Assembly: GCA_008632985.1 (NCBI GenBank)
Contig: QPGO01000011.1
Location: forward strand, 434,001-498,000
Length of the DNA stretch: 64,000 nucleotides
From: Psammoneis japonica
Lineage: Eukaryota
Direction: 5' to 3'
Positions 1 through 64,000 of the stretch are shown here, in pieces. Every line of letters begins with the position of its first letter. Position 1 is the stretch's first letter. The notes under the pieces are model-generated. The model saw only the letters and a program-made list of their open reading frames with translations, was not told where the DNA came from and did not search any database. The position numbers and the translations under genes are program-made.

Positions 1-1780
1 CGCGTTTGTGTTCTAAGCCAAGAGCTGTGTGGATTTGGTGGTGGAGGGTCCTCTCATTCACAGTCTTGGTGCTCACACATGACCATCTGACACACTCGGA
101 GCGGGCAGACTGACAAGGTGTCGGATTGCGGGTGACGGAAAACCTTCCTTCCTCGATGTTGTCAATGGCTCCAAGTGGCCCATTTCCACATTTGCATTGT
201 TTGGTGGTTGGATCTTCTTCTTCTCCAAAGGTCATGAACCAAATCTGAAGCACATGGTGTGTTTTTTGTTTGGGGGAGGGCTCAAGCAATTTGCGCCAAG
301 GAACATGCTCAAGTTCTCACGATCTTGTGCTTTTCCGTCCGGTGCATTGTCTGGAGCAAGCCAAGGTTTGAAGTCATTCTCTGGCTCGGATCCCATGGTC
401 CAATGGCCACGTTCTTGCTGAGAATCATTTGGATCACTTCCAGAGCTTGTTTGCAACAGTTGCAGCTGTTTTGAGTGGTTTTTCCATGGGAGGGATGGCG
501 AGGAATGCGTTGCAGCAGATGTCACAATGTTCGACTTCTTGCTCGTCTTCTTTCACAGATTCTGTTTCTTCATTTCCTTTTCTTCCTGCACAGGTTCCGA
601 CTTGTCCCTGGTGATTTGTGACTTTTCTGTTCCTGTTTCGTCATTGTCAGAGGAGACATCTCCCTCCTCCTGAATTGTTGACGAATCCATGTGGTTTTTG
701 CTTGTTGGATTTTCGGTCGGATCATCCTCCATGTCCTTGAGCAGTTCTTTGTCATCAGAGGGTTCACCAGTGTCAGAGTCTTCTAAGACTTCTAGTTGAT
801 GAAAAATGTCTTGAGCAAATCCATCATCCCAGGTCTGCTCTTCTTCATCTTTGTCATCTTTCATGTGTTCTTCATCTTTAAGAATGTCCGTTTCATCTTC
901 GGAGTGTGTCATTTTTGTCTTGCTTCTGGCGTTGTGGTCATGAATTTGCAGCGCAGCAAGGTTTTCTGTGGCGCATGTTTTTTCTGCAGAATTTGCACCG
1001 GGGTTCTGCGGTGGTTGGAGACCCACCATGTCTCTTGTTCTCGTCATTTGCTGCTTCTGTTGGAGAATTTGCTTGACCATTTTGTCCTTTTCCTCTTTTC
1101 TTGTCGGCACCTTTGTGTGGTGAGTTGTTCTTTTTACTGCCGGAGGTGCGTCGTTTGTTGTTTGCCATGGGGCAATTTTTTTAGCTTGGTGTTTGCACGC
1201 ACGTGCGAGTTGTGGCATCTCCACACATCATTGTGCCGCGTCAGAAACCATGCGGAGTCGATGCTCATGACCAACATGCAAATGCCTTTGCCCATTTTCG
1301 TCATGTGCAGAAGGGGCTCGGGCACCAAACCTTCCCTGGTGCCTCGCCTTTTTCTTCGGGCACACCATTTTCTTGCTCTTTTTGTGATGATGGAGACCTG
1401 TTGGCACACACCGCCCAGCGCACTCAGTCATGCCCCCCCAACAAGCCAGGGGCTGCGAACAATTCCACGAAAACACCTTCGACATTCTCAATGGCAAAGC
1501 CAATGATTTGGGGAGAAGCCAAGCTTGAGCCGAGAAGGCCATTTCTGCCATCAAAACCGTCAAGTGGGCGCACCACAGTTCTCGGCCGGCTTGTTTTCTG
1601 CGTGACCTGGTGCAACCCAAACTTGTGCAGGTTCAGCGCATTTTGCCCTGTGGAACAACTTTTGGGAGTGTTTTCTGGCTCGCGGCTCAAAACAACACGC
1701 AAAATAACACGGACGATGGCGTTTCGCTGATTTCAAAAATGCGGTTGTAGTGTACGGTGCTCTCAATGGAACATCACACG
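1..1780 (-). mobile_element. Degenerate TpA-depleted repeat/transposon fragment, truncated by window start, with remnant acidic ORF 553..1224
   Basis: Only a handful of TA dinucleotides in 1-1740; Tyr-free ORF remnants; segment ~1560-1780 is homologous (inverted) to ~51170-51395. Confidence 0.6.
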
Positions 1781-2043
1781 TGGCCGATCAATCAAGAAAA
1801 CTGACGGACAGACTACTCTTTCTTACTCAGTAGCTAACACTGTAGTGTAGAGTAAGGCTAAGTGCCGGTAGACTACTACTACTGCATGCTACCTATGCCC
1901 GCCGGCCTCCCGAAGGAATTCTGCGCGTCGTCGCTCGCTTCACGACGTTGCTCATTGCTCATCGCTGATGATAACGCCGCAACCCGCAACAACATCATCT
2001 TGTCGCTGCCGCTGCTCGCACTTTTTGTAAGAAGGACGAAACC

Positions 2044-2358
2044 ATGTTATCGTTGACGGTAAGAAGCTCGTCAAGGAGGATAAGCCCACTCAAGAGATCC
2101 TTTGTCACTCGCACGTTGCCTGTCAGCGAACGCGTGCCCATGATTCAATTTCTGGGCAAGGAAGGTTGGGCAATGCGAAAGAGCGGCGTGAAGACAACAC
2201 CCGGCCCGAATGGGACGACGATAATTCACAGTGATCAAGAGCCATCGTACGGGCGCCCGTCGTTTTCGGAAGCCGAAATGGAGGCACTTATTATGGGAGG
2301 GGCAAGCATTGCGCCTAGTGTGATTTCACATTCCAATGGTGCTCAGTTCAAAATTTGA
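2044..2358 (+). CDS. KGD4/MRPS36(YMR31)-like small mitochondrial protein
   Basis: Arg/Ser-rich presequence, RVPMIQFLGK motif and C-terminal FSEAEMEALIMGGA, matching the two conserved blocks of this family. Confidence 0.6.
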   Translation: MLSLTVRSSSRRISPLKRSFVTRTLPVSERVPMIQFLGKEGWAMRKSGVKTTPGPNGTTIIHSDQEPSYGRPSFSEAEMEALIMGGASIAPSVISHSNGAQFKI

Positions 2359-2920
2359 AAGACTTGTCGGTTTTCGGATTTCGGCGAGATCAGGAACATC
2401 AATCATTTCCTATGGATACGAGTGGTGGATTGATTTCAGGTATTGTGGAGGTATCGAATGAAGTACGGAGTTTCTCTTCTCAAGTCAGATGTAATGCTAG
2501 TGTAGCTCGCCGATACCGATACACAACGTTCTTCTACTTCAACAAATGTTTCGTTGCCGGAAAGCGTTCTTGCTATATCGTTCGAACTCTAATGACAAGT
2601 TCTTGCGCAGATATGGATTTAGTCCTGCGTTTGGGGTCCTATGCAGAAGCTGTATCTGGAAATAAAAGCTGAAAAGGGCGGGATTCCTATTTTAACAATC
2701 GATCTCTTCCTTCTTACCTAAGAGCGTGGCTGCAGCCAACGAAACCAACCACTGTTTTACAAATGCATTTCTACTGGTCCACCACGCCAAACCGAAAACG
2801 ACTTTTACTTTTCTTCTTTCGATGACGCAACTATAAGGATGTTACTCACATCCACGCAACTCGAGTTTGCAACGCGGAAAATGCACTGCTCGTGTCGAAT
2901 GGGATTCTAAATTTCCACCT

Positions 2921-3886
2921 CTAATTCTTCTTGTACTTTTTTGATGCAAAGCTGGTGAAGAGCAAGATAAGGCCCACTGCATACAAGTCCATCGTGAATG
3001 CAACCCCCCGCGATACTTGGGTGTCACAAGCCTCACCCTTAATCACAACTCCAAGTGTCCAACAAATCCCAGATATGAATTGTACAATCTGCGCCATGGT
3101 CAGATACCGTACAATTTTTATTTCTTTCTGAGGACGTATTGTCTTGATGAAAAAATATGTGTACATGAGAGTGTGTATGACACTGTTGAGCAGCACCACA
3201 ATCAAGAGCCAGGCCGAATGACTAGCGACTGCGCCCCACATGCAGACGACCACTCCCACGTGGTGATACAGCTGCAGAAATGACGGCTTCTTCCTCTAAT
3301 GTGTAGGATAGAAAAGTTTTGAAGTTTATCAGAATGAAACAAGGAAAGAGTGAGTCACAAGTGCGGGGTTGATAAGGAGCTATGGTATGAGGCAGTCACA
3401 GACCTTCAAGATCAACACCCAAGTGTCGACGAATTCATAGTACTTTGAAAGATAGAAAATCGTTGCCCATGCGCCGTAACCAGAAGCTACCCAAAACTGA
3501 CCATCTTGATCACAGTAGATGGAATCAAAGCCATGATTAGAATAATGAACAAATGCAATCAACCAAGAGTTGTAGGCCACCACGAGAGAGAACACCGCCA
3601 AAGCCATGTTGTGAACCGCAACCGCATATTTGAAAGTAGTAGATTTGTTTCCTTGAATTTTTAGGGAATTAGCTATCCATGTCAGCGCCGGTTCCGACAA
3701 GATATAAGCCACCACTAACAATATCATCCCTTCTGGACGCATTGTGAATGCCAGCCATGTGGGTTCGGGAAGCCGTTCATACGGGAACCCAAGGATGTCA
3801 GACACTAGTTCAATGAGAGGTTTCTCATCACTTGAAATGGGTAGACGGGGGCGCCACACTGGCATTTGATGTAACAAAGAGCTCAT
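2921..3886 (-). CDS. ELO/GNS1-family fatty acid elongase, 2 exons (3886-3404, 3295-2921)
   Basis: FYLSKYYEFVDT, spliced KRKKPSFLQLYHH, NSVIHTLMYTY, TMAQIVQF motifs; phase-0 GT..AG intron joins the two ORFs. Confidence 0.9.
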
Positions 3887-4244
3887 GGTGAGAGCTGTTA
3901 TTGAGCTATCGTTGTGTTTGCAACGATGAGTGTCGTGGTATCTTTTTGATCTTGCGCATGATGTTTCAGGTGTCACGTGTTTATTTTCGCGCCAAAAGAA
4001 TTGGTCCGTAGGTTGTACGTTTGATTCGACAGGAGAAGTGTTCTTGACGCCTTGCCCTTCCTTAATCTCTCAAACCACAAGCTCTAGAGAGACCATGCAT
4101 TTGGCATTTTGACATCCGCCAACTCCATCTCTGCATAGTTCCATTTGTCCTACTTTGATCGATTACGGCTTTTACTTAACGAAACCTAACTTTAATGGAT
4201 AAATGTAGCTAAATCTTGTGTGTTGTCACCTTGGGGAATTTTCT

Positions 4245-5646
4245 CTATGTGCGGCGAAACACAAAGGTGGAACGTCTGCGCTGATGCTCCAGCCCACTGT
4301 CATCACCATCACGGATACGAACGATTTCCTTCTTGAGAATTTTGGTAACGTTCTCCATACTGTGCCTCTGCGAAATATCTTCCGACCAACCTCTCTTGAG
4401 CAAAATCTTGAGCGGAACAGGCCACTCCTCCTTGATAAAGGGACGCTTACCGCCCTTTACCACTTTGGTCGTGAAACTCGACATGGTGTAGGCAAGGAAG
4501 GGTGTCTCCAACGCCAGCATTTGCCACAACATGATGGAGAAACTGTACGTATCGACAGTAAAGTTGTACGGCTTACCCAGAGCAACCTCGGGCGCCATGT
4601 AACGCATCGAGCCCGTGTCCCCCGTCATATTGTAAGTGTCACACTCCATGTTGTAGCTGTTGTCTCCGTCCTCTACCTTCATTTCGGGCAACACCTCTTT
4701 TGCTAATCCAAAGTCGAAGATTTTCACGTCTCCCCTCACATCGAACCCTTTGGAAAGCAAAACAAAGAAGCGACCGATTAGTTTGAGACTCAGTTTCTGG
4801 CTTGAATCTATTGGAACAAACATTCAGCAGCTGATAACTTACCAATGTTCTCGGGTTTCAAGTCTCTGTAAACGATGCTAGTCATAACATGGCAAGAGAG
4901 CAGAGTAAGTTCCCAACGTAATTGCCTGCTTGTACACAAAAGCCGCAAGCCACTTACCTGCGCGCGTGAAGGTATGCGAGCGCCGCACTCAAGTCAAAAG
5001 CGACAACGAGCCTTTTCTCCATAAGCTCGTTGGCTTTCTTACCCTTGCGGTCTGACAACTTGCCCGCCAATCCTTTCTGGTTTCTGGATTTCTTCTCCCA
5101 CTTTTTGATGCGTTGCTCGAGAGTATCGTACAACCTATCCATGACAATAAAGTACTCCTCATGGAAAGGATCGACGGTTGCCAGGGCTCTCATCTTGACA
5201 ATGTTGGGATGCTCAATGCTCGACAGAAAACGTGTTTCAATGGCCATATCCATAATACCCTGAATAAAGAGGGCAGGATCTTCCACGTTCTCCTTGGATA
5301 GATACTTGACAGCGTACCGCGCATCGCCACCGTTACGAATGCAGTGCTCCACAATAAAGTCACGTCCCTCCATTTCTCCGGCTTCCACTTGATCATCCTC
5401 CATGCCGCGCTTGCTCTTGCTCTTTTCCTTGACACCACCAATCTTGAAGCCCAGGATTTCGTTCACGGTACAGAAACCACCCTTGCCGAGCACCTTGCCC
5501 ATCTTTAGTTCACCCTTGGTGAACTTGGGGAGGGCCTCCGATAAGTCATCGACCTTGGATTTCGCAAACACCTCTACAACTTTCTTTCGTGCAAAGTCGG
5601 ATCCGGCTTTACGGATAGAGGCGTTGGACTTGGGTTTGTCGGGCAT
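4245..5646 (-). CDS. Protein kinase (diatom-expanded TKL-like), 3 exons (5646-4958, 4877-4843, 4747-4245)
   Basis: LGKGGF loop, YAVK, YRDLKPEN on a micro-exon, DFG, GSMRYMAPE; splice phases are consistent. Confidence 0.9.
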
Positions 5647-6224
5647 GCTGCTTTTTCAGGAAGAGGGGACTGAAGAAACACAACACTCTCAGTGTCAACT
5701 CAGATTTCTGTTGCTGAATTTGCTGAAGTGAAGTGCTCTGTGCTCTTTTATTGGCACCTGCTTTCTGGATGATAATGCGCGACTGTAAAATTCCGCGAGT
5801 GGTTGTGAAGGCTGAATCTTTCTTTATGTCCATGCTACGTAGAAATTGTACAGCTTCCTACGTCGATTTTTTTCGCCTGCGTCACTTCAACAAAGCCAAA
5901 CTGCCCTCTTGTTTTTGATTGGATGTTGAAGCGAGTTGATGTTGATTGATGCGTGGCATCCGTCGAGGGAGGATTAGGAATGGCGCTACGAGAGCCAATC
6001 AGAATTCAGCATTTGGGATTTCTACTTATAGGGGGCCCTCGGAAAGTCGAGGACTTTCCGACTAATTAATTAACATTTTTTCGGAAAATCTGACGCAATC
6101 ATTTATAGACGAGGAGGCTGAGACAACTCTCCAAAATCAGACACAAGAATCAAAATGATGCGGAGACCGAAATCATCTTCTTTTCGCGCCACGGAAAAAC
6201 ACAACAACACAGACTTCTGTCGCG

Positions 6225-9200
6225 ATGAGAAAAATTCTCTCACAAAAAAAACCCACGAGAGAGAAAAGTACAATCTCTACTGGTGCTTCGATGATGACCG
6301 ACGTTGAAGAAGAATCAGCTCCACTAAAAGTGGCTACACAGCAGCAGCTGCATCCTTTCTTTATCAACATGGGCATTCAATCCCAGAAGCGCAAAGGCTC
6401 CATTAAAACGAGCAAAAGTCAAGCGCAGACACGTAAGAAGCGCACGCAACAGAGCGATTTAAGTGGGCGCAAGGTGCCAAGAGTAGACGACGGAACAAAG
6501 AAATGCAAGAGGTGTGAGAATGGGCCTACATACCATCATGGTCACGATCCCACGTGCAAGTTTTCGAAACGATGCATGCAAATCAATGTCACCGCGGCTA
6601 CGAAAGATGCAGAGCGACGGGAAAAAGAGCTCCATGAAAAGAACAATACGATCCCAGCCGCCCCACAGAAAGGAGTTTCTACCATGGAAGACCATTTTGA
6701 AATTAAAGAATCAAACAGTCGAGCTCCATTGCCTCCTCCCGGTGATTCAAACTTTTGCAAGCCCGTGAATCTGGGAGCGTCCAGTTCTACCGTCGCAAGC
6801 AACCCGAATCTTTTTGATGCCGCAAGGAATACAAAATTCTCGGTTGAGACGTTGAAAAAAGAGATTCGAGCACGAGTGAAAAAGTATGAGAACTCGGAGG
6901 AGAAGACAAAGTGCCCGGCTGCAGTGAGTGCTCTTATCAGTTATCTGTTGGATTCTGTCAAGCCCAGATTTGATCAGGGCAGCAACACGTATCCTGTTGC
7001 TACAGCAAAAAGCACTAAGCTCAAAGAGATTCTGGAGGTCAAGGATGGTACCTTTCCGCCTGGTACAATGTCGTTTCAAGTTCCCAAGGATGACTGCACT
7101 TCACCGCCTGATTATCACTACCACCAGCTGCAGGGTATGACAATGTGCATCGTTTGTTGGGAGCTGAATTGTCCTAACATCTACATTTCCTGTATTGACG
7201 GAGAGTGTGACGGGGAGATGATTCATGACCATATGGACTTTACTCGATACGGTGGGGCGACGCCAATTTGTTGCATCAGCGGTAAGACTCATGTGGCAGT
7301 GTCAATGTGGCATGAGTGCAACAAATGCAAGACGCGATGCAAGGGCAACGACGGTCGACTGCTACACAAGTTACCAAAAAGCCTTCAATCATCGTATCCA
7401 ACTGAGCCAAAGTATGCCAGCGCAACCAACAAATGGCACCTTACAAGGGAAACCACAAGGCCATTTGAATCCTTTCTTGTCACGTGCGCAAACGGCGATA
7501 AGTTTTCTCACACGCTACACCAGATGCGAGCTGCCTATTTCGAGGATCTCCAGAAAGAGTATTGTCAACGAGCCAACGATGAATCAGGTGACTGGATATC
7601 TTTCTACGAGTGGATTGGCAGCTACAGTCCATCAGGTTCTGCGATTCTTGATCTTTATGATGAATCTGGCGCATCGGAATTGACAGCTCTTGATACGTCA
7701 TCATACTCCAGATGTACAAGATTGATCCAGATGGTGGGAGCATCAATGAGCGTGGCTTCTGACCACACTTTTCAAATTCTCAAGAATTGTACAAAGAAAG
7801 GTGGTGGAGCGGCGGCAGGACTATTTACCATGTGCAACGAAAAGGGACAGGTTGGAGTTGCTTGTCTGACACCGACGTTGGAAGCAAAAGATTTTGCTCA
7901 CGCAGCCGAGCAGTTCGCGAGGCGAAAGAACGTGCGTCCAAAAATCCATTACAGCGACACTTGGCCGAATGAGTCATCGTCATGGAAGGTGTTATTTGGA
8001 GGTTACATAGTATGCCGTTTGGGTCTCTTTCACTGGATGCACCGTATTGTACAGACACTTCGAAAAGACCACGTCGACTATCATCAAGCAGTTCGGGACC
8101 TTCGAGCTACAGTTTCATACACTGAGTGGTCGGACCGCCAAGCAGCAATACAAGCCCTCAAGGATGGAACTCTCAATGGCAAAAAGCACACGGATGCAGA
8201 AATAGATGAGATCATCCATTCTTCCAGGTGGAAGCACTACTCAGAATACATGCGCATTTGGAGGCATCCGCTGGAAAAGAGAATCAGCTTGCTTGACGAT
8301 TGGCACGCCCGACACAAGTGTACGGCTTCTGATGGATCGCGACCCGCTGGGGGACGTCTTGATCCAAACAGTGGTTTGACACTCTTTACAAGTGATACAA
8401 AGGATGCCGTGGCAAATGGAAGAGAAACATCCAAGGGATTGGACGTTCCAGTGCCAAAGTCAGAGCAGCACTGGCCAGTGGCTCCATCGCTCCGTTCAAG
8501 AGCGAAGCTGGTGAAGTGGCGGACATTACTCGGGCCGGAGTCAAAGTTGGAAAAGGCTCATGATTCGCTGGCTCATTATGGGAACTGTGGGATGCGAGAT
8601 TCATTGATGGATTTGATCACTCTGGAAGGTTTGGTTCTCTACAACGCTGCAATTGAAGAAAAGGAACGCGTTGAACGAATGAATCCAGAGACTCGAGCAA
8701 AGATTCCATGCGATTTTCGGGGTGTGGTTACTCATCGGAACGTGCTCAATCTAATCGAAATCAACAAGCTAGCAACAAAGAAGGGGAAGAAAGCGCCCTG
8801 TCCAGATGTAAGGGAACTCGAGGCGGACACCGGCGAGCGTTTTCTGTCCAAGTACCTGCGGGAGCAGAATGCTAGAAATGAAACAATTACTCCACACCCG
8901 GAGACGGATCGATGTATGTGCAACATCTGTGGGACAAAGCCAGTGACAAATCCATACAAGCGAACAACAAGATCAGTTGTTGGAAACGGCAACGATGGAG
9001 AAACTACAGCAGTGGCAAGCGTTCGACCGGCTAGTGGTTTTGTGGAAATTGTGGCGGCTCCTCAGGTGGGGGTTGAATCTATGTGTGTGAATGACACACC
9101 ATTACTTAACGCGGCTCACGTTCGAGTCGAGGAGCAGTTCAACATGTTGCAAGCCGTGAGAAGCGCCCTGTCACAACAAGTTGCCATTGCATCGAGCATG

Positions 9201-9476
9201 AGCGCATCCCTCCCATCTGTTCCATGTCAAGTGCAACCGGCTCTTTCAAATCTTAATGATCTGATACGGGATCAGAGGAAGCAAGACATTGATCCATGCT
9301 GTTGTCCTGTCTTCCTACAATACAAGCTGCAGCAAAGCTACAGTGTGACGGGGTGCCGACCAAGAGGTCGACCAGCGCATTCTAAGGATTGCCCAAAGAG
9401 ACAGCAGTCAAGGAGGCAGATGTTATCATTACTAGGCATACTTTATGTGTTGCTACTTTTGTTGACATTCTCGTGA
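6225..9476 (+). mobile_element. Intronless 1083-aa putative DDE transposase (Mutator/IS256-like, DUF6729-like) with Cys/His zinc-binding clusters
   Basis: Motif order SDHTF...NEKGQV...HYSDTWP...RLGLFHWMHRI...SKLEKAH resembles D..D..(D/C)xxH..E transposases; CxxC/HxxxC clusters at both ends; TIRs not identified. Confidence 0.6.
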
Positions 9477-10810
9477 GATAGCTACTACTCGTAGAAGCGA
9501 TCTAGCCTAGAGACGCACAGTAGTGTTTTCGAAACAGAGCTGAGTTTCCATGAGTTACGAATTCACTATTTTATTTCTTATCTACCACACTTCTATAACT
9601 ATTGGTTGTTGTGTCCTCCACATACTTCATCACAATACCACACTCAAATGCCACCTTTCAAGGGCAGGTGAACCCTATCGCAACGGAGATTCGGGTCTGC
9701 GGCGGTTGAAGGCACTCCCGTCCTTGGAAGCACCAGTCAACGCCTCACCGGGGGGCAACCCCTTGGCTCTCGTTGGCCGTCTCAATGTTCAGAGGTGGGG
9801 CCACATGAACATTATTGCAGAAAAAAAATTACCGAGGCGCTGCTGCAGTCAGCAACCTCGGCAGTAGCCCGTGTTATTTAAAGACGAGGGCAACCTCGTC
9901 TGCCGCTTATACACGGACTTTTCCAAAAGTGGTAGATTGTAGATTACCAGCCAAAACAAACCACACCCACAACCAACATGTGACATCCATTCCATCATAT
10001 CCCGGTCAACAGCGCTTGTGGTACCGCCGCACTCAGCAATTCCAATGAACCCTGAAAAGCCACCACTCCAACAACTTCTAAAGCCTCGTCAACGAAGGGT
10101 GAACACTCGGCTGAAGCCAAAAGGCAACAATACAAAGCATCAGCATGAGAGACGCCATGAATGATCAATGCTTAAGGAGGGCTCTTCAATCTGTCAAGAA
10201 CGAACAGAAATTGCAACGCAAGAGCGGTGAGAGACGAGTTCAAAAAATGGAAAAAGTGCCAAGCATTTCTTATCCATTTTTCACGTTTTTCATACATCTC
10301 TTTTCGTATATTCATTCATCAGAGAGAGTTTTAATGCGTGCTTTGTTGTCACAACAGTATCACAAGTGACGGCGACAATTTCGACTACCGGCTCTTGCAG
10401 CTCTCATGGTCGATTTTTTGTGTGGTGTCGGAGGGAAACTCCTGAATTGCGTAGATTTCTACGTAAAATTCATACTAGAGATACTTCAACACTACAATGT
10501 CTCGATCTGTGTCACCACACCAAATTACTTCAACATGGGAGCACCCGGAGATCTGACACATCGGGTGGTGAAACGGGAGAAAGAATTGACGATGGCTCTT
10601 CAAACCACTTCTGCCTTTTAGATCAAGCTCGCTGCCCTCGCAACCCCTTCCTCTCTCCTTCCTTTCTCTCCTCCTCCTCCTTCTTTCTCCTCTCCCCTCC
10701 CCCCCTCTCTTGGAGTCACTAACCCCCCCAAAATCGGCAGCAGATACCAGATGCCAAATGCCACGAGCAACGAGCACTTGAACATGAGCAATTGGTGACT
10801 GACAGACATC

Positions 10811-11509
10811 ATGAACAAGACAGTCGCTGAGCTACGCAAACCAATCATTGCAGTATTCTCCGGGAGCTGTCGAAAGGGAAGCCTAAATACGAAGCTCGCC
10901 TTGGCGGCAGAAAAGGTGGCGGTCGGGTTGGGAGCACAAACCAAGTGCATCAATCTTGGATCTTACGAGCTGCCCCTCTACAATCAAGATGACGAGGCGG
11001 ACAAGGGGATGCCATCAAACGCTATGAAACTCAAGGAGGAGTTATCATCAGCAGATGGATGGATTATTGCTAGTCCCGAGTACAACGGATCCATTACGCC
11101 CCTTGTTGTCAACGCATTTACGTGGTGTAGCCGTGGTGACCCAGAAGGATCGCCCATGTACGCCACATTTCATGGAAAGTCTGCAATAGTTCTTAGTGCG
11201 TCTCCTGGCGCCATGGGAGGTATGAGGTCGTTGAATCCTCATCGTCAGTTGTTACAAAACTTGGGAGTGAACGTGTTGCCCGCATCGGTTGCTGTAGGAG
11301 GCGCCTTCAATGCCTTTGATGACACTGGAGCCTTGACGGATGCACGGCACAAATCCATGCTTGAGGCCGCAGTCAGTGATCTTTATTACCAAACGAGAGA
11401 CAAAGCGAACCGCGAAGCAACGTGTGATTTAATCCGTGCCAGCACGGTGGGAGAGTGCGGAAATGTCGACGTGGCTCAACAGTGGTTTTTGCCAATGCAA
11501 GCATCATAG
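10811..11509 (+). CDS. NAD(P)H-dependent FMN reductase (ChrR/SsuE flavodoxin-like)
   Basis: SGSCRKGSLN, LPLYNQDDE, ASPEYNGSI, SASPGAMGG motifs. Confidence 0.9.
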   Translation: MNKTVAELRKPIIAVFSGSCRKGSLNTKLALAAEKVAVGLGAQTKCINLGSYELPLYNQDDEADKGMPSNAMKLKEELSSADGWIIASPEYNGSITPLVVNAFTWCSRGDPEGSPMYATFHGKSAIVLSASPGAMGGMRSLNPHRQLLQNLGVNVLPASVAVGGAFNAFDDTGALTDARHKSMLEAAVSDLYYQTRDKANREATCDLIRASTVGECGNVDVAQQWFLPMQAS

Positions 11510-12193
11510 TAGATTCAATGTTGAATCATCATCCTACCGATGGACGGGTTCACATGTAACTGCATTTTCGACGTAACGAAGAGCACCACTCTCTCTCTCT
11601 CTCTCTGTCAAGCGTGTTTGATCTCTCGAATTTTTCGGCTCTTGCCCACCAATGAGGAGGGGGAAACGCGTCTCGTGTGAGTAACATTGTGATCCCAGGA
11701 AGAAAGCTGAGAGTCATAGCTACTGTCAGGGTCTCTGGAACTTCGATGAGTTGGATCCGCGACAACTACCGTAACAGAGGAATACCGGTAAGAGAATAGA
11801 AAATCTGTCTGTGTGCACAATTTCCATCCGAGGCAATTGCGACTAATTTTTTTGAAATTTCAATGCAATGTGAATGAACACACATCTGTAATAATGCGTC
11901 ATCGGCGGTAACGACAGAAGCTCGAGCGATGTGCGTGCGATGTTGTGATGACGATCCTCATTCCTCATCATGGCACTATTTATGTCGGCGTGCCACGCAA
12001 TGCAAACAACCCACGCCACAACCATCAACAGACATTGCCACACGGGATCATACCCTGGCACATGTCCTTCAGCCTGAAGCCTTCAGTGCGTTGCCGACGC
12101 CGACCACCCATTGATTTGTCTGTTCTTGGGCGTTCGTTGGGGGCTCTCTGACAGATGCAATGGTGATGATTGCGCGGCTGATGGTTATCGCCT

Positions 12194-14977
12194 TTGTTTG
12201 CGTTAAAGCAATTCTTGGCTCCAAATGCAGCGGTTGCGAAGATCGTCAGGTATGAAACGCATTCTCTGCTTTGGAAGAAGTTGCGGTGCAAGGGCGTTTC
12301 GCAATGCATGAGTTCTTTTTTTGTCACGCAAGTGAAGATCACTGCAAGGGTTCGTCCACTTTCCAATTTCGCACATGCCTCACATTCTCCACCTCTCCCG
12401 CTTCCAACACAGCAAAGGCATTGCTCCAAGAACTGTCGACAACTTGGACACGGTAAGAAGAAGGGCGTTAAAAAAGGAAAGTTTACGAATGTAGCGAGGA
12501 AACGAGGGAAAAGGAGTGAAACGCCATCCGCAGCCCCCTCGAGTTCTCCAAGCGGCAAGCCGTCCCAAGAACCGTCCAGTGTGCCATCCAGGTCACCCAG
12601 TTCCGCTCCAAGTGGTGCTCCCAGCATTTCTCCAAGTGAGAGCCCGTCGGCAGCACCCTCTAGCATGCCCAGTGAATCGCCTTCCGAATCGCCAAGCGCT
12701 GCACCGAGTGATTCTCCGAGTGAAACCCCGTCAGACATTCCTTCAAACATGCCAAGCGTGTCGCCGTCCCAAAAACCAAGCAATGCCCCGAGTGGCGCTC
12801 CTGGCAGCGCTCCAAGCGACGCCCCGTCGGGTGTACCTTCGAAAACACCGAGTGGATCGCCAAGCTGTGCGCCGAGTAGAACTCCAAGTGAAACTCCGTC
12901 GGATGCACCTTCAAACATGCCAAGCAAATCGCCGTCCCAAACACCAAGCAATGCGCCAAGCAGTGCACCAAGTAAACGCCCAAGTGAAACACCATCGGAA
13001 TTTCCTTCAGGCATGCCGAGTGCATCGCCGTCCCAAAAACCAAGCATTCTCCCGAGTGGTGCTCCCAGTGGCGCTCCAAGTGAAACCCCGTCGAACGCAC
13101 CTTCAAACATTCCGAGTGCGTCACCGTCCCAAATGCCAAGTGATGCCCCGAGCAGTGCTCCCAGTGAGTTTCCGAGTGAAAATCCATCGGAGTTACCTTC
13201 CAGCGTGCCGAGTAGATTGCCAAGCTCTGTTCCTGGCACTGCTCCAAGTGGAACCCCGTCGGATGTACCTGCCATCAAAACAAGTTCATCGCCATCCGAA
13301 ACACCAAACAGCTCCCCAACGCCGCCTTCTTCACCGGCAGGTCCCACAGTTCCTTCGACTCCACCATCAGATGCTCCTTCATCAGGCCCGGTGGCTGGCC
13401 CAACACCTCCTCCATCGAGTTCGCCATCCGGTGCACCATCATCAGGCCCGGTGGCTGGCCCCACACCCCCTCCAACAGCGACACCATCGGGTGCGCCTTC
13501 ATCAGGCCCGGTGGCTGGCCCCACACCTCCTCCATCGAGTTCGCCATCCGGTGCACCATCATCAGGCCCGGTGGCTAGTCCCACACCCCCTCCCACAGCG
13601 ACACCATCGGATGCTCCTTCATCAGGCCCGGTGGCTGGCCCAACACCTCCTCCATCGAGTTCGCCATCCGGTGCACCATCATCAGGCCCGGTGGCTGGCC
13701 CGACATCCCCTCCAACAGCGACACCATCGGATGCTCCTTCATCAGGCCCGGTGGCTGGCCCAACACCTCCTCCATCGAGTTCGCCATCCAGTGCACCATC
13801 ATCAGGCCCGGTGGCTGGTCCCACACCCCCTCCCACAGTGACACCATCGGATGCGCCTTCATCAGGCCCGATGGCTGGCCCCACACCTCCTCCATCGAGT
13901 TCGCCATCCGGTGCACCATCATCAGGCCCGGTGGCTAGTCCCACACCCCCTCCAACAGCGACACCATCGGATGCTCCTTCATCAGGCCCGGTGGCTGGCC
14001 CAACACCTCCTCCATCGAGTTCGCCATCCAGTGCACCATCATCAGGCCCGGTGGCTAGTCCCACACCCCCTCCAACAGCGACACCATCGGATGCTCCTTC
14101 ATCAGGCCCGGTGGCTGGCCCAACACCTCCTCCATCGAGTTCGCCATCTGGTGCACCATCATCAGGCCCGGTGGCTGGCCCGACATCCCCTCCAACAGCG
14201 ACACCATCGGATGCTCCTTCATCAGGCCCGGTGGCTGGCCCAACACCTCCTCCATCGAGTTCGCCATCCAGTGCACCATCATCAGGCCCGGTGGCTAGTC
14301 CCACACCCCCTCCCACAGCGACACCATCGGGTGCACCTTCATCAGGCCCGGTGGCTGGCCCCACAGCTCCTCCATCGAGTTCGCCATCCGGTGCACCATC
14401 ATCAGGCCCGGTGGCTAGTCCCTCACCCCCTCCAACAGCGACACCATCGGATGCTCCTTCATCAGGCCCGGTGGCTGGCCCAACACCTCCTCCATCGAGT
14501 TCGCCATCCAGTGCACCATCATCAGGCCCGGTGGCTAGTCCCACACCCCCTCCCACAGCGACACCATCGGATGCGCCTTCATCAGGCCCGGTGGCTGGCC
14601 CCACACCTCCTCCATCGAGTTCACCATCTGGTGCACCATCATCAGGCCCGGTGGCTAGTCCCACAGCGACACCATCGGACACCCCTTCATCAGGCCCGGT
14701 GGCTGGCCCCACACCTCCTCCATCGAGTTCGCCATCCGGTGCACCATCATCAGGCCCGGTGGCTGGCCCCACACCTCCTCCATCGACTTCACCATCCTCT
14801 GGTCCAACAGAGCCATCAACAGCACCTGACAGTGTTCCGTCAACATCTCCACCCGGCTCTCCGTCCTCGGGTCCTGCAGCTCCGTCAATGGGCCCCGCAG
14901 CACCGACGTTTCCAACAGTCTCGGGTCCGACAGCTCCGTCAGCACCCGCACCCCCCACCGACTCAAATCTTCCGTAG
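12194..14977 (+). CDS. Pro/Ser/Thr-rich repetitive mucin-like extracellular protein; true 5' end and possible intron unresolved
   Basis: Long open frame: Lys-rich stretch, PSxx tetrapeptide repeats, then 20-aa repeats; possible intron GTATG at ~12250 to CAG at ~12413. Confidence 0.65.
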   Translation: MFALKQFLAPNAAVAKIVRYETHSLLWKKLRCKGVSQCMSSFFVTQVKITARVRPLSNFAHASHSPPLPLPTQQRHCSKNCRQLGHGKKKGVKKGKFTNVARKRGKRSETPSAAPSSSPSGKPSQEPSSVPSRSPSSAPSGAPSISPSESPSAAPSSMPSESPSESPSAAPSDSPSETPSDIPSNMPSVSPSQKPSNAPSGAPGSAPSDAPSGVPSKTPSGSPSCAPSRTPSETPSDAPSNMPSKSPSQTPSNAPSSAPSKRPSETPSEFPSGMPSASPSQKPSILPSGAPSGAPSETPSNAPSNIPSASPSQMPSDAPSSAPSEFPSENPSELPSSVPSRLPSSVPGTAPSGTPSDVPAIKTSSSPSETPNSSPTPPSSPAGPTVPSTPPSDAPSSGPVAGPTPPPSSSPSGAPSSGPVAGPTPPPTATPSGAPSSGPVAGPTPPPSSSPSGAPSSGPVASPTPPPTATPSDAPSSGPVAGPTPPPSSSPSGAPSSGPVAGPTSPPTATPSDAPSSGPVAGPTPPPSSSPSSAPSSGPVAGPTPPPTVTPSDAPSSGPMAGPTPPPSSSPSGAPSSGPVASPTPPPTATPSDAPSSGPVAGPTPPPSSSPSSAPSSGPVASPTPPPTATPSDAPSSGPVAGPTPPPSSSPSGAPSSGPVAGPTSPPTATPSDAPSSGPVAGPTPPPSSSPSSAPSSGPVASPTPPPTATPSGAPSSGPVAGPTAPPSSSPSGAPSSGPVASPSPPPTATPSDAPSSGPVAGPTPPPSSSPSSAPSSGPVASPTPPPTATPSDAPSSGPVAGPTPPPSSSPSGAPSSGPVASPTATPSDTPSSGPVAGPTPPPSSSPSGAPSSGPVAGPTPPPSTSPSSGPTEPSTAPDSVPSTSPPGSPSSGPAAPSMGPAAPTFPTVSGPTAPSAPAPPTDSNLP
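13371..14790 (+). repeat. Coding minisatellite, ~23 units of 60 bp arranged as alternating A/B (120-bp higher-order unit)
   Basis: Consecutive 60-nt rows begin atcaggcccg; rows alternate between ...tcgagttcgccatc... and ...acagcgacaccatcgg...; 12-bp deletion near 14660. Confidence 0.97.
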
Positions 14978-15232
14978 AAAGTGATTGTGAAGCCCGTGTG
15001 CGTTGTATCTTGAACGACACTGCGCACTTCAGCAATTCAGCGTCTTTGCAATACCTAAATCTTCCGTAGGTGAGGCTGCGTGCGTTGTACCTTAGACGAT
15101 ACTGCGCACTTAAACAATTCATCGTCTTTGCACGGCATTGGAAATGGGTGGGGAAACAATAGAAAATGATCGGTGACTGAGAAGTACAGCAGTGCACTAA
15201 ACAGAAACGACTAGGCGTATAAAACATGTTTA

Positions 15233-16312
15233 TTATTTCTTCGTAGGAGGTGTGTATTCCCCTCTCAGGGTTCTCTCTTTCAGTTCAGGGTCAAGCTTCC
15301 AGGCGTTGCTCTCAACACCGTTCATATTGTATACAAAGTGCTCCATTCTACGAAATGCGCCTGTTTGATCCAAGACGTCATTGCACGCCCCGCTGACAAT
15401 GCAATAGTTCCCATCGTAGGGTGCCTTGTGGTGCAATGCATGAGGTTTCCGTCCAATTATAACGCCCGCGTCTTGAAGCCAATTTACCCATTGCGGCACC
15501 TCACTCTTGGTCATGTGCGACCACTTGTGAAATTCCTGAGAAAGAATTTCCAGAGAGCAAAACACGGCCAAGAAGAAAGTAACTGTTGGTCCGCTAAGAA
15601 AAGAAATGAGAGCCATTGTGGGTACGCCGAAGGGGACGCACAGTTTGTACACGTTATTGCAAAACTCGCGTTCTGTAATTGTCCATGGAGCCGAGTGATG
15701 ACCTTGAAATGCAGCAATGATATTTCCCATGATTGGAGTACGGCCATTGCCGTAGTTGTCGACCGACCAATGCAACACACCCGAGCCAAAATCTGCAAGC
15801 AACCAACTTGATACGGCAAGCGCTAATGCCTGAGTGCTTGTCGTTGCCAGGTCGCCACCATTGCTTGAGTACAATTCCTGCAATGCAGCTGCAGCTATGG
15901 CCCCGTTTCCCAAGAATGTTCCAAGCACCATGGCAACTTGATAAGGTTGTGTCTCCAGCGTGTCTCCCTCGACGACAACTGAAGCTACCTTTCCCTTTGG
16001 CCGTTCGATACCAGATCCCTCTAATCCAAAAACGAATCCATCGTCAAGATACGTTTTCGATTGTGTCTCGGGAACTGATACATCTTGTTCTGACATGACG
16101 CTTACAGCATTCAGTGATGTAGAGGACTGGGAGTTTAGAGCCTTCGCGTTGCTATTCAATCTTGGCTCGTTGGCATTCATTGAAAGGCGACTCTTGCTTG
16201 TGATTCGCTTCGATGATGAAAAGCTGACTCGTCGTTGTGTGGAAGCTGTAAAACTTTCGACATTACATGAAAGCAACAGCAATACGGAGCAAGCGAGAGA
16301 AGGAATCTTCAT
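15233..16312 (-). CDS. FAD4: Plastid-targeted FAD4/TMEM189(CarF)-family lipid desaturase
   Basis: ADFGSGVLHWSVDNYG, FQGHH, SQEFHKWSH, HALHH, YCIVSG motifs; signal peptide ending VES-F plus transit-like peptide. Confidence 0.85.
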   Translation of the reverse strand: MKIPSLACSVLLLLSCNVESFTASTQRRVSFSSSKRITSKSRLSMNANEPRLNSNAKALNSQSSTSLNAVSVMSEQDVSVPETQSKTYLDDGFVFGLEGSGIERPKGKVASVVVEGDTLETQPYQVAMVLGTFLGNGAIAAAALQELYSSNGGDLATTSTQALALAVSSWLLADFGSGVLHWSVDNYGNGRTPIMGNIIAAFQGHHSAPWTITEREFCNNVYKLCVPFGVPTMALISFLSGPTVTFFLAVFCSLEILSQEFHKWSHMTKSEVPQWVNWLQDAGVIIGRKPHALHHKAPYDGNYCIVSGACNDVLDQTGAFRRMEHFVYNMNGVESNAWKLDPELKERTLRGEYTPPTKK

Positions 16313-17326
16313 GGTTCTTGAATGAGGTGTGGAGTAGTGAGTGAAGGGAAGAAAAAATGAAACGCGTTGCAAGAAAGACCTCACAAAGAATTTATGTGTA
16401 AATATGCTTCCAAAACAAAATGAACAAGAGTGAATATCACCACGTGTGAATGAAGTGGTGTGAACGTAGTGGCGAGTACAAAACATCATCGACCGCAAAA
16501 CAACAAAGAAATGTGAGTCATCCGCATCAACTCGAAATTTGAAAACGACGTGGCGAATTCCATAAGTAATTTGCCTTCGGATTACGTCATTCACGCTGAG
16601 ATGTATTCAAAAACATATGTTCATAAGGATTTATAATAAAGCCACGTGTGTCCGTCACTGGCGACACGCCGAAGCAAAGCTTGCTACTGCCCTCACAAAT
16701 TCGCGGCACTCCGCACGAGCCAAAAAAAATGATGGGACGCTGTGGAATGAACTTGCCGAAAAGATCAAGATGATGAAACGAAACGATAGGTGCACGTGTG
16801 TCGATGATGTAGGTCTCCAATGCAGGAGGTGACATCATGTGATTCACTCGCTTCCTATCATGCTTTGAAGCGGGCTGAAACCCTTCATTGCTTTACAGGG
16901 GTATTTTGAGAGAGCTTGTTCGAACTTCGGTTCTGTGCGGCATGGATTAAACTATTCGGTTTTCTGCGAGCGAACTGTGTAAAGACAAATATTAATAACT
17001 TATACGAAAACGATCAACCTACTATATGATGCAGCTAGCATAAGTTAATCCAGCGCTCGTCACCAAACCAGTTGTTGTATTCTAACAAACCAAATTGCAG
17101 TAGCAAGATTGAATAGTAATAAAACGACATGATATTCACTATTCTAAGGCTCGAAACAGTGATTGTAAACATGTACAATGCTAAATAAGTTACTGGGAAT
17201 ACTGAAAGACACAACAAATCTACTTTTTCTCGTTCATCACGACGCTTCGACTTGACGAACCGTGTGGAACGATGAATTGTGTACAATCCCAACTAGGATA
17301 CCTGGAATGGAACGCGCTCCAATCCT

Positions 17327-18223
17327 TTAGATGTTTTCCTTGTCCAAGTCGTCAAAGTATGGGTGGTTCAACGAGTCCTTGGCCGTGATGCGCTCGTTGG
17401 GGTTGTACGCGAGGAACTTCTCCAACAAGGCGAGCCCAAGGCTATCCAGATTGTCTGTTACCGAGGGAGAAAACTGTGACTTGTACCAACGAGGAAAGGC
17501 AGAGTTCCAATCGGGTAGCTGCGTGACACCGGGCCAGACTTGTTCATTCGGCGTGCCGAGCTGACGAAAGATTTTGTAGAGCTGATCAATTTCTGAATCA
17601 CCAGGGAACAGAGCACGCTTGGTGACCATTTCGACAAAGATGGTGCCGAGAGCCCAAACGTCAGCGGGTGGAGCATAAGTCTGTGATCCAAGAAGAATTT
17701 CAGGAGGGCGATACCACAACGTAACCACCTCGTGGGTAAGCGGACGGATCGGCGGGCAGAAAGCACGAGCCAGTCCAAAATCAGCCAGCTTCAACCTTCC
17801 ATCCCTGGAAACGAGCAGATTCTGCGGTTTGAGATCCCGATGCATGACACCGCGTGCGTGACAAAAGGCGAGACCCCGGCAGCACTGGAACAGGTACGAC
17901 TTGACGAGAATGGGCTGAAGCTGATCATTGCAAGACTCCATGTACTTTTTCAAATCACGGTCGAGAAACTCAAACACGAGGTACAGCTTTCCGTCAGATT
18001 GCACGCAATCCTTAAGCTCGACGATATTCTCGTGGCTAAGCTCTCTCAAGAGACTAATTTCACGCAAAGCCGTCGGCGGAATGCCCTCATCTTCCACTTC
18101 GAGTCGGATCCTCTTGAGAGCAACAATCTCATCCGTCTGACGATCGCGGGCTTTGTACACGACGCCATAAGTACCCTCGCCGAGGTTAGAACCGGGCTTT
18201 TCAATCTTCTGATACCTGTACAT
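17327..18223 (-). CDS. CDKA2: Cyclin-dependent kinase, diatom CDKA2/CDKB-like, PPTALRE motif
   Basis: [42 protein letters not shown]; a short upstream exon cannot be excluded. Confidence 0.9.
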
Positions 18224-18372
18224 GCCGAGAGTCGATAGAAGTTAGAGGGGTTGTGAATAGAGAGTTGTTTTTGCCATTGGCTTGTCCGCTGATATTGCAA
18301 AAAATTGGGAAACGGATAGGGCAGGCTAGCTACAGGCTTCTCAGTACATTTCTACGGCGAACGTTATTTTCA

Positions 18373-18388
18373 TTCAAATTCCCGCGAA
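18373..18388 (-). promoter_or_regulatory. Candidate E2F-like + CHR composite element upstream of the CDK
   Basis: Minus strand reads TTCGCGGGAA-TTTGAA about 150 bp upstream of the ORF start. Confidence 0.4.
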
Positions 18389-18923
18389 CACCAAACGGGA
18401 TTTTTACACGTCCGTGAAAGACATACCGAGCTCTACGATGAGCCTTTGGACAATGCTGTCAGAGACTCCGTCGTCTCGTTCTGCCCCGTTATCTCACCAA
18501 AAAACAGCACAACAACCAAAGTCTCGTAAATTAGACAATAGCACATCCGATTCGATGGTGCTTACCTTTCCATCGTGAAGGCTTGGGTCTTGAAAACGAA
18601 CGACAACAACACAACAAATTGTTGACGCTGTTGATGTGCAAAGAGTGAAAATGGCGGTGCCGACAATCTCGGCGCGTCTGTACGTATGTAGAATCGTACA
18701 GGTTCAGTAACACAACGGAATCTCCTTTGTATTCTACCTGCATTATAGATATGTAGGTCTACAGGTTTTTATTCTCATGAATATTTAAGGATATTAAAGT
18801 CTTTATATGATTAATGCCATCTAAGATCCCCGGCTCATTTTTTCGCTCCCGATGCGAAGCAACTTCAACAACAGCCACACAGAACCAACCGATCGGCTTA
18901 TTGAATCAATCTCTGATGAAGAA

Positions 18924-21146
18924 ATGATACGCCAAGGATGCAGACTGTCGACGAGAGCTATCGGTAGCGGGAAATGGACAGTTGGACCGTCATGTTGTTT
19001 GATCCTTCAAAAATCAGAGACATGGCTACAACAACAAGAACGTAGGTGCTGTGCGATATTCCCGTCAAGAAAATCACCTGCCACAAGGCTGTTTCAACGT
19101 AATTCAGTTGCACCAAGAGGAGGTCTTTTCTCAATTGATGGGTTACACAAGCCATCCGACTTTGTGGCTCTGGCAACAGATGCTAAATCGGTATGTGACG
19201 GGCTGCGTTCCTCCTTGACGAGTTTGGAGGCCATTACGTCTAAAGAACACGCGTCTGAAACTTTAAAGAGACTGGACAATGTCAGCAAGACTGTATGCAA
19301 TGTCATTGATGCGGCCGAATTATGTCGATCCGTCCATTCTTCTGTAGCATGGCGGGAAGCGTCGTCCAAGGCTTTTGCAATCATGAGTGATTACATTGCA
19401 TTGTTAAACTCCGACACACATTTGTACCGTGCGTTATCCATGGTTACAAATTCGGATTACTTTCCCCAGTTATCTCAAGAAGAGCAACGATTTGCAATTC
19501 TACTAAAGGCGGAATTTGAACGTGATGGAATACACTTGCCGGATGAAGAACGAAACAAAGTACGAACATTGCAAAACCATGTAACTCAATTGGAAACGCT
19601 CTTTACCGACAACATTACGCATTCAAGAAAATACTTTGATGTGGACGCTGCATGGGTTGAAGAAATTATACCGCGGCACATTTTGGAAGCGCACGTTCCA
19701 CAATCAAACAAGGAAAGGGGCAAACTCACTCTATCTACGGATGCTCACATTGCCAACACTTTGACCAAGTTTTCTTCCAATCCCGCCTTGCGAAAGGAAG
19801 TTTACATGGAATCTCATACAGCTTGTCCTGAAAATCTAGCCGTTTTGGATTCCTTAATTCAACGACGACACGAGGTTGCAACGCAACAGGGTTTCGAGTC
19901 GTATGCAGATCGATTCTTGAGAGATAAAATGGCCAAGGACCAACAAAACGTGTTTGACTTTTTGAACACGCTGCGTCAAAAGATTGACGCCCGTGGAACC
20001 TACCGTCGTGACATGGAAGCGTTGTCACGAGCCAAGCAGAAAATTGAAGGGAATGGCGAAATTGAAGCGTGGGATATACCTTTCTACACTAGTGTCATTA
20101 AGGCGCGCGATGGTTTTGATGCCAGTGAGGTGTCATCGTATCTGACACTTGGCAATTGCGTTGAGGCCATGACTACTCTGGTCGATCGCTTGTTTGGAAT
20201 ATCAATGAAAGAAGATAGTATGGACGATGAGGAGAAATGGGATGTCGGAGATGATGGCAGTCATCTTGGTGGTAAGGTTCGCAAGTTTGTCTTTCATGAC
20301 GAGAACCGTCGACCGTTGGGTACAATGTATTTGGATCTTCACCCACGAGAAGGCAAGTACGGGCACGCAGCACACTTTACTGTTCGATGTGGCTGCGTTA
20401 TTGGAGGAGGACCGAGTGAGCGACGCGGAGATGAGGAGTACCAGCTACCTATTGTTGCTCTTGTATGCAACATGTCGTCTCCTTCATCAAGCTCAATTCT
20501 AAGTCATTCTGAGGTCGAAACACTGTTCCATGAGTTTGGCCATGCATTACATTCCCTGCTGTCACGGACAACCTTCCAGCACCTATCTGGCACTCGTGGT
20601 GCCATGGACTTTGTCGAAACGCCATCGCACCTGTTCGAACAATACGCATGGGACCCAACGTTTCTCAAGGTTTTTGCAAGACACCATCACAGTGGTGAGC
20701 CAATACCGGACGACTTGATACACAAATTGGTTCAATCTAGGAACGAGTTTCGTTCCATTGATATACAAAATCAAATATTGTATGCACTTTTCGACCAGAC
20801 CATATTTGGAATACCGGACCCTTCCCAGCCAAGTACTACGCAAGTCTTTGCAAAGTATCACAAAGATCTTGGTGTCCCATACGCGGAAGGCACTCACTGG
20901 CATTCACGCTTTGGGCATTTGGTCACGTATGGTGCTGGATACTATGGATATCTCTATGCTCAGGTGTTTGCAGGTGATATATGGAACAAATGCCTTGCTC
21001 AGAACCCATTGTCAAGAACGTCAGGGAAAGAAATATGGCAAAACATGCTTGTTCACGGTGGAGCTAAAGATCCAAATGAGATGCTTGCAACAATTCTGAA
21101 GAGAGAACCCAGCGTCGACTCCTTTTTGAAAAGCTTAGAGATATAA
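18924..21146 (+). CDS. MIPEP: Mitochondrial intermediate peptidase (M3A, MIP/Oct1)
   Basis: CNVIDAAELCR, EFERDGIHL, LFHEFGHALH, DFVETPSHLFE, FGHLVTYGAGYYGYLY; N-terminal presequence. Confidence 0.9.
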   Translation: MIRQGCRLSTRAIGSGKWTVGPSCCLILQKSETWLQQQERRCCAIFPSRKSPATRLFQRNSVAPRGGLFSIDGLHKPSDFVALATDAKSVCDGLRSSLTSLEAITSKEHASETLKRLDNVSKTVCNVIDAAELCRSVHSSVAWREASSKAFAIMSDYIALLNSDTHLYRALSMVTNSDYFPQLSQEEQRFAILLKAEFERDGIHLPDEERNKVRTLQNHVTQLETLFTDNITHSRKYFDVDAAWVEEIIPRHILEAHVPQSNKERGKLTLSTDAHIANTLTKFSSNPALRKEVYMESHTACPENLAVLDSLIQRRHEVATQQGFESYADRFLRDKMAKDQQNVFDFLNTLRQKIDARGTYRRDMEALSRAKQKIEGNGEIEAWDIPFYTSVIKARDGFDASEVSSYLTLGNCVEAMTTLVDRLFGISMKEDSMDDEEKWDVGDDGSHLGGKVRKFVFHDENRRPLGTMYLDLHPREGKYGHAAHFTVRCGCVIGGGPSERRGDEEYQLPIVALVCNMSSPSSSSILSHSEVETLFHEFGHALHSLLSRTTFQHLSGTRGAMDFVETPSHLFEQYAWDPTFLKVFARHHHSGEPIPDDLIHKLVQSRNEFRSIDIQNQILYALFDQTIFGIPDPSQPSTTQVFAKYHKDLGVPYAEGTHWHSRFGHLVTYGAGYYGYLYAQVFAGDIWNKCLAQNPLSRTSGKEIWQNMLVHGGAKDPNEMLATILKREPSVDSFLKSLEI

Positions 21147-21396
21147 TGTTTAATCAGACAGATACCCCAATCCATAATTGCTCTCTATAATTATAGACTC
21201 CCACAATTCAAAATGTCGATCTACAAATTGGCTTGTACTCTCGTTTTTGAAATCGCTTTCCCGTTGCACTCGAGTCGTGATTTCCCCATCAGCGACCCGT
21301 GATGCTTTGTAATCCATGAAGTTTCCCCTGTACCTACTTCTACTTACAGCAGCCTTTGCCTTCAAAAGTGTAGGAAGTTGGCTTGCTGCAGCTCGC

Positions 21397-21468
21397 TCTG
21401 TCAACTCGAACGCCCACCTCGGAGCAATGGAATCTGTCAACTCGAACGCCCACCTCGGAGCAATGGAA
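21397..21468. repeat. Exact 36-bp tandem duplication covering the DUF6824 gene stop codon
   Basis: tctgtcaactcgaacgcccacctcggagcaatggaa occurs twice in tandem. Confidence 0.95.
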
Positions 21469-22801
21469 GACCCTCTCGCACTGAATGCGAATTAAACGAA
21501 CAGGAATAGAGTGGGTGTGTGAGTATGGGCAGCAATGCAAAGTAAAACACATTACCACTAGAACACACAGAGCGCTACTTACTCAATTGACTAGTTTTCT
21601 CCTTTGCTTTCTCATCCCCAATCTCAAACCATAGGTCCAAGTCATTGTCTTTCTTTAGGAACCGCCCGTGATTCTTACGAATAGCTCCAACGATTCCATA
21701 CGTGATGGTTCCCTTGTCTTGCTTCTTTTTCGCCAACATGTAATCTCGACGGTAGTAGTCCGCTAAGCGGCGCCAAAACATGTTGCCCATGTGTTGATTA
21801 GTCATTCCACCACGACCACACAAAACATCGGAAGGAGTAATATCATCATCGTCAATTCCGTTACGTTTCTTTGTGTCTTCGACAACATATCGACAGTCGA
21901 CTCCAGAAACAACACTACCCAGCGTGGGATAAGGATCAAGAGCTGACGGAGGAGGCTGGGGCATGAAACTCGGAATAATGACTGGTTGGGGTAAATTGCG
22001 TCTCGGTTGACCAGGCGACCGTTGAGGAGGCGCCTGGCCCGATTGCTTGCCTTTTTCAACAGACTTCGTTGCATCTTTGTTTCCCTCTGAAGCAGATGAT
22101 TCGTTAGTAGAAGTGGTAGCCTGAGCAGCTTCAGCACTTGCGAGAGTTCCCGTCGCCGCGGCAGGCACGGAAGACTGACCTGCTTCCAACGGCATATTCT
22201 TGATACAACTCATGTAAGCCAGTCGATTTCGACGGCTATTAGAGCCAGCAACTAAATGAGGAGGTGGCAAGCATTTTGGTATCTGCACGGGCGGTGCGGT
22301 AGGCTGAAACTGAGCTGGAGGAGATGGCTGTCTAAGGGGTGGCTGTCTAGGAGGAGGCTGTCTAGGAGGCGGCTGACGCGGAGGTGGGATCATAGGCGGC
22401 CCTACGAGTGCTAGGGGAAGCATCGGAATCATTGGAATTGGAGGAAACGGATAGCCCATCGGTACGTTCGCTCTCGATCCAAAGACTTGGTTGTTTGATC
22501 CGACGAGTGGTGCTCTTATAGCTTCTCGAGGAACTGGACGACTTCTATCAGGACGAGGAACAACATCAGGCCGATTGATAGTCGCAGATACATCTGAAGG
22601 GGCGTCATCAAATTGTCCTTCTACCTCGGAGGGAGCATCGTCAAACTGGCCGCTGTCTTGATCATCTCGCTTTCGTTTGCCACACAACGGCATAACTCGT
22701 CTTGATCTTGCTCGTGCTCGAACAACGTTGCTCGATGGTGAGACTCTCCGCCGGCTTTGAAAATACGGTGATACCTTACGGGGACCAGTCAAGAGCACCA
22801 T
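21437..22801 (-). CDS. Pro-rich protein with C-terminal diatom DUF6824 domain, 2 exons (last exon 21480-21437)
   Basis: DVLCGRGG..NQHMGN..GRFLK..WFEIGDEKAKEKTSQ; GTAAGT donor and CAG acceptor restore SQLMRE. Confidence 0.8.
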
Positions 22802-23225
22802 GGTCGGTGTATGGCTGTGCCGAGAAGAGCAGCGGCGCAGTCGATGGATCGTCGCTCATTGTGAGAAAATTTCATTGTTGATGACAAAGCGTTCCATAAT
22901 TGAAATGCCTATCAGGCTCCCGCGCGGGAGTGAAACTTATGGGTGGCGCTTTTCCACCGATTCATTCACGGCGCGATGAAGATGCGCTTCGAAGTCATCT
23001 GCTCCTTCAAAACTACTCTATGATAGCTCTAGAGTAGAGGGTCTCTACTCGTAGCTAGAATACCATATCTGATGAGCCGAGCAAGCGATGAACTCCTCCC
23101 CCCGCCCTTTTGAGCTCTTGACAAGAAAGCTTTCGTAGAATATCAGTGGGTGATCTAAGTATGGTGGAATCATTGAAGATTGATCAAAGCTACTGTATAA
23201 GATAGCAAATTGATGGCGCCGATCT

Positions 23226-23968
23226 TCAGGCTGACGTCTTGATCTTCTTGGGTGCCGGCTCAAGGTCTTCATCCTCGTCCTCGAAATCATCCGGATCTTC
23301 TGCGTCACTTGCAGCAACATCGTCATCTGACTCGCCCCCTTCAGGAATGAAATCCTCGGCGGCATCTCCCGGATCCTCTGTATATTCCCTCCCCACAAGC
23401 ATCGCAGTACCGAGCTGTTCTTCATCGTCAGATCCTACATCAGAGTCGCCCCCTTGACTTTCCCCGTCATCATTTTCTTGCTCTTCTGCATCGCTTTCAC
23501 CTTCACTTGTCGCGACTTGATCATCCTCGTCCTCAACCTCTTCTTGATCGTCGTTATCACTTGACGCTGCCGCGTCATCGTCTTCTTCTTCCCCATCTTC
23601 GTCTCCCTCGACGTCACTGGTAGCCCCTTCCCCGTCATCGGTGACTTCAACTTGTTCTTCGTCATCCTCGTACTCATCAACCTCCTCGCCATCGTCCTCT
23701 TCCTCTGTATCTTCGTCCCCCAAATCTGAAACAAAACGGTTAACAATCGTGACGTTAGCAAACTCAATCGCCAAAACGACAAGAAATGATTCTACGGTAA
23801 CAAGTTAGAAAGCCACCACTCACCAACTTCAGCTTCCTCATCGTCCTCCTCTTCCTCTTCATCATCATTTTCAGTGCCGGTAGCCTCCACACCCTCATCT
23901 TCGTCGCCAGAGGCATCCTCTTGAACAACCTGGAGGTCATCGTCCTCCTCTTCGTCTGTGTCTACCAT
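23226..23968 (-). CDS. Highly acidic (D/E) nuclear protein, 2 exons (23968-23824, 23725-23226); possible histone chaperone
   Basis: D/E-rich frames joined by GTGAGT..TTTCAG intron; C-terminal NLS-like PAPKKIK. Confidence 0.75.
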
Positions 23969-25477
23969 CTTGTGGTGGTATATCGGTAAGTCTGTAGAGT
24001 CCAAAAACAAAAGGTGGCAGTGTGAGAGTCGTCGTGCAGGTCGACATGACACAAAACGTGACGGAACAGTCCGGGAACGCGAAAAGCGCGACCAAAACCA
24101 AAAAGGAATTCCAAATTTTGTCACATGACGTCATGACGGTTGGGAATCGCAATCCGGTGTAGAATGTGGTACAAGTTACACGTAACAACCTCACTTAGAG
24201 AGTCAATAAAATATAAGCATACAGAATGAAGATGAAAAGAACGTTTCAGTATCAAAAAAGTGATAAGAAAAACGAATTACATGTGTGAAGAAACAGAATG
24301 TTGATTGCAGCGCGCGCCGAACATGGCTAAAACATCAAGAGTACTGATTCCTACGTAAACCTACGCGTGAATCAAAACGATCGTTCACGTAGGCCGTGGT
24401 ACAAAATGTACGGAAGGGCCATGTCGATGATTCGAATGTCACCACCGCCCGAGCGATCGGAAGCGCTGAAAAACGAAATCCCACCGACAAAGGCGCATGG
24501 GAACAGACATGACGAGACGGTTCCTGGGTGAAGAACATGATGCACGAACTAGACAGCAACAACACACTATAACGCAAACTAGCAAGAGACGTGACATGAA
24601 TTTTCAGCCCAGTATTCTTCGATACAGCCCCTCTGATTCACAAACAACTGAAAAAAATCATGTCACGACCCGTCGGCTCAACAAAATCATGGAAAAAGAG
24701 ACGACGAAGCACGTTCTCAACGAAACAAAAGACACCGCATGTGTTCTTGAGGACATAGAAGTGATGCAGCGTAAACTTACAGTCAATCGACGTAATCTTT
24801 GCGGTCAATGGCCAAAAAGTGGCAACTCTTGGGTGAATTGTGTGAACAAAAAGTGATTTTGGCAGTCGCAGCTTTTGCGATTTGCAAGTCCGGGAATTCC
24901 TCTGTAGAAACAATACGAAAGCCTACAGATTTTTTGGATGCCTCTGTAGAACACCGTAGAAAATGTATGTGGCCGTTTATTTATGGGAGCTGAGCTGTCA
25001 GCCAATCAAAATGTTCCATCTCTCATACATGGTTGACGTTCAACTCGCCGTGAAAGAAAATCGCGGCAAGCGATAATGTTTGGGCCGTAGAAAATGTACT
25101 GCTGACCAACCTATTGATGTAAATAAAAATATACATTTTTTAATATATTGTAAATTTACCTTCACTACTGAAATGTTCATTCCGTTGGCAGCCAGAAGCC
25201 CCCCCAGAGCGAACACGTCGACGCACGCGCACGGAGAGAAAACAAAGGCGCACGTCTTTGCCCTTCTGTTTTCATGGGCCGTCCGTATGATGCAACTCTG
25301 CTGTCCTTTTGAGCTGCGTTTCTGATTTGTGTTTGTTCGTTAGACCACAATAGGCTACCACGAAGGTGCTTTATGCCTGAAGTAGGATTCCCGAGAAGCT
25401 GAGAGTTATTGATAGTTCAGGGATCCTTTTCTTTCTTCGTGGCTGTTTCAGAAGAGCTGTAGAAGTTCTCCGATAAC

Positions 25478-27087
25478 ATGTCGGCAGAGCCGGCGCCTCC
25501 GACAGAAAATGGCGCAGATCCTCCTGGAGAAAAAGATTGGCTCAAGGATGTTGTGTTTCGATTGGCAACTCCGCGGGATATAGCTTCGTGTTTTGAAATT
25601 GAAAAGGCGTCTTACCCACCTGATGAAGCTGCGTCCCGCAGTTCGTTGCAATATCGCCAGCATCACGCAGCTCCTTACTTTTGGTGTGCGGTTTCGGACG
25701 ATGACGATGAGAGTCACGTTTTGGGATTTGTTTGTGCTACAAGGTGCCATGTGTTTGATGAAACATCCATGTCTTCTGTCCACGAAATGGACGGACCTCT
25801 GTTGGCGATACATTCAGTGGCGGTAGCAGAAGAATACCGCAGAGCAGGGTTGGCGACTCGTTTGCTTGCCGTTATGTTGAAGCTATTAAGGAACGAAACC
25901 CCGGAATAGAAAAGCTGGTTTTGATATCCAAGGCTCATTTATTGAGCTTTTATGTCAAGTGTGGCTTCTCGGTGATCAAGCCCAGCCAGATCGTCCATGG
26001 GAAAGACATGTGGTTTCTTGCAGAGATGGATGTTGCACCTCAAAAGACTGGTTATCCGTACTGGGTAGTAGATAGTTTTGCACAAGAAGGTGGAAGCGGC
26101 AATCCTGCGGCAGTAGTGTTGCTGCCATCTCCTGACTTTGACGATTCTAGTAACTGTGAATGGATGAAACGCGTTGGACGAGAATTTAACCTGTCCGAGA
26201 CTGCCTTTGTTTGGCCTCATCACAACGAAGAACTAGATCAAAGACAAGAAAAGACAGCAAGTGACGAGGACAGCGTCGGTGACAAGAATCTTGAGGTCCA
26301 CTATAACATTCGGTATATAACGTGCAACGGTACAGAAGTGGACTTGTGCGGTCATGCAACTCTTGCCTCCGCAGCAGTATTGCTTCAGGAACGAGTTCGA
26401 GTAGCCAACCCGACAGTGTGCTTCCACGCACGTCGAGACACTCTGCGTGCGGCTAGAGCCAAATCCATCGTCAAGCCGAAACAGAAATCACCTCCCCGAC
26501 CATCACTGACGGACATTGTGATACCGCCAACGTCTAGCAATGCCATCAAGATTTCAATGGATTTCCCAAGGAAGGCTCTGCGGGATATCACAGCACCTGC
26601 GGATCGATCAGCTGTTCTAAGCATGATGCGATCAGCTTTCTCCATGTCTGACACAGCAGAGAACATTATATATCTCGGAATTGACCAAGACGATGGCGAT
26701 ATCTTTATTCATGTAACTACAGAGTCCTTCATGCGAATAAGTCACGACAATGTGGACTACAAGGCACTGATGAAATGGGATGGCTATTCCCGCGGCGTCA
26801 TTGTTTGCTGCAAACCTTCCAATGAAGAAGAGGAAGGAAATTATGAAGCAGACGTCGACTTTCTTTCACGTTTCTTTGGACCGAAGGCGGGCATCAACGA
26901 AGACCCCGTCACCGGATCAGCGCACTGCACATTGGGTCCCTACTTCAGTGCCAAGCTCGACAAGGAACGAGTTGTTGGAAAGCAAATGTCACGGCGGGGT
27001 GGCATTGTCGAATGCCTCGTGTCAGAAGATAGAGTCACCATTACAGGTTCGGCGGTCCCTACAATGGAGGGGACGCTTTCAATGTGA
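25478..27087 (+). CDS. GNAT acetyltransferase (AANAT/PAA1-like) fused to PhzF-like isomerase; 1-nt frameshift at ~25869
   Basis: IHSVAVAEEYRRAGLATRLL continues in a shifted frame as RYVEAIK..LISKAHLLSFYVKCGF; then VDSF..GNPAAV, NLSETAF, EVDLCGHATLA, EDPVTGSAHC. Confidence 0.85.
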
Positions 27088-27163
27088 CAGATACCTTGAT
27101 GTAATAATGCGTTTGTGATTGTAATAAGAAGCTAGAGAGAAAAAACCAACCAACGCTTATAGC

Positions 27164-29096
27164 TTACTTTGATTGGCTAACGTCATTCCATAAGCGTCCC
27201 AGCAATTTGTATGCCCGAGGGTCATGCTGTTGCAGTTGCTTTCTATTGAATGGAAACCACTTGTTATGCTCCTCATTGGGACTGAGTCCTCCCAAGAAGG
27301 CTACCGAAAGCTCGGCGAAGTATTCCATGCAATTTGTACATGCATACGCCTTTGCGGTGGGGCCCTGTGATCCGTGAACTCTGACGTTCTCGTACAGTTT
27401 CTCCTCCATGGCTTTTTTATAGCAATCTTGTATTTCTTTGTTGTTATAGCCATCGGGCAGACACTTGAAATGAAAGGCGTGGCATAGCTCATGGAGTAGC
27501 AAACCACCCGGTCCCCAATGATTACAGTCGTCCATGTATTTGCATGCCTCGTATAGCTCAATGCAACCCTTTTTGGTCGGATGCATCCCGTTCTTTTTAG
27601 CCACTCGTCACCAGGATGAAAGCACATGTCCTGACCTCGAATCGGACATGATTTCGGCCCGTACTTGAGAGACTTGTTCACCCAAAGGAGAGTCGGATGC
27701 TTACGTTTCAGTAGCTCACGAGCATGTGTCGGAAGCAATCTGACGCTGCTTTAAATCGGCTTCCAGACGTCGTTCCAGCTTTTTGTCTCCGCCACTCCAG
27801 TCGGCCTCAAGGCGTACGGGCCATCCACCCAATTCACTTCTTCATAATGCTTCTGGCTTGAATCAATTGGATCTGGGTCGCACCCTGCTTCCCTGACCGC
27901 AAGTCTGTACTGAAATGATGATCCGTTCTTTTTCCTGGAAATAGTGATCAAATGAAACCCAGTTTTATTGTCTGCATCAGAGTCATCATCGTCCTGGTCT
28001 CCCGATTCACGAAGGGAAACGCAAGAAGCTCGGTATCCTCCAATAATGGACTTGGTGTCCAACACTTTCCCTTGTCTGATGCGAAGTCGACCTGTTCTTA
28101 TGGTCATTTGTATTTGCTGACTCATTTTCGTCAGGCAATGAAATGGTAAAGGCATCATGTGTGAAGGACCGCTCAATCTTGTCGTTCTCGGTGACGAGCT
28201 TTGCATTGTGAGAACTTATATTTGGCTTTAAGGGACGAAAGTGATGCGGGGTACCATCCTTATTGATCCAACACAATGTCAGTGGAGTTGGTGTGTGTTT
28301 CTAAATGCAAGCCTCACGGGTGATACCAGCCCTCTGTTCGGTGCGGATCGTAAAGTTCCGGTAGAATATGCATCAGCTGCTGTCGACGAGTCCCAAACGT
28401 CGCCCAAAACAGAGCTGCTCCTGGATTCTGATTTTGCTCCAACTGTGTCATGACTCGACTTTTCAGATATCTTTCCTTCACGCACATTGATTTTGTAACT
28501 ATAACGATGCAAGTCATCATTATCAACCCCAAAGCACCCTCTTCTGAGAAAGGTTCCACGTTTTCGTTTTCTCGTGATCGTAACAAAATGCACTGGATTT
28601 TCTTCGTTGAAAGTTTCACTCGAAAAGGTAGGTCGGTATCCTGCTACAATATCAGAGGAGTGTAGCTCCTGATTTTCTGAGTTTTCTTTGTCGCTTGCCT
28701 CTTTTGGAAGTGAAATCGTAAATGCGTGATTGGTGTAGGAACATTCTAATTTGTCTTGGGACCAATCACATCATCAAATTTTGAAGGAATTTTTGAGAGT
28801 GGTTCTAATGTGTAGAAATTATGCGGATGAGACTGCTCTGAAATCCAGCAAAGGACAAGTGGCAATGGCGTAGCATTCCGAAACACCAGTTTTAGTGAAC
28901 TGCTTCCCCCAGCACTTCTGGACCTCAGTCTGGATTGTTCAAAGGCTTGCGCAGCCGTATCGGAATTCCAGATGTCTCCTAATTCTGAAGATGGAGCCTT
29001 GTTACCAAACGATCTAGATAAGAACGACTTGATGAAGCTCCATTGACTCTTGTTTGCGTGATTGCGTGACGTTGTCGTTGACAGCGGTCGTCCCAT
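27164..29096 (-). CDS. Two tandem VHL-beta-like repeats plus C-terminal HExxH zinc metallopeptidase-like domain; at least five frameshifts
   Basis: Two copies of LGD(I/V)W..L(V/A)FRN..LCWI..H(N/H)F..AFTISLP..GYR; then LLLHELCHAFH and MEYFAELS, spread over several overlapping ORFs. Confidence 0.7.
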
Positions 29097-29432
29097 GGTG
29101 CAGTACAACTATGAATGTTGTTTCTCCGATGACCCGCGTCCCTCATTACGTACAGTATTTTTCGCGCCTTTTTTTCTCTTTTTCTCTCTTGTCGGATGCA
29201 ATTCCCGATTCCCATGGACGAGCGACAGATTGATTATGACTCTCCAGTCACGCGGGAAACTTTGTTCTTATTCACTTCTGTAGTATTGGATTTCGAAGTA
29301 TCATGTTGACTGTACATGAGTTGCTCACAATTTCAAGTCAGATTTGAAATTTGCGTAGATCTTGATGTCATGTGAAGTCGTGCCATTTTTGTTCAGCCCC
29401 GGGACTACGACTACAATTGCAACAAATTGACA

Positions 29433-30220
29433 ATGAGCCTAAGTGACCGTTCAAAAAAGTTCATTAGGTACGAAGTATCCAAGGCTTTTTCCTTCTTTCT
29501 TTTGACGTATCTTGGGGCTGACATTTTCTTGCTTGTGTCGTGTGTCGCAGGTGGACGATCCTGGGTCTCTCGATCCTTGCATTCATATTTGTTTGCGTTG
29601 CGATAGGTCGCTGTTCCTTTATAGACGGAATCGGTCTATTCAGTTTTCAAGTTAGTGACGGAAGATGCCTACGCTACGAAAGTCAGAATTTTGAAGCATC
29701 CTTCAAGGCGGGACGAGCTTTCGGGGTCATGGCTGCGATTTTTATGGGGATGAATATGATTCTTGTCGCAGCAATTCAGATATTTTTAGATATTGAAGAA
29801 GCAAAGTTGAGGAATAAGCTTTGGCTGGTCGTTCGCATCCTCTTCATCGTGTCATTCGGTTGGCAGGTTTTGACTTTTTCGGCATATGGCATTTGCGATG
29901 GCTCTTGTGATATTGGGGCTGCTGGCGTTATTGGCATTATAAACATTTTCGTCCTTCTGGCGTTGATCACATTGAGTTGGTTAGTACCTCCTCCTGTATA
30001 TCCGCTTCTTCTGGTACAATTCTATGATCCTCGCCAGCCTCGCGGTATGCGTAATTCCAAGTCGGAGCAACCCATTCCCGGTACGAATTCAGAGGACCTC
30101 CTTGGAGTGGTGCAAACTAGCAAAACAACCATTGTGAATGGACCGAATGGAGAGACAATCACAACAAAGGAAGTAAAACATGCGGATGGCTCGAAGACAG
30201 TCACAAGAACAGTAGTATAA
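29433..30220 (+). CDS. Four-TM claudin-like membrane protein (paralog 1), short first exon
   Basis: ATG 29433, GTACG..GCAG intron ending ~29550; CSF, GLF, KAGRAFGVMAA; 4 hydrophobic segments. Confidence 0.75.
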
Positions 30221-30484
30221 TATAATTCACGTTCAGAGAAAGAACAAACCGATGTTTCGCACTCAGGACAGCGCTCGACTGGATTTTATGAGATGTCTAA
30301 TACTATATGCAAGTACAACACCAAGGAAATGTCACTACGAGAAAAGAATATTGTTTGTGAGTAGCACACCCTCCACCTCTGGTAGCCCTACATGACAAAT
30401 GGTAACGCAATCATGCAGAGTTGACCAAAGACAGACCCGTCCCCACTAAGCTTTAAAAACTCACATTCCCCAGGACCTTTAAAT

Positions 30485-31400
30485 CTACGCTTCGCCATAC
30501 TTTCCTGCATGAGATCCCGAAGCAGCGGAAGTCTGAATCGGCTCCATCTGTTCGACCGTCTCCGTAATTGTTTTCGAACCATCCGCATGCGTGACCTCTT
30601 TTGTAGTAATCTTTTCTCCATTGGGTGTTTCCACAACTGTAATCTTGATTGTGTCTCCCGGCGCCTCCTCATCCCCTGACACGTCGTCTTGGCGTTCTTC
30701 GTATGGGATTTCAACGGGCTCATTCGTTGCTTCCTGGACTGGAACTGCTGGTGGCCCTGGATCTATTTCTTCTGCTCCGTACCTTCTCACTGACAGCATT
30801 GGGTGCTCAGGTCCAGGTATCAACCAGCTCATGACAATCAATGCTAACAAGATGAAAATGTTAAGAATCGCGATTACACCGGCAGCGCCGACACCGCAGC
30901 TGCCACCATCACAAATGCTGAAAGCAGAAAAAGTGATTATCTGGCAAATGAATCCAATGATAAAGAGGATCCGGACTGCTAACCACATCCAGTTTCTCTT
31001 CTTTTCATCTCGAATCTCGGCAAACACGTGTATTACAATCACGAGAGCCATGTTAAAGGAAATCGCGAGCGCAGCCATGACACCGAAAGCTCGTCCAGCT
31101 TTGAATCCCGAGTCAAAGTTTTCCTTTGCAAAGTCTGAGTATGCCAGGCATCGACTGTCACTCACTTCAGAGCTGAAAAGACCAAAGCCATCCCCATCAG
31201 CATCGATGAAGGAGCAATGATTCAATGCAACGCAAACAAAAATGAATGCCAGGACCGACAAGCCGAGTACGGCCCACCTGACATTGGCGAAAACACAAAA
31301 CACGGTGAGACTTCACGACTTCACCAATCGATTTAGTAAAAAGTACAATGAGTAGAAGAATTTACCTTATATACTTTTGAGCACCCTCTCCGAGCGGCAT
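30485..31400 (-). CDS. Four-TM claudin-like membrane protein (paralog 2), short first exon
   Basis: Homologous to 29433-30220 with the same intron position; shared TTKEV.HADGSKT tail. Confidence 0.75.
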
Positions 31401-31720
31401 GATCGAAACAAGTTCTCAGTTTCGGACGCAAGGGTGTGAAAACAAAATGATATTTATCGTCAAGTTATCGTGCTTTCATTCGCGGCTTCGCACATGTTCC
31501 GGGTTATTGGGGATGTGTGGCGCAATCCTTGCTCGTGCTTTCCTCCCACAGTTCCGTTACCGTGCGGTGCTACAGTAGATGAGTTACCATCGGTGTATCA
31601 CATCATGTTAGCTTGCTTTATAATATACTGGTAGGTCATAAATGTATTTGTTGCTAGATGACCGCACCGATATCTGGTTCCGCAGGACAGCGCACATTAT
31701 AGGGCCTTAGGGCCCTACTT

Positions 31721-33025
31721 CTAGAATATCTCATCCAACTTCTCGGCAGCGCGCTCGACAGCTACTTCGGTAGCATTAATGGGAGCTAAAATCCACTTGG
31801 GAAGAATGACAGTATCCTTTCCTTTTTCAGCTCTGCATCGGCACACCACTCCAATAGCCACGAGCGCCAGCATCAATAATCCACCTGAAGTTCCTTCAAT
31901 CATGTCTCCTAAACGTGCTACGAGCCTTATAAAAATGCTATCATTCTCGTCCACTTCATCCCAGCATATGGTGTTTACAAAATTTCGAATACCTCGGAAT
32001 GTAACTGCCGACGAGACAAATGCAGCGTTCAAGTATCGAGATGCTTTGTTGTGCAATACGACAAGATATCCTGCTGCAGTGAACAACACGAATTCCGCAG
32101 TCTTTTCAATCTTCACCAGTGTCTCTTCGTCGACAGGCACATTTGATATCGGCAACGATTTTCTATGAATGAACCTGGCGATGGGATAGCCAAGCTTTGA
32201 ATTTGTATCAAGAAAGAGAGTTCCGAGGTTGACAAAAACGCACCAACGCGAAACAATCATCCCAACAATCTTCTGGCGCTTTCCTGGTGCATCTTCATCT
32301 CCGCTCGACGCCATGACAGCTAGAAGCTGAAAGATAAAACCTTTTGTAATGTCAAAGATCTCATCTAAATCGAGCGCCCTCCATACTTGTTTCAAACTCG
32401 AGCCTGCTCGGACAAGTCGTTTCATATCTCGCTGAAAGTTTTTGATCTCTCGCGTCTTCATGCGTTTAAGGATCGACGCCTCTTTGGGCGTCACCACACC
32501 ATCTGCTCTAGCTTTTCGGGTCTCTACCAAAATTTGCTTTGCATCTCTTATACGGTCATCTAGCGTTGTCATACTTTTGGTTGCCATGGCAAACGACGGG
32601 GAATTCCAGAGAACCGAGAAAACAGCTTGGCGAACATTTCTCTTCAATTCTTGAACTGCTCTCGAAATCTTGTCATACCCAGTGGATCGTAACATGGTTA
32701 TTACATGAACTTGACCGCGAAACTCTTTGGAATTTAGCAACAGCGACAGTCCATAAATGGTGGTCCCGACTGATTTTGTGGTTGGAATGACAAGGTCCTT
32801 GACATCCTTGACTTCATGGTCCTCCTCGAGGGGATTTTTGATCATATCGGATATACCGTCACCAGCCTGCTCAAACACGGCTCTCGCCTTTGCAGTGACT
32901 ATATCCAAATAACTATGGTAATTAAATTCAGCATGTTCTTCTGCACGAGCACTCCTAAAAACTAGAAAAAGCAAGGAGTACAAGATCAAGGACGTGCCCC
33001 GTGCAGAAAGACGCGACGAAGACAT
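31721..33025 (-). CDS. Hypothetical protein with signal peptide and several hydrophobic segments
   Basis: 434-aa uninterrupted ORF with ordinary composition; no recognised family. Confidence 0.7.
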   Translation of the reverse strand: MSSSRLSARGTSLILYSLLFLVFRSARAEEHAEFNYHSYLDIVTAKARAVFEQAGDGISDMIKNPLEEDHEVKDVKDLVIPTTKSVGTTIYGLSLLLNSKEFRGQVHVITMLRSTGYDKISRAVQELKRNVRQAVFSVLWNSPSFAMATKSMTTLDDRIRDAKQILVETRKARADGVVTPKEASILKRMKTREIKNFQRDMKRLVRAGSSLKQVWRALDLDEIFDITKGFIFQLLAVMASSGDEDAPGKRQKIVGMIVSRWCVFVNLGTLFLDTNSKLGYPIARFIHRKSLPISNVPVDEETLVKIEKTAEFVLFTAAGYLVVLHNKASRYLNAAFVSSAVTFRGIRNFVNTICWDEVDENDSIFIRLVARLGDMIEGTSGGLLMLALVAIGVVCRCRAEKGKDTVILPKWILAPINATEVAVERAAEKLDEIF

Positions 33026-33700
33026 GTTGGAAAGTGCTATCGGAATAGCAAGTTCTCCTTTTCTTGGCGCGGCCGCCCCTTGGTAACCTCTCGATGCCGT
33101 TCCTCTAATCCTCTTCTCGGGCTACCTTGCATGTCGGATGTCGATGTCAAGGTTCAACTCAAAAGATCTCTTCCTTCGTCGTTTGTCGTTTCTCCTTCCA
33201 TTGTCAAAAATACATATTCGTGAATGAATACAAAAATGAGGATGACGTAATGTAATCGAAATGGGCGGGTGTACTTCGAAAATGCTAGCCAGCTGGATGG
33301 CCCGCCAGGATTCTCAATTCATACGTATGTAGCTCTCTCTCTAGACTACTCTCTCTACTCTAGTAGAGCTAGCTATAACATAGCTATTAGAGAGTGTGTA
33401 TTTGATAGAGATTTGATTACGATTGAATTGTTTTGAATGAATTTACGCCAAGGGGATGGTACCTATTTGCATGTCATACTGTACATCCAAAACTGCAAGG
33501 GTTGAAAACTGGTGTTGTCTCTGGGAGAGTGAATGTTCGACCTCATACGACATTTCTCCTTGGAGGGATACAGCAGGTTTGATTTAGTTGTAAAGGAGCT
33601 TTTCTGCTCCTCGGCAAAAAAGGTCCGATGGCATGAAACATTTTAGAGCGAGTCGTACCGAATTAACCGACATCCCATCAGAACATACCGTGTTGGTATA

Positions 33701-35327
33701 CTAAACGGAGCTAAACTTTTGAATCAAACTGTCCACAGCAGCCCGATTCCTCAGTTTGCCAGCTGGCTTCATGTCAAAATCTATCAGCTTGACAGAATAA
33801 TCAATTAAGCATCCAGCATGGTTGTTGTTGGCATCCAGAAAGATTCTCCCAGCTGAATCGCTTCCTTGAGTAGCAACCACCTTGCAGCAACGGGAACCGA
33901 CATCTTCGTCTTGCTCATGCGAGAATTGTGCCTTGAATGACGTTGGAGCATCCACAGAGTACAGAGTTACAAAGAAACTGACATCGCACATTGACAGGGA
34001 CAAGAGCCAGTTCTGCAACAAAAACACGCATTCTTCTTTTGATAGCTGCTGCAAATCACCACGGCATCTGAATGGGCTTGATCCAGCCATTTCTGGTAAT
34101 CACCCCCCACCGAACCTTGACGTTGCAACTGCGAGCAAAAGATTGAACAAAATCGCAGTACTTACTGAGCGAGGAACAAGGACGAGGTACCACGAGTGGA
34201 CTTGCAGCTAGCATGCTCACAAGATGCTCACCCCCGCTTCCCATCTTGTCAGAGACCATCAGCTCGTCCAGTAGTTTCTCGGCCTCAGCATGGGACTGAT
34301 TGCAAAGCTGGATGAGGCGAGTAAAAATGAGAACTGCGCCATTGTCGTCAATGATGTCAAGCATTTGCAAATCCAACAGATTGGCAAACAGCTGAGATTC
34401 CGCTCGCATAATAGATGTGAGTACTTGGGTCAAGACACGAGAAAGCTTAAGCTCGTCTGTCATTCCGAGCACTTGCTGTAGGGCACACTTAATGACCTTA
34501 CAATCTGTTTGATCAACAGTAGTCCCATCCAGCACTGGTAGTTGCTCAGCGTTCCTGGACTGGCACCATACTTTGAGGTTGTTCTGGGGACATCGCCAGA
34601 GTTCATGAAGCGCCTTTTGAATTCTAATGTCATCATTGGAGAACAAATCAAGCGGACAATACCGACTCACAGAAAAGTCATGGCTATTATGCCAACCTTT
34701 CGAAACATATCCCTCCGATTGTAGCTTTTGTAAGATATGAAACTTGGTGTACTGATACTTTGCACGACAACGAGGGTCGACCAGGGGAGAAACTGCTCGA
34801 TAGCCAGCTTTGGGTTTGACCTCAACGCTTAGACATGTACTACATCCATGTGTTTCAGGGTTTCTGTAATTGTCATGTACCGTAGCATGAACAGCCGCCT
34901 TCCCACTCACCACGCCTTGCTTCAATACTCCCAACCAATCCGCTCTCCGACTCGAAGGGATCTTTCCGCTGGCCAGCGCCTCATGCCGCAGTTTTGACAC
35001 AAACTCTCCTGAAAGAGACACTGTCTCTGATTCATCTAAATAGTGAGTTAAGGCCGGGGACAAGAGTTTTTGGGCCGAAATGTGATTGCTTCGCGAGTCG
35101 TCGTTGCACCTACTACCGGTAGCAGAGAAGGTACCGTTGAGCGCAGCCACCATTTCTTTCTTATTGATTCTCATAACTTTTCCTCGCAAATGTTTACAGC
35201 ATTGATGCATCGACTCATAAGCAAACACGGCGTGCTTTCCTCCTTCAGCGACATACGTCCAACGTCGAGGATCCATGCATTGCTCGCACGCGAGAGCACA
35301 CGAGACGTTCTGCGAGTTGAAAGGCAT
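33701..35327 (-). CDS. IPK1: Inositol-pentakisphosphate 2-kinase; frameshift(s) near 34060-34130
   Basis: YVAEGG, VEVKPKAG, YCPLDLFS, PQNNLK, SLSMCDVSFFV, KLIDFDMKP motifs across two ORFs. Confidence 0.8.
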
Positions 35328-35750
35328 GGGTAAGCATCAAGATCTTTTGCGTTTATTCAAGTCTAGATCAGCGGATTTTTCACAAGGTGGGTCTAGAGAA
35401 AAGGGACATGAGAAAACATACCAACGCGATGGTTGCGTTGCTTTCAACAGCGGCCATGTTCATTGTGTCATCGTCGAAAATCGCTTTCGCGTTGTTTGCG
35501 TCTGTCGTCTGTCGTCATCTTGTGAACAACAGGAACTTCGGCGAAATCCACGCCGAGTAACCGCCACCCATCTCACGACTCACACGCGACAAAAGAATTT
35601 CAAAAATTCAAGGCAGATCGATCGATCCAACGCAGGAACACAATCGAAAGCGCCCATTCTACTTGCTGTTCTTTCGTCTTTCGTGCTCACAAATTCTCAA
35701 CTGCTGAATTTCGAACCGAAAAATCCTTTTCTATCTATCCCTCAAGCACC

Positions 35751-36266
35751 ATGACGGCCTCTGCAATTACCTTTCAGATTTCTCTGCTCATCGCGGCGCT
35801 CCTGTGTACCGCAGTTTTTGGAATGATGCTTGTGTTTACTGCTGTCGTTATGCCAGGCATTGCGACACTGGATGATGGCGCCTATCTCCGTGCATTTCAG
35901 GTGATTGATGGAGTCATACAAAGAAATGAGCCGATCTTTGTGACTGTCTGGATTGGAAGCATTTTGTCTCTGCTTGTGGCCTCTATCTTGGGCTTTAGCG
36001 AATTGAATGGATCCAAGTTGGCTTTTATGATTGTTTCAACTTTCGGCTACCTCGTCGGTCAGTTCACAACCTTTACCATTAATGTTCCACTTAACAATCG
36101 AGTCAAGACTTTGAACATAGACCAAATGGATGTGATGGCCAAGACGATGGAGAGAGACCGGTTCGAATCAAGGTGGAACTTCTGGAACGCGTTCCGCACA
36201 GTCATTTTCGGCTTCGTATCTATGTACCTGTTGGTTCTTCTCCTTCTCACCGACTCCGAATTATAA
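35751..36266 (+). CDS. DUF1772 / anthrone oxygenase-like membrane protein
   Basis: VVMPGI, AFQVID, NVPLNN, RDRFESRWNFWNAFRT motifs. Confidence 0.8.
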   Translation: MTASAITFQISLLIAALLCTAVFGMMLVFTAVVMPGIATLDDGAYLRAFQVIDGVIQRNEPIFVTVWIGSILSLLVASILGFSELNGSKLAFMIVSTFGYLVGQFTTFTINVPLNNRVKTLNIDQMDVMAKTMERDRFESRWNFWNAFRTVIFGFVSMYLLVLLLLTDSEL

Positions 36267-36460
36267 ACATTTCATACCTTCGGTAAAGGAGACTCTTTCT
36301 CCTCTACCGGTATTGTCGAGTAACACTAGAAATATGACGTGTGTCGATCTGCAACTCTTCTTGCCAATGTCGCTGAAAATTTCTACTTTGCTCGCATAAC
36401 GAAGCTACAATAGATGCACTGGTTTGGAGGATGCAGTGTGACTCTTTAACGCCTTGTATT

Positions 36461-38153
36461 CTACAGAGAAATTGCAAGAACCTTGTGCACGGCCTCCATA
36501 AGCCTGTGGGGTGATTCTGCGGTCGGATCGTGTCCCATCCCGGTCAGCTCTTCTAAATGAATCTTTGGAAACAGGCGAGCCAATCGCCTCGCATTGGCTA
36601 GAGGTGTCAACGGGTCTCGCGTCCCTTGAATAATGGAAACTGACCTCACATTGGGTCGTTCCAAAACGTCGGCCAGGAGTTGCAAGTCCCCTCCGGGATA
36701 TGACAAGAATCCATGACAAAACGGCTGAGCTCTCAGAAAATGAATCACACCCTCAACGCAGCCGTCAACAATTGATGGCCAGCGATAGCGCTCCACATCA
36801 CTGGCTGTCAACACGTTTTTGTCTCCCCAACAAAGCCACAGCAGTATGTGCCAAAAAGGTCTGAATCTGTCGTGTCGCGCACGACGATGTAACGTCAGGA
36901 GACAAGAGTTAAAAACATGAGACACCGGGCACCAGATAGTCACGTACGCAATAGTCCGCTTCAGCAAGAAGTAGCTTGGAGGGTCGATCAAAAAAATCCG
37001 TAATAATCGGATGAAAGGCAAACACAAAGCATAGAAGCTTTCAAACAGATTTGAAACGGACTCAAATAACAGCTGGCCAGCACTGGCTTCACCACGTGGA
37101 CTGGACGGTTCCGGCCCAAAAACAGCAGGTGCAACAAGAATAACCTGCACCTCTGTCGACTCAGGGAGCTGCAATGCCATGCGAAGAGTTGTGAGGGAAC
37201 CCATCGAGTGCCCTATCAACACTACGTTGCTACTCTGCTTCAATGGCTTTTCTCCGAAAAAGGACAGAGTTCGTTCCAAAAGGGCGAGCCCAATACCAGC
37301 AGAGAAAGAGAAGCCGTAGCGATGTAAATCCCGGATATGCTCAACTGGTGGTCGACTTGTAAGGCCAAAGCCCACCGTATCGTGTGAAAGCACGTGGGAA
37401 ACCTGAAGCTCCTTTTCTAGTTTGCGCATGACTGGCAGCCATATGTGAGACCAGGCCCCGAAGCCATGATTACAGTAGATCGCATCAATTTCGCTACATG
37501 CTGTGCTGCTTTTGATATGTAGATAGTGAACGTCAAGCGAGTAAGGTCCATCGTCGTCCTCAACCTCAACAGTGTCGATATTGGAGAAAGCGGATGGGAG
37601 CAAACCTTTATCTGCGAGGTATGTTGTTGAAACCTGAGAAGGGCTGTACCAGAGCTCTTGAACGATCATCGTAGATGCAGCATATAATAGAACAATAAGA
37701 ACAAAAATGGAGAAGAATACCGCGGGACGTTGTCGACATGAACCTGACAAAGGTTAGCAATGGTAACGGCAGTGACTACCGCCACAATGAACAGCACAAG
37801 CGGGTTGCCAACGGAATGCTACCGTAGGAACCGTCAGTTTCTTTTGGAATTAAGGACTCGTCAGAGTTGACCCCCCTTCTCGTCTCTTCCTCTGGGGGCA
37901 GGGGCGACAAGCAGTGAGCCTCTGCTGCCACGTTAATCCTCCACTTTCTAGTTTCATCGACAAGTTCGTTGCCTCGAATCCGAATACTGCGCCACCAATA
38001 CTCTGCTCTAATTGCGGAAGAAGAAGCTATTCCGCTACATGAGCGTCTCCGTACGCTTTTTTTGTTGCGTGGAGGAGCGATCCCCTTCGTCGGCGAGAGC
38101 TTGGGGGCGGCAGTAGGGTATCTGTCGCGGTTGCCGATGATCATCCCCTTCAT
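36461..38153 (-). CDS. Alpha/beta hydrolase, tandem copy 1; intron near 36870-36947, frame break near 37770
   Basis: NHGFG, DTVGFGLT, GHSMG, QGTRD, GH catalytic motifs. Confidence 0.8.
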
Positions 38154-38701
38154 GGATGAAAAGAGAAGAAAACTACTGGGTGGTTACCAGTAGAATCAAT
38201 CTATTCTAAAATGATGTGTATGCCACAGGGCTAGGGAGTTACTCAGATATTGAATGTTGTGGTCGCGATCGACTTCTCCCAGAAGACACCGTGCGTACGG
38301 TATGTATCACAACATCATCGAAACAAAATGTTCACAAATTCAAAAGCAAAAACCTCGTCGGATTCGGAGTTCAAGTTAGCCGTTCGTCATCATGACGTCA
38401 CTCTCCATACCGGTACTCTACTAGAGTACCGTAGATAGAGAGTGGAGAGTAGTCCTAAAGCTAGCCTGAAAGCCACCGTACACTATAAAAAATACGACTA
38501 CTAGCTAGAGTAGAGAGCATAGGCAGGCACAGAACTTCTACTATCTAGCTTCTAGAGAATAAGAACTTACGACGGCGCAGTTCTTCTTCTCAATTATATT
38601 CGATCGCACTCTTGCAGGCAGGTATCTATCTTTTCTCTTCTATCTTAAAATAAACAAAATGCACGATGACAACATCCTGCAGTGAAAGATCGCCCTCATT
38701 T

Positions 38702-40433
38702 CTAATACATTGCTTTTTTCTTCAAAATCGCATTTACGGCCTGCAAAAGCCTATCGGGCGATTCAGCGATCGGATCGTGTCCCATTCCAGCCAGCTCTTC
38801 TAAATGAATCTTTGGAAAAAGGCGAGCCAATCGCCTCGCATTGGCTAGAGGTGTCAACGGGTCTCGCGTCCCTTGAATGATGGAAACTGACCTCACATTG
38901 GGGCGTTCCAAAACGTCATAGAGGAGTTGCAAGTCACCTCCGGGATAGGACAAGAATCCATGACAAAACGGTTGCGCTATCAGAAAATGAATCGTGCCTT
39001 CGACGCAGCCGTCAACAATTGATGGCCAGCGATAGCGCTCCACATCATTGTCTGTCAAGACCTTTTTGTCTCCCCAACAAAGCCACAAAAGAGTGTGCCA
39101 GAAGGGTCTGAACCTGTAGGGATGGCAGCGACGAATGTAACCGAGCTGTTGTCAGACTGTGACTGAAAAAGCAGAACTAAAGAAACTGTCATAAAACATA
39201 CGCAATAGTCCGTTTGAGCAAAAAGTAGCTCGGTGGATCGATCAAAGTGAAACGCAAGAATCGGATGAAAGGCAAACACAAAGCATAGAATCTTCCCAAC
39301 AGATTTGAAATGCAATCAAATAACAGCCGAGCAGTACTGGCTTGACCACAAAGATCGGAAGGTTCCGGCCCAACAACAGCAGGTGCAACAAGAATGACTT
39401 GCACCTCTGTCGACTCAGGGAGATGCAATGCCATACGTAGAGTTGTGAGTGACCCCATCGAGTGCCCTATCAAGACAACATTGGTATTTTCATTCAAAGA
39501 CCTTTTGTTGTGGAACAACAGAGTTCGTTCCAAAAGGGCGAGCCCAATACCAGCAGAGAAAGAGAAGCCGTAGCGATGTAAATCCCGGATATGCTCAACT
39601 GGCGGCCGACTTGTAAGACCAAAGCCCACCGTATCGTGCGAAAGCACATGAGAAACACGAAGTTGCTCAGCCATTTTTCTCATAACAGGCAGCCAAATGA
39701 GAGACCATGCCCCAAAGCCATGGTTGCAATAGATGGCATCGATCTTGTTATCTCCAGAACTACCCTTCGTGTGCAAATAGTGAACATCAAGCGAATAAGG
39801 TCCATCGTCGTCCTCAACCTCGACTGTGTCAAAGTTGGAGAAAACTGATGGGAGCAAAGCTTTATCAACAAGGTAAGCGGTAGAAACCTGAATAGGACTG
39901 TGCCAGATCTCTTGAATAGCAGTAGAACACACCAAATAGAACGCAATCGCCGAAACAAGCGACGGATAGACGTAGCTGGATCTTTCCGAATCATTATCAT
40001 AGGCGTTGATTGCCAATCCAACGGTGAGAGCAAAGATAATTGACAAGATGGTAAGCTTCAAGCGAGTTGCTGTCGAAAGGCTGTTGTAAGCGCCGTCCAT
40101 TCCTTCTGGCATCAAGTACATATCCGAGTCCCCGGGATTCAGGACAGAAGATGGGTGCCTTTTTGGCTTATCATCAGGAGGCTGGCGCGACAGAAAACGT
40201 GCTTCTGCAGCAACTGTGTGCTTCCACTTTTCAGTTTCAGTGGCAAGCTCATCGTCCGTAAGCTTGTTCCACCAATACTTTGCTTCGCTAATATGGGGTG
40301 TAGACGTTGCAAGCGACGACCGCCTCTTCTCGACGCTCTCGATCATCGACTGAGAGCTGATCGAACACATGGACGAGCGCTTGGAAGGGACAGGACGTTG
40401 CTTCAAACCATTGTCATTGATTCTATCCTTCAT
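38702..40433 (-). CDS. Alpha/beta hydrolase, tandem copy 2; intron near 39115-39200
   Basis: Same motifs and intron position as copy 1; N-terminal TM segments. Confidence 0.85.
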
Positions 40434-40703
40434 AATTTACAAATTTCACCAGATGCTGTGAGCATGCCTTGAACGAAGCATAGCGTCTACTCGAGAGCTA
40501 CCATAGAGCATAGAGATGTGTCGTGACGCGTTCTTCGCAGTTCGCATGGTGGAGAGAAGGTGTTGATGAGAGCAGAGCAGCACAAAAAGATACACTGGCT
40601 GTAAGAAGATCGCATCGCGCGCATCGCCGCATCGCGCAGTTGGCGCCTCCATCCTCTGGGCACCCTCTAATAGCCCTACCATACGGTTGCCCTAAACCCA
40701 AAC

Positions 40704-42481
40704 TTAGCCTGCTACTTCATCAGATTCGACAAACGTTGTGCTGCCCTTGGCGTCCACATGGAGAAAAGCACATGCTCGATCTCGTTTACAGCCACCTGGG
40801 TCCAAATGATAGGACATGCAATGCTGCGAATGGTCCTTCTTCCACAATTCCAGTTGCTGAGGTCTGGGAAGCGACGAGAGCTTTTGAACGGTTTCGACAG
40901 TTGGCAATTCGGCACCCATTCTTAGATAGTACTCCAAGTCGGACCGTTTTTCCCGCTTGGCCTTGCGAATCATGCGTGCCTCATATGCCTTGCGTTTGCC
41001 TTCCTCGCGACGCTTCTTTTCGAGCGCCTCCTTTTGTCTCGCAGCCTTGGCCTTGTCAAACACAAAAGCCTCTGGATCTGCACGGTACTTGATACATTTT
41101 TGAATGACTGCCTCTACATCCTCGACAGATTGACAAGCAATGCACTCTTCCATTAATTGGTATTGTGTCAAAAGCCCTTTGAGCATGCGTCGTGTATGGA
41201 AAATGATGGTCCGAATCTTTGTGGGGTATCGACGAACGAGCGCAAGGTACTCTTGCGCAAGAGCAATTGGATCGCTAGCTGACTTGTACAGCTCCGAGAG
41301 CGAAACGTTCATTGTAGTAGAGTCGCTCCCATTCTTTACTTTCCCGATTTCATGAGCTTTCTTTCTGACCTTCTCGAGGCGCTTTTCGACGTCTTCTTTG
41401 TTGGCAAGTTTCTCTCGTTGGTTTTCATTGATACTGTCACGTCCATCTCGCTTCATTAACGTTTCAATCTTTTCAATCTTGTGCAACTTTTTGAGTAGTT
41501 TGCGTTCTTTCTCATCATACTTCATGCTCTTCACACTACCAGCCAACGGGTTCTGAACTGTTATCATTGTTTTTGTATCATCTTGAGAACCAAACCTCGG
41601 AAGAAAGAGAGCAGGATTGTCTAATATCCCTTCGGCACTCATGATTCCGTCCGCCAGGGTAGACTTGAGATTTTTCACGACATCGTCATAGGTTATGACA
41701 TTGCCATTGGCAAGAATAACGACCTTATCTTGTAGAGCACGCTTGATCTCCAGCACTTGATCCAACATGGCGGGGCCGTCTCTGGCTCCCGGCCCCTTTC
41801 GTTCAAAGCTGGCTCGGTATCTCGCGTGAATAGCAATCAATGTGGCACCCGCATCGGCAAGCTCACGGCACAGCTCAATCGTATCCTCCACGGTATCCAG
41901 AAGCCGAATTTTGCAAAAAATTGGAATCTTGACCGCTTGAGCACCAGCCCGCACAATATCCAACACCAATTCGCGATCCTTCTTGTCTAGCAGATACGAA
42001 CCAAAGTGTCCGACATACGCGGTTCGTTGAGGACATCCCAAGTTCAAATCGATAGCATCACATACTGGTTCACATAGTTTAGCGGCATTAGCAAATTCGT
42101 CGGGGTTGTTGGCGGAAAAGTGACAAACCAATGGTCGATCTTGAGGTACTGTTGAAACTCCTCCCGCCGGTATTTTTCGCTTTTTGCAAATTGAGAACTT
42201 GACATCATGGGCGTATATGCCAATTGAGCGCCGTACTTGCGACACAACAAACGAAACGCAAGTTCTGAAGCTCCAACCATGGGTGCCAAAACATGCTTGT
42301 AATCAAACGGAAAATCATTCATGTTTCTCAGTGATGTTTCGTTCGCTAGCTCACACGTTCGCCCCCGCTTGGGTTTTGCAGCATCGGAATCTTTGCCGTC
42401 ATCAGCGCTCTTTCGTTTCTTGTGCTTCTTTTTCCTCTTTTTGTCATGCTTTCTGTCGGTGTTGGCTTTATCTTTTGACAT
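40704..42481 (-). CDS. DUS1: tRNA-dihydrouridine synthase (DUS1-like) with C-terminal CCCH finger; frameshift at ~42150
   Basis: LAPMVGASELAFRLLCR, YTPM, DRPL, IDLNLGCPQ, CKIR, IHAR, ANGNV, MSAEGILDNP. Confidence 0.85.
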
Positions 42482-42642
42482 TATCAAGCAATCTCTTTTA
42501 CTAAGCAAGGATTTAAAGAGCCTGTTCAGGCCGTGATGGATGTTTGAGTTGTGTGAGGCATGAAAAAAGACCCGGTGATATCGCCGATCGCCGCGATCCG
42601 GTTCCGTTCCACGTTCCACGCGCTGCGGGCAGGATTCGATGA

Positions 42643-43775
42643 TTCTGTAGGCAGAAGGCCGGCAACTCGTTCTGATCCATTGACTGCCTGGCCAAGAACC
42701 ACTAAGAAGTAACTCGAAATTAATGTGCTTAGGAGTCTCACAGAGTGGAGCTCATCTTGGTCCAGTTCTGCTCCGCACAAGGGGGGTTGGGTAAAACCCA
42801 AACCCTCCGCAAGGTCCCGTGCAGAGCACGGCACGGTGGGGCTCAGGGAAAGGACCAGACGAGTTTGCTTGGGGTGCTTCTGGAACGAGACCATTCGGAG
42901 GCATCCTTTGGCATTGCACAATGTTGGAGCCTCTCACCAGCTTGATCTTGAACTCAGAATCAGAGACAACGCCAGATGCTGTTCCCTTGACTTCGTTGAC
43001 GGGCGTCGCCCAAAGCAAAGCACCACAGGCAGGTTCTTCCTTGACCTCCGCCGACTGACTCCCACGGCCCAATCAATGGAGAGAGCACAAATCCAGGGAG
43101 TGGTGGGTGGGCAGCAAAAAGACAGCTTTTCCAGTGCTTTGGGATCATCTGGTCATGTTGATCAGAGTTCCTGTCTCAACAAAGCTGGAAAAGTGAGAAC
43201 AACAAAAACTGAAAGTTTGGCCGGTCACAAAGGGCAAAGACTGTGACCAGTCATCTTGGCATGGAGGCACCCTCCTCCAAAAAAGGCATGTTTCCAATGG
43301 ACAAGACTTGTTGCCTGGTCTTGCTGTGTGCAGTTTGTCTCCATCTAAACTGGGGCACAAGGAGGGCTCAATTCTGCAGGCAGAATGCCAGCAGCAACTC
43401 GCTCTGATCCATTGACTGCCTGGCCAAAAACCACTGAGAAGCAACTTGACATTAACACACTTAGGATTCTCATGGAGTGGAGCTCTTGGTCAAGCTCTGC
43501 TCCACACAAGGGGGGTCAGGTAAAACCCTGACCCTCCGCAGGGTGCTGTGCAGAGCACGGGGCCTTGGGGAAAGGACCAGACACCAAGTTTGCTTGGGGA
43601 GCTTCTGGAACAAGACCAGCAGTGGGAGGTGTCCTTCAGCATTGCACAATGTGTTGGAGCCTCTCACTGGCTTGATCTTGAACTCAAAATTGGAGACAAT
43701 GCCAGATGCCATTCCCTTGACTTTGTTGACAGGTGACGTCTGAAGCAAAACACCGCAGGTTCCTCCTTGACCTCT
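42643..43775. repeat. Diverged ~400-bp direct repeat pair (~42643-43050 and ~43372-43775)
   Basis: Shared tctgatccattgactgcctggccaa...gcttgatcttgaactca...ttcccttgac; many differences are at TA and CG sites. Confidence 0.9.
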
Positions 43776-46700
43776 GGAAAAATTGTTTGAGCTCCATGAA
43801 AATTCTGCTTTCCTGGGCCACCAACTGTGCTGAGCACCTTTGGTCTCAGCACTTTGAAAGAAAAATCTTTGACTGTCTTCATCTGTCATCCTCTTTGGCA
43901 CTCCACCATGGCTGTTGACATGGTCCTGCACGCCACAGCAGCACACATGGCTGGGATCTGCTGCTTGCAATGAGATGCTGGCATGCTGTGATGTCCTGTT
44001 GTCACTGGCTGCCATTCTCCCAAACACAAGTGGCAGTGCTCTGGTTGTTTTTCCCTGTTGTTGCTGTTGCTGTCGTCATCATCATCGTTGCTGTCATCAT
44101 TGTTGTTGTCGTCATTGTTGCCACACTTGTGTTTTTGTTTTTGCTCATTTGTGCTGCTGCCTCTTTGTGCTGCAGCCATTGTGTGGTGCTGCCAATCTTC
44201 TTTTGCCACAAAGAAAACATCTGCCAACAGCAGCTGAGTCAAAAAAGGCCAAAGTCAAACCCACCTCCTTGTTCAACAATTGTGACTCAGCCAATGACAC
44301 TGCTGTGTCACACTTTGAAACATCATTGCTGCAGCCACAATTGGCTTTCATCATTTCCAAGCTTGACCTTGCAACTCTCTGTGTTGCTGGCCTTGGGAAT
44401 GTGTTGATTGCTGTGTGAGCACCCCTGCTGGAGATGGCAGCTGCTGTGGAGATGTCATGCTGTGTGTGCAAGGGCCCAAAGGAGGCCAGCATGGCAGAGG
44501 AAGGTGTTTTTGACAAGGACAGGGGATGGCTTTTGAAAGCCCATGCTGCTGTGTGACCATGCTGAGCTGAAACTTGTGGGCTTGCACAACTTTGCCTTGG
44601 ACAAGGCTGCAGCTGACAAAGACAGAGGTCTCTTGGCCATTGGGGTCAATGGAAAAGTTGTCAGAGAATGCAAGGTGGACAAGAGAAAGGAGCACAGCCA
44701 TGGTTTTGATCAGAAAGCTTGGTTTCAAAAGTTGCATGCTTTGGTGAAACATCTGTGGTGCCACCTTTGCTCTTTGGGATGAGTGATTGATTGTCTGCCA
44801 TGGCAAAGGGACAGAAATGTGTTGACGCATCATTGTTCTGGTGGAAAGGTGCAGCTGCTGGTGGCTTGTGAGGGATGCTTGGCTGTCACTCACCTCCCCC
44901 AACCAAGGAACCCTGCCATGATTGTCTGCAATGGCAGCAGCCATTGTCAACACTTGAGTCAATCACATGGCAAAGGAAATGGTGCGTGTTGTTTGTGCTC
45001 AGCCAGAGTTGCTTTTTGTCCATCTCTTGACATTCAGCACAAAACAATGCACCATTTGCTTTTTGCTGCTGGCGGCAGTGGCTGACTCTTGCACCCCAGC
45101 CATGTGCAGCACCCAGCTGAGCAGCAACACCAGGAGCCGCGTCAGCAGTGCCAGCAGCTGGAGAGCAAATCTTGTGCCAGCAAGAAAGAATGACAACAGA
45201 TGGACAAGACACAGAAGCAGTGTGAGCTTGTTGTTTTAAAACAGAAGCAAGCATGAAACAACACACAACTTCCTTTTTGCTGCTGGCACCAGTGAGTCAT
45301 TTGTGAGTGTGTGAGTGAGTGTGTGAGTGAGTGCGCCACTGCAGAAAGGACGGAACTTTGTGATGTTCATCATGATGTCATCCATCATCCATGCACAAGC
45401 ACCATTTGGCAATGGCACCAGCACACACAATGGCTGCTGTTCATTTCCATCCTCATTTCTGCACATCACACACTCACTTGCCACTCACCCCCGAAAGGCT
45501 TGTTTCATGGATTTCAAGCTCAACTTTGTTTTGACTTCTCAGAAAGCCCCCATGAACTTGAATGCCCTCAATGCTCCTTCAAGAAAGTTGAACAACTCAG
45601 CTCCATTGAATGGCCCATTCCATTTGAGATGACAAGAAGGAGGGACAAACTCTCAAATGGTGATGGAGCAGCCTCACACATGCAAACCAACCTGCCAAAC
45701 AGCCTGCACAAAAGAGTCTGGAATTGCCAGCCACTGGGTGTGTTCAACAAAAGATTGTCACAGCCTTCTCATTTTGGAGCTTGATTTTGGGCTATGTGGA
45801 AAATTGTGGTTTGGAGAAAAATGTCCAAAGCTGTTGGAGTTTGCTGTCTGTTGCAGTGCCACCAGCGCAGCTGTGCACATTCATTTTCTGTGTGACAAGC
45901 TTGTGGCATTTGGTTTGACACAAATTGAGGCACAAAAACAAAATGTGCAACACTTTCCAAAGCAGTGTGCATCTGGGCACTGATGGCATTTCTGCAAGAC
46001 TTCCAGCAAATTTGGCCATTTGTGCATGTGACAGCACCAAGTCCATTGTTGTGACATCAGCTTTTGGCTGTTTTGGAGAACTGGTGCAGCTGGTGTTGCA
46101 ACCTGGGGCTTTGATGCTCCTCCATCTCAGCACACACAGAATTTGCCACTTGTGCAGCTTGATCTCTGGTGCTTTCAGAGGAGGAACAGACCAGCGCTGT
46201 CTTCTTGCTGGCTCTGGGGATGTCTGGCACCAAACTGAGAAGATGGGGTGTGCAAGCCTTGCAGCAGGCAAAGATGAGCTGCCCTCAATGCCATGGTGAT
46301 CATTTTCACATGATGAAACCGCACACTTCCAAGCATGGCTTTTGCCATTTGTCTGCCAGCTCGTCTGTGCTGTCCCACATCATGCAAAGCACTGTCTTCT
46401 TGGCCTCTTTGCCAAGTGGCCCATTGCACACAACAACAAAAGGAGTGAAATGATGCTGTTGATCACCAAGGCAAGGCTTGAGACACTTGCATTTTTTTCA
46501 TGGTCCTCTGTCAGAACCTGCTCTGGTGTCTTGGACAAGCACGACCCTTGCCTGTGCCCACTGCTCAAATGTCCCACAGCTGTGTCTGGCACTCAACCCC
46601 ACTGTCTGTGGGCTGAGACATCTCCACAGTGACTGTCTCTCAACTTGCTTGAGATTGCAGCAATGCTCAGCAAACTGTTGGAGTTGCAGCTCTTGGCAGC

Positions 46701-49700
46701 TGGGCTTTCTGCCCAAGGTGCAGCCATCATCAGATGTCAAGTAAAGAACTCACATCCATGTCCACTGCAGCGATGCTCAGGTGGATCTGGTGGAGTGCTT
46801 CCATGTTGCTGCAAAAAGAAAGTGTCACAAAACTCTTTGCACAAAAGCTCAGCCAGCACCAGCACTCAGCATTGGCAGGTGGGCTGACAACTGCACACCC
46901 CACATGTGCCCAGTTGCTCATGACACAGGCCTTGTCACCAGGTCACAAATTTTGATGATTGACTTGCATGATTTGGAGCACTGAGTGCAAGTGATGCATG
47001 TGGAAAGAGGAAGAACACCCCATGTTTTGTCCAAAAAATTTGTGTTGCTTCTGGGGTGAAAACACATTGAGGTTGATCTGAGCACCGGCAAGTGTTGTCC
47101 GTGGAATCAAACTCACAAGCTGAGCACAGAAATCACACCAGTTTCCAAGCAACTCTCCTTTTGACTCTTTGTTTGCCGCCGCAATGCATTTGCACATTTT
47201 TTGGCACAGCTGTGCCACCCCACAAAAGAAAAACAACTGAGCGGCACTTCCATGTCACAGTTTGAAGTCATTGCACAATCAACAGCACTCCAATGCCCTG
47301 CATGCAGTGAGAGTCAGCAGTGCAGCAAGGTGTGCTCTGATGTCTTGGGTTGGTTTTTGTTGTTGTGTTGTTGATGTGTTTTTCACTCTTTGTGGTTTGC
47401 AGCTCTCCACATCAGTGCCCATGAAATTGTCCATTTTTGTGGGGCACTTTGTTGAGCCCATGTTTGTGTGGCATTTGGCCCTGCCATGGTGTTGAATCTC
47501 TTAGCATTTTTGCCCTAGATTGCAGTGCATTCTTTGCATGAAATCATGTGTGGTTTCAGCTCACTCCTTTTGTGCCAGCTTTTCAGCACAAACTTCAAGT
47601 GCAGCTCCACATGTTTGGACAGATTTTCAAGATGACAGCAGGCCAGGTTTTGCCATCCTGTTTTTCTTGTCATCTTTCTTGTTCTGAGTTTTCTTGTGCA
47701 GCTGACTTTCAGCTCTTGAAGAATGTCACCTGGAACTGCAAAGTGGGGCCCTTGCAATGTTCTCTTTGCATTTCATCATTCTGGCTCAGTGCAACTTCCC
47801 TTTGCATTTTTGCACTTGTGATCCCATTTTTTCATTGGCTGGACACAGGAAAAGAGCTGAGAAGTGTGGCCTGTTTGAGAAGGATGGGAAGCCAACCAGC
47901 GGTCACATGTGCATTTGTGTTGTCATCAACGACTTCATCTGCAGCCAGTGTGCTGGCAGCTGCGGTGTGGCCGGGGGTGCTCCATCTTTGTCAAAAGTTA
48001 AACCAGAAAATGCAGCAGGCTTGGTGCTCACTGGCAGCAGGCAGTGGCTCACCTCCTGTGGCAAGGCTTCCACAGAAAGACCAGGTGTGGCAACCATTCA
48101 CAAAAACATGCAATGGCTCACAGCCTGAGCTCTCATCACCACTGCTTGTTGCATCCAAAATGCCATCCACAGTGGCCATGGAGGTGTGTTTGTTTGGTGG
48201 CAACTCCACCTTGTGTGAGATTGGCACTGGCTCCCATGTGTGACAGTCTTGATCCTGCAGCAGCATGGCAAAAGCTAAGATTTTGGCTTGGATTGCTGTG
48301 TGTGCTTTGCTTGTTTCTGCGGAGGCCAGGGCAAAGAGTCTTGGTCTTGCGCAAAGCTGGCACAACCTCTCTTGCTTCTTGGCATGCTCTGCTGTCTCAT
48401 TCCAGAGCAAATTGCAAAGCCTCTGTTGTTGGTGGTGGCTGAATTGACTCTCACAAAGCTTGGCCTTTGAGATGCAGGCACAAGCCTCTGCACTCACCAA
48501 CTCCATGAACCCACATTCCCTTGACTTCTTCTGCGTGCTGTCTTTCATGTTGGACTTTCTTGGATGATTTGTCCCGGCGGGCAGTTCTTTCATCCTTCTT
48601 TCAAGTGCTCAAACTTTGGAGGCATGTGTTCAGTTTTTCTCTGCCACCATGCTTGTTTTTGGTGGCTCCCATGTGCCATGGTGGCTGGGCTTGCTTGTCC
48701 ATTTTTTGAAAAGCACAGCAACCTTGTTTGAAGTGTGGCGAGCATCTGGCCAGGTGCCGTTGTGGCTGGAAGCTGTGGTGTGTGGTGTGTGATGGTCATT
48801 GTTTTGCAGCAGTGCACCGAGAGCAGCAAAGTTGTCCCTGCCACCCTTTTGGATGCTGCTGGGGAATGTGAGTCTGCCACCATGGTCAGCATTGGCATGG
48901 CATGGGTGACAGCAAGACAGCGACACATGGCTGGCTTGCTTTTTCTATTTTCTTAACTTTGTGGTTTTGCTTGCCAGCTCATCAGCACTTTTTTGCACAC
49001 CATGGCAGGCACAAACACACAACACAGTGGCATTGCTGCTCTCCTGATGTGCTGGAGGGCCTTTTTTGATGTTGAGCAGTCTCCCAGAGCCAGCCCTTGT
49101 TTGTTGAGCTGCTTTTTCATGGTTTTCAGTGCAAAATCAGTGCTGTTTGTAGTGCTGGCAAGGTGGGTGTGGACAATGGCATGGTGTCTCCATGCTTGCA
49201 CTCAACTCCCAATTTTTTTGTTTGTGCAGCCCAGCATTGCCAGAGCTGTTTGGTGGCTGCAGCTGCATCCCCAGCACCTGCCCCAACACACCTTGTGATG
49301 CCTGGGCCAGATCAAAAAACCAAGGCAAGGTGTTTGGCCAGCCTTGTTTGCTTTCCTTGGAAGACCATCCATCCATCCATTTGCCAGCTGTCTGTTGAAG
49401 ACAATTTTGTCTCTTGTTTGTTGCCTCTCCTGCCAGATTGACAATGAGGGCACATCACACGCTGCAAGCTCATGAGATGAACAACCTGCACAGAGAAAGG
49501 CCTGCATTTTGCATGCAGCTCTTCTCTCAGAGTTGCCTTGGCAAGGATGCCTGCTGATGTGCTCCAGCTGTGCACAAATGAAAAATTGCAAAAATGAAGA
49601 CACTTCAGCACATGGCCCCGCACAGACCTCATTGGGTTGCCAACTTTGAACTGACTGCCAACTTTGAACTGAAAACTTGCAAAACCAAACGGCACATCTC

Positions 49701-50100
49701 TTTCATCATTTGTGTGCATTTTTTGTGTGCCAACAAGACCTGCCGTGCAGCGCACCAAACCAGAGTGACTGCTCTTTTTTGCACCCCACTTTCGTTGTTT
49801 GAGAGCTGTGCTGCAGCACAGAGGGGGCCATTGATCATGAGCAGAGTGAAGTTTCTTTTGCGTGGCGTGCACTCGGGATGAGTGAGCGAGCACAACAACA
49901 AAACTTCCAGTCATGCAAGCAGCTGTTCATCAGGAGCTCACAATGTCATGATTTTGATGCCACATTTTCTGCTTCACATGCAGGAGGTGGTGGTGTGGCA
50001 TGTGTCCATCATCTGGTGTGGTGCACCTGCCGGTGCAGTGCACGATGGCAAAACAATGGAACGCATTGAGAGGGCGGTCCAGAGATCGCCTGGTACACTT
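42700..50100. mobile_element. Heavily degenerate repeat/transposon block depleted of both TpA and CpG
   Basis: Near absence of TA and CG, excess TG/CA, only Cys/His-rich spurious ORFs; family not identifiable by eye. Confidence 0.65.
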
Positions 50101-51169
50101 TTTACGTAGAAACTACACGAGAGCCAAGCACGTACATTCCCACACAGACGCAGTGCAAAAACACAAAGCGGCACTCCATCACGACTCCTCTCGACACACC
50201 ACCTGACGACAATCCATCAAAATGGCATCGTCCGCATCTTTCTGTAGCTCCTCTTCACTTGCCCATTTCTCCAAAGGGCAGGGACAGCTCATACATTTCT
50301 GTTGTGACAGAACAATGTAAATGCAAGTTGTTTTTTCATTCCAAACTCTCAGAATGCAGTGCAACATGTTGTCAAGGCGAACTCGCACGTTGGCGGTGAC
50401 AACACCAGTGAATGTCCACTCCATGAAAACAACAGAGACATGATGCCCCAGAAAAACAAGCTCTACACTCCCATGATAAGTTGCAAAGCTAATTCTTCTT
50501 TTGGGCTTGCACTCTTGTGCTGTTTTTGGAGACTTGGCATTGTGCACAATTTGCCCCGACTTTAACATCTAAATGTGTTGCACAGGCTTAGCAGATGAGG
50601 CAAATGAGTCACACGTTTCTACATCATAAACTGCCTTGCATCTGTAAGACTCAATGTAAGCCATCATAATTGCCATGGCTCGTTTCTCTGTCGAACAAAA
50701 CTGCGCATCACCTTCTGGAGGCACGTCAAATGCGCGTCAAAATTGCTCGACGACAAATCTGAGCTGCCAAGAGCTTGAACATCTTCAGACACCACAGACC
50801 CAAGCTTCCACATTTATTATGAAGTCATCTGGATGCTGCATCTGTGACTTGGACTTGTCGTCAGACTGCCGTGGCCGTTGCAAGGTAGAAGTGACATTCA
50901 AAGCAAGCACTTCTCTCTCAGGGATGGCCCATGGCAAGGGAGACCCTACAGAACAAAACAACAATGAGGAAAGACAATGTATGTGTAAGTTGAAAGAATA
51001 TGAGCGTGTGAGTACTCAACGAAATGCACAGCATGAATGGTGATGCATAAGTTGCGTGTTGATGCAACAAAATCGGCGGTGTCAACACCAATCTTCAGTT
51101 CAAAATTTCACCATGATCTACCCATGTGAACCTGTGTACTCTCGAGCTTGTCACATACCTTATGCTATG

Positions 51170-51395
51170 ACGTGTGATATTCCGTTGAGAGTACACTACA
51201 AAGTACCTCAGAAACAACCGTATTTTTGAAATCGGCGAAACGCCATTGTCCGTGTTATTTTGCGTGTTATTTTGCGTCGCGAGCCAGAAAACACACCCAA
51301 AAACTGTTCTACAGGGCGAAATGTACTGAATCTACACAGATTTGGGTTGTACAGGCCACGTAGAAATGAACGGCGAACTGTGTACGCCACTTAAG
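51170..51395. repeat. TA-retaining copy of a ~220-bp dispersed element (inverted homolog of 1560-1780)
   Basis: Reverse complement aligns with 1560-1780 (ttttctggctcgcg, aaaataacacggac, tggcgtttcgc, atttcaaaaat). Confidence 0.9.
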
Positions 51396-51533
51396 TGTGA
51401 AAGTTCACTGTCACAGATGTAGAATGCGTTAAGTGTGAAAGTTCACTGTCACAGATAATGTGCAATATTACATAATTTGAAAACTTTGGCGCCAAAAAGA
51501 AGCCTTAAGTGTAGAAGTTCACTATCATAAAAT
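51391..51533. repeat. 28-bp direct repeat x2 (51391-51418, 51429-51456) plus degenerate third copy (51505-51533)
   Basis: ttaagtgtgaaagttcactgtcacagat twice; third copy ttaagtgtagaagttcactatcataaaat. Confidence 0.9.
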
Positions 51534-51759
51534 ACGTAGTATATAAAATATTGGATATGAAAAAGATATAATTTAAATTTTTGGCGCCAAAAATGTGAAA
51601 ATTTGGTCGACTTCAACCTCTTTCTGGCTTCGCACTTTTACGTGCGACGCAGTACAAGTTGTACCTGTACGTGTTTTTCAAAATTTCTTTCCACGATCAA
51701 CGATCACATCATCGATCGTTCATTATTTGCATTCGAGAGACACCAAACTTTGCAGAACG

Positions 51760-52295
51760 ATGAAGCCCTCCGTTGCCATTGTCGCCGTCCTCGCCCTCGT
51801 CCTGGCTTCTGCCTCTGCCGAGCTTCGTGGTGTCTCCAAGCTTCGCGGTGTCTCTTCCGAGCTGCAAGGTGCTCGCAAACTCCCGGTGAGTTTCTCTGCT
51901 GGCGATGTATTGTTTGGGGCTCGTTGTTCTCGTTATTGTCGGTTCTTTCCCTGTCTGTTTAATTTCGCACTGACGGTGGCGTGCGGGGTGGCAGTAGCAG
52001 GATTCGTCTTTGTTTGGTGCCAAATCCTTCTTTTCCTCTCCACTGACGCTGCCGCTGTTGCCGCACATTTTGTCAGTATTCCTATTCCAGCTATAAGTCG
52101 CCGAAGTCGCCGAAGAGCCCCAAGTCGCCGAAGAGCCCCAAGTCGCCGAAGAGCCCCAAGTCGCCGAAGAGCCCCAAGTCGCCGAAGAGCCCCAAGTCGC
52201 CGAAGAGCCCCAAGTCGCCAAAGAGCCCCAAGTCGCCTAAGAGCCCCAAGTCGCCTAAGTCGGGAAGCATGAGTTCCTACCGTGTCAAGGTTTAA
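51760..52295 (+). CDS. Secreted silaffin-like protein, 114 aa, 2 exons (51760-51885, 52077-52295): signal peptide, RKL site, YSYSSYK(SPK)18
   Basis: GTGAGT..CAG phase-0 intron; exon 2 translates YSYSSYK(SPK)18SGSMSSYRVKV*. Confidence 0.85.
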
Positions 52296-52999
52296 TTACT
52301 ACAGTCGAACTGAGGTGGTCGGTTCCTGGTGAGTTTGTCATGGTGTTGATCGTTTAGTAAATCTTGTTGTTGCACTGTATCGCTTTTCTGCTGCGATGTG
52401 GACAACGGTTTATTGTCTGCTGGTTGGTTGTCATTCTTTGTGACATTCTTCATCCTTTCACTGACACTGCTGACACCCCTCATTTTCTTCGTCTTCTGCA
52501 GAAATTCTTATCTTAGTATCATGCCAGCAACACTAGCGGGAGTTTTGGTGGCAGAGTGGGTGCATATATTTAAACTAAATGATTCCAATTGCAGATGATG
52601 TGCGACCTTATTGGTTTGATTACATCATTGTTTTCTTTTCTGGCTTTAGCAATGCGCATAGCTGCCTGCTCCTGTCTCGATTGTCCTCCATCGATACAGT
52701 GCCATGGAGAAGTCTTTCGAGTGCGCAACCATGTTGTATTTTGCAGAAAGTAGACTCGTACGAGCACGGAGGAAAACGTACAGTGACACAGAGAGAGTGG
52801 GGAAGCGCAGAAGAGTAAAATGATGACACGTCCCTGCGCATTCACGTACTCTATATGTATAAAACGCAAGCGAGCATGTAAGCAGCTAGAGCAGAGAGGT
52901 TCCCACTACCACAACTCCCTCATGCGAGTCTTCAGCCTGTGTACGTTGTACGGTATGGTGGAAGTCAAACGATACCGTAGCCCCTTGCCACTTGTAACG

Positions 53000-54140
53000 T
53001 AGGTATTGAAACCCACCAAACCATACCACGCAGCACAGCGCAATGATGAACAGCAGCCATACTGGACTAAGTTTGAAACAGGAAATAAAGCAATGGATCG
53101 CCGCTAATAACTAGGGCCTAATAATCGTAATCGCCATCCTCGGGTCTGTTTCATTGTCAGTCTCATCATCGCTATATCCCTCATTCACGCCTTCTCCCTC
53201 CTCCGCAGTTCAGTAGCATCGTTTTCAGCGTAGTCATAGAATCCTCGTCTGTTGTTGACGACTCCCCGTACATGGCGCTACGAGCCTTGTCTGGATCAAA
53301 ACTCGCATAGAGGCGGTACCGAAAGAAGGGACAGGAATACACTTGGCGGATCCATCCTTTGAGAGATAGAATCCCAAAGCCTTTTTGTTCATTTTGACAA
53401 CTCTTGGTGTCTGCAATAAGAAAAACGAAGAAAAAGCATGATGATGATAGACGAATATCGTGTCGGCCCAATTCTGTAAAAAAGAAAAACAAGACAAGCA
53501 AAAGAGAGATTAGAAACATGGGCATCGAATAGGAGGCATGCGGTTTAGAAGAAGAATCGAGCACACTGAACACAACAGAAGTAAACTAACTACTCACAAT
53601 ACACCGAGCTTTCTTATTTAAGGATCGCTTGGTTTCATACTTTGCTTGGCACCACCACATCCGCCCACGAATCGCGTCCCTTGCACTTGACGTTGAAAAC
53701 GCTTGCTGTTTGGATTGGCGAGGTTCGTCCCAGGCCGCCCGCCGGATTCGTCGACACGCCCGTCAATAGCTGCTGTTGGAATCATGATGTGAGCTTCTTG
53801 CTGCATCAACTGTAAACCATGGCAAGGGCAGGTCATCCTCTTGCTCATCATCATTGTCATTGACATCTGCGATATTGCTCGAAGGCGACATATCCAGCTC
53901 AATGGAATCATCCACCAAGGACGATCCGCGTTTTTCTTGACGGTAACCTTGATACGGTAGGGCCCTAGGTTTGGAGGACATGACACATGACAACATCTAG
54001 GTAGCGGATTCCTCCCCTCTTTGTCAACTTCTTCATATCCTGGCCAACTTGATCCTCCTCGTCTTCACCACCACGCAATCTCTGTCTTCTTCACTCTCAT
54101 CAGAAGATTTTCTTTCTACACGTATTCGATGGAGCATCAT
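53000..54140 (-). CDS. Probable multi-exon hypothetical protein; structure unresolved (frameshifts/introns)
   Basis: Several short protein-like minus-strand frames and a GTGAGT donor near 53597. Confidence 0.3.
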
Positions 54141-54309
54141 GACGAGAGACTTGTTGCAATCACATCACGAAAATACGGGTGAGAGCACAGACCACGCGGA
54201 ACAAGAAAAAAGTACCAGCAAAGAATGTGACTGTAGCAACGTTTCTGATAGCAACCAGCAACATGTCAGGAAGAAGTGCTTCACAAGTGATGAAATGACG
54301 TCAATCCCA

Positions 54310-55213
54310 TCACCCGCTGGCTACAGCAAAGTCTTTTTCGGGCACACGGACGAATACATCGGGCTTGGCGCGTACAAAGTAGAACAATAACGACGGTTCA
54401 GAAGCTAGTTGTGCCCATAAATGACACCACAGCGCCGGAGGGACCGAGCCTTCGTCTCTCAATAGCCTTCTTCCTGCTCGATTCAATCGTAGATAAAAGC
54501 AAAGTTCTTTCTGCAACCGGCTATCCGCCAAAGTAAACCGAGAGCTGTCGTTTCTCATTTCCAATTGTTCCAGAAAATAGTTATGTTGCAATCCTTCTCG
54601 AACTAAATGTTCTCTTGCTTTTTCGCTGAGATTGTTTCTTCCGAGGTATACTTCTCGCAGACTAGTGCTGGTCTTTAGCATGGTTGATATAGCTTCAATG
54701 CCTTCGCTTCCAATATCATTTCCTTCCAAATCTAACTCCTGAACGCTTGATTCACTCAAGAAATTTGCCAGTGCAATGGCGCCAGGAGAGCCAATCCTAT
54801 TGTCCGCCAGCAATAATTCCAGCACCGATTCATTGTCTCTCAACAACTCCACCAGTTGCACAACACCAAGGTCTTCGATGCCTTTTCCTCGCAGGTCGAT
54901 CACAGATAAACCAGAGTTCTGTTTCAACTCCTTAGCCAAAAGCGCTATATCGCGCAACACGGGAGAATCCGTCGGCGAGCTTGACGTGCTGCTTGAAGAC
55001 GAAGATGATGATTCCCGGCCCTGCGGAGGTGTGAGACTTGGGTTTTCGTGTCTCAATCGAATAGACGCGACACAACCCATGGGAAACATCAGCAACGAGC
55101 GTAGGCGCCCGTAATATGAGATCTAAAACAGCGCTGAGTGATTTGAAGCGCAACAAGCAACCACCAACCACACTCTGCCTGAACTTTGAGATGAAGCGGG
55201 AAACGGTCGCCAT
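54310..55213 (-). CDS. RNI-like leucine-rich-repeat protein of the diatom-expanded family; frame break near 55095
   Basis: LxLxxNxIG repeats; C-terminal FYLRLNRAGRRLL..PPALW..LLFYFVRAKPD. Confidence 0.8.
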
Positions 55214-55329
55214 GGCGTATAGCGTCCTTCCGTCCGTCGCAATGTCGGGAATCAATCGATCCGCTCCCTGCCTCCGAGCTGGAATGATGTGGTGCAAACA
55301 GCACCGAAGTTTCACAATAATTCGCAAAC

Positions 55330-58300
55330 TCCCTCCGACAGCACAGTGCTGTACAGTGTGACAATGATTCAGTCACGCAGGTTGAACATAATTGAAATCC
55401 ACTCCATGGCCAGATGCCGGGCATCGCCCTCGTTCCACAGTTGCACCCTGCTGTTTCAGCATCATCTGCTCTTTGCACCATTCAATGGACACTCCTTCTG
55501 ATGATGATCTTTTCATGGTGGCACTCGCACCATGGTCATCTTTCTGCTGCTGCACTCCTTTGCGTCTGCAAATGCGTTGGTGACAAAAGAAGCACCTTTT
55601 GGGGCAAGCCCGCAAAGAAAACAAAACCTTCAGCCGACACACATCGCCACATGTGCACGCATCTCAATGGAAACTTTTTAGAATGGACATCGATGTTTCT
55701 TGGTTTAGCTTGGTCTCTGGCAGCTGCATCTCAAACCCATCACCGAGCTGTGCTGCGGCTGCCTGGACCTGCGTTGTGCTTCGAGCATTGTGCGCCATCT
55801 TGATTTTGAGACATGGCATTTCTTCAGATGGCATGAGCAAGGCACTGTGGGCATGTGCCATGCCTGGCCATCTTTGTCTCATGATGTTCATGGTGCCATG
55901 TGCACAATTTGGAAGCTGCTGCTGCTGGGGCAGCAGGAGCAATCAAGAATTGAGACAATGTTTTGGTTTTTGGGATGGGAATTGGAGGAAACACTCCATC
56001 ATGTGCGGTGCTCCACTTCAAGGTCCAGGCGGACAGGAGAGACTGGCTGAACTCCAAGAAAAGCTTGCAGTTGGCACTGGGCTTTGGAGCAAGGGTGGCA
56101 GAAGGACAGAGTTCAAGCTGGCCCATTGGCGCTGGCTCACAGTTCACAATCTGTCTGCTGCTGTCAGCACAGCATGAAACAAGAACACTGCTCCTTTGTG
56201 TTGCAGTTTCCAATCTCACACCTGACAGTCTGGGGGATTGATGTGCCACCTGCCTTCGACCTGGTGCTGCAGAGGTGCTGCTGCATTTCTTGAACTTCAG
56301 CCCCACACATGGATCAATTTTGCTGCAACCCAAGCACGCACCACCTCATCTGTCTGTCATGTGATGGCTCCATCATCTTGTTTCCCAGTGTTCTCAGAAA
56401 CTTCTTGCAATGATCCATGAACAACAGACCCACGGCCCACTTGCATGTGTGATCTCATGGGTCTCAGCAGCGGCATCTCTCCTCTCATCATTTGTTGACA
56501 AAAGTGCTCATCTTGACAAGCAGATCTGCTGCAAATGCAGGCAAGGACTTGGTGTGGATGAAGTCAAAACTTTGGCCAGTTGCTTGATGGATCCACAGGA
56601 GCATCTCACATGAGTGGTTCAAAAACCACATTTGTTTTGCCTTGGAAATTTATGTCTCATGTTCTGTGTGGAAGCTGCAGGATCTTGTTGTGAATGACAA
56701 GCAATGGCATCACTCAACTTGGACTCCACAATGTGCTTCTGTGATTTCTTAGACTTTGCACAACAACAAGTCATGAAACCTCCTCTCCTTTTTGAGCACA
56801 AATGTGAGAGGTGTCAAGAAGGGACCATCTTGTTGAATTTTTGGCCAAATGATCACAATGGCTGCCACACACATCACATCAAAACAGTTCTTCATCTGTG
56901 CCCACTTGAAGATCACAGGAGAGCACACTGCACACAAGAGCTTGAGACTGCCCAGTTGCCAAAAGAGTCCTCTTCAAAACATGTGGCATGACCGATCCAT
57001 TCATTGTCCTCTGCATCTTCAACTTCATCACCAGCAAACTCATGCCTGTGATGATTTTCAGCCTTGTCTTTCAACTCTTGTGCTTTTTCAGGTGACCATC
57101 TCATCCAGTGCTCATGAATTTGGCACTGATGGGGAGATTTTTGGCTGCCTCTGGAATCTGATGACCGAGATGCACTGTGATCATTCCAGCACAGTGGGTT
57201 TCTTTTGTTGGCATGTGCCTGTCAGCAGCTGCTCTCTTGGATCACGCAAGCTTCTTGCTTGGAAACATTGCCTTGCTCATCATTGTTGTCATTGGCATCT
57301 TCAACATTGCGCAAAAGCCACATGCCTGGTGCCCAGCTCAGCAGAGTGAGGTTGCGTCATGTTGTCGCTCCTCCCCCAAGGTTTGAAAAAGGCACCCAGC
57401 ATTGTGACGACGCGTTCCAGCCCTGGGTGGGACTCCGTGTGACATTGGGCCCGTGGAATTCTACGTGCGAGCTCCGCAGTGCGAGAATTTAATCAATGGA
57501 TGTGTTTGTCTTCAACATCAAATGAGTGGCCAAGTTTGTGGCACGATTGTGCCTCTTGCCACTTGACGTTTTTGCAAATGCACCTGCCCTGCGCGATTCT
57601 CAAGGGTGGTCGGTTGCCACTTTTTTCAGCTCGAATTTGGCCGAGTGGCTCGTGTTTTGCATGATTTTTCCTGAATTTCACCGTGCTTTACCATGGTGAA
57701 AACAACAAGCCACAAGTCTGTGACGGAGGTGGTCCATCCACCAACTCTCATTTGTTTTGTGCTTGTTGTGCATCAAAGATTGCACATGCATGAAAAGTTG
57801 GTAGACGGCAAACTGCGTTTTTGAGAAACATCGATGATTGTCATCATCGTTGTGCTTCGATCGCAGTGTTGATGGTTCTCGTTTTCGTGTGCGACCGGGT
57901 GTGACTGTGGACAATTCTTGTGTTCAAAAATGAACACTGTGAAAAACCTTGTTCAAATGCAACGGTGATTTTAGGATGAACGCGGGGATGACCCCCCTTG
58001 AGACATCACAGAATCGCGCTGCAACAAAAAATGTCAAAAGTTTTTGTTTTGGATGGATCGCTCAACAAGTGCACCGTAAAATGACACAAAATGTCAGAAA
58101 ATCACGTAGAATTCTACGTGCGCGACATGCGATGAGATTCAAAAAACTGTTGATGTCACAGCTCAGCAGTGCGAGGTCCCACCTGGACCTGGAGCGCGTC
58201 TGACACCGCTGTCTGGCAGATTCTTGTTCTCCTCCTCTTCATCATCAAGTGATTCTGCCACAACTTCACTTTTGTCATGTCCACTTCCTCAACTTCAGTG

Positions 58301-58930
58301 GAGCCTCCCTCCCAAAAAAAGCAAAATTTCTTTTGGCACTCAATGCATCGCAGGTCGAAGGGCTGCTGCCTCTTCGCTGGGTTCTGGGTGCCTTCTGCCT
58401 TCTGCCTTCTGCCAACTTGTTGTCAAGGCTGGTTTTGTCACATTTTCCAACTCAAGCAAATGCTCCACTCTGTGTGGACAGCAATCTGAGCATTCACAAA
58501 TTGACAGGATTTGAACAGGATTCAGGTGCGCGCGAAATGTTGCGCGCTGTTTAGTTTGCCGCGCACAGTTTCTGTGTGCTTTAGTTCCGCGCGTTTGCGC
58601 GCGATGCAGTTTGCTTTCGAGCCACAAGGCTCACAAGAACAACAACAGCAGCCCGATTGTGCCGACTTGCACGTCTTTCGGCTCCTGTGACAGTCTCTGA
58701 GCGGAGACTCATCTGCTGTTTGGACAGCAGCAAGGAGTTGTTGTTTGAATTCTTGCCATTTGCCTTCAATTTCTGTCAGATTGACAGTCTTGCTCATTGT
58801 CAACCCATTGAGCAACTGCCATCGTCGTCATTGATTTGCCGACAATGCCACTTCAATTCTGCGTGGACCTCCGCATGTGTTCTACGCACATCGGCAAGTC
58901 TGCGCGCATTCAACACCAGGCCAGCGTCAT
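55330..58930 (-). mobile_element. Degenerate TpA-depleted element with minus-strand coding remnants, interrupted by a MITE
   Basis: TA nearly absent, CG reduced; broken Tyr-free protein-like frames on both sides of the MITE. Confidence 0.55.
57409..58200. mobile_element. MITE (792 bp), ~25-bp imperfect TIRs, 4-bp TSD TGAC
   Basis: tgac|gacgcgttccagccctgggtgggac ... gtcccacctggacctggagcgcgtc|tgac. Confidence 0.9.
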
Positions 58931-59305
58931 AAAATCGCTGACTCGACTGCAATCTTGGTTGCAGTTCGATTGCGGATTGCGATCAAAATGATTGCAATCT
59001 GCTGATTGTTTGTCTGGCGTGTCACAAAGATCGCAATCGTGTTCACGATCGATCGCGATCGACTCGTGTCTAAAATTTAGTCGTGAATCGGGATTTTCAT
59101 CGTACACGGGACTAAAAATTGACCGAAACGTGGCACACATTCACGAAAAATGCGTCTTGCGCAGAGGGCGCCCTGCGTGGGCGCGCGAATCCGCGCGGGC
59201 CAATCGCGATCGCGATTGCAATCGATTGTCACATGTGGCAAGCGCGCGCGCATTGCGATCTTCGATGCTGCGAAGCGCGCGCAATCGATGGTTGCAATCC
59301 ATGAT

Positions 59306-62300
59306 TGTTGGAGAAGTTAACGATTTTACAACGCTGCACCAGGCATCGGCAGGAAGTTAACATCACCGTCAAGTCTCCTCACCGCTGGATGTCTGGATTG
59401 ATTGTGCCACCTTTCATCGCTGAAGACACACATTCAACGGTTGTGTCCAAGTCCATCCTTGATCCTCATCCCTTCATGTGCCCATTCAACGGTTGACGGT
59501 CAAGAACCCTGCATGTTCAAGGATCTTCGTCGCTGCAGACACACACACATCCATGTCTTACGGCCAAGAACTTGCACCCACTCTTTGGACTGCGGCTTTG
59601 CCACCACTCTACAAGCACGCCGAGTCTGTTGCACCTCATCCACCCCGGACTGCTGGTGCTCCACAGTTCTGCCAGGTCCACGAGGATGACTGTGAGAGCA
59701 AGCAGCCGTGATTGCAGCCTGCGTTGGGGCAAGGGTGTTTTCCCGCGTTTGTTCATTCGTCCACAGTGCCTGACGCCTGCGTCAACTGGCCAGCCTGATC
59801 GGGAAATCCAACCGACACAAAACAAGAATGGTTCGGGGGTCTTGTCCACCTCTGGTCAGCTCACCTGCAGGGGTTTGCAACCCGCTGCTCCACTCGCAAG
59901 CAACCCAAAGCGCCGCTGGCTGCGGGTTCGGACGTGCCGGCACAACTCTGCGGACCGGATGGGAAGTTTAGCACTTGACAACGAACGGGATGGCACAACC
60001 CGGCGACTTTTGATTTTAAGATAGTTCAAGATTTCAAGTCAAGTCCATTTCAAGTCAAGTCTGTTCCCACTCAAGTTTCAAGTCTGCCTCCGCGTCCCAA
60101 CAAGAATCGCTTGTCCTGACACCGCTTTTGTCTGCCATGGTTCTCACTCGTCAGCAACAAACCGATGGTTTCGAGTGCGTTGTTGGAGCCGCACTTGCCC
60201 AAGGTGCTGGAAGCCCTCTTTGTTTGGCTTTGACCCATGACGACACGGACTCGCACCAAGAACTGTTCACGTTCACACCTTCCCAAATCGACTCGCTTGA
60301 GCACGACAATGGCGCTAATGTGATCCCATTGCCCCGAGGTTATAAGAACATGTTAGCAGCTCCAGTCAGTCTGTGCATTGTCAAAGCACATGAAGGCCTT
60401 GATGTTGCCAATGACTCCTCGTTGTTCATGCATGAGGAGTTCCTTGCCTGCCGCCTCAGCCCCGACTGCATGTCTTCTGTGTCCGTCGGCAGCTCACCTC
60501 TCGCACCTCCGCATGTCACCAACCCGACCAAGGCACGCAACCCGGTGCAAGACTTCAAGCGAGGCATCAAGCGTGACCCCACTGCTTTCACGGCTCTCAA
60601 ATCTGACAAGCAGTGGCACACTTGGCACACCTCACTTGTGGCACAAGCCCGTGCCCAAGATGTCGAGTGCATTCTAGACTCGTCGTGCAAACTGACCAGC
60701 CCCGAAGACAAACTGCTCTTTGCTGAACAGCAAAAGCACATGTTCACCACATTCGAACGCATCCTTCTCACCGACAAGGGCAAGGCTCTCATTCGCGAAA
60801 ATGCAGGGTCTTCTGATGCCCAGACTGTCTGCCGCGCCTTGTCCGAGTGCGCGCTTGCCTCCACCCGCGCATCCATCGAGTCCTCCACCTTGCTCATGCA
60901 CCTCACCACCGCACGCCTTGGTGATGGCACTTGGAAAGGTCTGACCCACGGGTTCATCCTTCATTGGCAGGATCAGTTGCACAAGTGCGAGGCACTCATC
61001 CCAGCCAGTGACCACTTCTCTGAAGGACAGAAGCGCGTCATGCTCGAGAATGCTCACATCCTGTCGAGGAACTCCGCGCCATCAAGAACCAAGCTGATCA
61101 GCATCGCACGCAGAGTGGCAAAAGCCTCACGTGTGATCAACATTGTGGCTTGCTCCTCTCCGTGGCGGCTCAACACGACAGTGCGTTTCAACCCAAGATG
61201 ACACCTTGAGCTCCCCGACGCGCCACATGCGCACACGATGTCCACTCCGAGGAACCATCCGATGGTGTGTTCCATGACATCGACAGCAACATTGACGTCC
61301 TTCAGGCTGACGCTGCCTGCACCCGTGGCCCCAGCCTCGCCGGTGACCAATGGAAACGTCTCCCTCCCGACCACCAACGGATTTGGGATTCGTTGCCCCA
61401 TTCCTCCAAGGCGATCATCCTTGAGCATTCTCGTCCACCTCCCCGCAACCCGCGAGCCAGCAACTGCCATGAGTCCGTTGCGGTCAACCTTCACGACCAA
61501 CAACTTGGGAGTGACGGCAATGTCAACTTGTCCAACACGACTCCTGCTGACTCTGGTGACCCCGCTCCAAATGTGGATGCCCCTTCAGACAATCCCATTC
61601 TGGCGCACCTCACCAAGTGCAAGCCACTGCCACCCGGTGATCTGCAACACCTGTTGTCTCCCAACCAAGCCCCCAACGCCAGTCGACCGGGCCCATCCGC
61701 CGCTCCCTCTACCTTGCCTGCTCCTGCAGATGACACAGAACTTGACGGCTGCACTTGCCGCCGCGTCAACAACCACAATGTCATTTGCTCTGCCTCCGCT
61801 CATTGCTCCACACGCACTGGTGCTCTGGTCGATCGTGGAGCCAACGGCGGCATTGCTGGCGACGACGTCCGTGTCATTGCACGCACCTCTTGCCAAGTCG
61901 ACGTTCAGGGCATTGACGACCATCAATTGGTGGACTTCCCTGTTGTCACCGCTGGTGCCGTCATTGAGACACAGCGTGGTCCCGTCATCGCCATCCTCCA
62001 TCAGCACGCATGCACAGGAAAGGGCAAGACCATTCATTCCTGCGGCCAGCTCGAATGGGCAAAACATGATGTCAACGATCGCTCTGTCAAGGTGCCCAAC
62101 GGCTTGCAACATGTCGCCACCCCTGATGGCCATGTCACCCCAATTGACATCAAGGGTGGCCTGCCTCATGTTGCCATGTGACCCCACACTGACGCCGAAT
62201 GGGACACCCTGCCCCATGTCATCCTTGCCGGTGATGACACATGGGATCCTTCCATCCTCGATCACTCTGTCACTGACGACGACCAGTGGTGCGACGCGAT

Positions 62301-64000
62301 CTCTGACCTGCAGGACGATCCCACTGCCAACCTGTTTGACGAATGCGGCAACTGCCGTCACCGTGTTGTTGTCAACAAGGCCATCGTGTCCGCCTCCTTG
62401 TCTGCCGATCACGCGTCCGCCCTCGATGACCACCTCATTCCGAATGACAACATGTTCTACGAGTGTCATCTGCATGCGATTGACCCCAAGGACGATGACG
62501 TTCCGCCCCCGGAGCGCACTGTGCAGCCCAAGGACCCCCCCTGCGAGTCTCTTTGGCCTCACTTTGGTTTCCAACCTGCCGATGCGGTTCGTCGCACTTT
62601 CGACTGCACCACGCAGTGCGCCCGCATGCCCGCCGGCACACACCTTAAGAAGGCCTGCAAATCGCCCAACCCTGCCCTCAATGTGCACCGCCGCAACGAG
62701 CCTGTCGCCACTGACACCGTTCATGCCGACACCCCGGCCGTTGACTTCATCAGCGACCGTGCTCAAGTTGAGATCAGCAACAAGGTGCTCGGGATCCTGC
62801 AAGCCCTCTTTGTCTCCAGCTGGCAAAGTGAGCCTCACCAGCAACACCAAAACTTTGCTGAACGTCGACACCAGACCGTGAAGCGCATGGCGAACACTGT
62901 CATGGACCGTTTCGGTTCACCTGCCCACACATGGCTGCTGGCGCTCATGTGTGTGTGCTTCACACTCAACCACACAGCGTCCCCACATCTCCACTGGCGC
63001 ACGCCCCTCGAGACTCTCACTGGCTCCACCCCAGACATCAGCCCATTGCTTTGCTTTCACTGGTGGGAACCCGTGCACTTCCACCTCGATGACTCTGATT
63101 GGCCATCCGAATCCCGTGAGTTGCGTGGATGCTTTGTTGGCATTGCTGAGCACGTCGGCCACCAGATGACCTTCAAGATTCTCTCCGACGAGACTCAGAA
63201 GATCCTCTGCCGGTCCAACATATGATCTGCTGCCACCGATCCTGCCGTTCGAAACCTGCGTCTTGATCCTCCTGATGGGGAGCCACCTGAACCCATCATC
63301 AAATCTCGCCATGATGACAACCCCGTCGATTCACCCGATGGGGAGATCAGGACACCCAAGATGCCAGTTGACGGGCTCCAGTCCCAGGTGGGACTTTTTG
63401 TGACATTTGCCCCATGGAATTCTACGTGCGAGCTCTGTAGTTCGTACTCTGGTCAATGGACACATTTGTCTTCGACATGAAACAAACGGCCAAGTTTGCA
63501 GCACATGTGTCTCCATTCGCACTCGAAGTTTTGGACAATGCGCCTGCCCCACCATTCTTAAGACACTCGAGAATGGCGTGGAAGAAAAAAATGTTAAAAG
63601 TTGTTGAATGGATCGCCTGACAATTGGCACCAAAATGATGCAAAATTTCGCCAAAATCACGTAGAAATGTACGTGCGCGACATACGACGCGATTCAAAAA
63701 ACTGTCGATGTCACAGTTCAGCAGTGCGAGGTCCCACCCAGACCTGGAACGCATCAGTTTTCGATCCGCAAGACATCATCGGACACATCTTCCTCATGCA
63801 GCCACAAGAGGATGGACAACACCACAGAGCTCGCATCGTCAAGGCCGTCGAAGACCACGAATGGAAAGTGAACGGCAACCCCGAGCTCACCAAGTTCGTC
63901 TGCTCTGTCAACAACGACGAATACGAGGAAGTCCTGGCCTGCAATGACATCATGAATCACATTGAGCAAGAAGATGAAGACACTGCTGTTTGGAAATTTT
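59306..64000 (+). mobile_element. Ty1/Copia (CoDi-like) LTR retrotransposon, decayed and truncated by window end; putative 5' LTR from ~59306 (TG...) to ~59980, gag from 60137
   Basis: Gag DFKRGIKRDP, protease ALVDRGANGG, integrase RRNEPVATDT..ISDRAQVEIS..SEPHQQHQNFAERR; TGA stops, frameshifts, deletion in the integrase core near 62745; LTR limits are tentative. Confidence 0.9.
63370..63755. mobile_element. MITE (386 bp) of the same family, 4-bp TSD AGTT, inserted in Copia pol
   Basis: agtt|gacgggctccagtcccaggtgggac ... gtcccacccagacctggaacgcatc|agtt; removal restores ATG CCA GTT TTC GAT CCG. Confidence 0.92.

Follow-up and report, generated by a model that had tools for sequence, protein, structure and literature searches.

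RIP, as known from ascomycete fungi, turns C into T at CpA, is triggered by duplication, and leaves its targets richer in TpA and poorer in GC. In animals, ADAR hyperedits repeat-derived double-stranded RNA and APOBEC edits retroelement cDNA while it is single-stranded; the changes made by either are biased towards one strand. In dinoflagellates, TET/JBP enzymes make 5-hydroxymethyluracil on transposons, according to the available part of the publication (PMC11572971). Targeted editing of A:T to G:C at TpA has so far been reported once, in one organism: as far as its accessible text goes, a 2026 preprint (Mettrop et al., 2026, bioRxiv 10.64898/2026.01.13.699255) describes how giant-virus and virophage DNA integrated in the genome of Bigelowiella natans is hypermutated at TpA; new mutations arise there, in some lines, at a rate of about 1e-7 to 1e-6 per site and generation, and the TpA-poor coding sequences are enriched in reverse-transcriptase and DDE domains. 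The preliminary description of the DNA studied here knew of no account of such a process in diatoms; this stands as to diatoms, for which our literature search found no report of TpA hypermutation, but the TpA-only signature itself is already documented in the B. natans preprint.

The window, that is the whole 64-kb stretch of Psammoneis japonica DNA that was analysed, contains four sharp-edged TA-depleted blocks: 1-1780; about 42793-50093; 55390-57340; and 57341-64000. The observed/expected ratio (rho) of TA is 0.03-0.13 in the depleted blocks, compared to 0.57 in host DNA. The blocks and their parts are the following:

1..1780, no strand assigned: TA-poor block cut by the window start; CpG partly kept (rho 0.64); 1562-1781 is the mutated paralog of 51170-51392
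42793..50093, no strand assigned: 7.3-kb block at single-copy depth, with TA and CpG both lost (CpG rho 0.14, TG/CA rho 1.89)
55390..57340, no strand assigned: block at single-copy depth, with TA and CpG both lost (TA rho 0.03, CpG rho 0.23); starts about 270 bp upstream of an LRR protein gene
57341..59305, no strand assigned: high-copy stretch that precedes gag and comprises a MITE-like copy (57409-58200) and a probable LTR/leader; TA rho 0.13, CpG rho 1.05
59306..63364, forward strand: gag-protease-integrase part of a dead Copia-type element; 17 TA in 4059 bp (rho 0.09), CpG rho 0.78 (symmetrised)
60020..61201, forward strand: gag-like open frame of 393 aa between stops; 8 Tyr-consensus columns reading 4 Cys, 2 His, 1 Phe, 1 Val
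61210..62181, forward strand: protease-region open frame, 323 aa; 5 Tyr-consensus columns reading 2 Cys, 3 His
62182..63225, forward strand: integrase-like open frame, 347 aa; 10 Tyr-consensus columns reading 4 Cys, 4 His, 1 Phe, 1 Leu
63365..63754, forward strand: nested MITE-like insert of 390 bp, related to 57409-58200; 8 TA (rho 0.30), half depleted
63755..64000, forward strand: Copia frame resumed after the insert and cut by the window end; 1 TA

With the host TA ratio as expectation, the numbers of TA are 9 against 62 in 1-1780, 13 against 245 in 42793-50093, 4 against 73 in 55390-57340, 16 against 71 in 57341-59305, and 17 against 108 in 59306-63364 (Poisson p=1e-27 for the last, and 4e-15 to 6e-86 over the five blocks). 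The longest TA-free run is 178 bp in 26 kb of host DNA, but reaches 1716 bp in the blocks (in 42793-50093, after which TA returns sharply at 50094). For a cluster, the B. natans preprint requires three or more 1-kb windows in which TpA rho is at most 0.43 and CpA+TpG rho at least 1.52, and our 1-kb table has such clusters at 43001-50000 and 55001-64000; calculated by block, TG/CA rho amounts to 1.89, 1.84, and 1.53, with 1-1780 and 57341-59305 borderline at 1.49. The sum of TA, CG, TG, and CA amounts to 229-258 per kb everywhere (239 in host DNA), from which it follows that TA and CG were turned into TG/CA. Block borders are sharp to within tens of bases, and host genes with their promoters are spared beside the depleted blocks. 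The neighbouring host genes are normal, as had been claimed: the Dus gene (40704-42302) has 2.8% Tyr and 55 TA, and the gene of the LRR protein (54310-55122) has 2.2% Tyr and 33 TA. Host DNA as such has less TA than expected (rho 0.57). The extent given in the preliminary description, from 59306 onward, was too small: the TA-poor domain begins at about 55390 and covers at least three unrelated kinds of sequence, all TA-depleted, and further TA-poor blocks occupy 1-1780, about 42793-50093, and 12.2-15 kb, the last being an unrelated Pro/Ser-rich repeat gene.

Among the depleted blocks, only 57341-64000 contains Copia-like gag-protease-integrase sequence. In run X1, a deep read set (about 60-fold) that may be from the same sample as the assembly, the summed depth jumps at 57341 from about 77 to 59,891 and more, and the Copia family has very many copies that are at least 88% alike. 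The contigs of other copies pass from 58784-58919 directly into 59342-59822; the summed depth over 58008-59341 exceeds that over the coding part, which is compatible with an LTR, the 3' end of the element lying outside the window. A joint from 63364 to 63755 that skips the 390 bp has a summed depth of 14,902, and the insert is absent from most other copies. In the element the frame shifts near 61052, TGA codons stand at 62179-62181 (in frame) and 63223-63225, and part of the integrase is deleted internally at 62746/62747; other copies in run X1 have additional letters (61052/61054) and loose ends (62746/62747) at these places. The coding part had been presented as three pieces, of which the second and third in fact share one frame and are parted only by the TGA at 62179-62181. 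The integrase-like frame has 438 relatives (best identity 51%), the named ones from Cylindrotheca and Nitzschia and some annotated as ‘Integrase catalytic domain-containing’, and homology to the integrase of Copia-type elements is present; Pfam gave no match for this frame, and no rve either in the window or in the precomputed matches of the relatives. In the intact relatives L005 and L006 a single frame of 1880-1894 aa has RVT_2 after the integrase part; the reverse transcriptase of our element would lie past base 64000. The resumed frame (63755-64000) has no match in the 58 related loci at E<=1e-5. For the three blocks 1-1780, 42793-50093, and 55390-57340, none of 170 frames gave a credible Pfam match; from their composition, borders, and lack of genes we infer that they are non-host DNA.

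The direction of the changes can be read from conserved tyrosines. As the preliminary description had noticed, only 2 Tyr remain in the three pieces (60128-61201, 61267-62181, and 62386-63225), and TA is almost absent from the element while CpG remains abundant. By our count the pieces have 943 codons, with 31 Cys and 53 His. When a Tyr-consensus column is defined by Tyr in at least half of the related proteins, 10 of the 12 motifs listed there have such a column reading Cys or His; the remaining two, EQQKHM and KILCRSN, were not confirmed. Over the three frames (tblastn against the 58 related loci, with 22 matching the gag-like, 37 the protease-region, and all 58 the integrase-like frame), the 23 Tyr-consensus columns hold no Tyr but 10 Cys (TGY), 9 His (CAY), and 4 other residues, whereas 355 of 490 other conserved columns are kept; the two predicted outcomes at TpA, TAY to TGY and TAY to CAY, are thus about equal. 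Against 60 database proteins, Tyr is kept in 0 of 11 columns and other residues in 175 of 213 (Fisher p=1e-8). Where conserved residues with an A-first codon have changed to the G-first counterpart, T precedes in 10 of 18 cases, compared to 2 of 79 among the unchanged ones (p=2e-7).

The same context appears outside the Copia element. Between the paralogs 51170-51392 (13 TA) and 1562-1781 (3 TA), transitions occur at 10 of 24 A/T in TpA and at 5 of 94 other A/T (p=3e-5), in agreement with the claimed enrichment at TpA; of 12 aligned TA, five became CA, three TG, one CG, and one GC, and two are kept. Mutated copies differ from each other by TG/CA double swaps (19 of 769 aligned dinucleotides, versus 4 of 1172 in control paralogs; p=4e-5), and were therefore hit independently, in place, and on both strands. 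Relative to host DNA, rather than to the ancestral sequences of the blocks, RTAY drops from 12.1 to 0-0.6 per kb and YTAR only from 6.5 to 1.2-3.6 per kb, and the TA that survive have T or C two bases ahead of their A in 74% of cases, versus 43% in host DNA (chi-square p=1e-10).

Neither copy number nor CpG decay accounts for this pattern. In run X1, the depth of 43350-50090 and of 55390-57340 is that of single-copy DNA (71-105 in the latter), yet both blocks are TA-free. The repeat 50095-51400, with a summed depth of about 50-80 times the single-copy level, has near-normal TA, and two host paralogs in tandem, 82.6% alike, have been left intact (31-34 TA per kb; 113 transitions versus 96 transversions). 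Copy number does not appear to be the trigger, since the process has passed over duplicated host genes and an element of moderate repetition; the earlier notion of a repeat-targeted process holds insofar as TpA changes are confined to transposon-derived or unidentifiable blocks, but not as to repetition itself. Fungal RIP is rejected on the same paralogs and on its opposite direction. CpG decay driven by 5mC is rejected as the source of TpG/CpA, since 57341-63364 keeps its CpG (rho 0.78-1.05) at a TA rho of 0.09-0.13, and is a separate, additional feature of 42793-50093 and 55390-57340; conversely, several related environmental loci have lost CpG (rho 0.05-0.24) but kept TA. On both counts the preliminary description was correct.

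Taken together, these observations are probably explained by a targeted, DNA-level hypermutation of TpA in transposon-derived and other non-host blocks. The data show the palindromic step TpA converted to TpG or CpA by A:T to G:C transitions on either strand, very efficiently within discrete blocks, halting within tens of bases of host promoters. The process acts after integration and independently on each copy, and runs nearly to completion with purine-T-A favoured over pyrimidine-T-A. It is separate from CpG decay: the younger, high-copy Copia domain has lost TA and kept CpG, and two older blocks at single-copy depth have lost both. Its effect would be the irreversible inactivation of mobile DNA, with conserved Tyr replaced by Cys or His (19 of 23 columns). 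Chromatin state or foreignness, rather than copy number, appears to guide the targeting, and the process appears to be of the same kind as that seen live in mutation-accumulation lines of B. natans. As to the chemistry, an enzyme that deaminates adenine in double-stranded DNA, the resulting inosine being read as G, is a tentative candidate, and some other reaction is just as conceivable; an enzymatic modification of thymine that mispairs with G seems unlikely.

Of the competing explanations, two are very improbable to a similar degree. An ADAR-like enzyme might have edited A in UA of retrotransposon RNA, the changes being fixed by reverse transcription. ADAR-type enzymes do favour an A preceded by U (a preference cited in the available part of bioRxiv 10.64898/2026.01.13.699255), the best-identified target is a retrotransposon, and the block borders are sharp; such editing, however, predicts only A to G in the sense strand, whereas sense T to C (the 9 His) is about as frequent as sense A to G (the 10 Cys). 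In addition, single-copy-depth blocks without retroelement features are depleted too, a non-Copia repeat fragment in 1-1780 is mutated while its paralog 51170-51392 is not, and the nested, later insert 63365-63754 is itself partly depleted, which also supports mutation in place. To our knowledge, ADARs occur only in animals. Alternatively, transitions at TpA might be the commonest everywhere in this genome and become visible only in old, unconstrained DNA, as the host rho of 0.57 and the lack of recognisable genes in the depleted blocks would allow. Such a neutral bias is at odds with borders of tens of bases, and with the TA kept in host intergenic DNA, in the diverged tandem paralogs, and in the repeat 50095-51400; moreover about 90% of the TA is gone from this copy, although the Copia family is young (CpG kept, likeness of at least 88% among very many copies).

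A sequencing artefact, in which a modified base at TpA of silenced DNA is misread as G or C, has slightly less to recommend it. No platform is recorded for either the assembly or run X1, and a modified thymine marks dinoflagellate transposons (available part of PMC11572971). Contigs of exact words from run X1 nevertheless reproduce the TA-free blocks with 0.3-1% differences (differing letters per aligned length: 2/394 and 4/1270 bp for 55390-57340; 9/2799, 6/609, and 12/1670 bp for 42793-50093), an assembly that noisy raw long reads would hardly allow. A mark on one strand should also give conflicting strand calls rather than clean TG or CA, and the same copies bear frameshifts, deletions, and insertions.

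We give still less credit to avoidance of TA as a trait of this Copia lineage, selected for instance against a TA-directed nuclease and amplified as such. The family has very many copies at least 88% alike, and its high coding GC may be a family trait: the Copia part has a GC of 0.57 compared to about 0.50 in relatives, more than the loss of TA alone would add, so that such a trait or further AT-to-GC change may contribute. Yet among 40 of 628 differing places listed, other X1 copies have TA where the window has CA at 59408, 59429, 59454, 59862, and 63514, and about half of the depth at the first four is TA. The copy is broken and no conserved Tyr is kept, the integrase core included; unrelated adjoining sequences are depleted as well; and none of the 58 related metagenome loci comes near such depletion (TA rho 0.31-0.99, with no 1-kb window below 0.27), nor do the 120 protein relatives listed, all with 2.4-6.9% Tyr versus 0.3% here. 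The opposite polarity, in which TA-rich copies are the mutated ones (RIP-like, CpA to TpA) and the window copy is ancestral, has a negligible chance: pairwise comparison alone gives no direction, but neither host DNA nor any relative has a TA rho nearly as low as 0.03-0.13, and the outgroups refute it, with Tyr as the consensus at 23 columns (up to 58 loci) and at 11 columns (60 proteins).

Under TpA hypermutation, a saturated trace in a diatom, on another branch of SAR than B. natans, suggests an old or widespread system. It would be a major force on transposon decay and genome composition in marine algae, among which diatoms are globally important primary producers, and could be surveyed by low TA with high TG/CA at a constant sum of pyrimidine-purine steps. 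A natural enzyme able to alter A:T pairs in double-stranded DNA is thereby suggested, and would be of interest for base editing. Annotators should be aware that the loss of TAA/TAG opens long false frames on both strands, and that the proteins lose all Tyr. More speculatively, and as a long shot, TpA might be a second ‘epigenetic’ dinucleotide: diatoms and chlorarachniophytes (perhaps SAR at large) might maintain a base modification on the palindromic TpA of silenced or foreign DNA, in the way that methylation marks CpG. Chemical or enzymatic decay of this modification would yield TpG/CpA, and the hypermutated blocks would be the fossil record of a heritable DNA mark not yet described, together with its writer, and not merely of deaminase attack.

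Compared to the known systems, the locus shares with RIP an irreversible transition hypermutation with dinucleotide preference and sharp borders that inactivates mobile DNA, but here TpA is lost, GC goes up, and host duplicates remain unaffected. The decay of methylated CpG likewise turns a palindromic pyrimidine-purine step in silenced DNA into TpG/CpA, and co-occurs in 42793-50093 and 55390-57340; here, however, the step hit is TpA, and the Copia domain and 1-1780 keep their CpG (rho 0.64-1.05). ADAR and APOBEC also leave clustered transitions in retroelements, in their case by deaminase-based restriction, and ADAR prefers U before the edited A, but here both strands are hit equally and in integrated DNA. 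The 5-hydroxymethyluracil of dinoflagellates, another SAR lineage, is an A:T-pair modification that marks repeats for silencing and offers a conceivable route from T to C; the available part of that publication (PMC11572971) states no TpA specificity or mutational consequence. The closest match is B. natans, where, in the accessible text of the preprint, changes are likewise A to G and T to C only, at TpA only, with both TpG and CpA outcomes, in discrete non-host blocks that include single-copy ones. That host is a chlorarachniophyte (rhizarian) and ours a diatom (stramenopile), and the best-identified target here, unlike in the available account of B. natans, belongs to a very abundant family of LTR retrotransposons. 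The diatom process is known from its sequence trace and that of B. natans from live events; new here, relative to that account, are the near saturation (rho 0.03-0.13, compared to 0.45 in the B. natans NCLDV region), the preference for RTA over YTA, and the independence from a separate CpG decay.

Across most of the window the dinucleotide TA is present at about 0.4-0.8 of its expectation (table of 1-kb windows), and it drops to 0.00-0.2 at 1-2000, 12-15 kb, 43-50 kb and 55-64 kb. The host background was drawn from 2000-12000, 16000-42600 and 51500-55300; it contains neither the depleted blocks nor the two repetitive stretches (the 12-15 kb gene and the repeat at 50.1-51.4 kb). This host DNA holds 41 TA per kb, its longest run without TA being 178 bp in 26 kb; the longest TA-free runs in the depleted blocks are 1716 bp (43521-45237) and 1035 bp (60675-61710). 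The Dus protein encoded at 40704-42302 matches diatoms (Thalassiosira profunda 61%, Cyclostephanos and Chaetoceros 58%, these being the best named matches; best match without a name 69%), which places the host among the diatoms. Five blocks show a strong deficit (Poisson p from 4e-15 to 6e-86):

TA dinucleotides in the depleted blocks, with the expectation taken from the host background
1-1780: 9 seen, 62 expected
43350-50090: 13 seen, 245 expected
55390-57340: 4 seen, 73 expected
57341-59305: 16 seen, 71 expected
59306-63364: 17 seen, 108 expected

The borders are sharp: TA is dense from 1814, ends after 42792, is back at 50094, and ends again after 55389. The stretch 55390-64000 is composed of unrelated pieces (a part of single-copy depth, a MITE-like copy, a probable LTR, the Copia frames and a nested insert), and every piece is depleted. 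Pfam searches with 88 frames of at least 80 aa and 82 frames of 45-79 aa from 1-2000, 42700-50200 and 55300-59400 gave chance-level matches only, under the curated cut-offs, and comparing the window with itself in purine/pyrimidine code revealed no LTR pair for 42793-50093. Because TAA and TAG are lost and TGA is the sole remaining stop, spurious open reading frames as long as 559 aa occur on either strand of the depleted blocks and in more than one frame (61202-62881 (+), 61585-62916 (-), and many at 43-50 kb), a pitfall for gene callers. One further stretch of low TA was set aside:

12182-14977, + strand: repeat gene, a 931-aa open frame rich in Pro/Ser/Thr/Ala, GC 0.61

Some 12 tandem repeats of 120 bp, 92% alike, make it up together with older 96/168-bp units, and its product resembles a repetitive protein of the cell surface or wall. 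The low TA of this Pro/Ser-rich tandem-repeat gene (observed/expected ratio, rho, of 0.18) stems from its codon make-up; it was therefore rejected as a hypermutated block and excluded.

The effect on coding capacity is most visible in the dead Copia-type element (59306-63364), whose three gag-pol frames contain 2 Tyr in 943 codons; the near-absence of Tyr reported in the preliminary description is thus borne out. Pfam gave no match for the three gag-pol pieces. For the integrase-like frame 62182-63225, 438 relatives were found (top identity 51%); those with a name are Cylindrotheca and Nitzschia proteins labelled 'integrase catalytic domain'. Tyr content is 2.4-6.9% in all 120 listed relatives versus 0.3% in the window frame. 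When the window protein was aligned with the best 60 of the 120 listed matches, 11 columns had a Tyr consensus, at which the window reads His 5 times, Cys 5 times and Phe once; 175 of the 213 other conserved columns are kept (Fisher p=1e-8 against the Tyr columns). The gag, protease and integrase frames were also matched by tblastn to 58 related metagenome loci. Among columns with coverage by 8 or more loci and a consensus of 50% or higher, the picture is the same: none of 23 Tyr columns is kept (Cys 10, as TGC/TGT; His 9, as CAC/CAT; Phe 2; Val 1; Leu 1), as against 355 of 490 conserved columns other than Tyr. Twelve motifs had been put forward as instances of Tyr replaced by Cys or His; ten do contain a Tyr-consensus column, while EQQKHM and KILCRSN do not. 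The 58 loci span a TA rho of 0.31-0.99 and keep Tyr at a median share of 0.75 of the consensus columns, and the 17 of them with a near-full query match have 46±10 TA per kb in the integrase region versus 2.9 in the window. The relatives thus lack the depletion seen in the window copy. Two intact relatives (L005 and L006) have a single frame of 1880-1894 aa in which RVT_2, the Copia-type reverse transcriptase, follows the integrase part; this assigns the element to the Ty1/Copia kind, and its own reverse transcriptase would lie past the window end. Of the 58 loci, the environmental relative L051 (1-2759) has the smallest TA rho (0.31, with a minimum of 0.27 in a 1-kb window), and its 5 covered Tyr columns include only 1 Tyr, besides 1 Cys and 1 His; on these small numbers, the process may have acted there too, more mildly and in a different organism.

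Three tests agree that the losses are TpA-specific and mutational. At conserved residues with an A-first codon (Ile, Met, Thr, Asn, Lys, Ser, Arg), a T precedes 10 of the 18 that changed to their G-first counterpart and 2 of the 79 that did not (p=2e-7), a cross-codon effect independent of reading frame, as expected of a mutation process. The window also holds a pair of paralogs in different surroundings:

51170-51392: less-mutated paralog, 13 TA, in normal DNA
1562-1781: mutated paralog, 3 TA, in a depleted block

Between them, transitions affect 10 of 24 A/T positions in TpA and 5 of 94 elsewhere (p=3e-5), which upholds the proposed enrichment at TpA over other A/T contexts. Twelve aligned TA of the former read 5 CA, 3 TG, 1 CG and 1 GC in the latter, with 2 kept, and the segments 1595-1748 and 51214-51366 are 79.7% alike in four letters and 98.1% after purine/pyrimidine recoding. 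As a control for what duplication does by itself, the tandem alpha/beta-hydrolase genes at 36461-37753 (-) and 39189-40436 (-), 82.6% alike over about 1.2 kb, differ by 113 transitions versus 96 transversions, and both have 31-34 TA per kb.

An artefact of assembly or reads as the source of the TA loss is made unlikely by run X1, a deep read set whose contigs (depth 55-67) reproduce the TA-free single-copy blocks closely, with other letters at 9 of 2799 bp, 6 of 609, 12 of 1670 and 4 of 1270, although this run is maybe the assembly's own sample and its platform is not recorded. Exact-word contigs of such length and depth would imply accurate reads, and calls from the two strands would disagree at a base modified on one of them; moreover, the copies carry frameshifts and deletions too. 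The runs matching the stretch all come from one study, and no RNA runs are listed among them.

The process acted on both strands, after integration and copy by copy. Sense A>G (Cys) and sense T>C (His) are balanced, 10 to 9. Double swaps between TG and CA occupy 19 of 769 aligned dinucleotides between mutated copies versus 4 of 1172 in the control pair (p=4e-5), as expected if one ancestral TA (or CG, in the 43-50 kb block) was resolved independently in each copy. Within a sample of 40 of the 628 places at which copies in run X1 differ from the window, other copies read TA against CA in the window at 59408, 59429, 59454 and 59862 (about half of summed depth) and at 63514, and CA where the window has TG at 59442-59443. 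The 390-bp insert 63365-63754 is absent from most copies (the joint that skips it has a summed depth of 14,902 in run X1) and is half depleted (TA rho 0.30), which fits a process still running after the insert's arrival. This insert and 57409-58200 are two copies of a short MITE-like element, a family whose summed depth suggests that it is very abundant; the copy at 57409-58200 has an additional internal segment (57605-57996), a region in which about 398-426 bp are missing from the contigs of other copies, and at 57997-58030 it has CA where the read consensus of other copies is TA. A 422-bp CG-rich stretch with many CGATCG-like words (58920-59341) is skipped by other copies' contigs in all four runs (joint 58919->59342), and is either an insertion in the window copy or a common deletion variant.

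Surviving TA are enriched in TTAA (4.4-fold) and CTAA/TTAG (3.8-fold), none of 59 lies in ATAC/GTAT (15.6% in host DNA), and a pyrimidine stands two places before the A in 74% of survivors versus 43% in the host (p=1e-10). Between host DNA and the blocks, the densities per kb drop for RTAY (12.1 to 0-0.6), RTAR+YTAY (21.5 to 0.5-4.1) and YTAR (6.5 to 1.2-3.6). Purine-T-A is thus preferred, with host DNA rather than ancestral sequences as the reference. Neither adenine nor thymine stands out as the base attacked: among tetranucleotides, RTGR+YCAY and RCAR+YTGY are gained alike, and the preceding base does not differ between Cys and His outcomes (purine 4/10 versus 5/9).

The lost TA reappear as TG and CA, which rise to a rho of 1.5-1.9 in the depleted blocks, the sum of TA, CG, TG and CA being 229-258 per kb in each block versus 239 in host DNA. 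At 57341-63364 and 1-1780 TA is lost and CpG kept (rho 0.64-1.05), whereas 43350-50090 and 55390-57340 have lost both (CpG rho 0.14 and 0.23); the two kinds of loss are thus distinct processes. Seven metagenome Copia relatives (L021, L029, L035, L013, L009, L012, L015) have a CpG rho of 0.05-0.24 with ordinary TA (rho 0.48-0.85), and CpG decay without TpA decay is common among this Copia clade. Between 44092-50043 and single-copy X1 contigs, 24 of 25 listed differences are transitions, about half involving CpG; the contig has TA at 47053 and 49614, the latter forming a TG/CA swap with 49613. These differences are allele or strain variation inside an already decayed block.

Copy number, implied as the trigger when the process was called repeat-targeted, does not hold up: blocks at single-copy depth are depleted, and the 50.1-51.4 kb repeat and duplicated host genes keep TA. 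Single-copy depth in run X1 is about 55-80, and depth is 57-145 at the blocks 44001-50003 and 55340-57340; summed depth, which is not a formal copy number, reaches 3000-5000 over 50004-51337 and 47,000-116,000 over 57341-64000. The repeat at 50095-51400, for which Pfam gave no match, has near-normal TA (rho 0.47) and directly adjoins the depleted block, with the joint precisely at 50094; it could be a recent insertion, or else mark the border of a domain. Since the repeat and the duplicated host genes keep their TA, whole domains seem to be what is targeted, on the basis of their chromatin state or foreignness.

The original observation is confirmed and extended, and of its interpretation the mutational signature and its defensive look remain, without copy number as trigger and without the supposed lack of precedent. 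We found no literature report of TpA hypermutation in diatoms, and none is contained in the accessible text of a paper on diatom Copia-like elements (PMC2806351), of a 2025 diatom transposon preprint, or of the P. tricornutum mutation-rate paper (PMC6604790), which describes CG/CC/TG contexts and a GC>AT bias. The precedent is Bigelowiella natans, for which the accessible text of a 2026 preprint (10.64898/2026.01.13.699255) mentions neither diatoms nor stramenopiles. There, mutation-accumulation lines show 231 mutations in two integrated viral regions, of which 230 are A>G or T>C, all at TpA and at rates about 1000 times the background; elsewhere the genome has clusters poor in TpA and rich in CpA+TpG, reverse-transcriptase and DDE domains are over-represented among TpA-poor coding sequences, and an ADAT2-like enzyme is named as a candidate (10.64898/2026.01.13.699255). 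The window adds a further case to this type of targeted DNA hypermutation, first described very recently, and differs from that of B. natans in its diatom host, its LTR retrotransposon target and its saturation.
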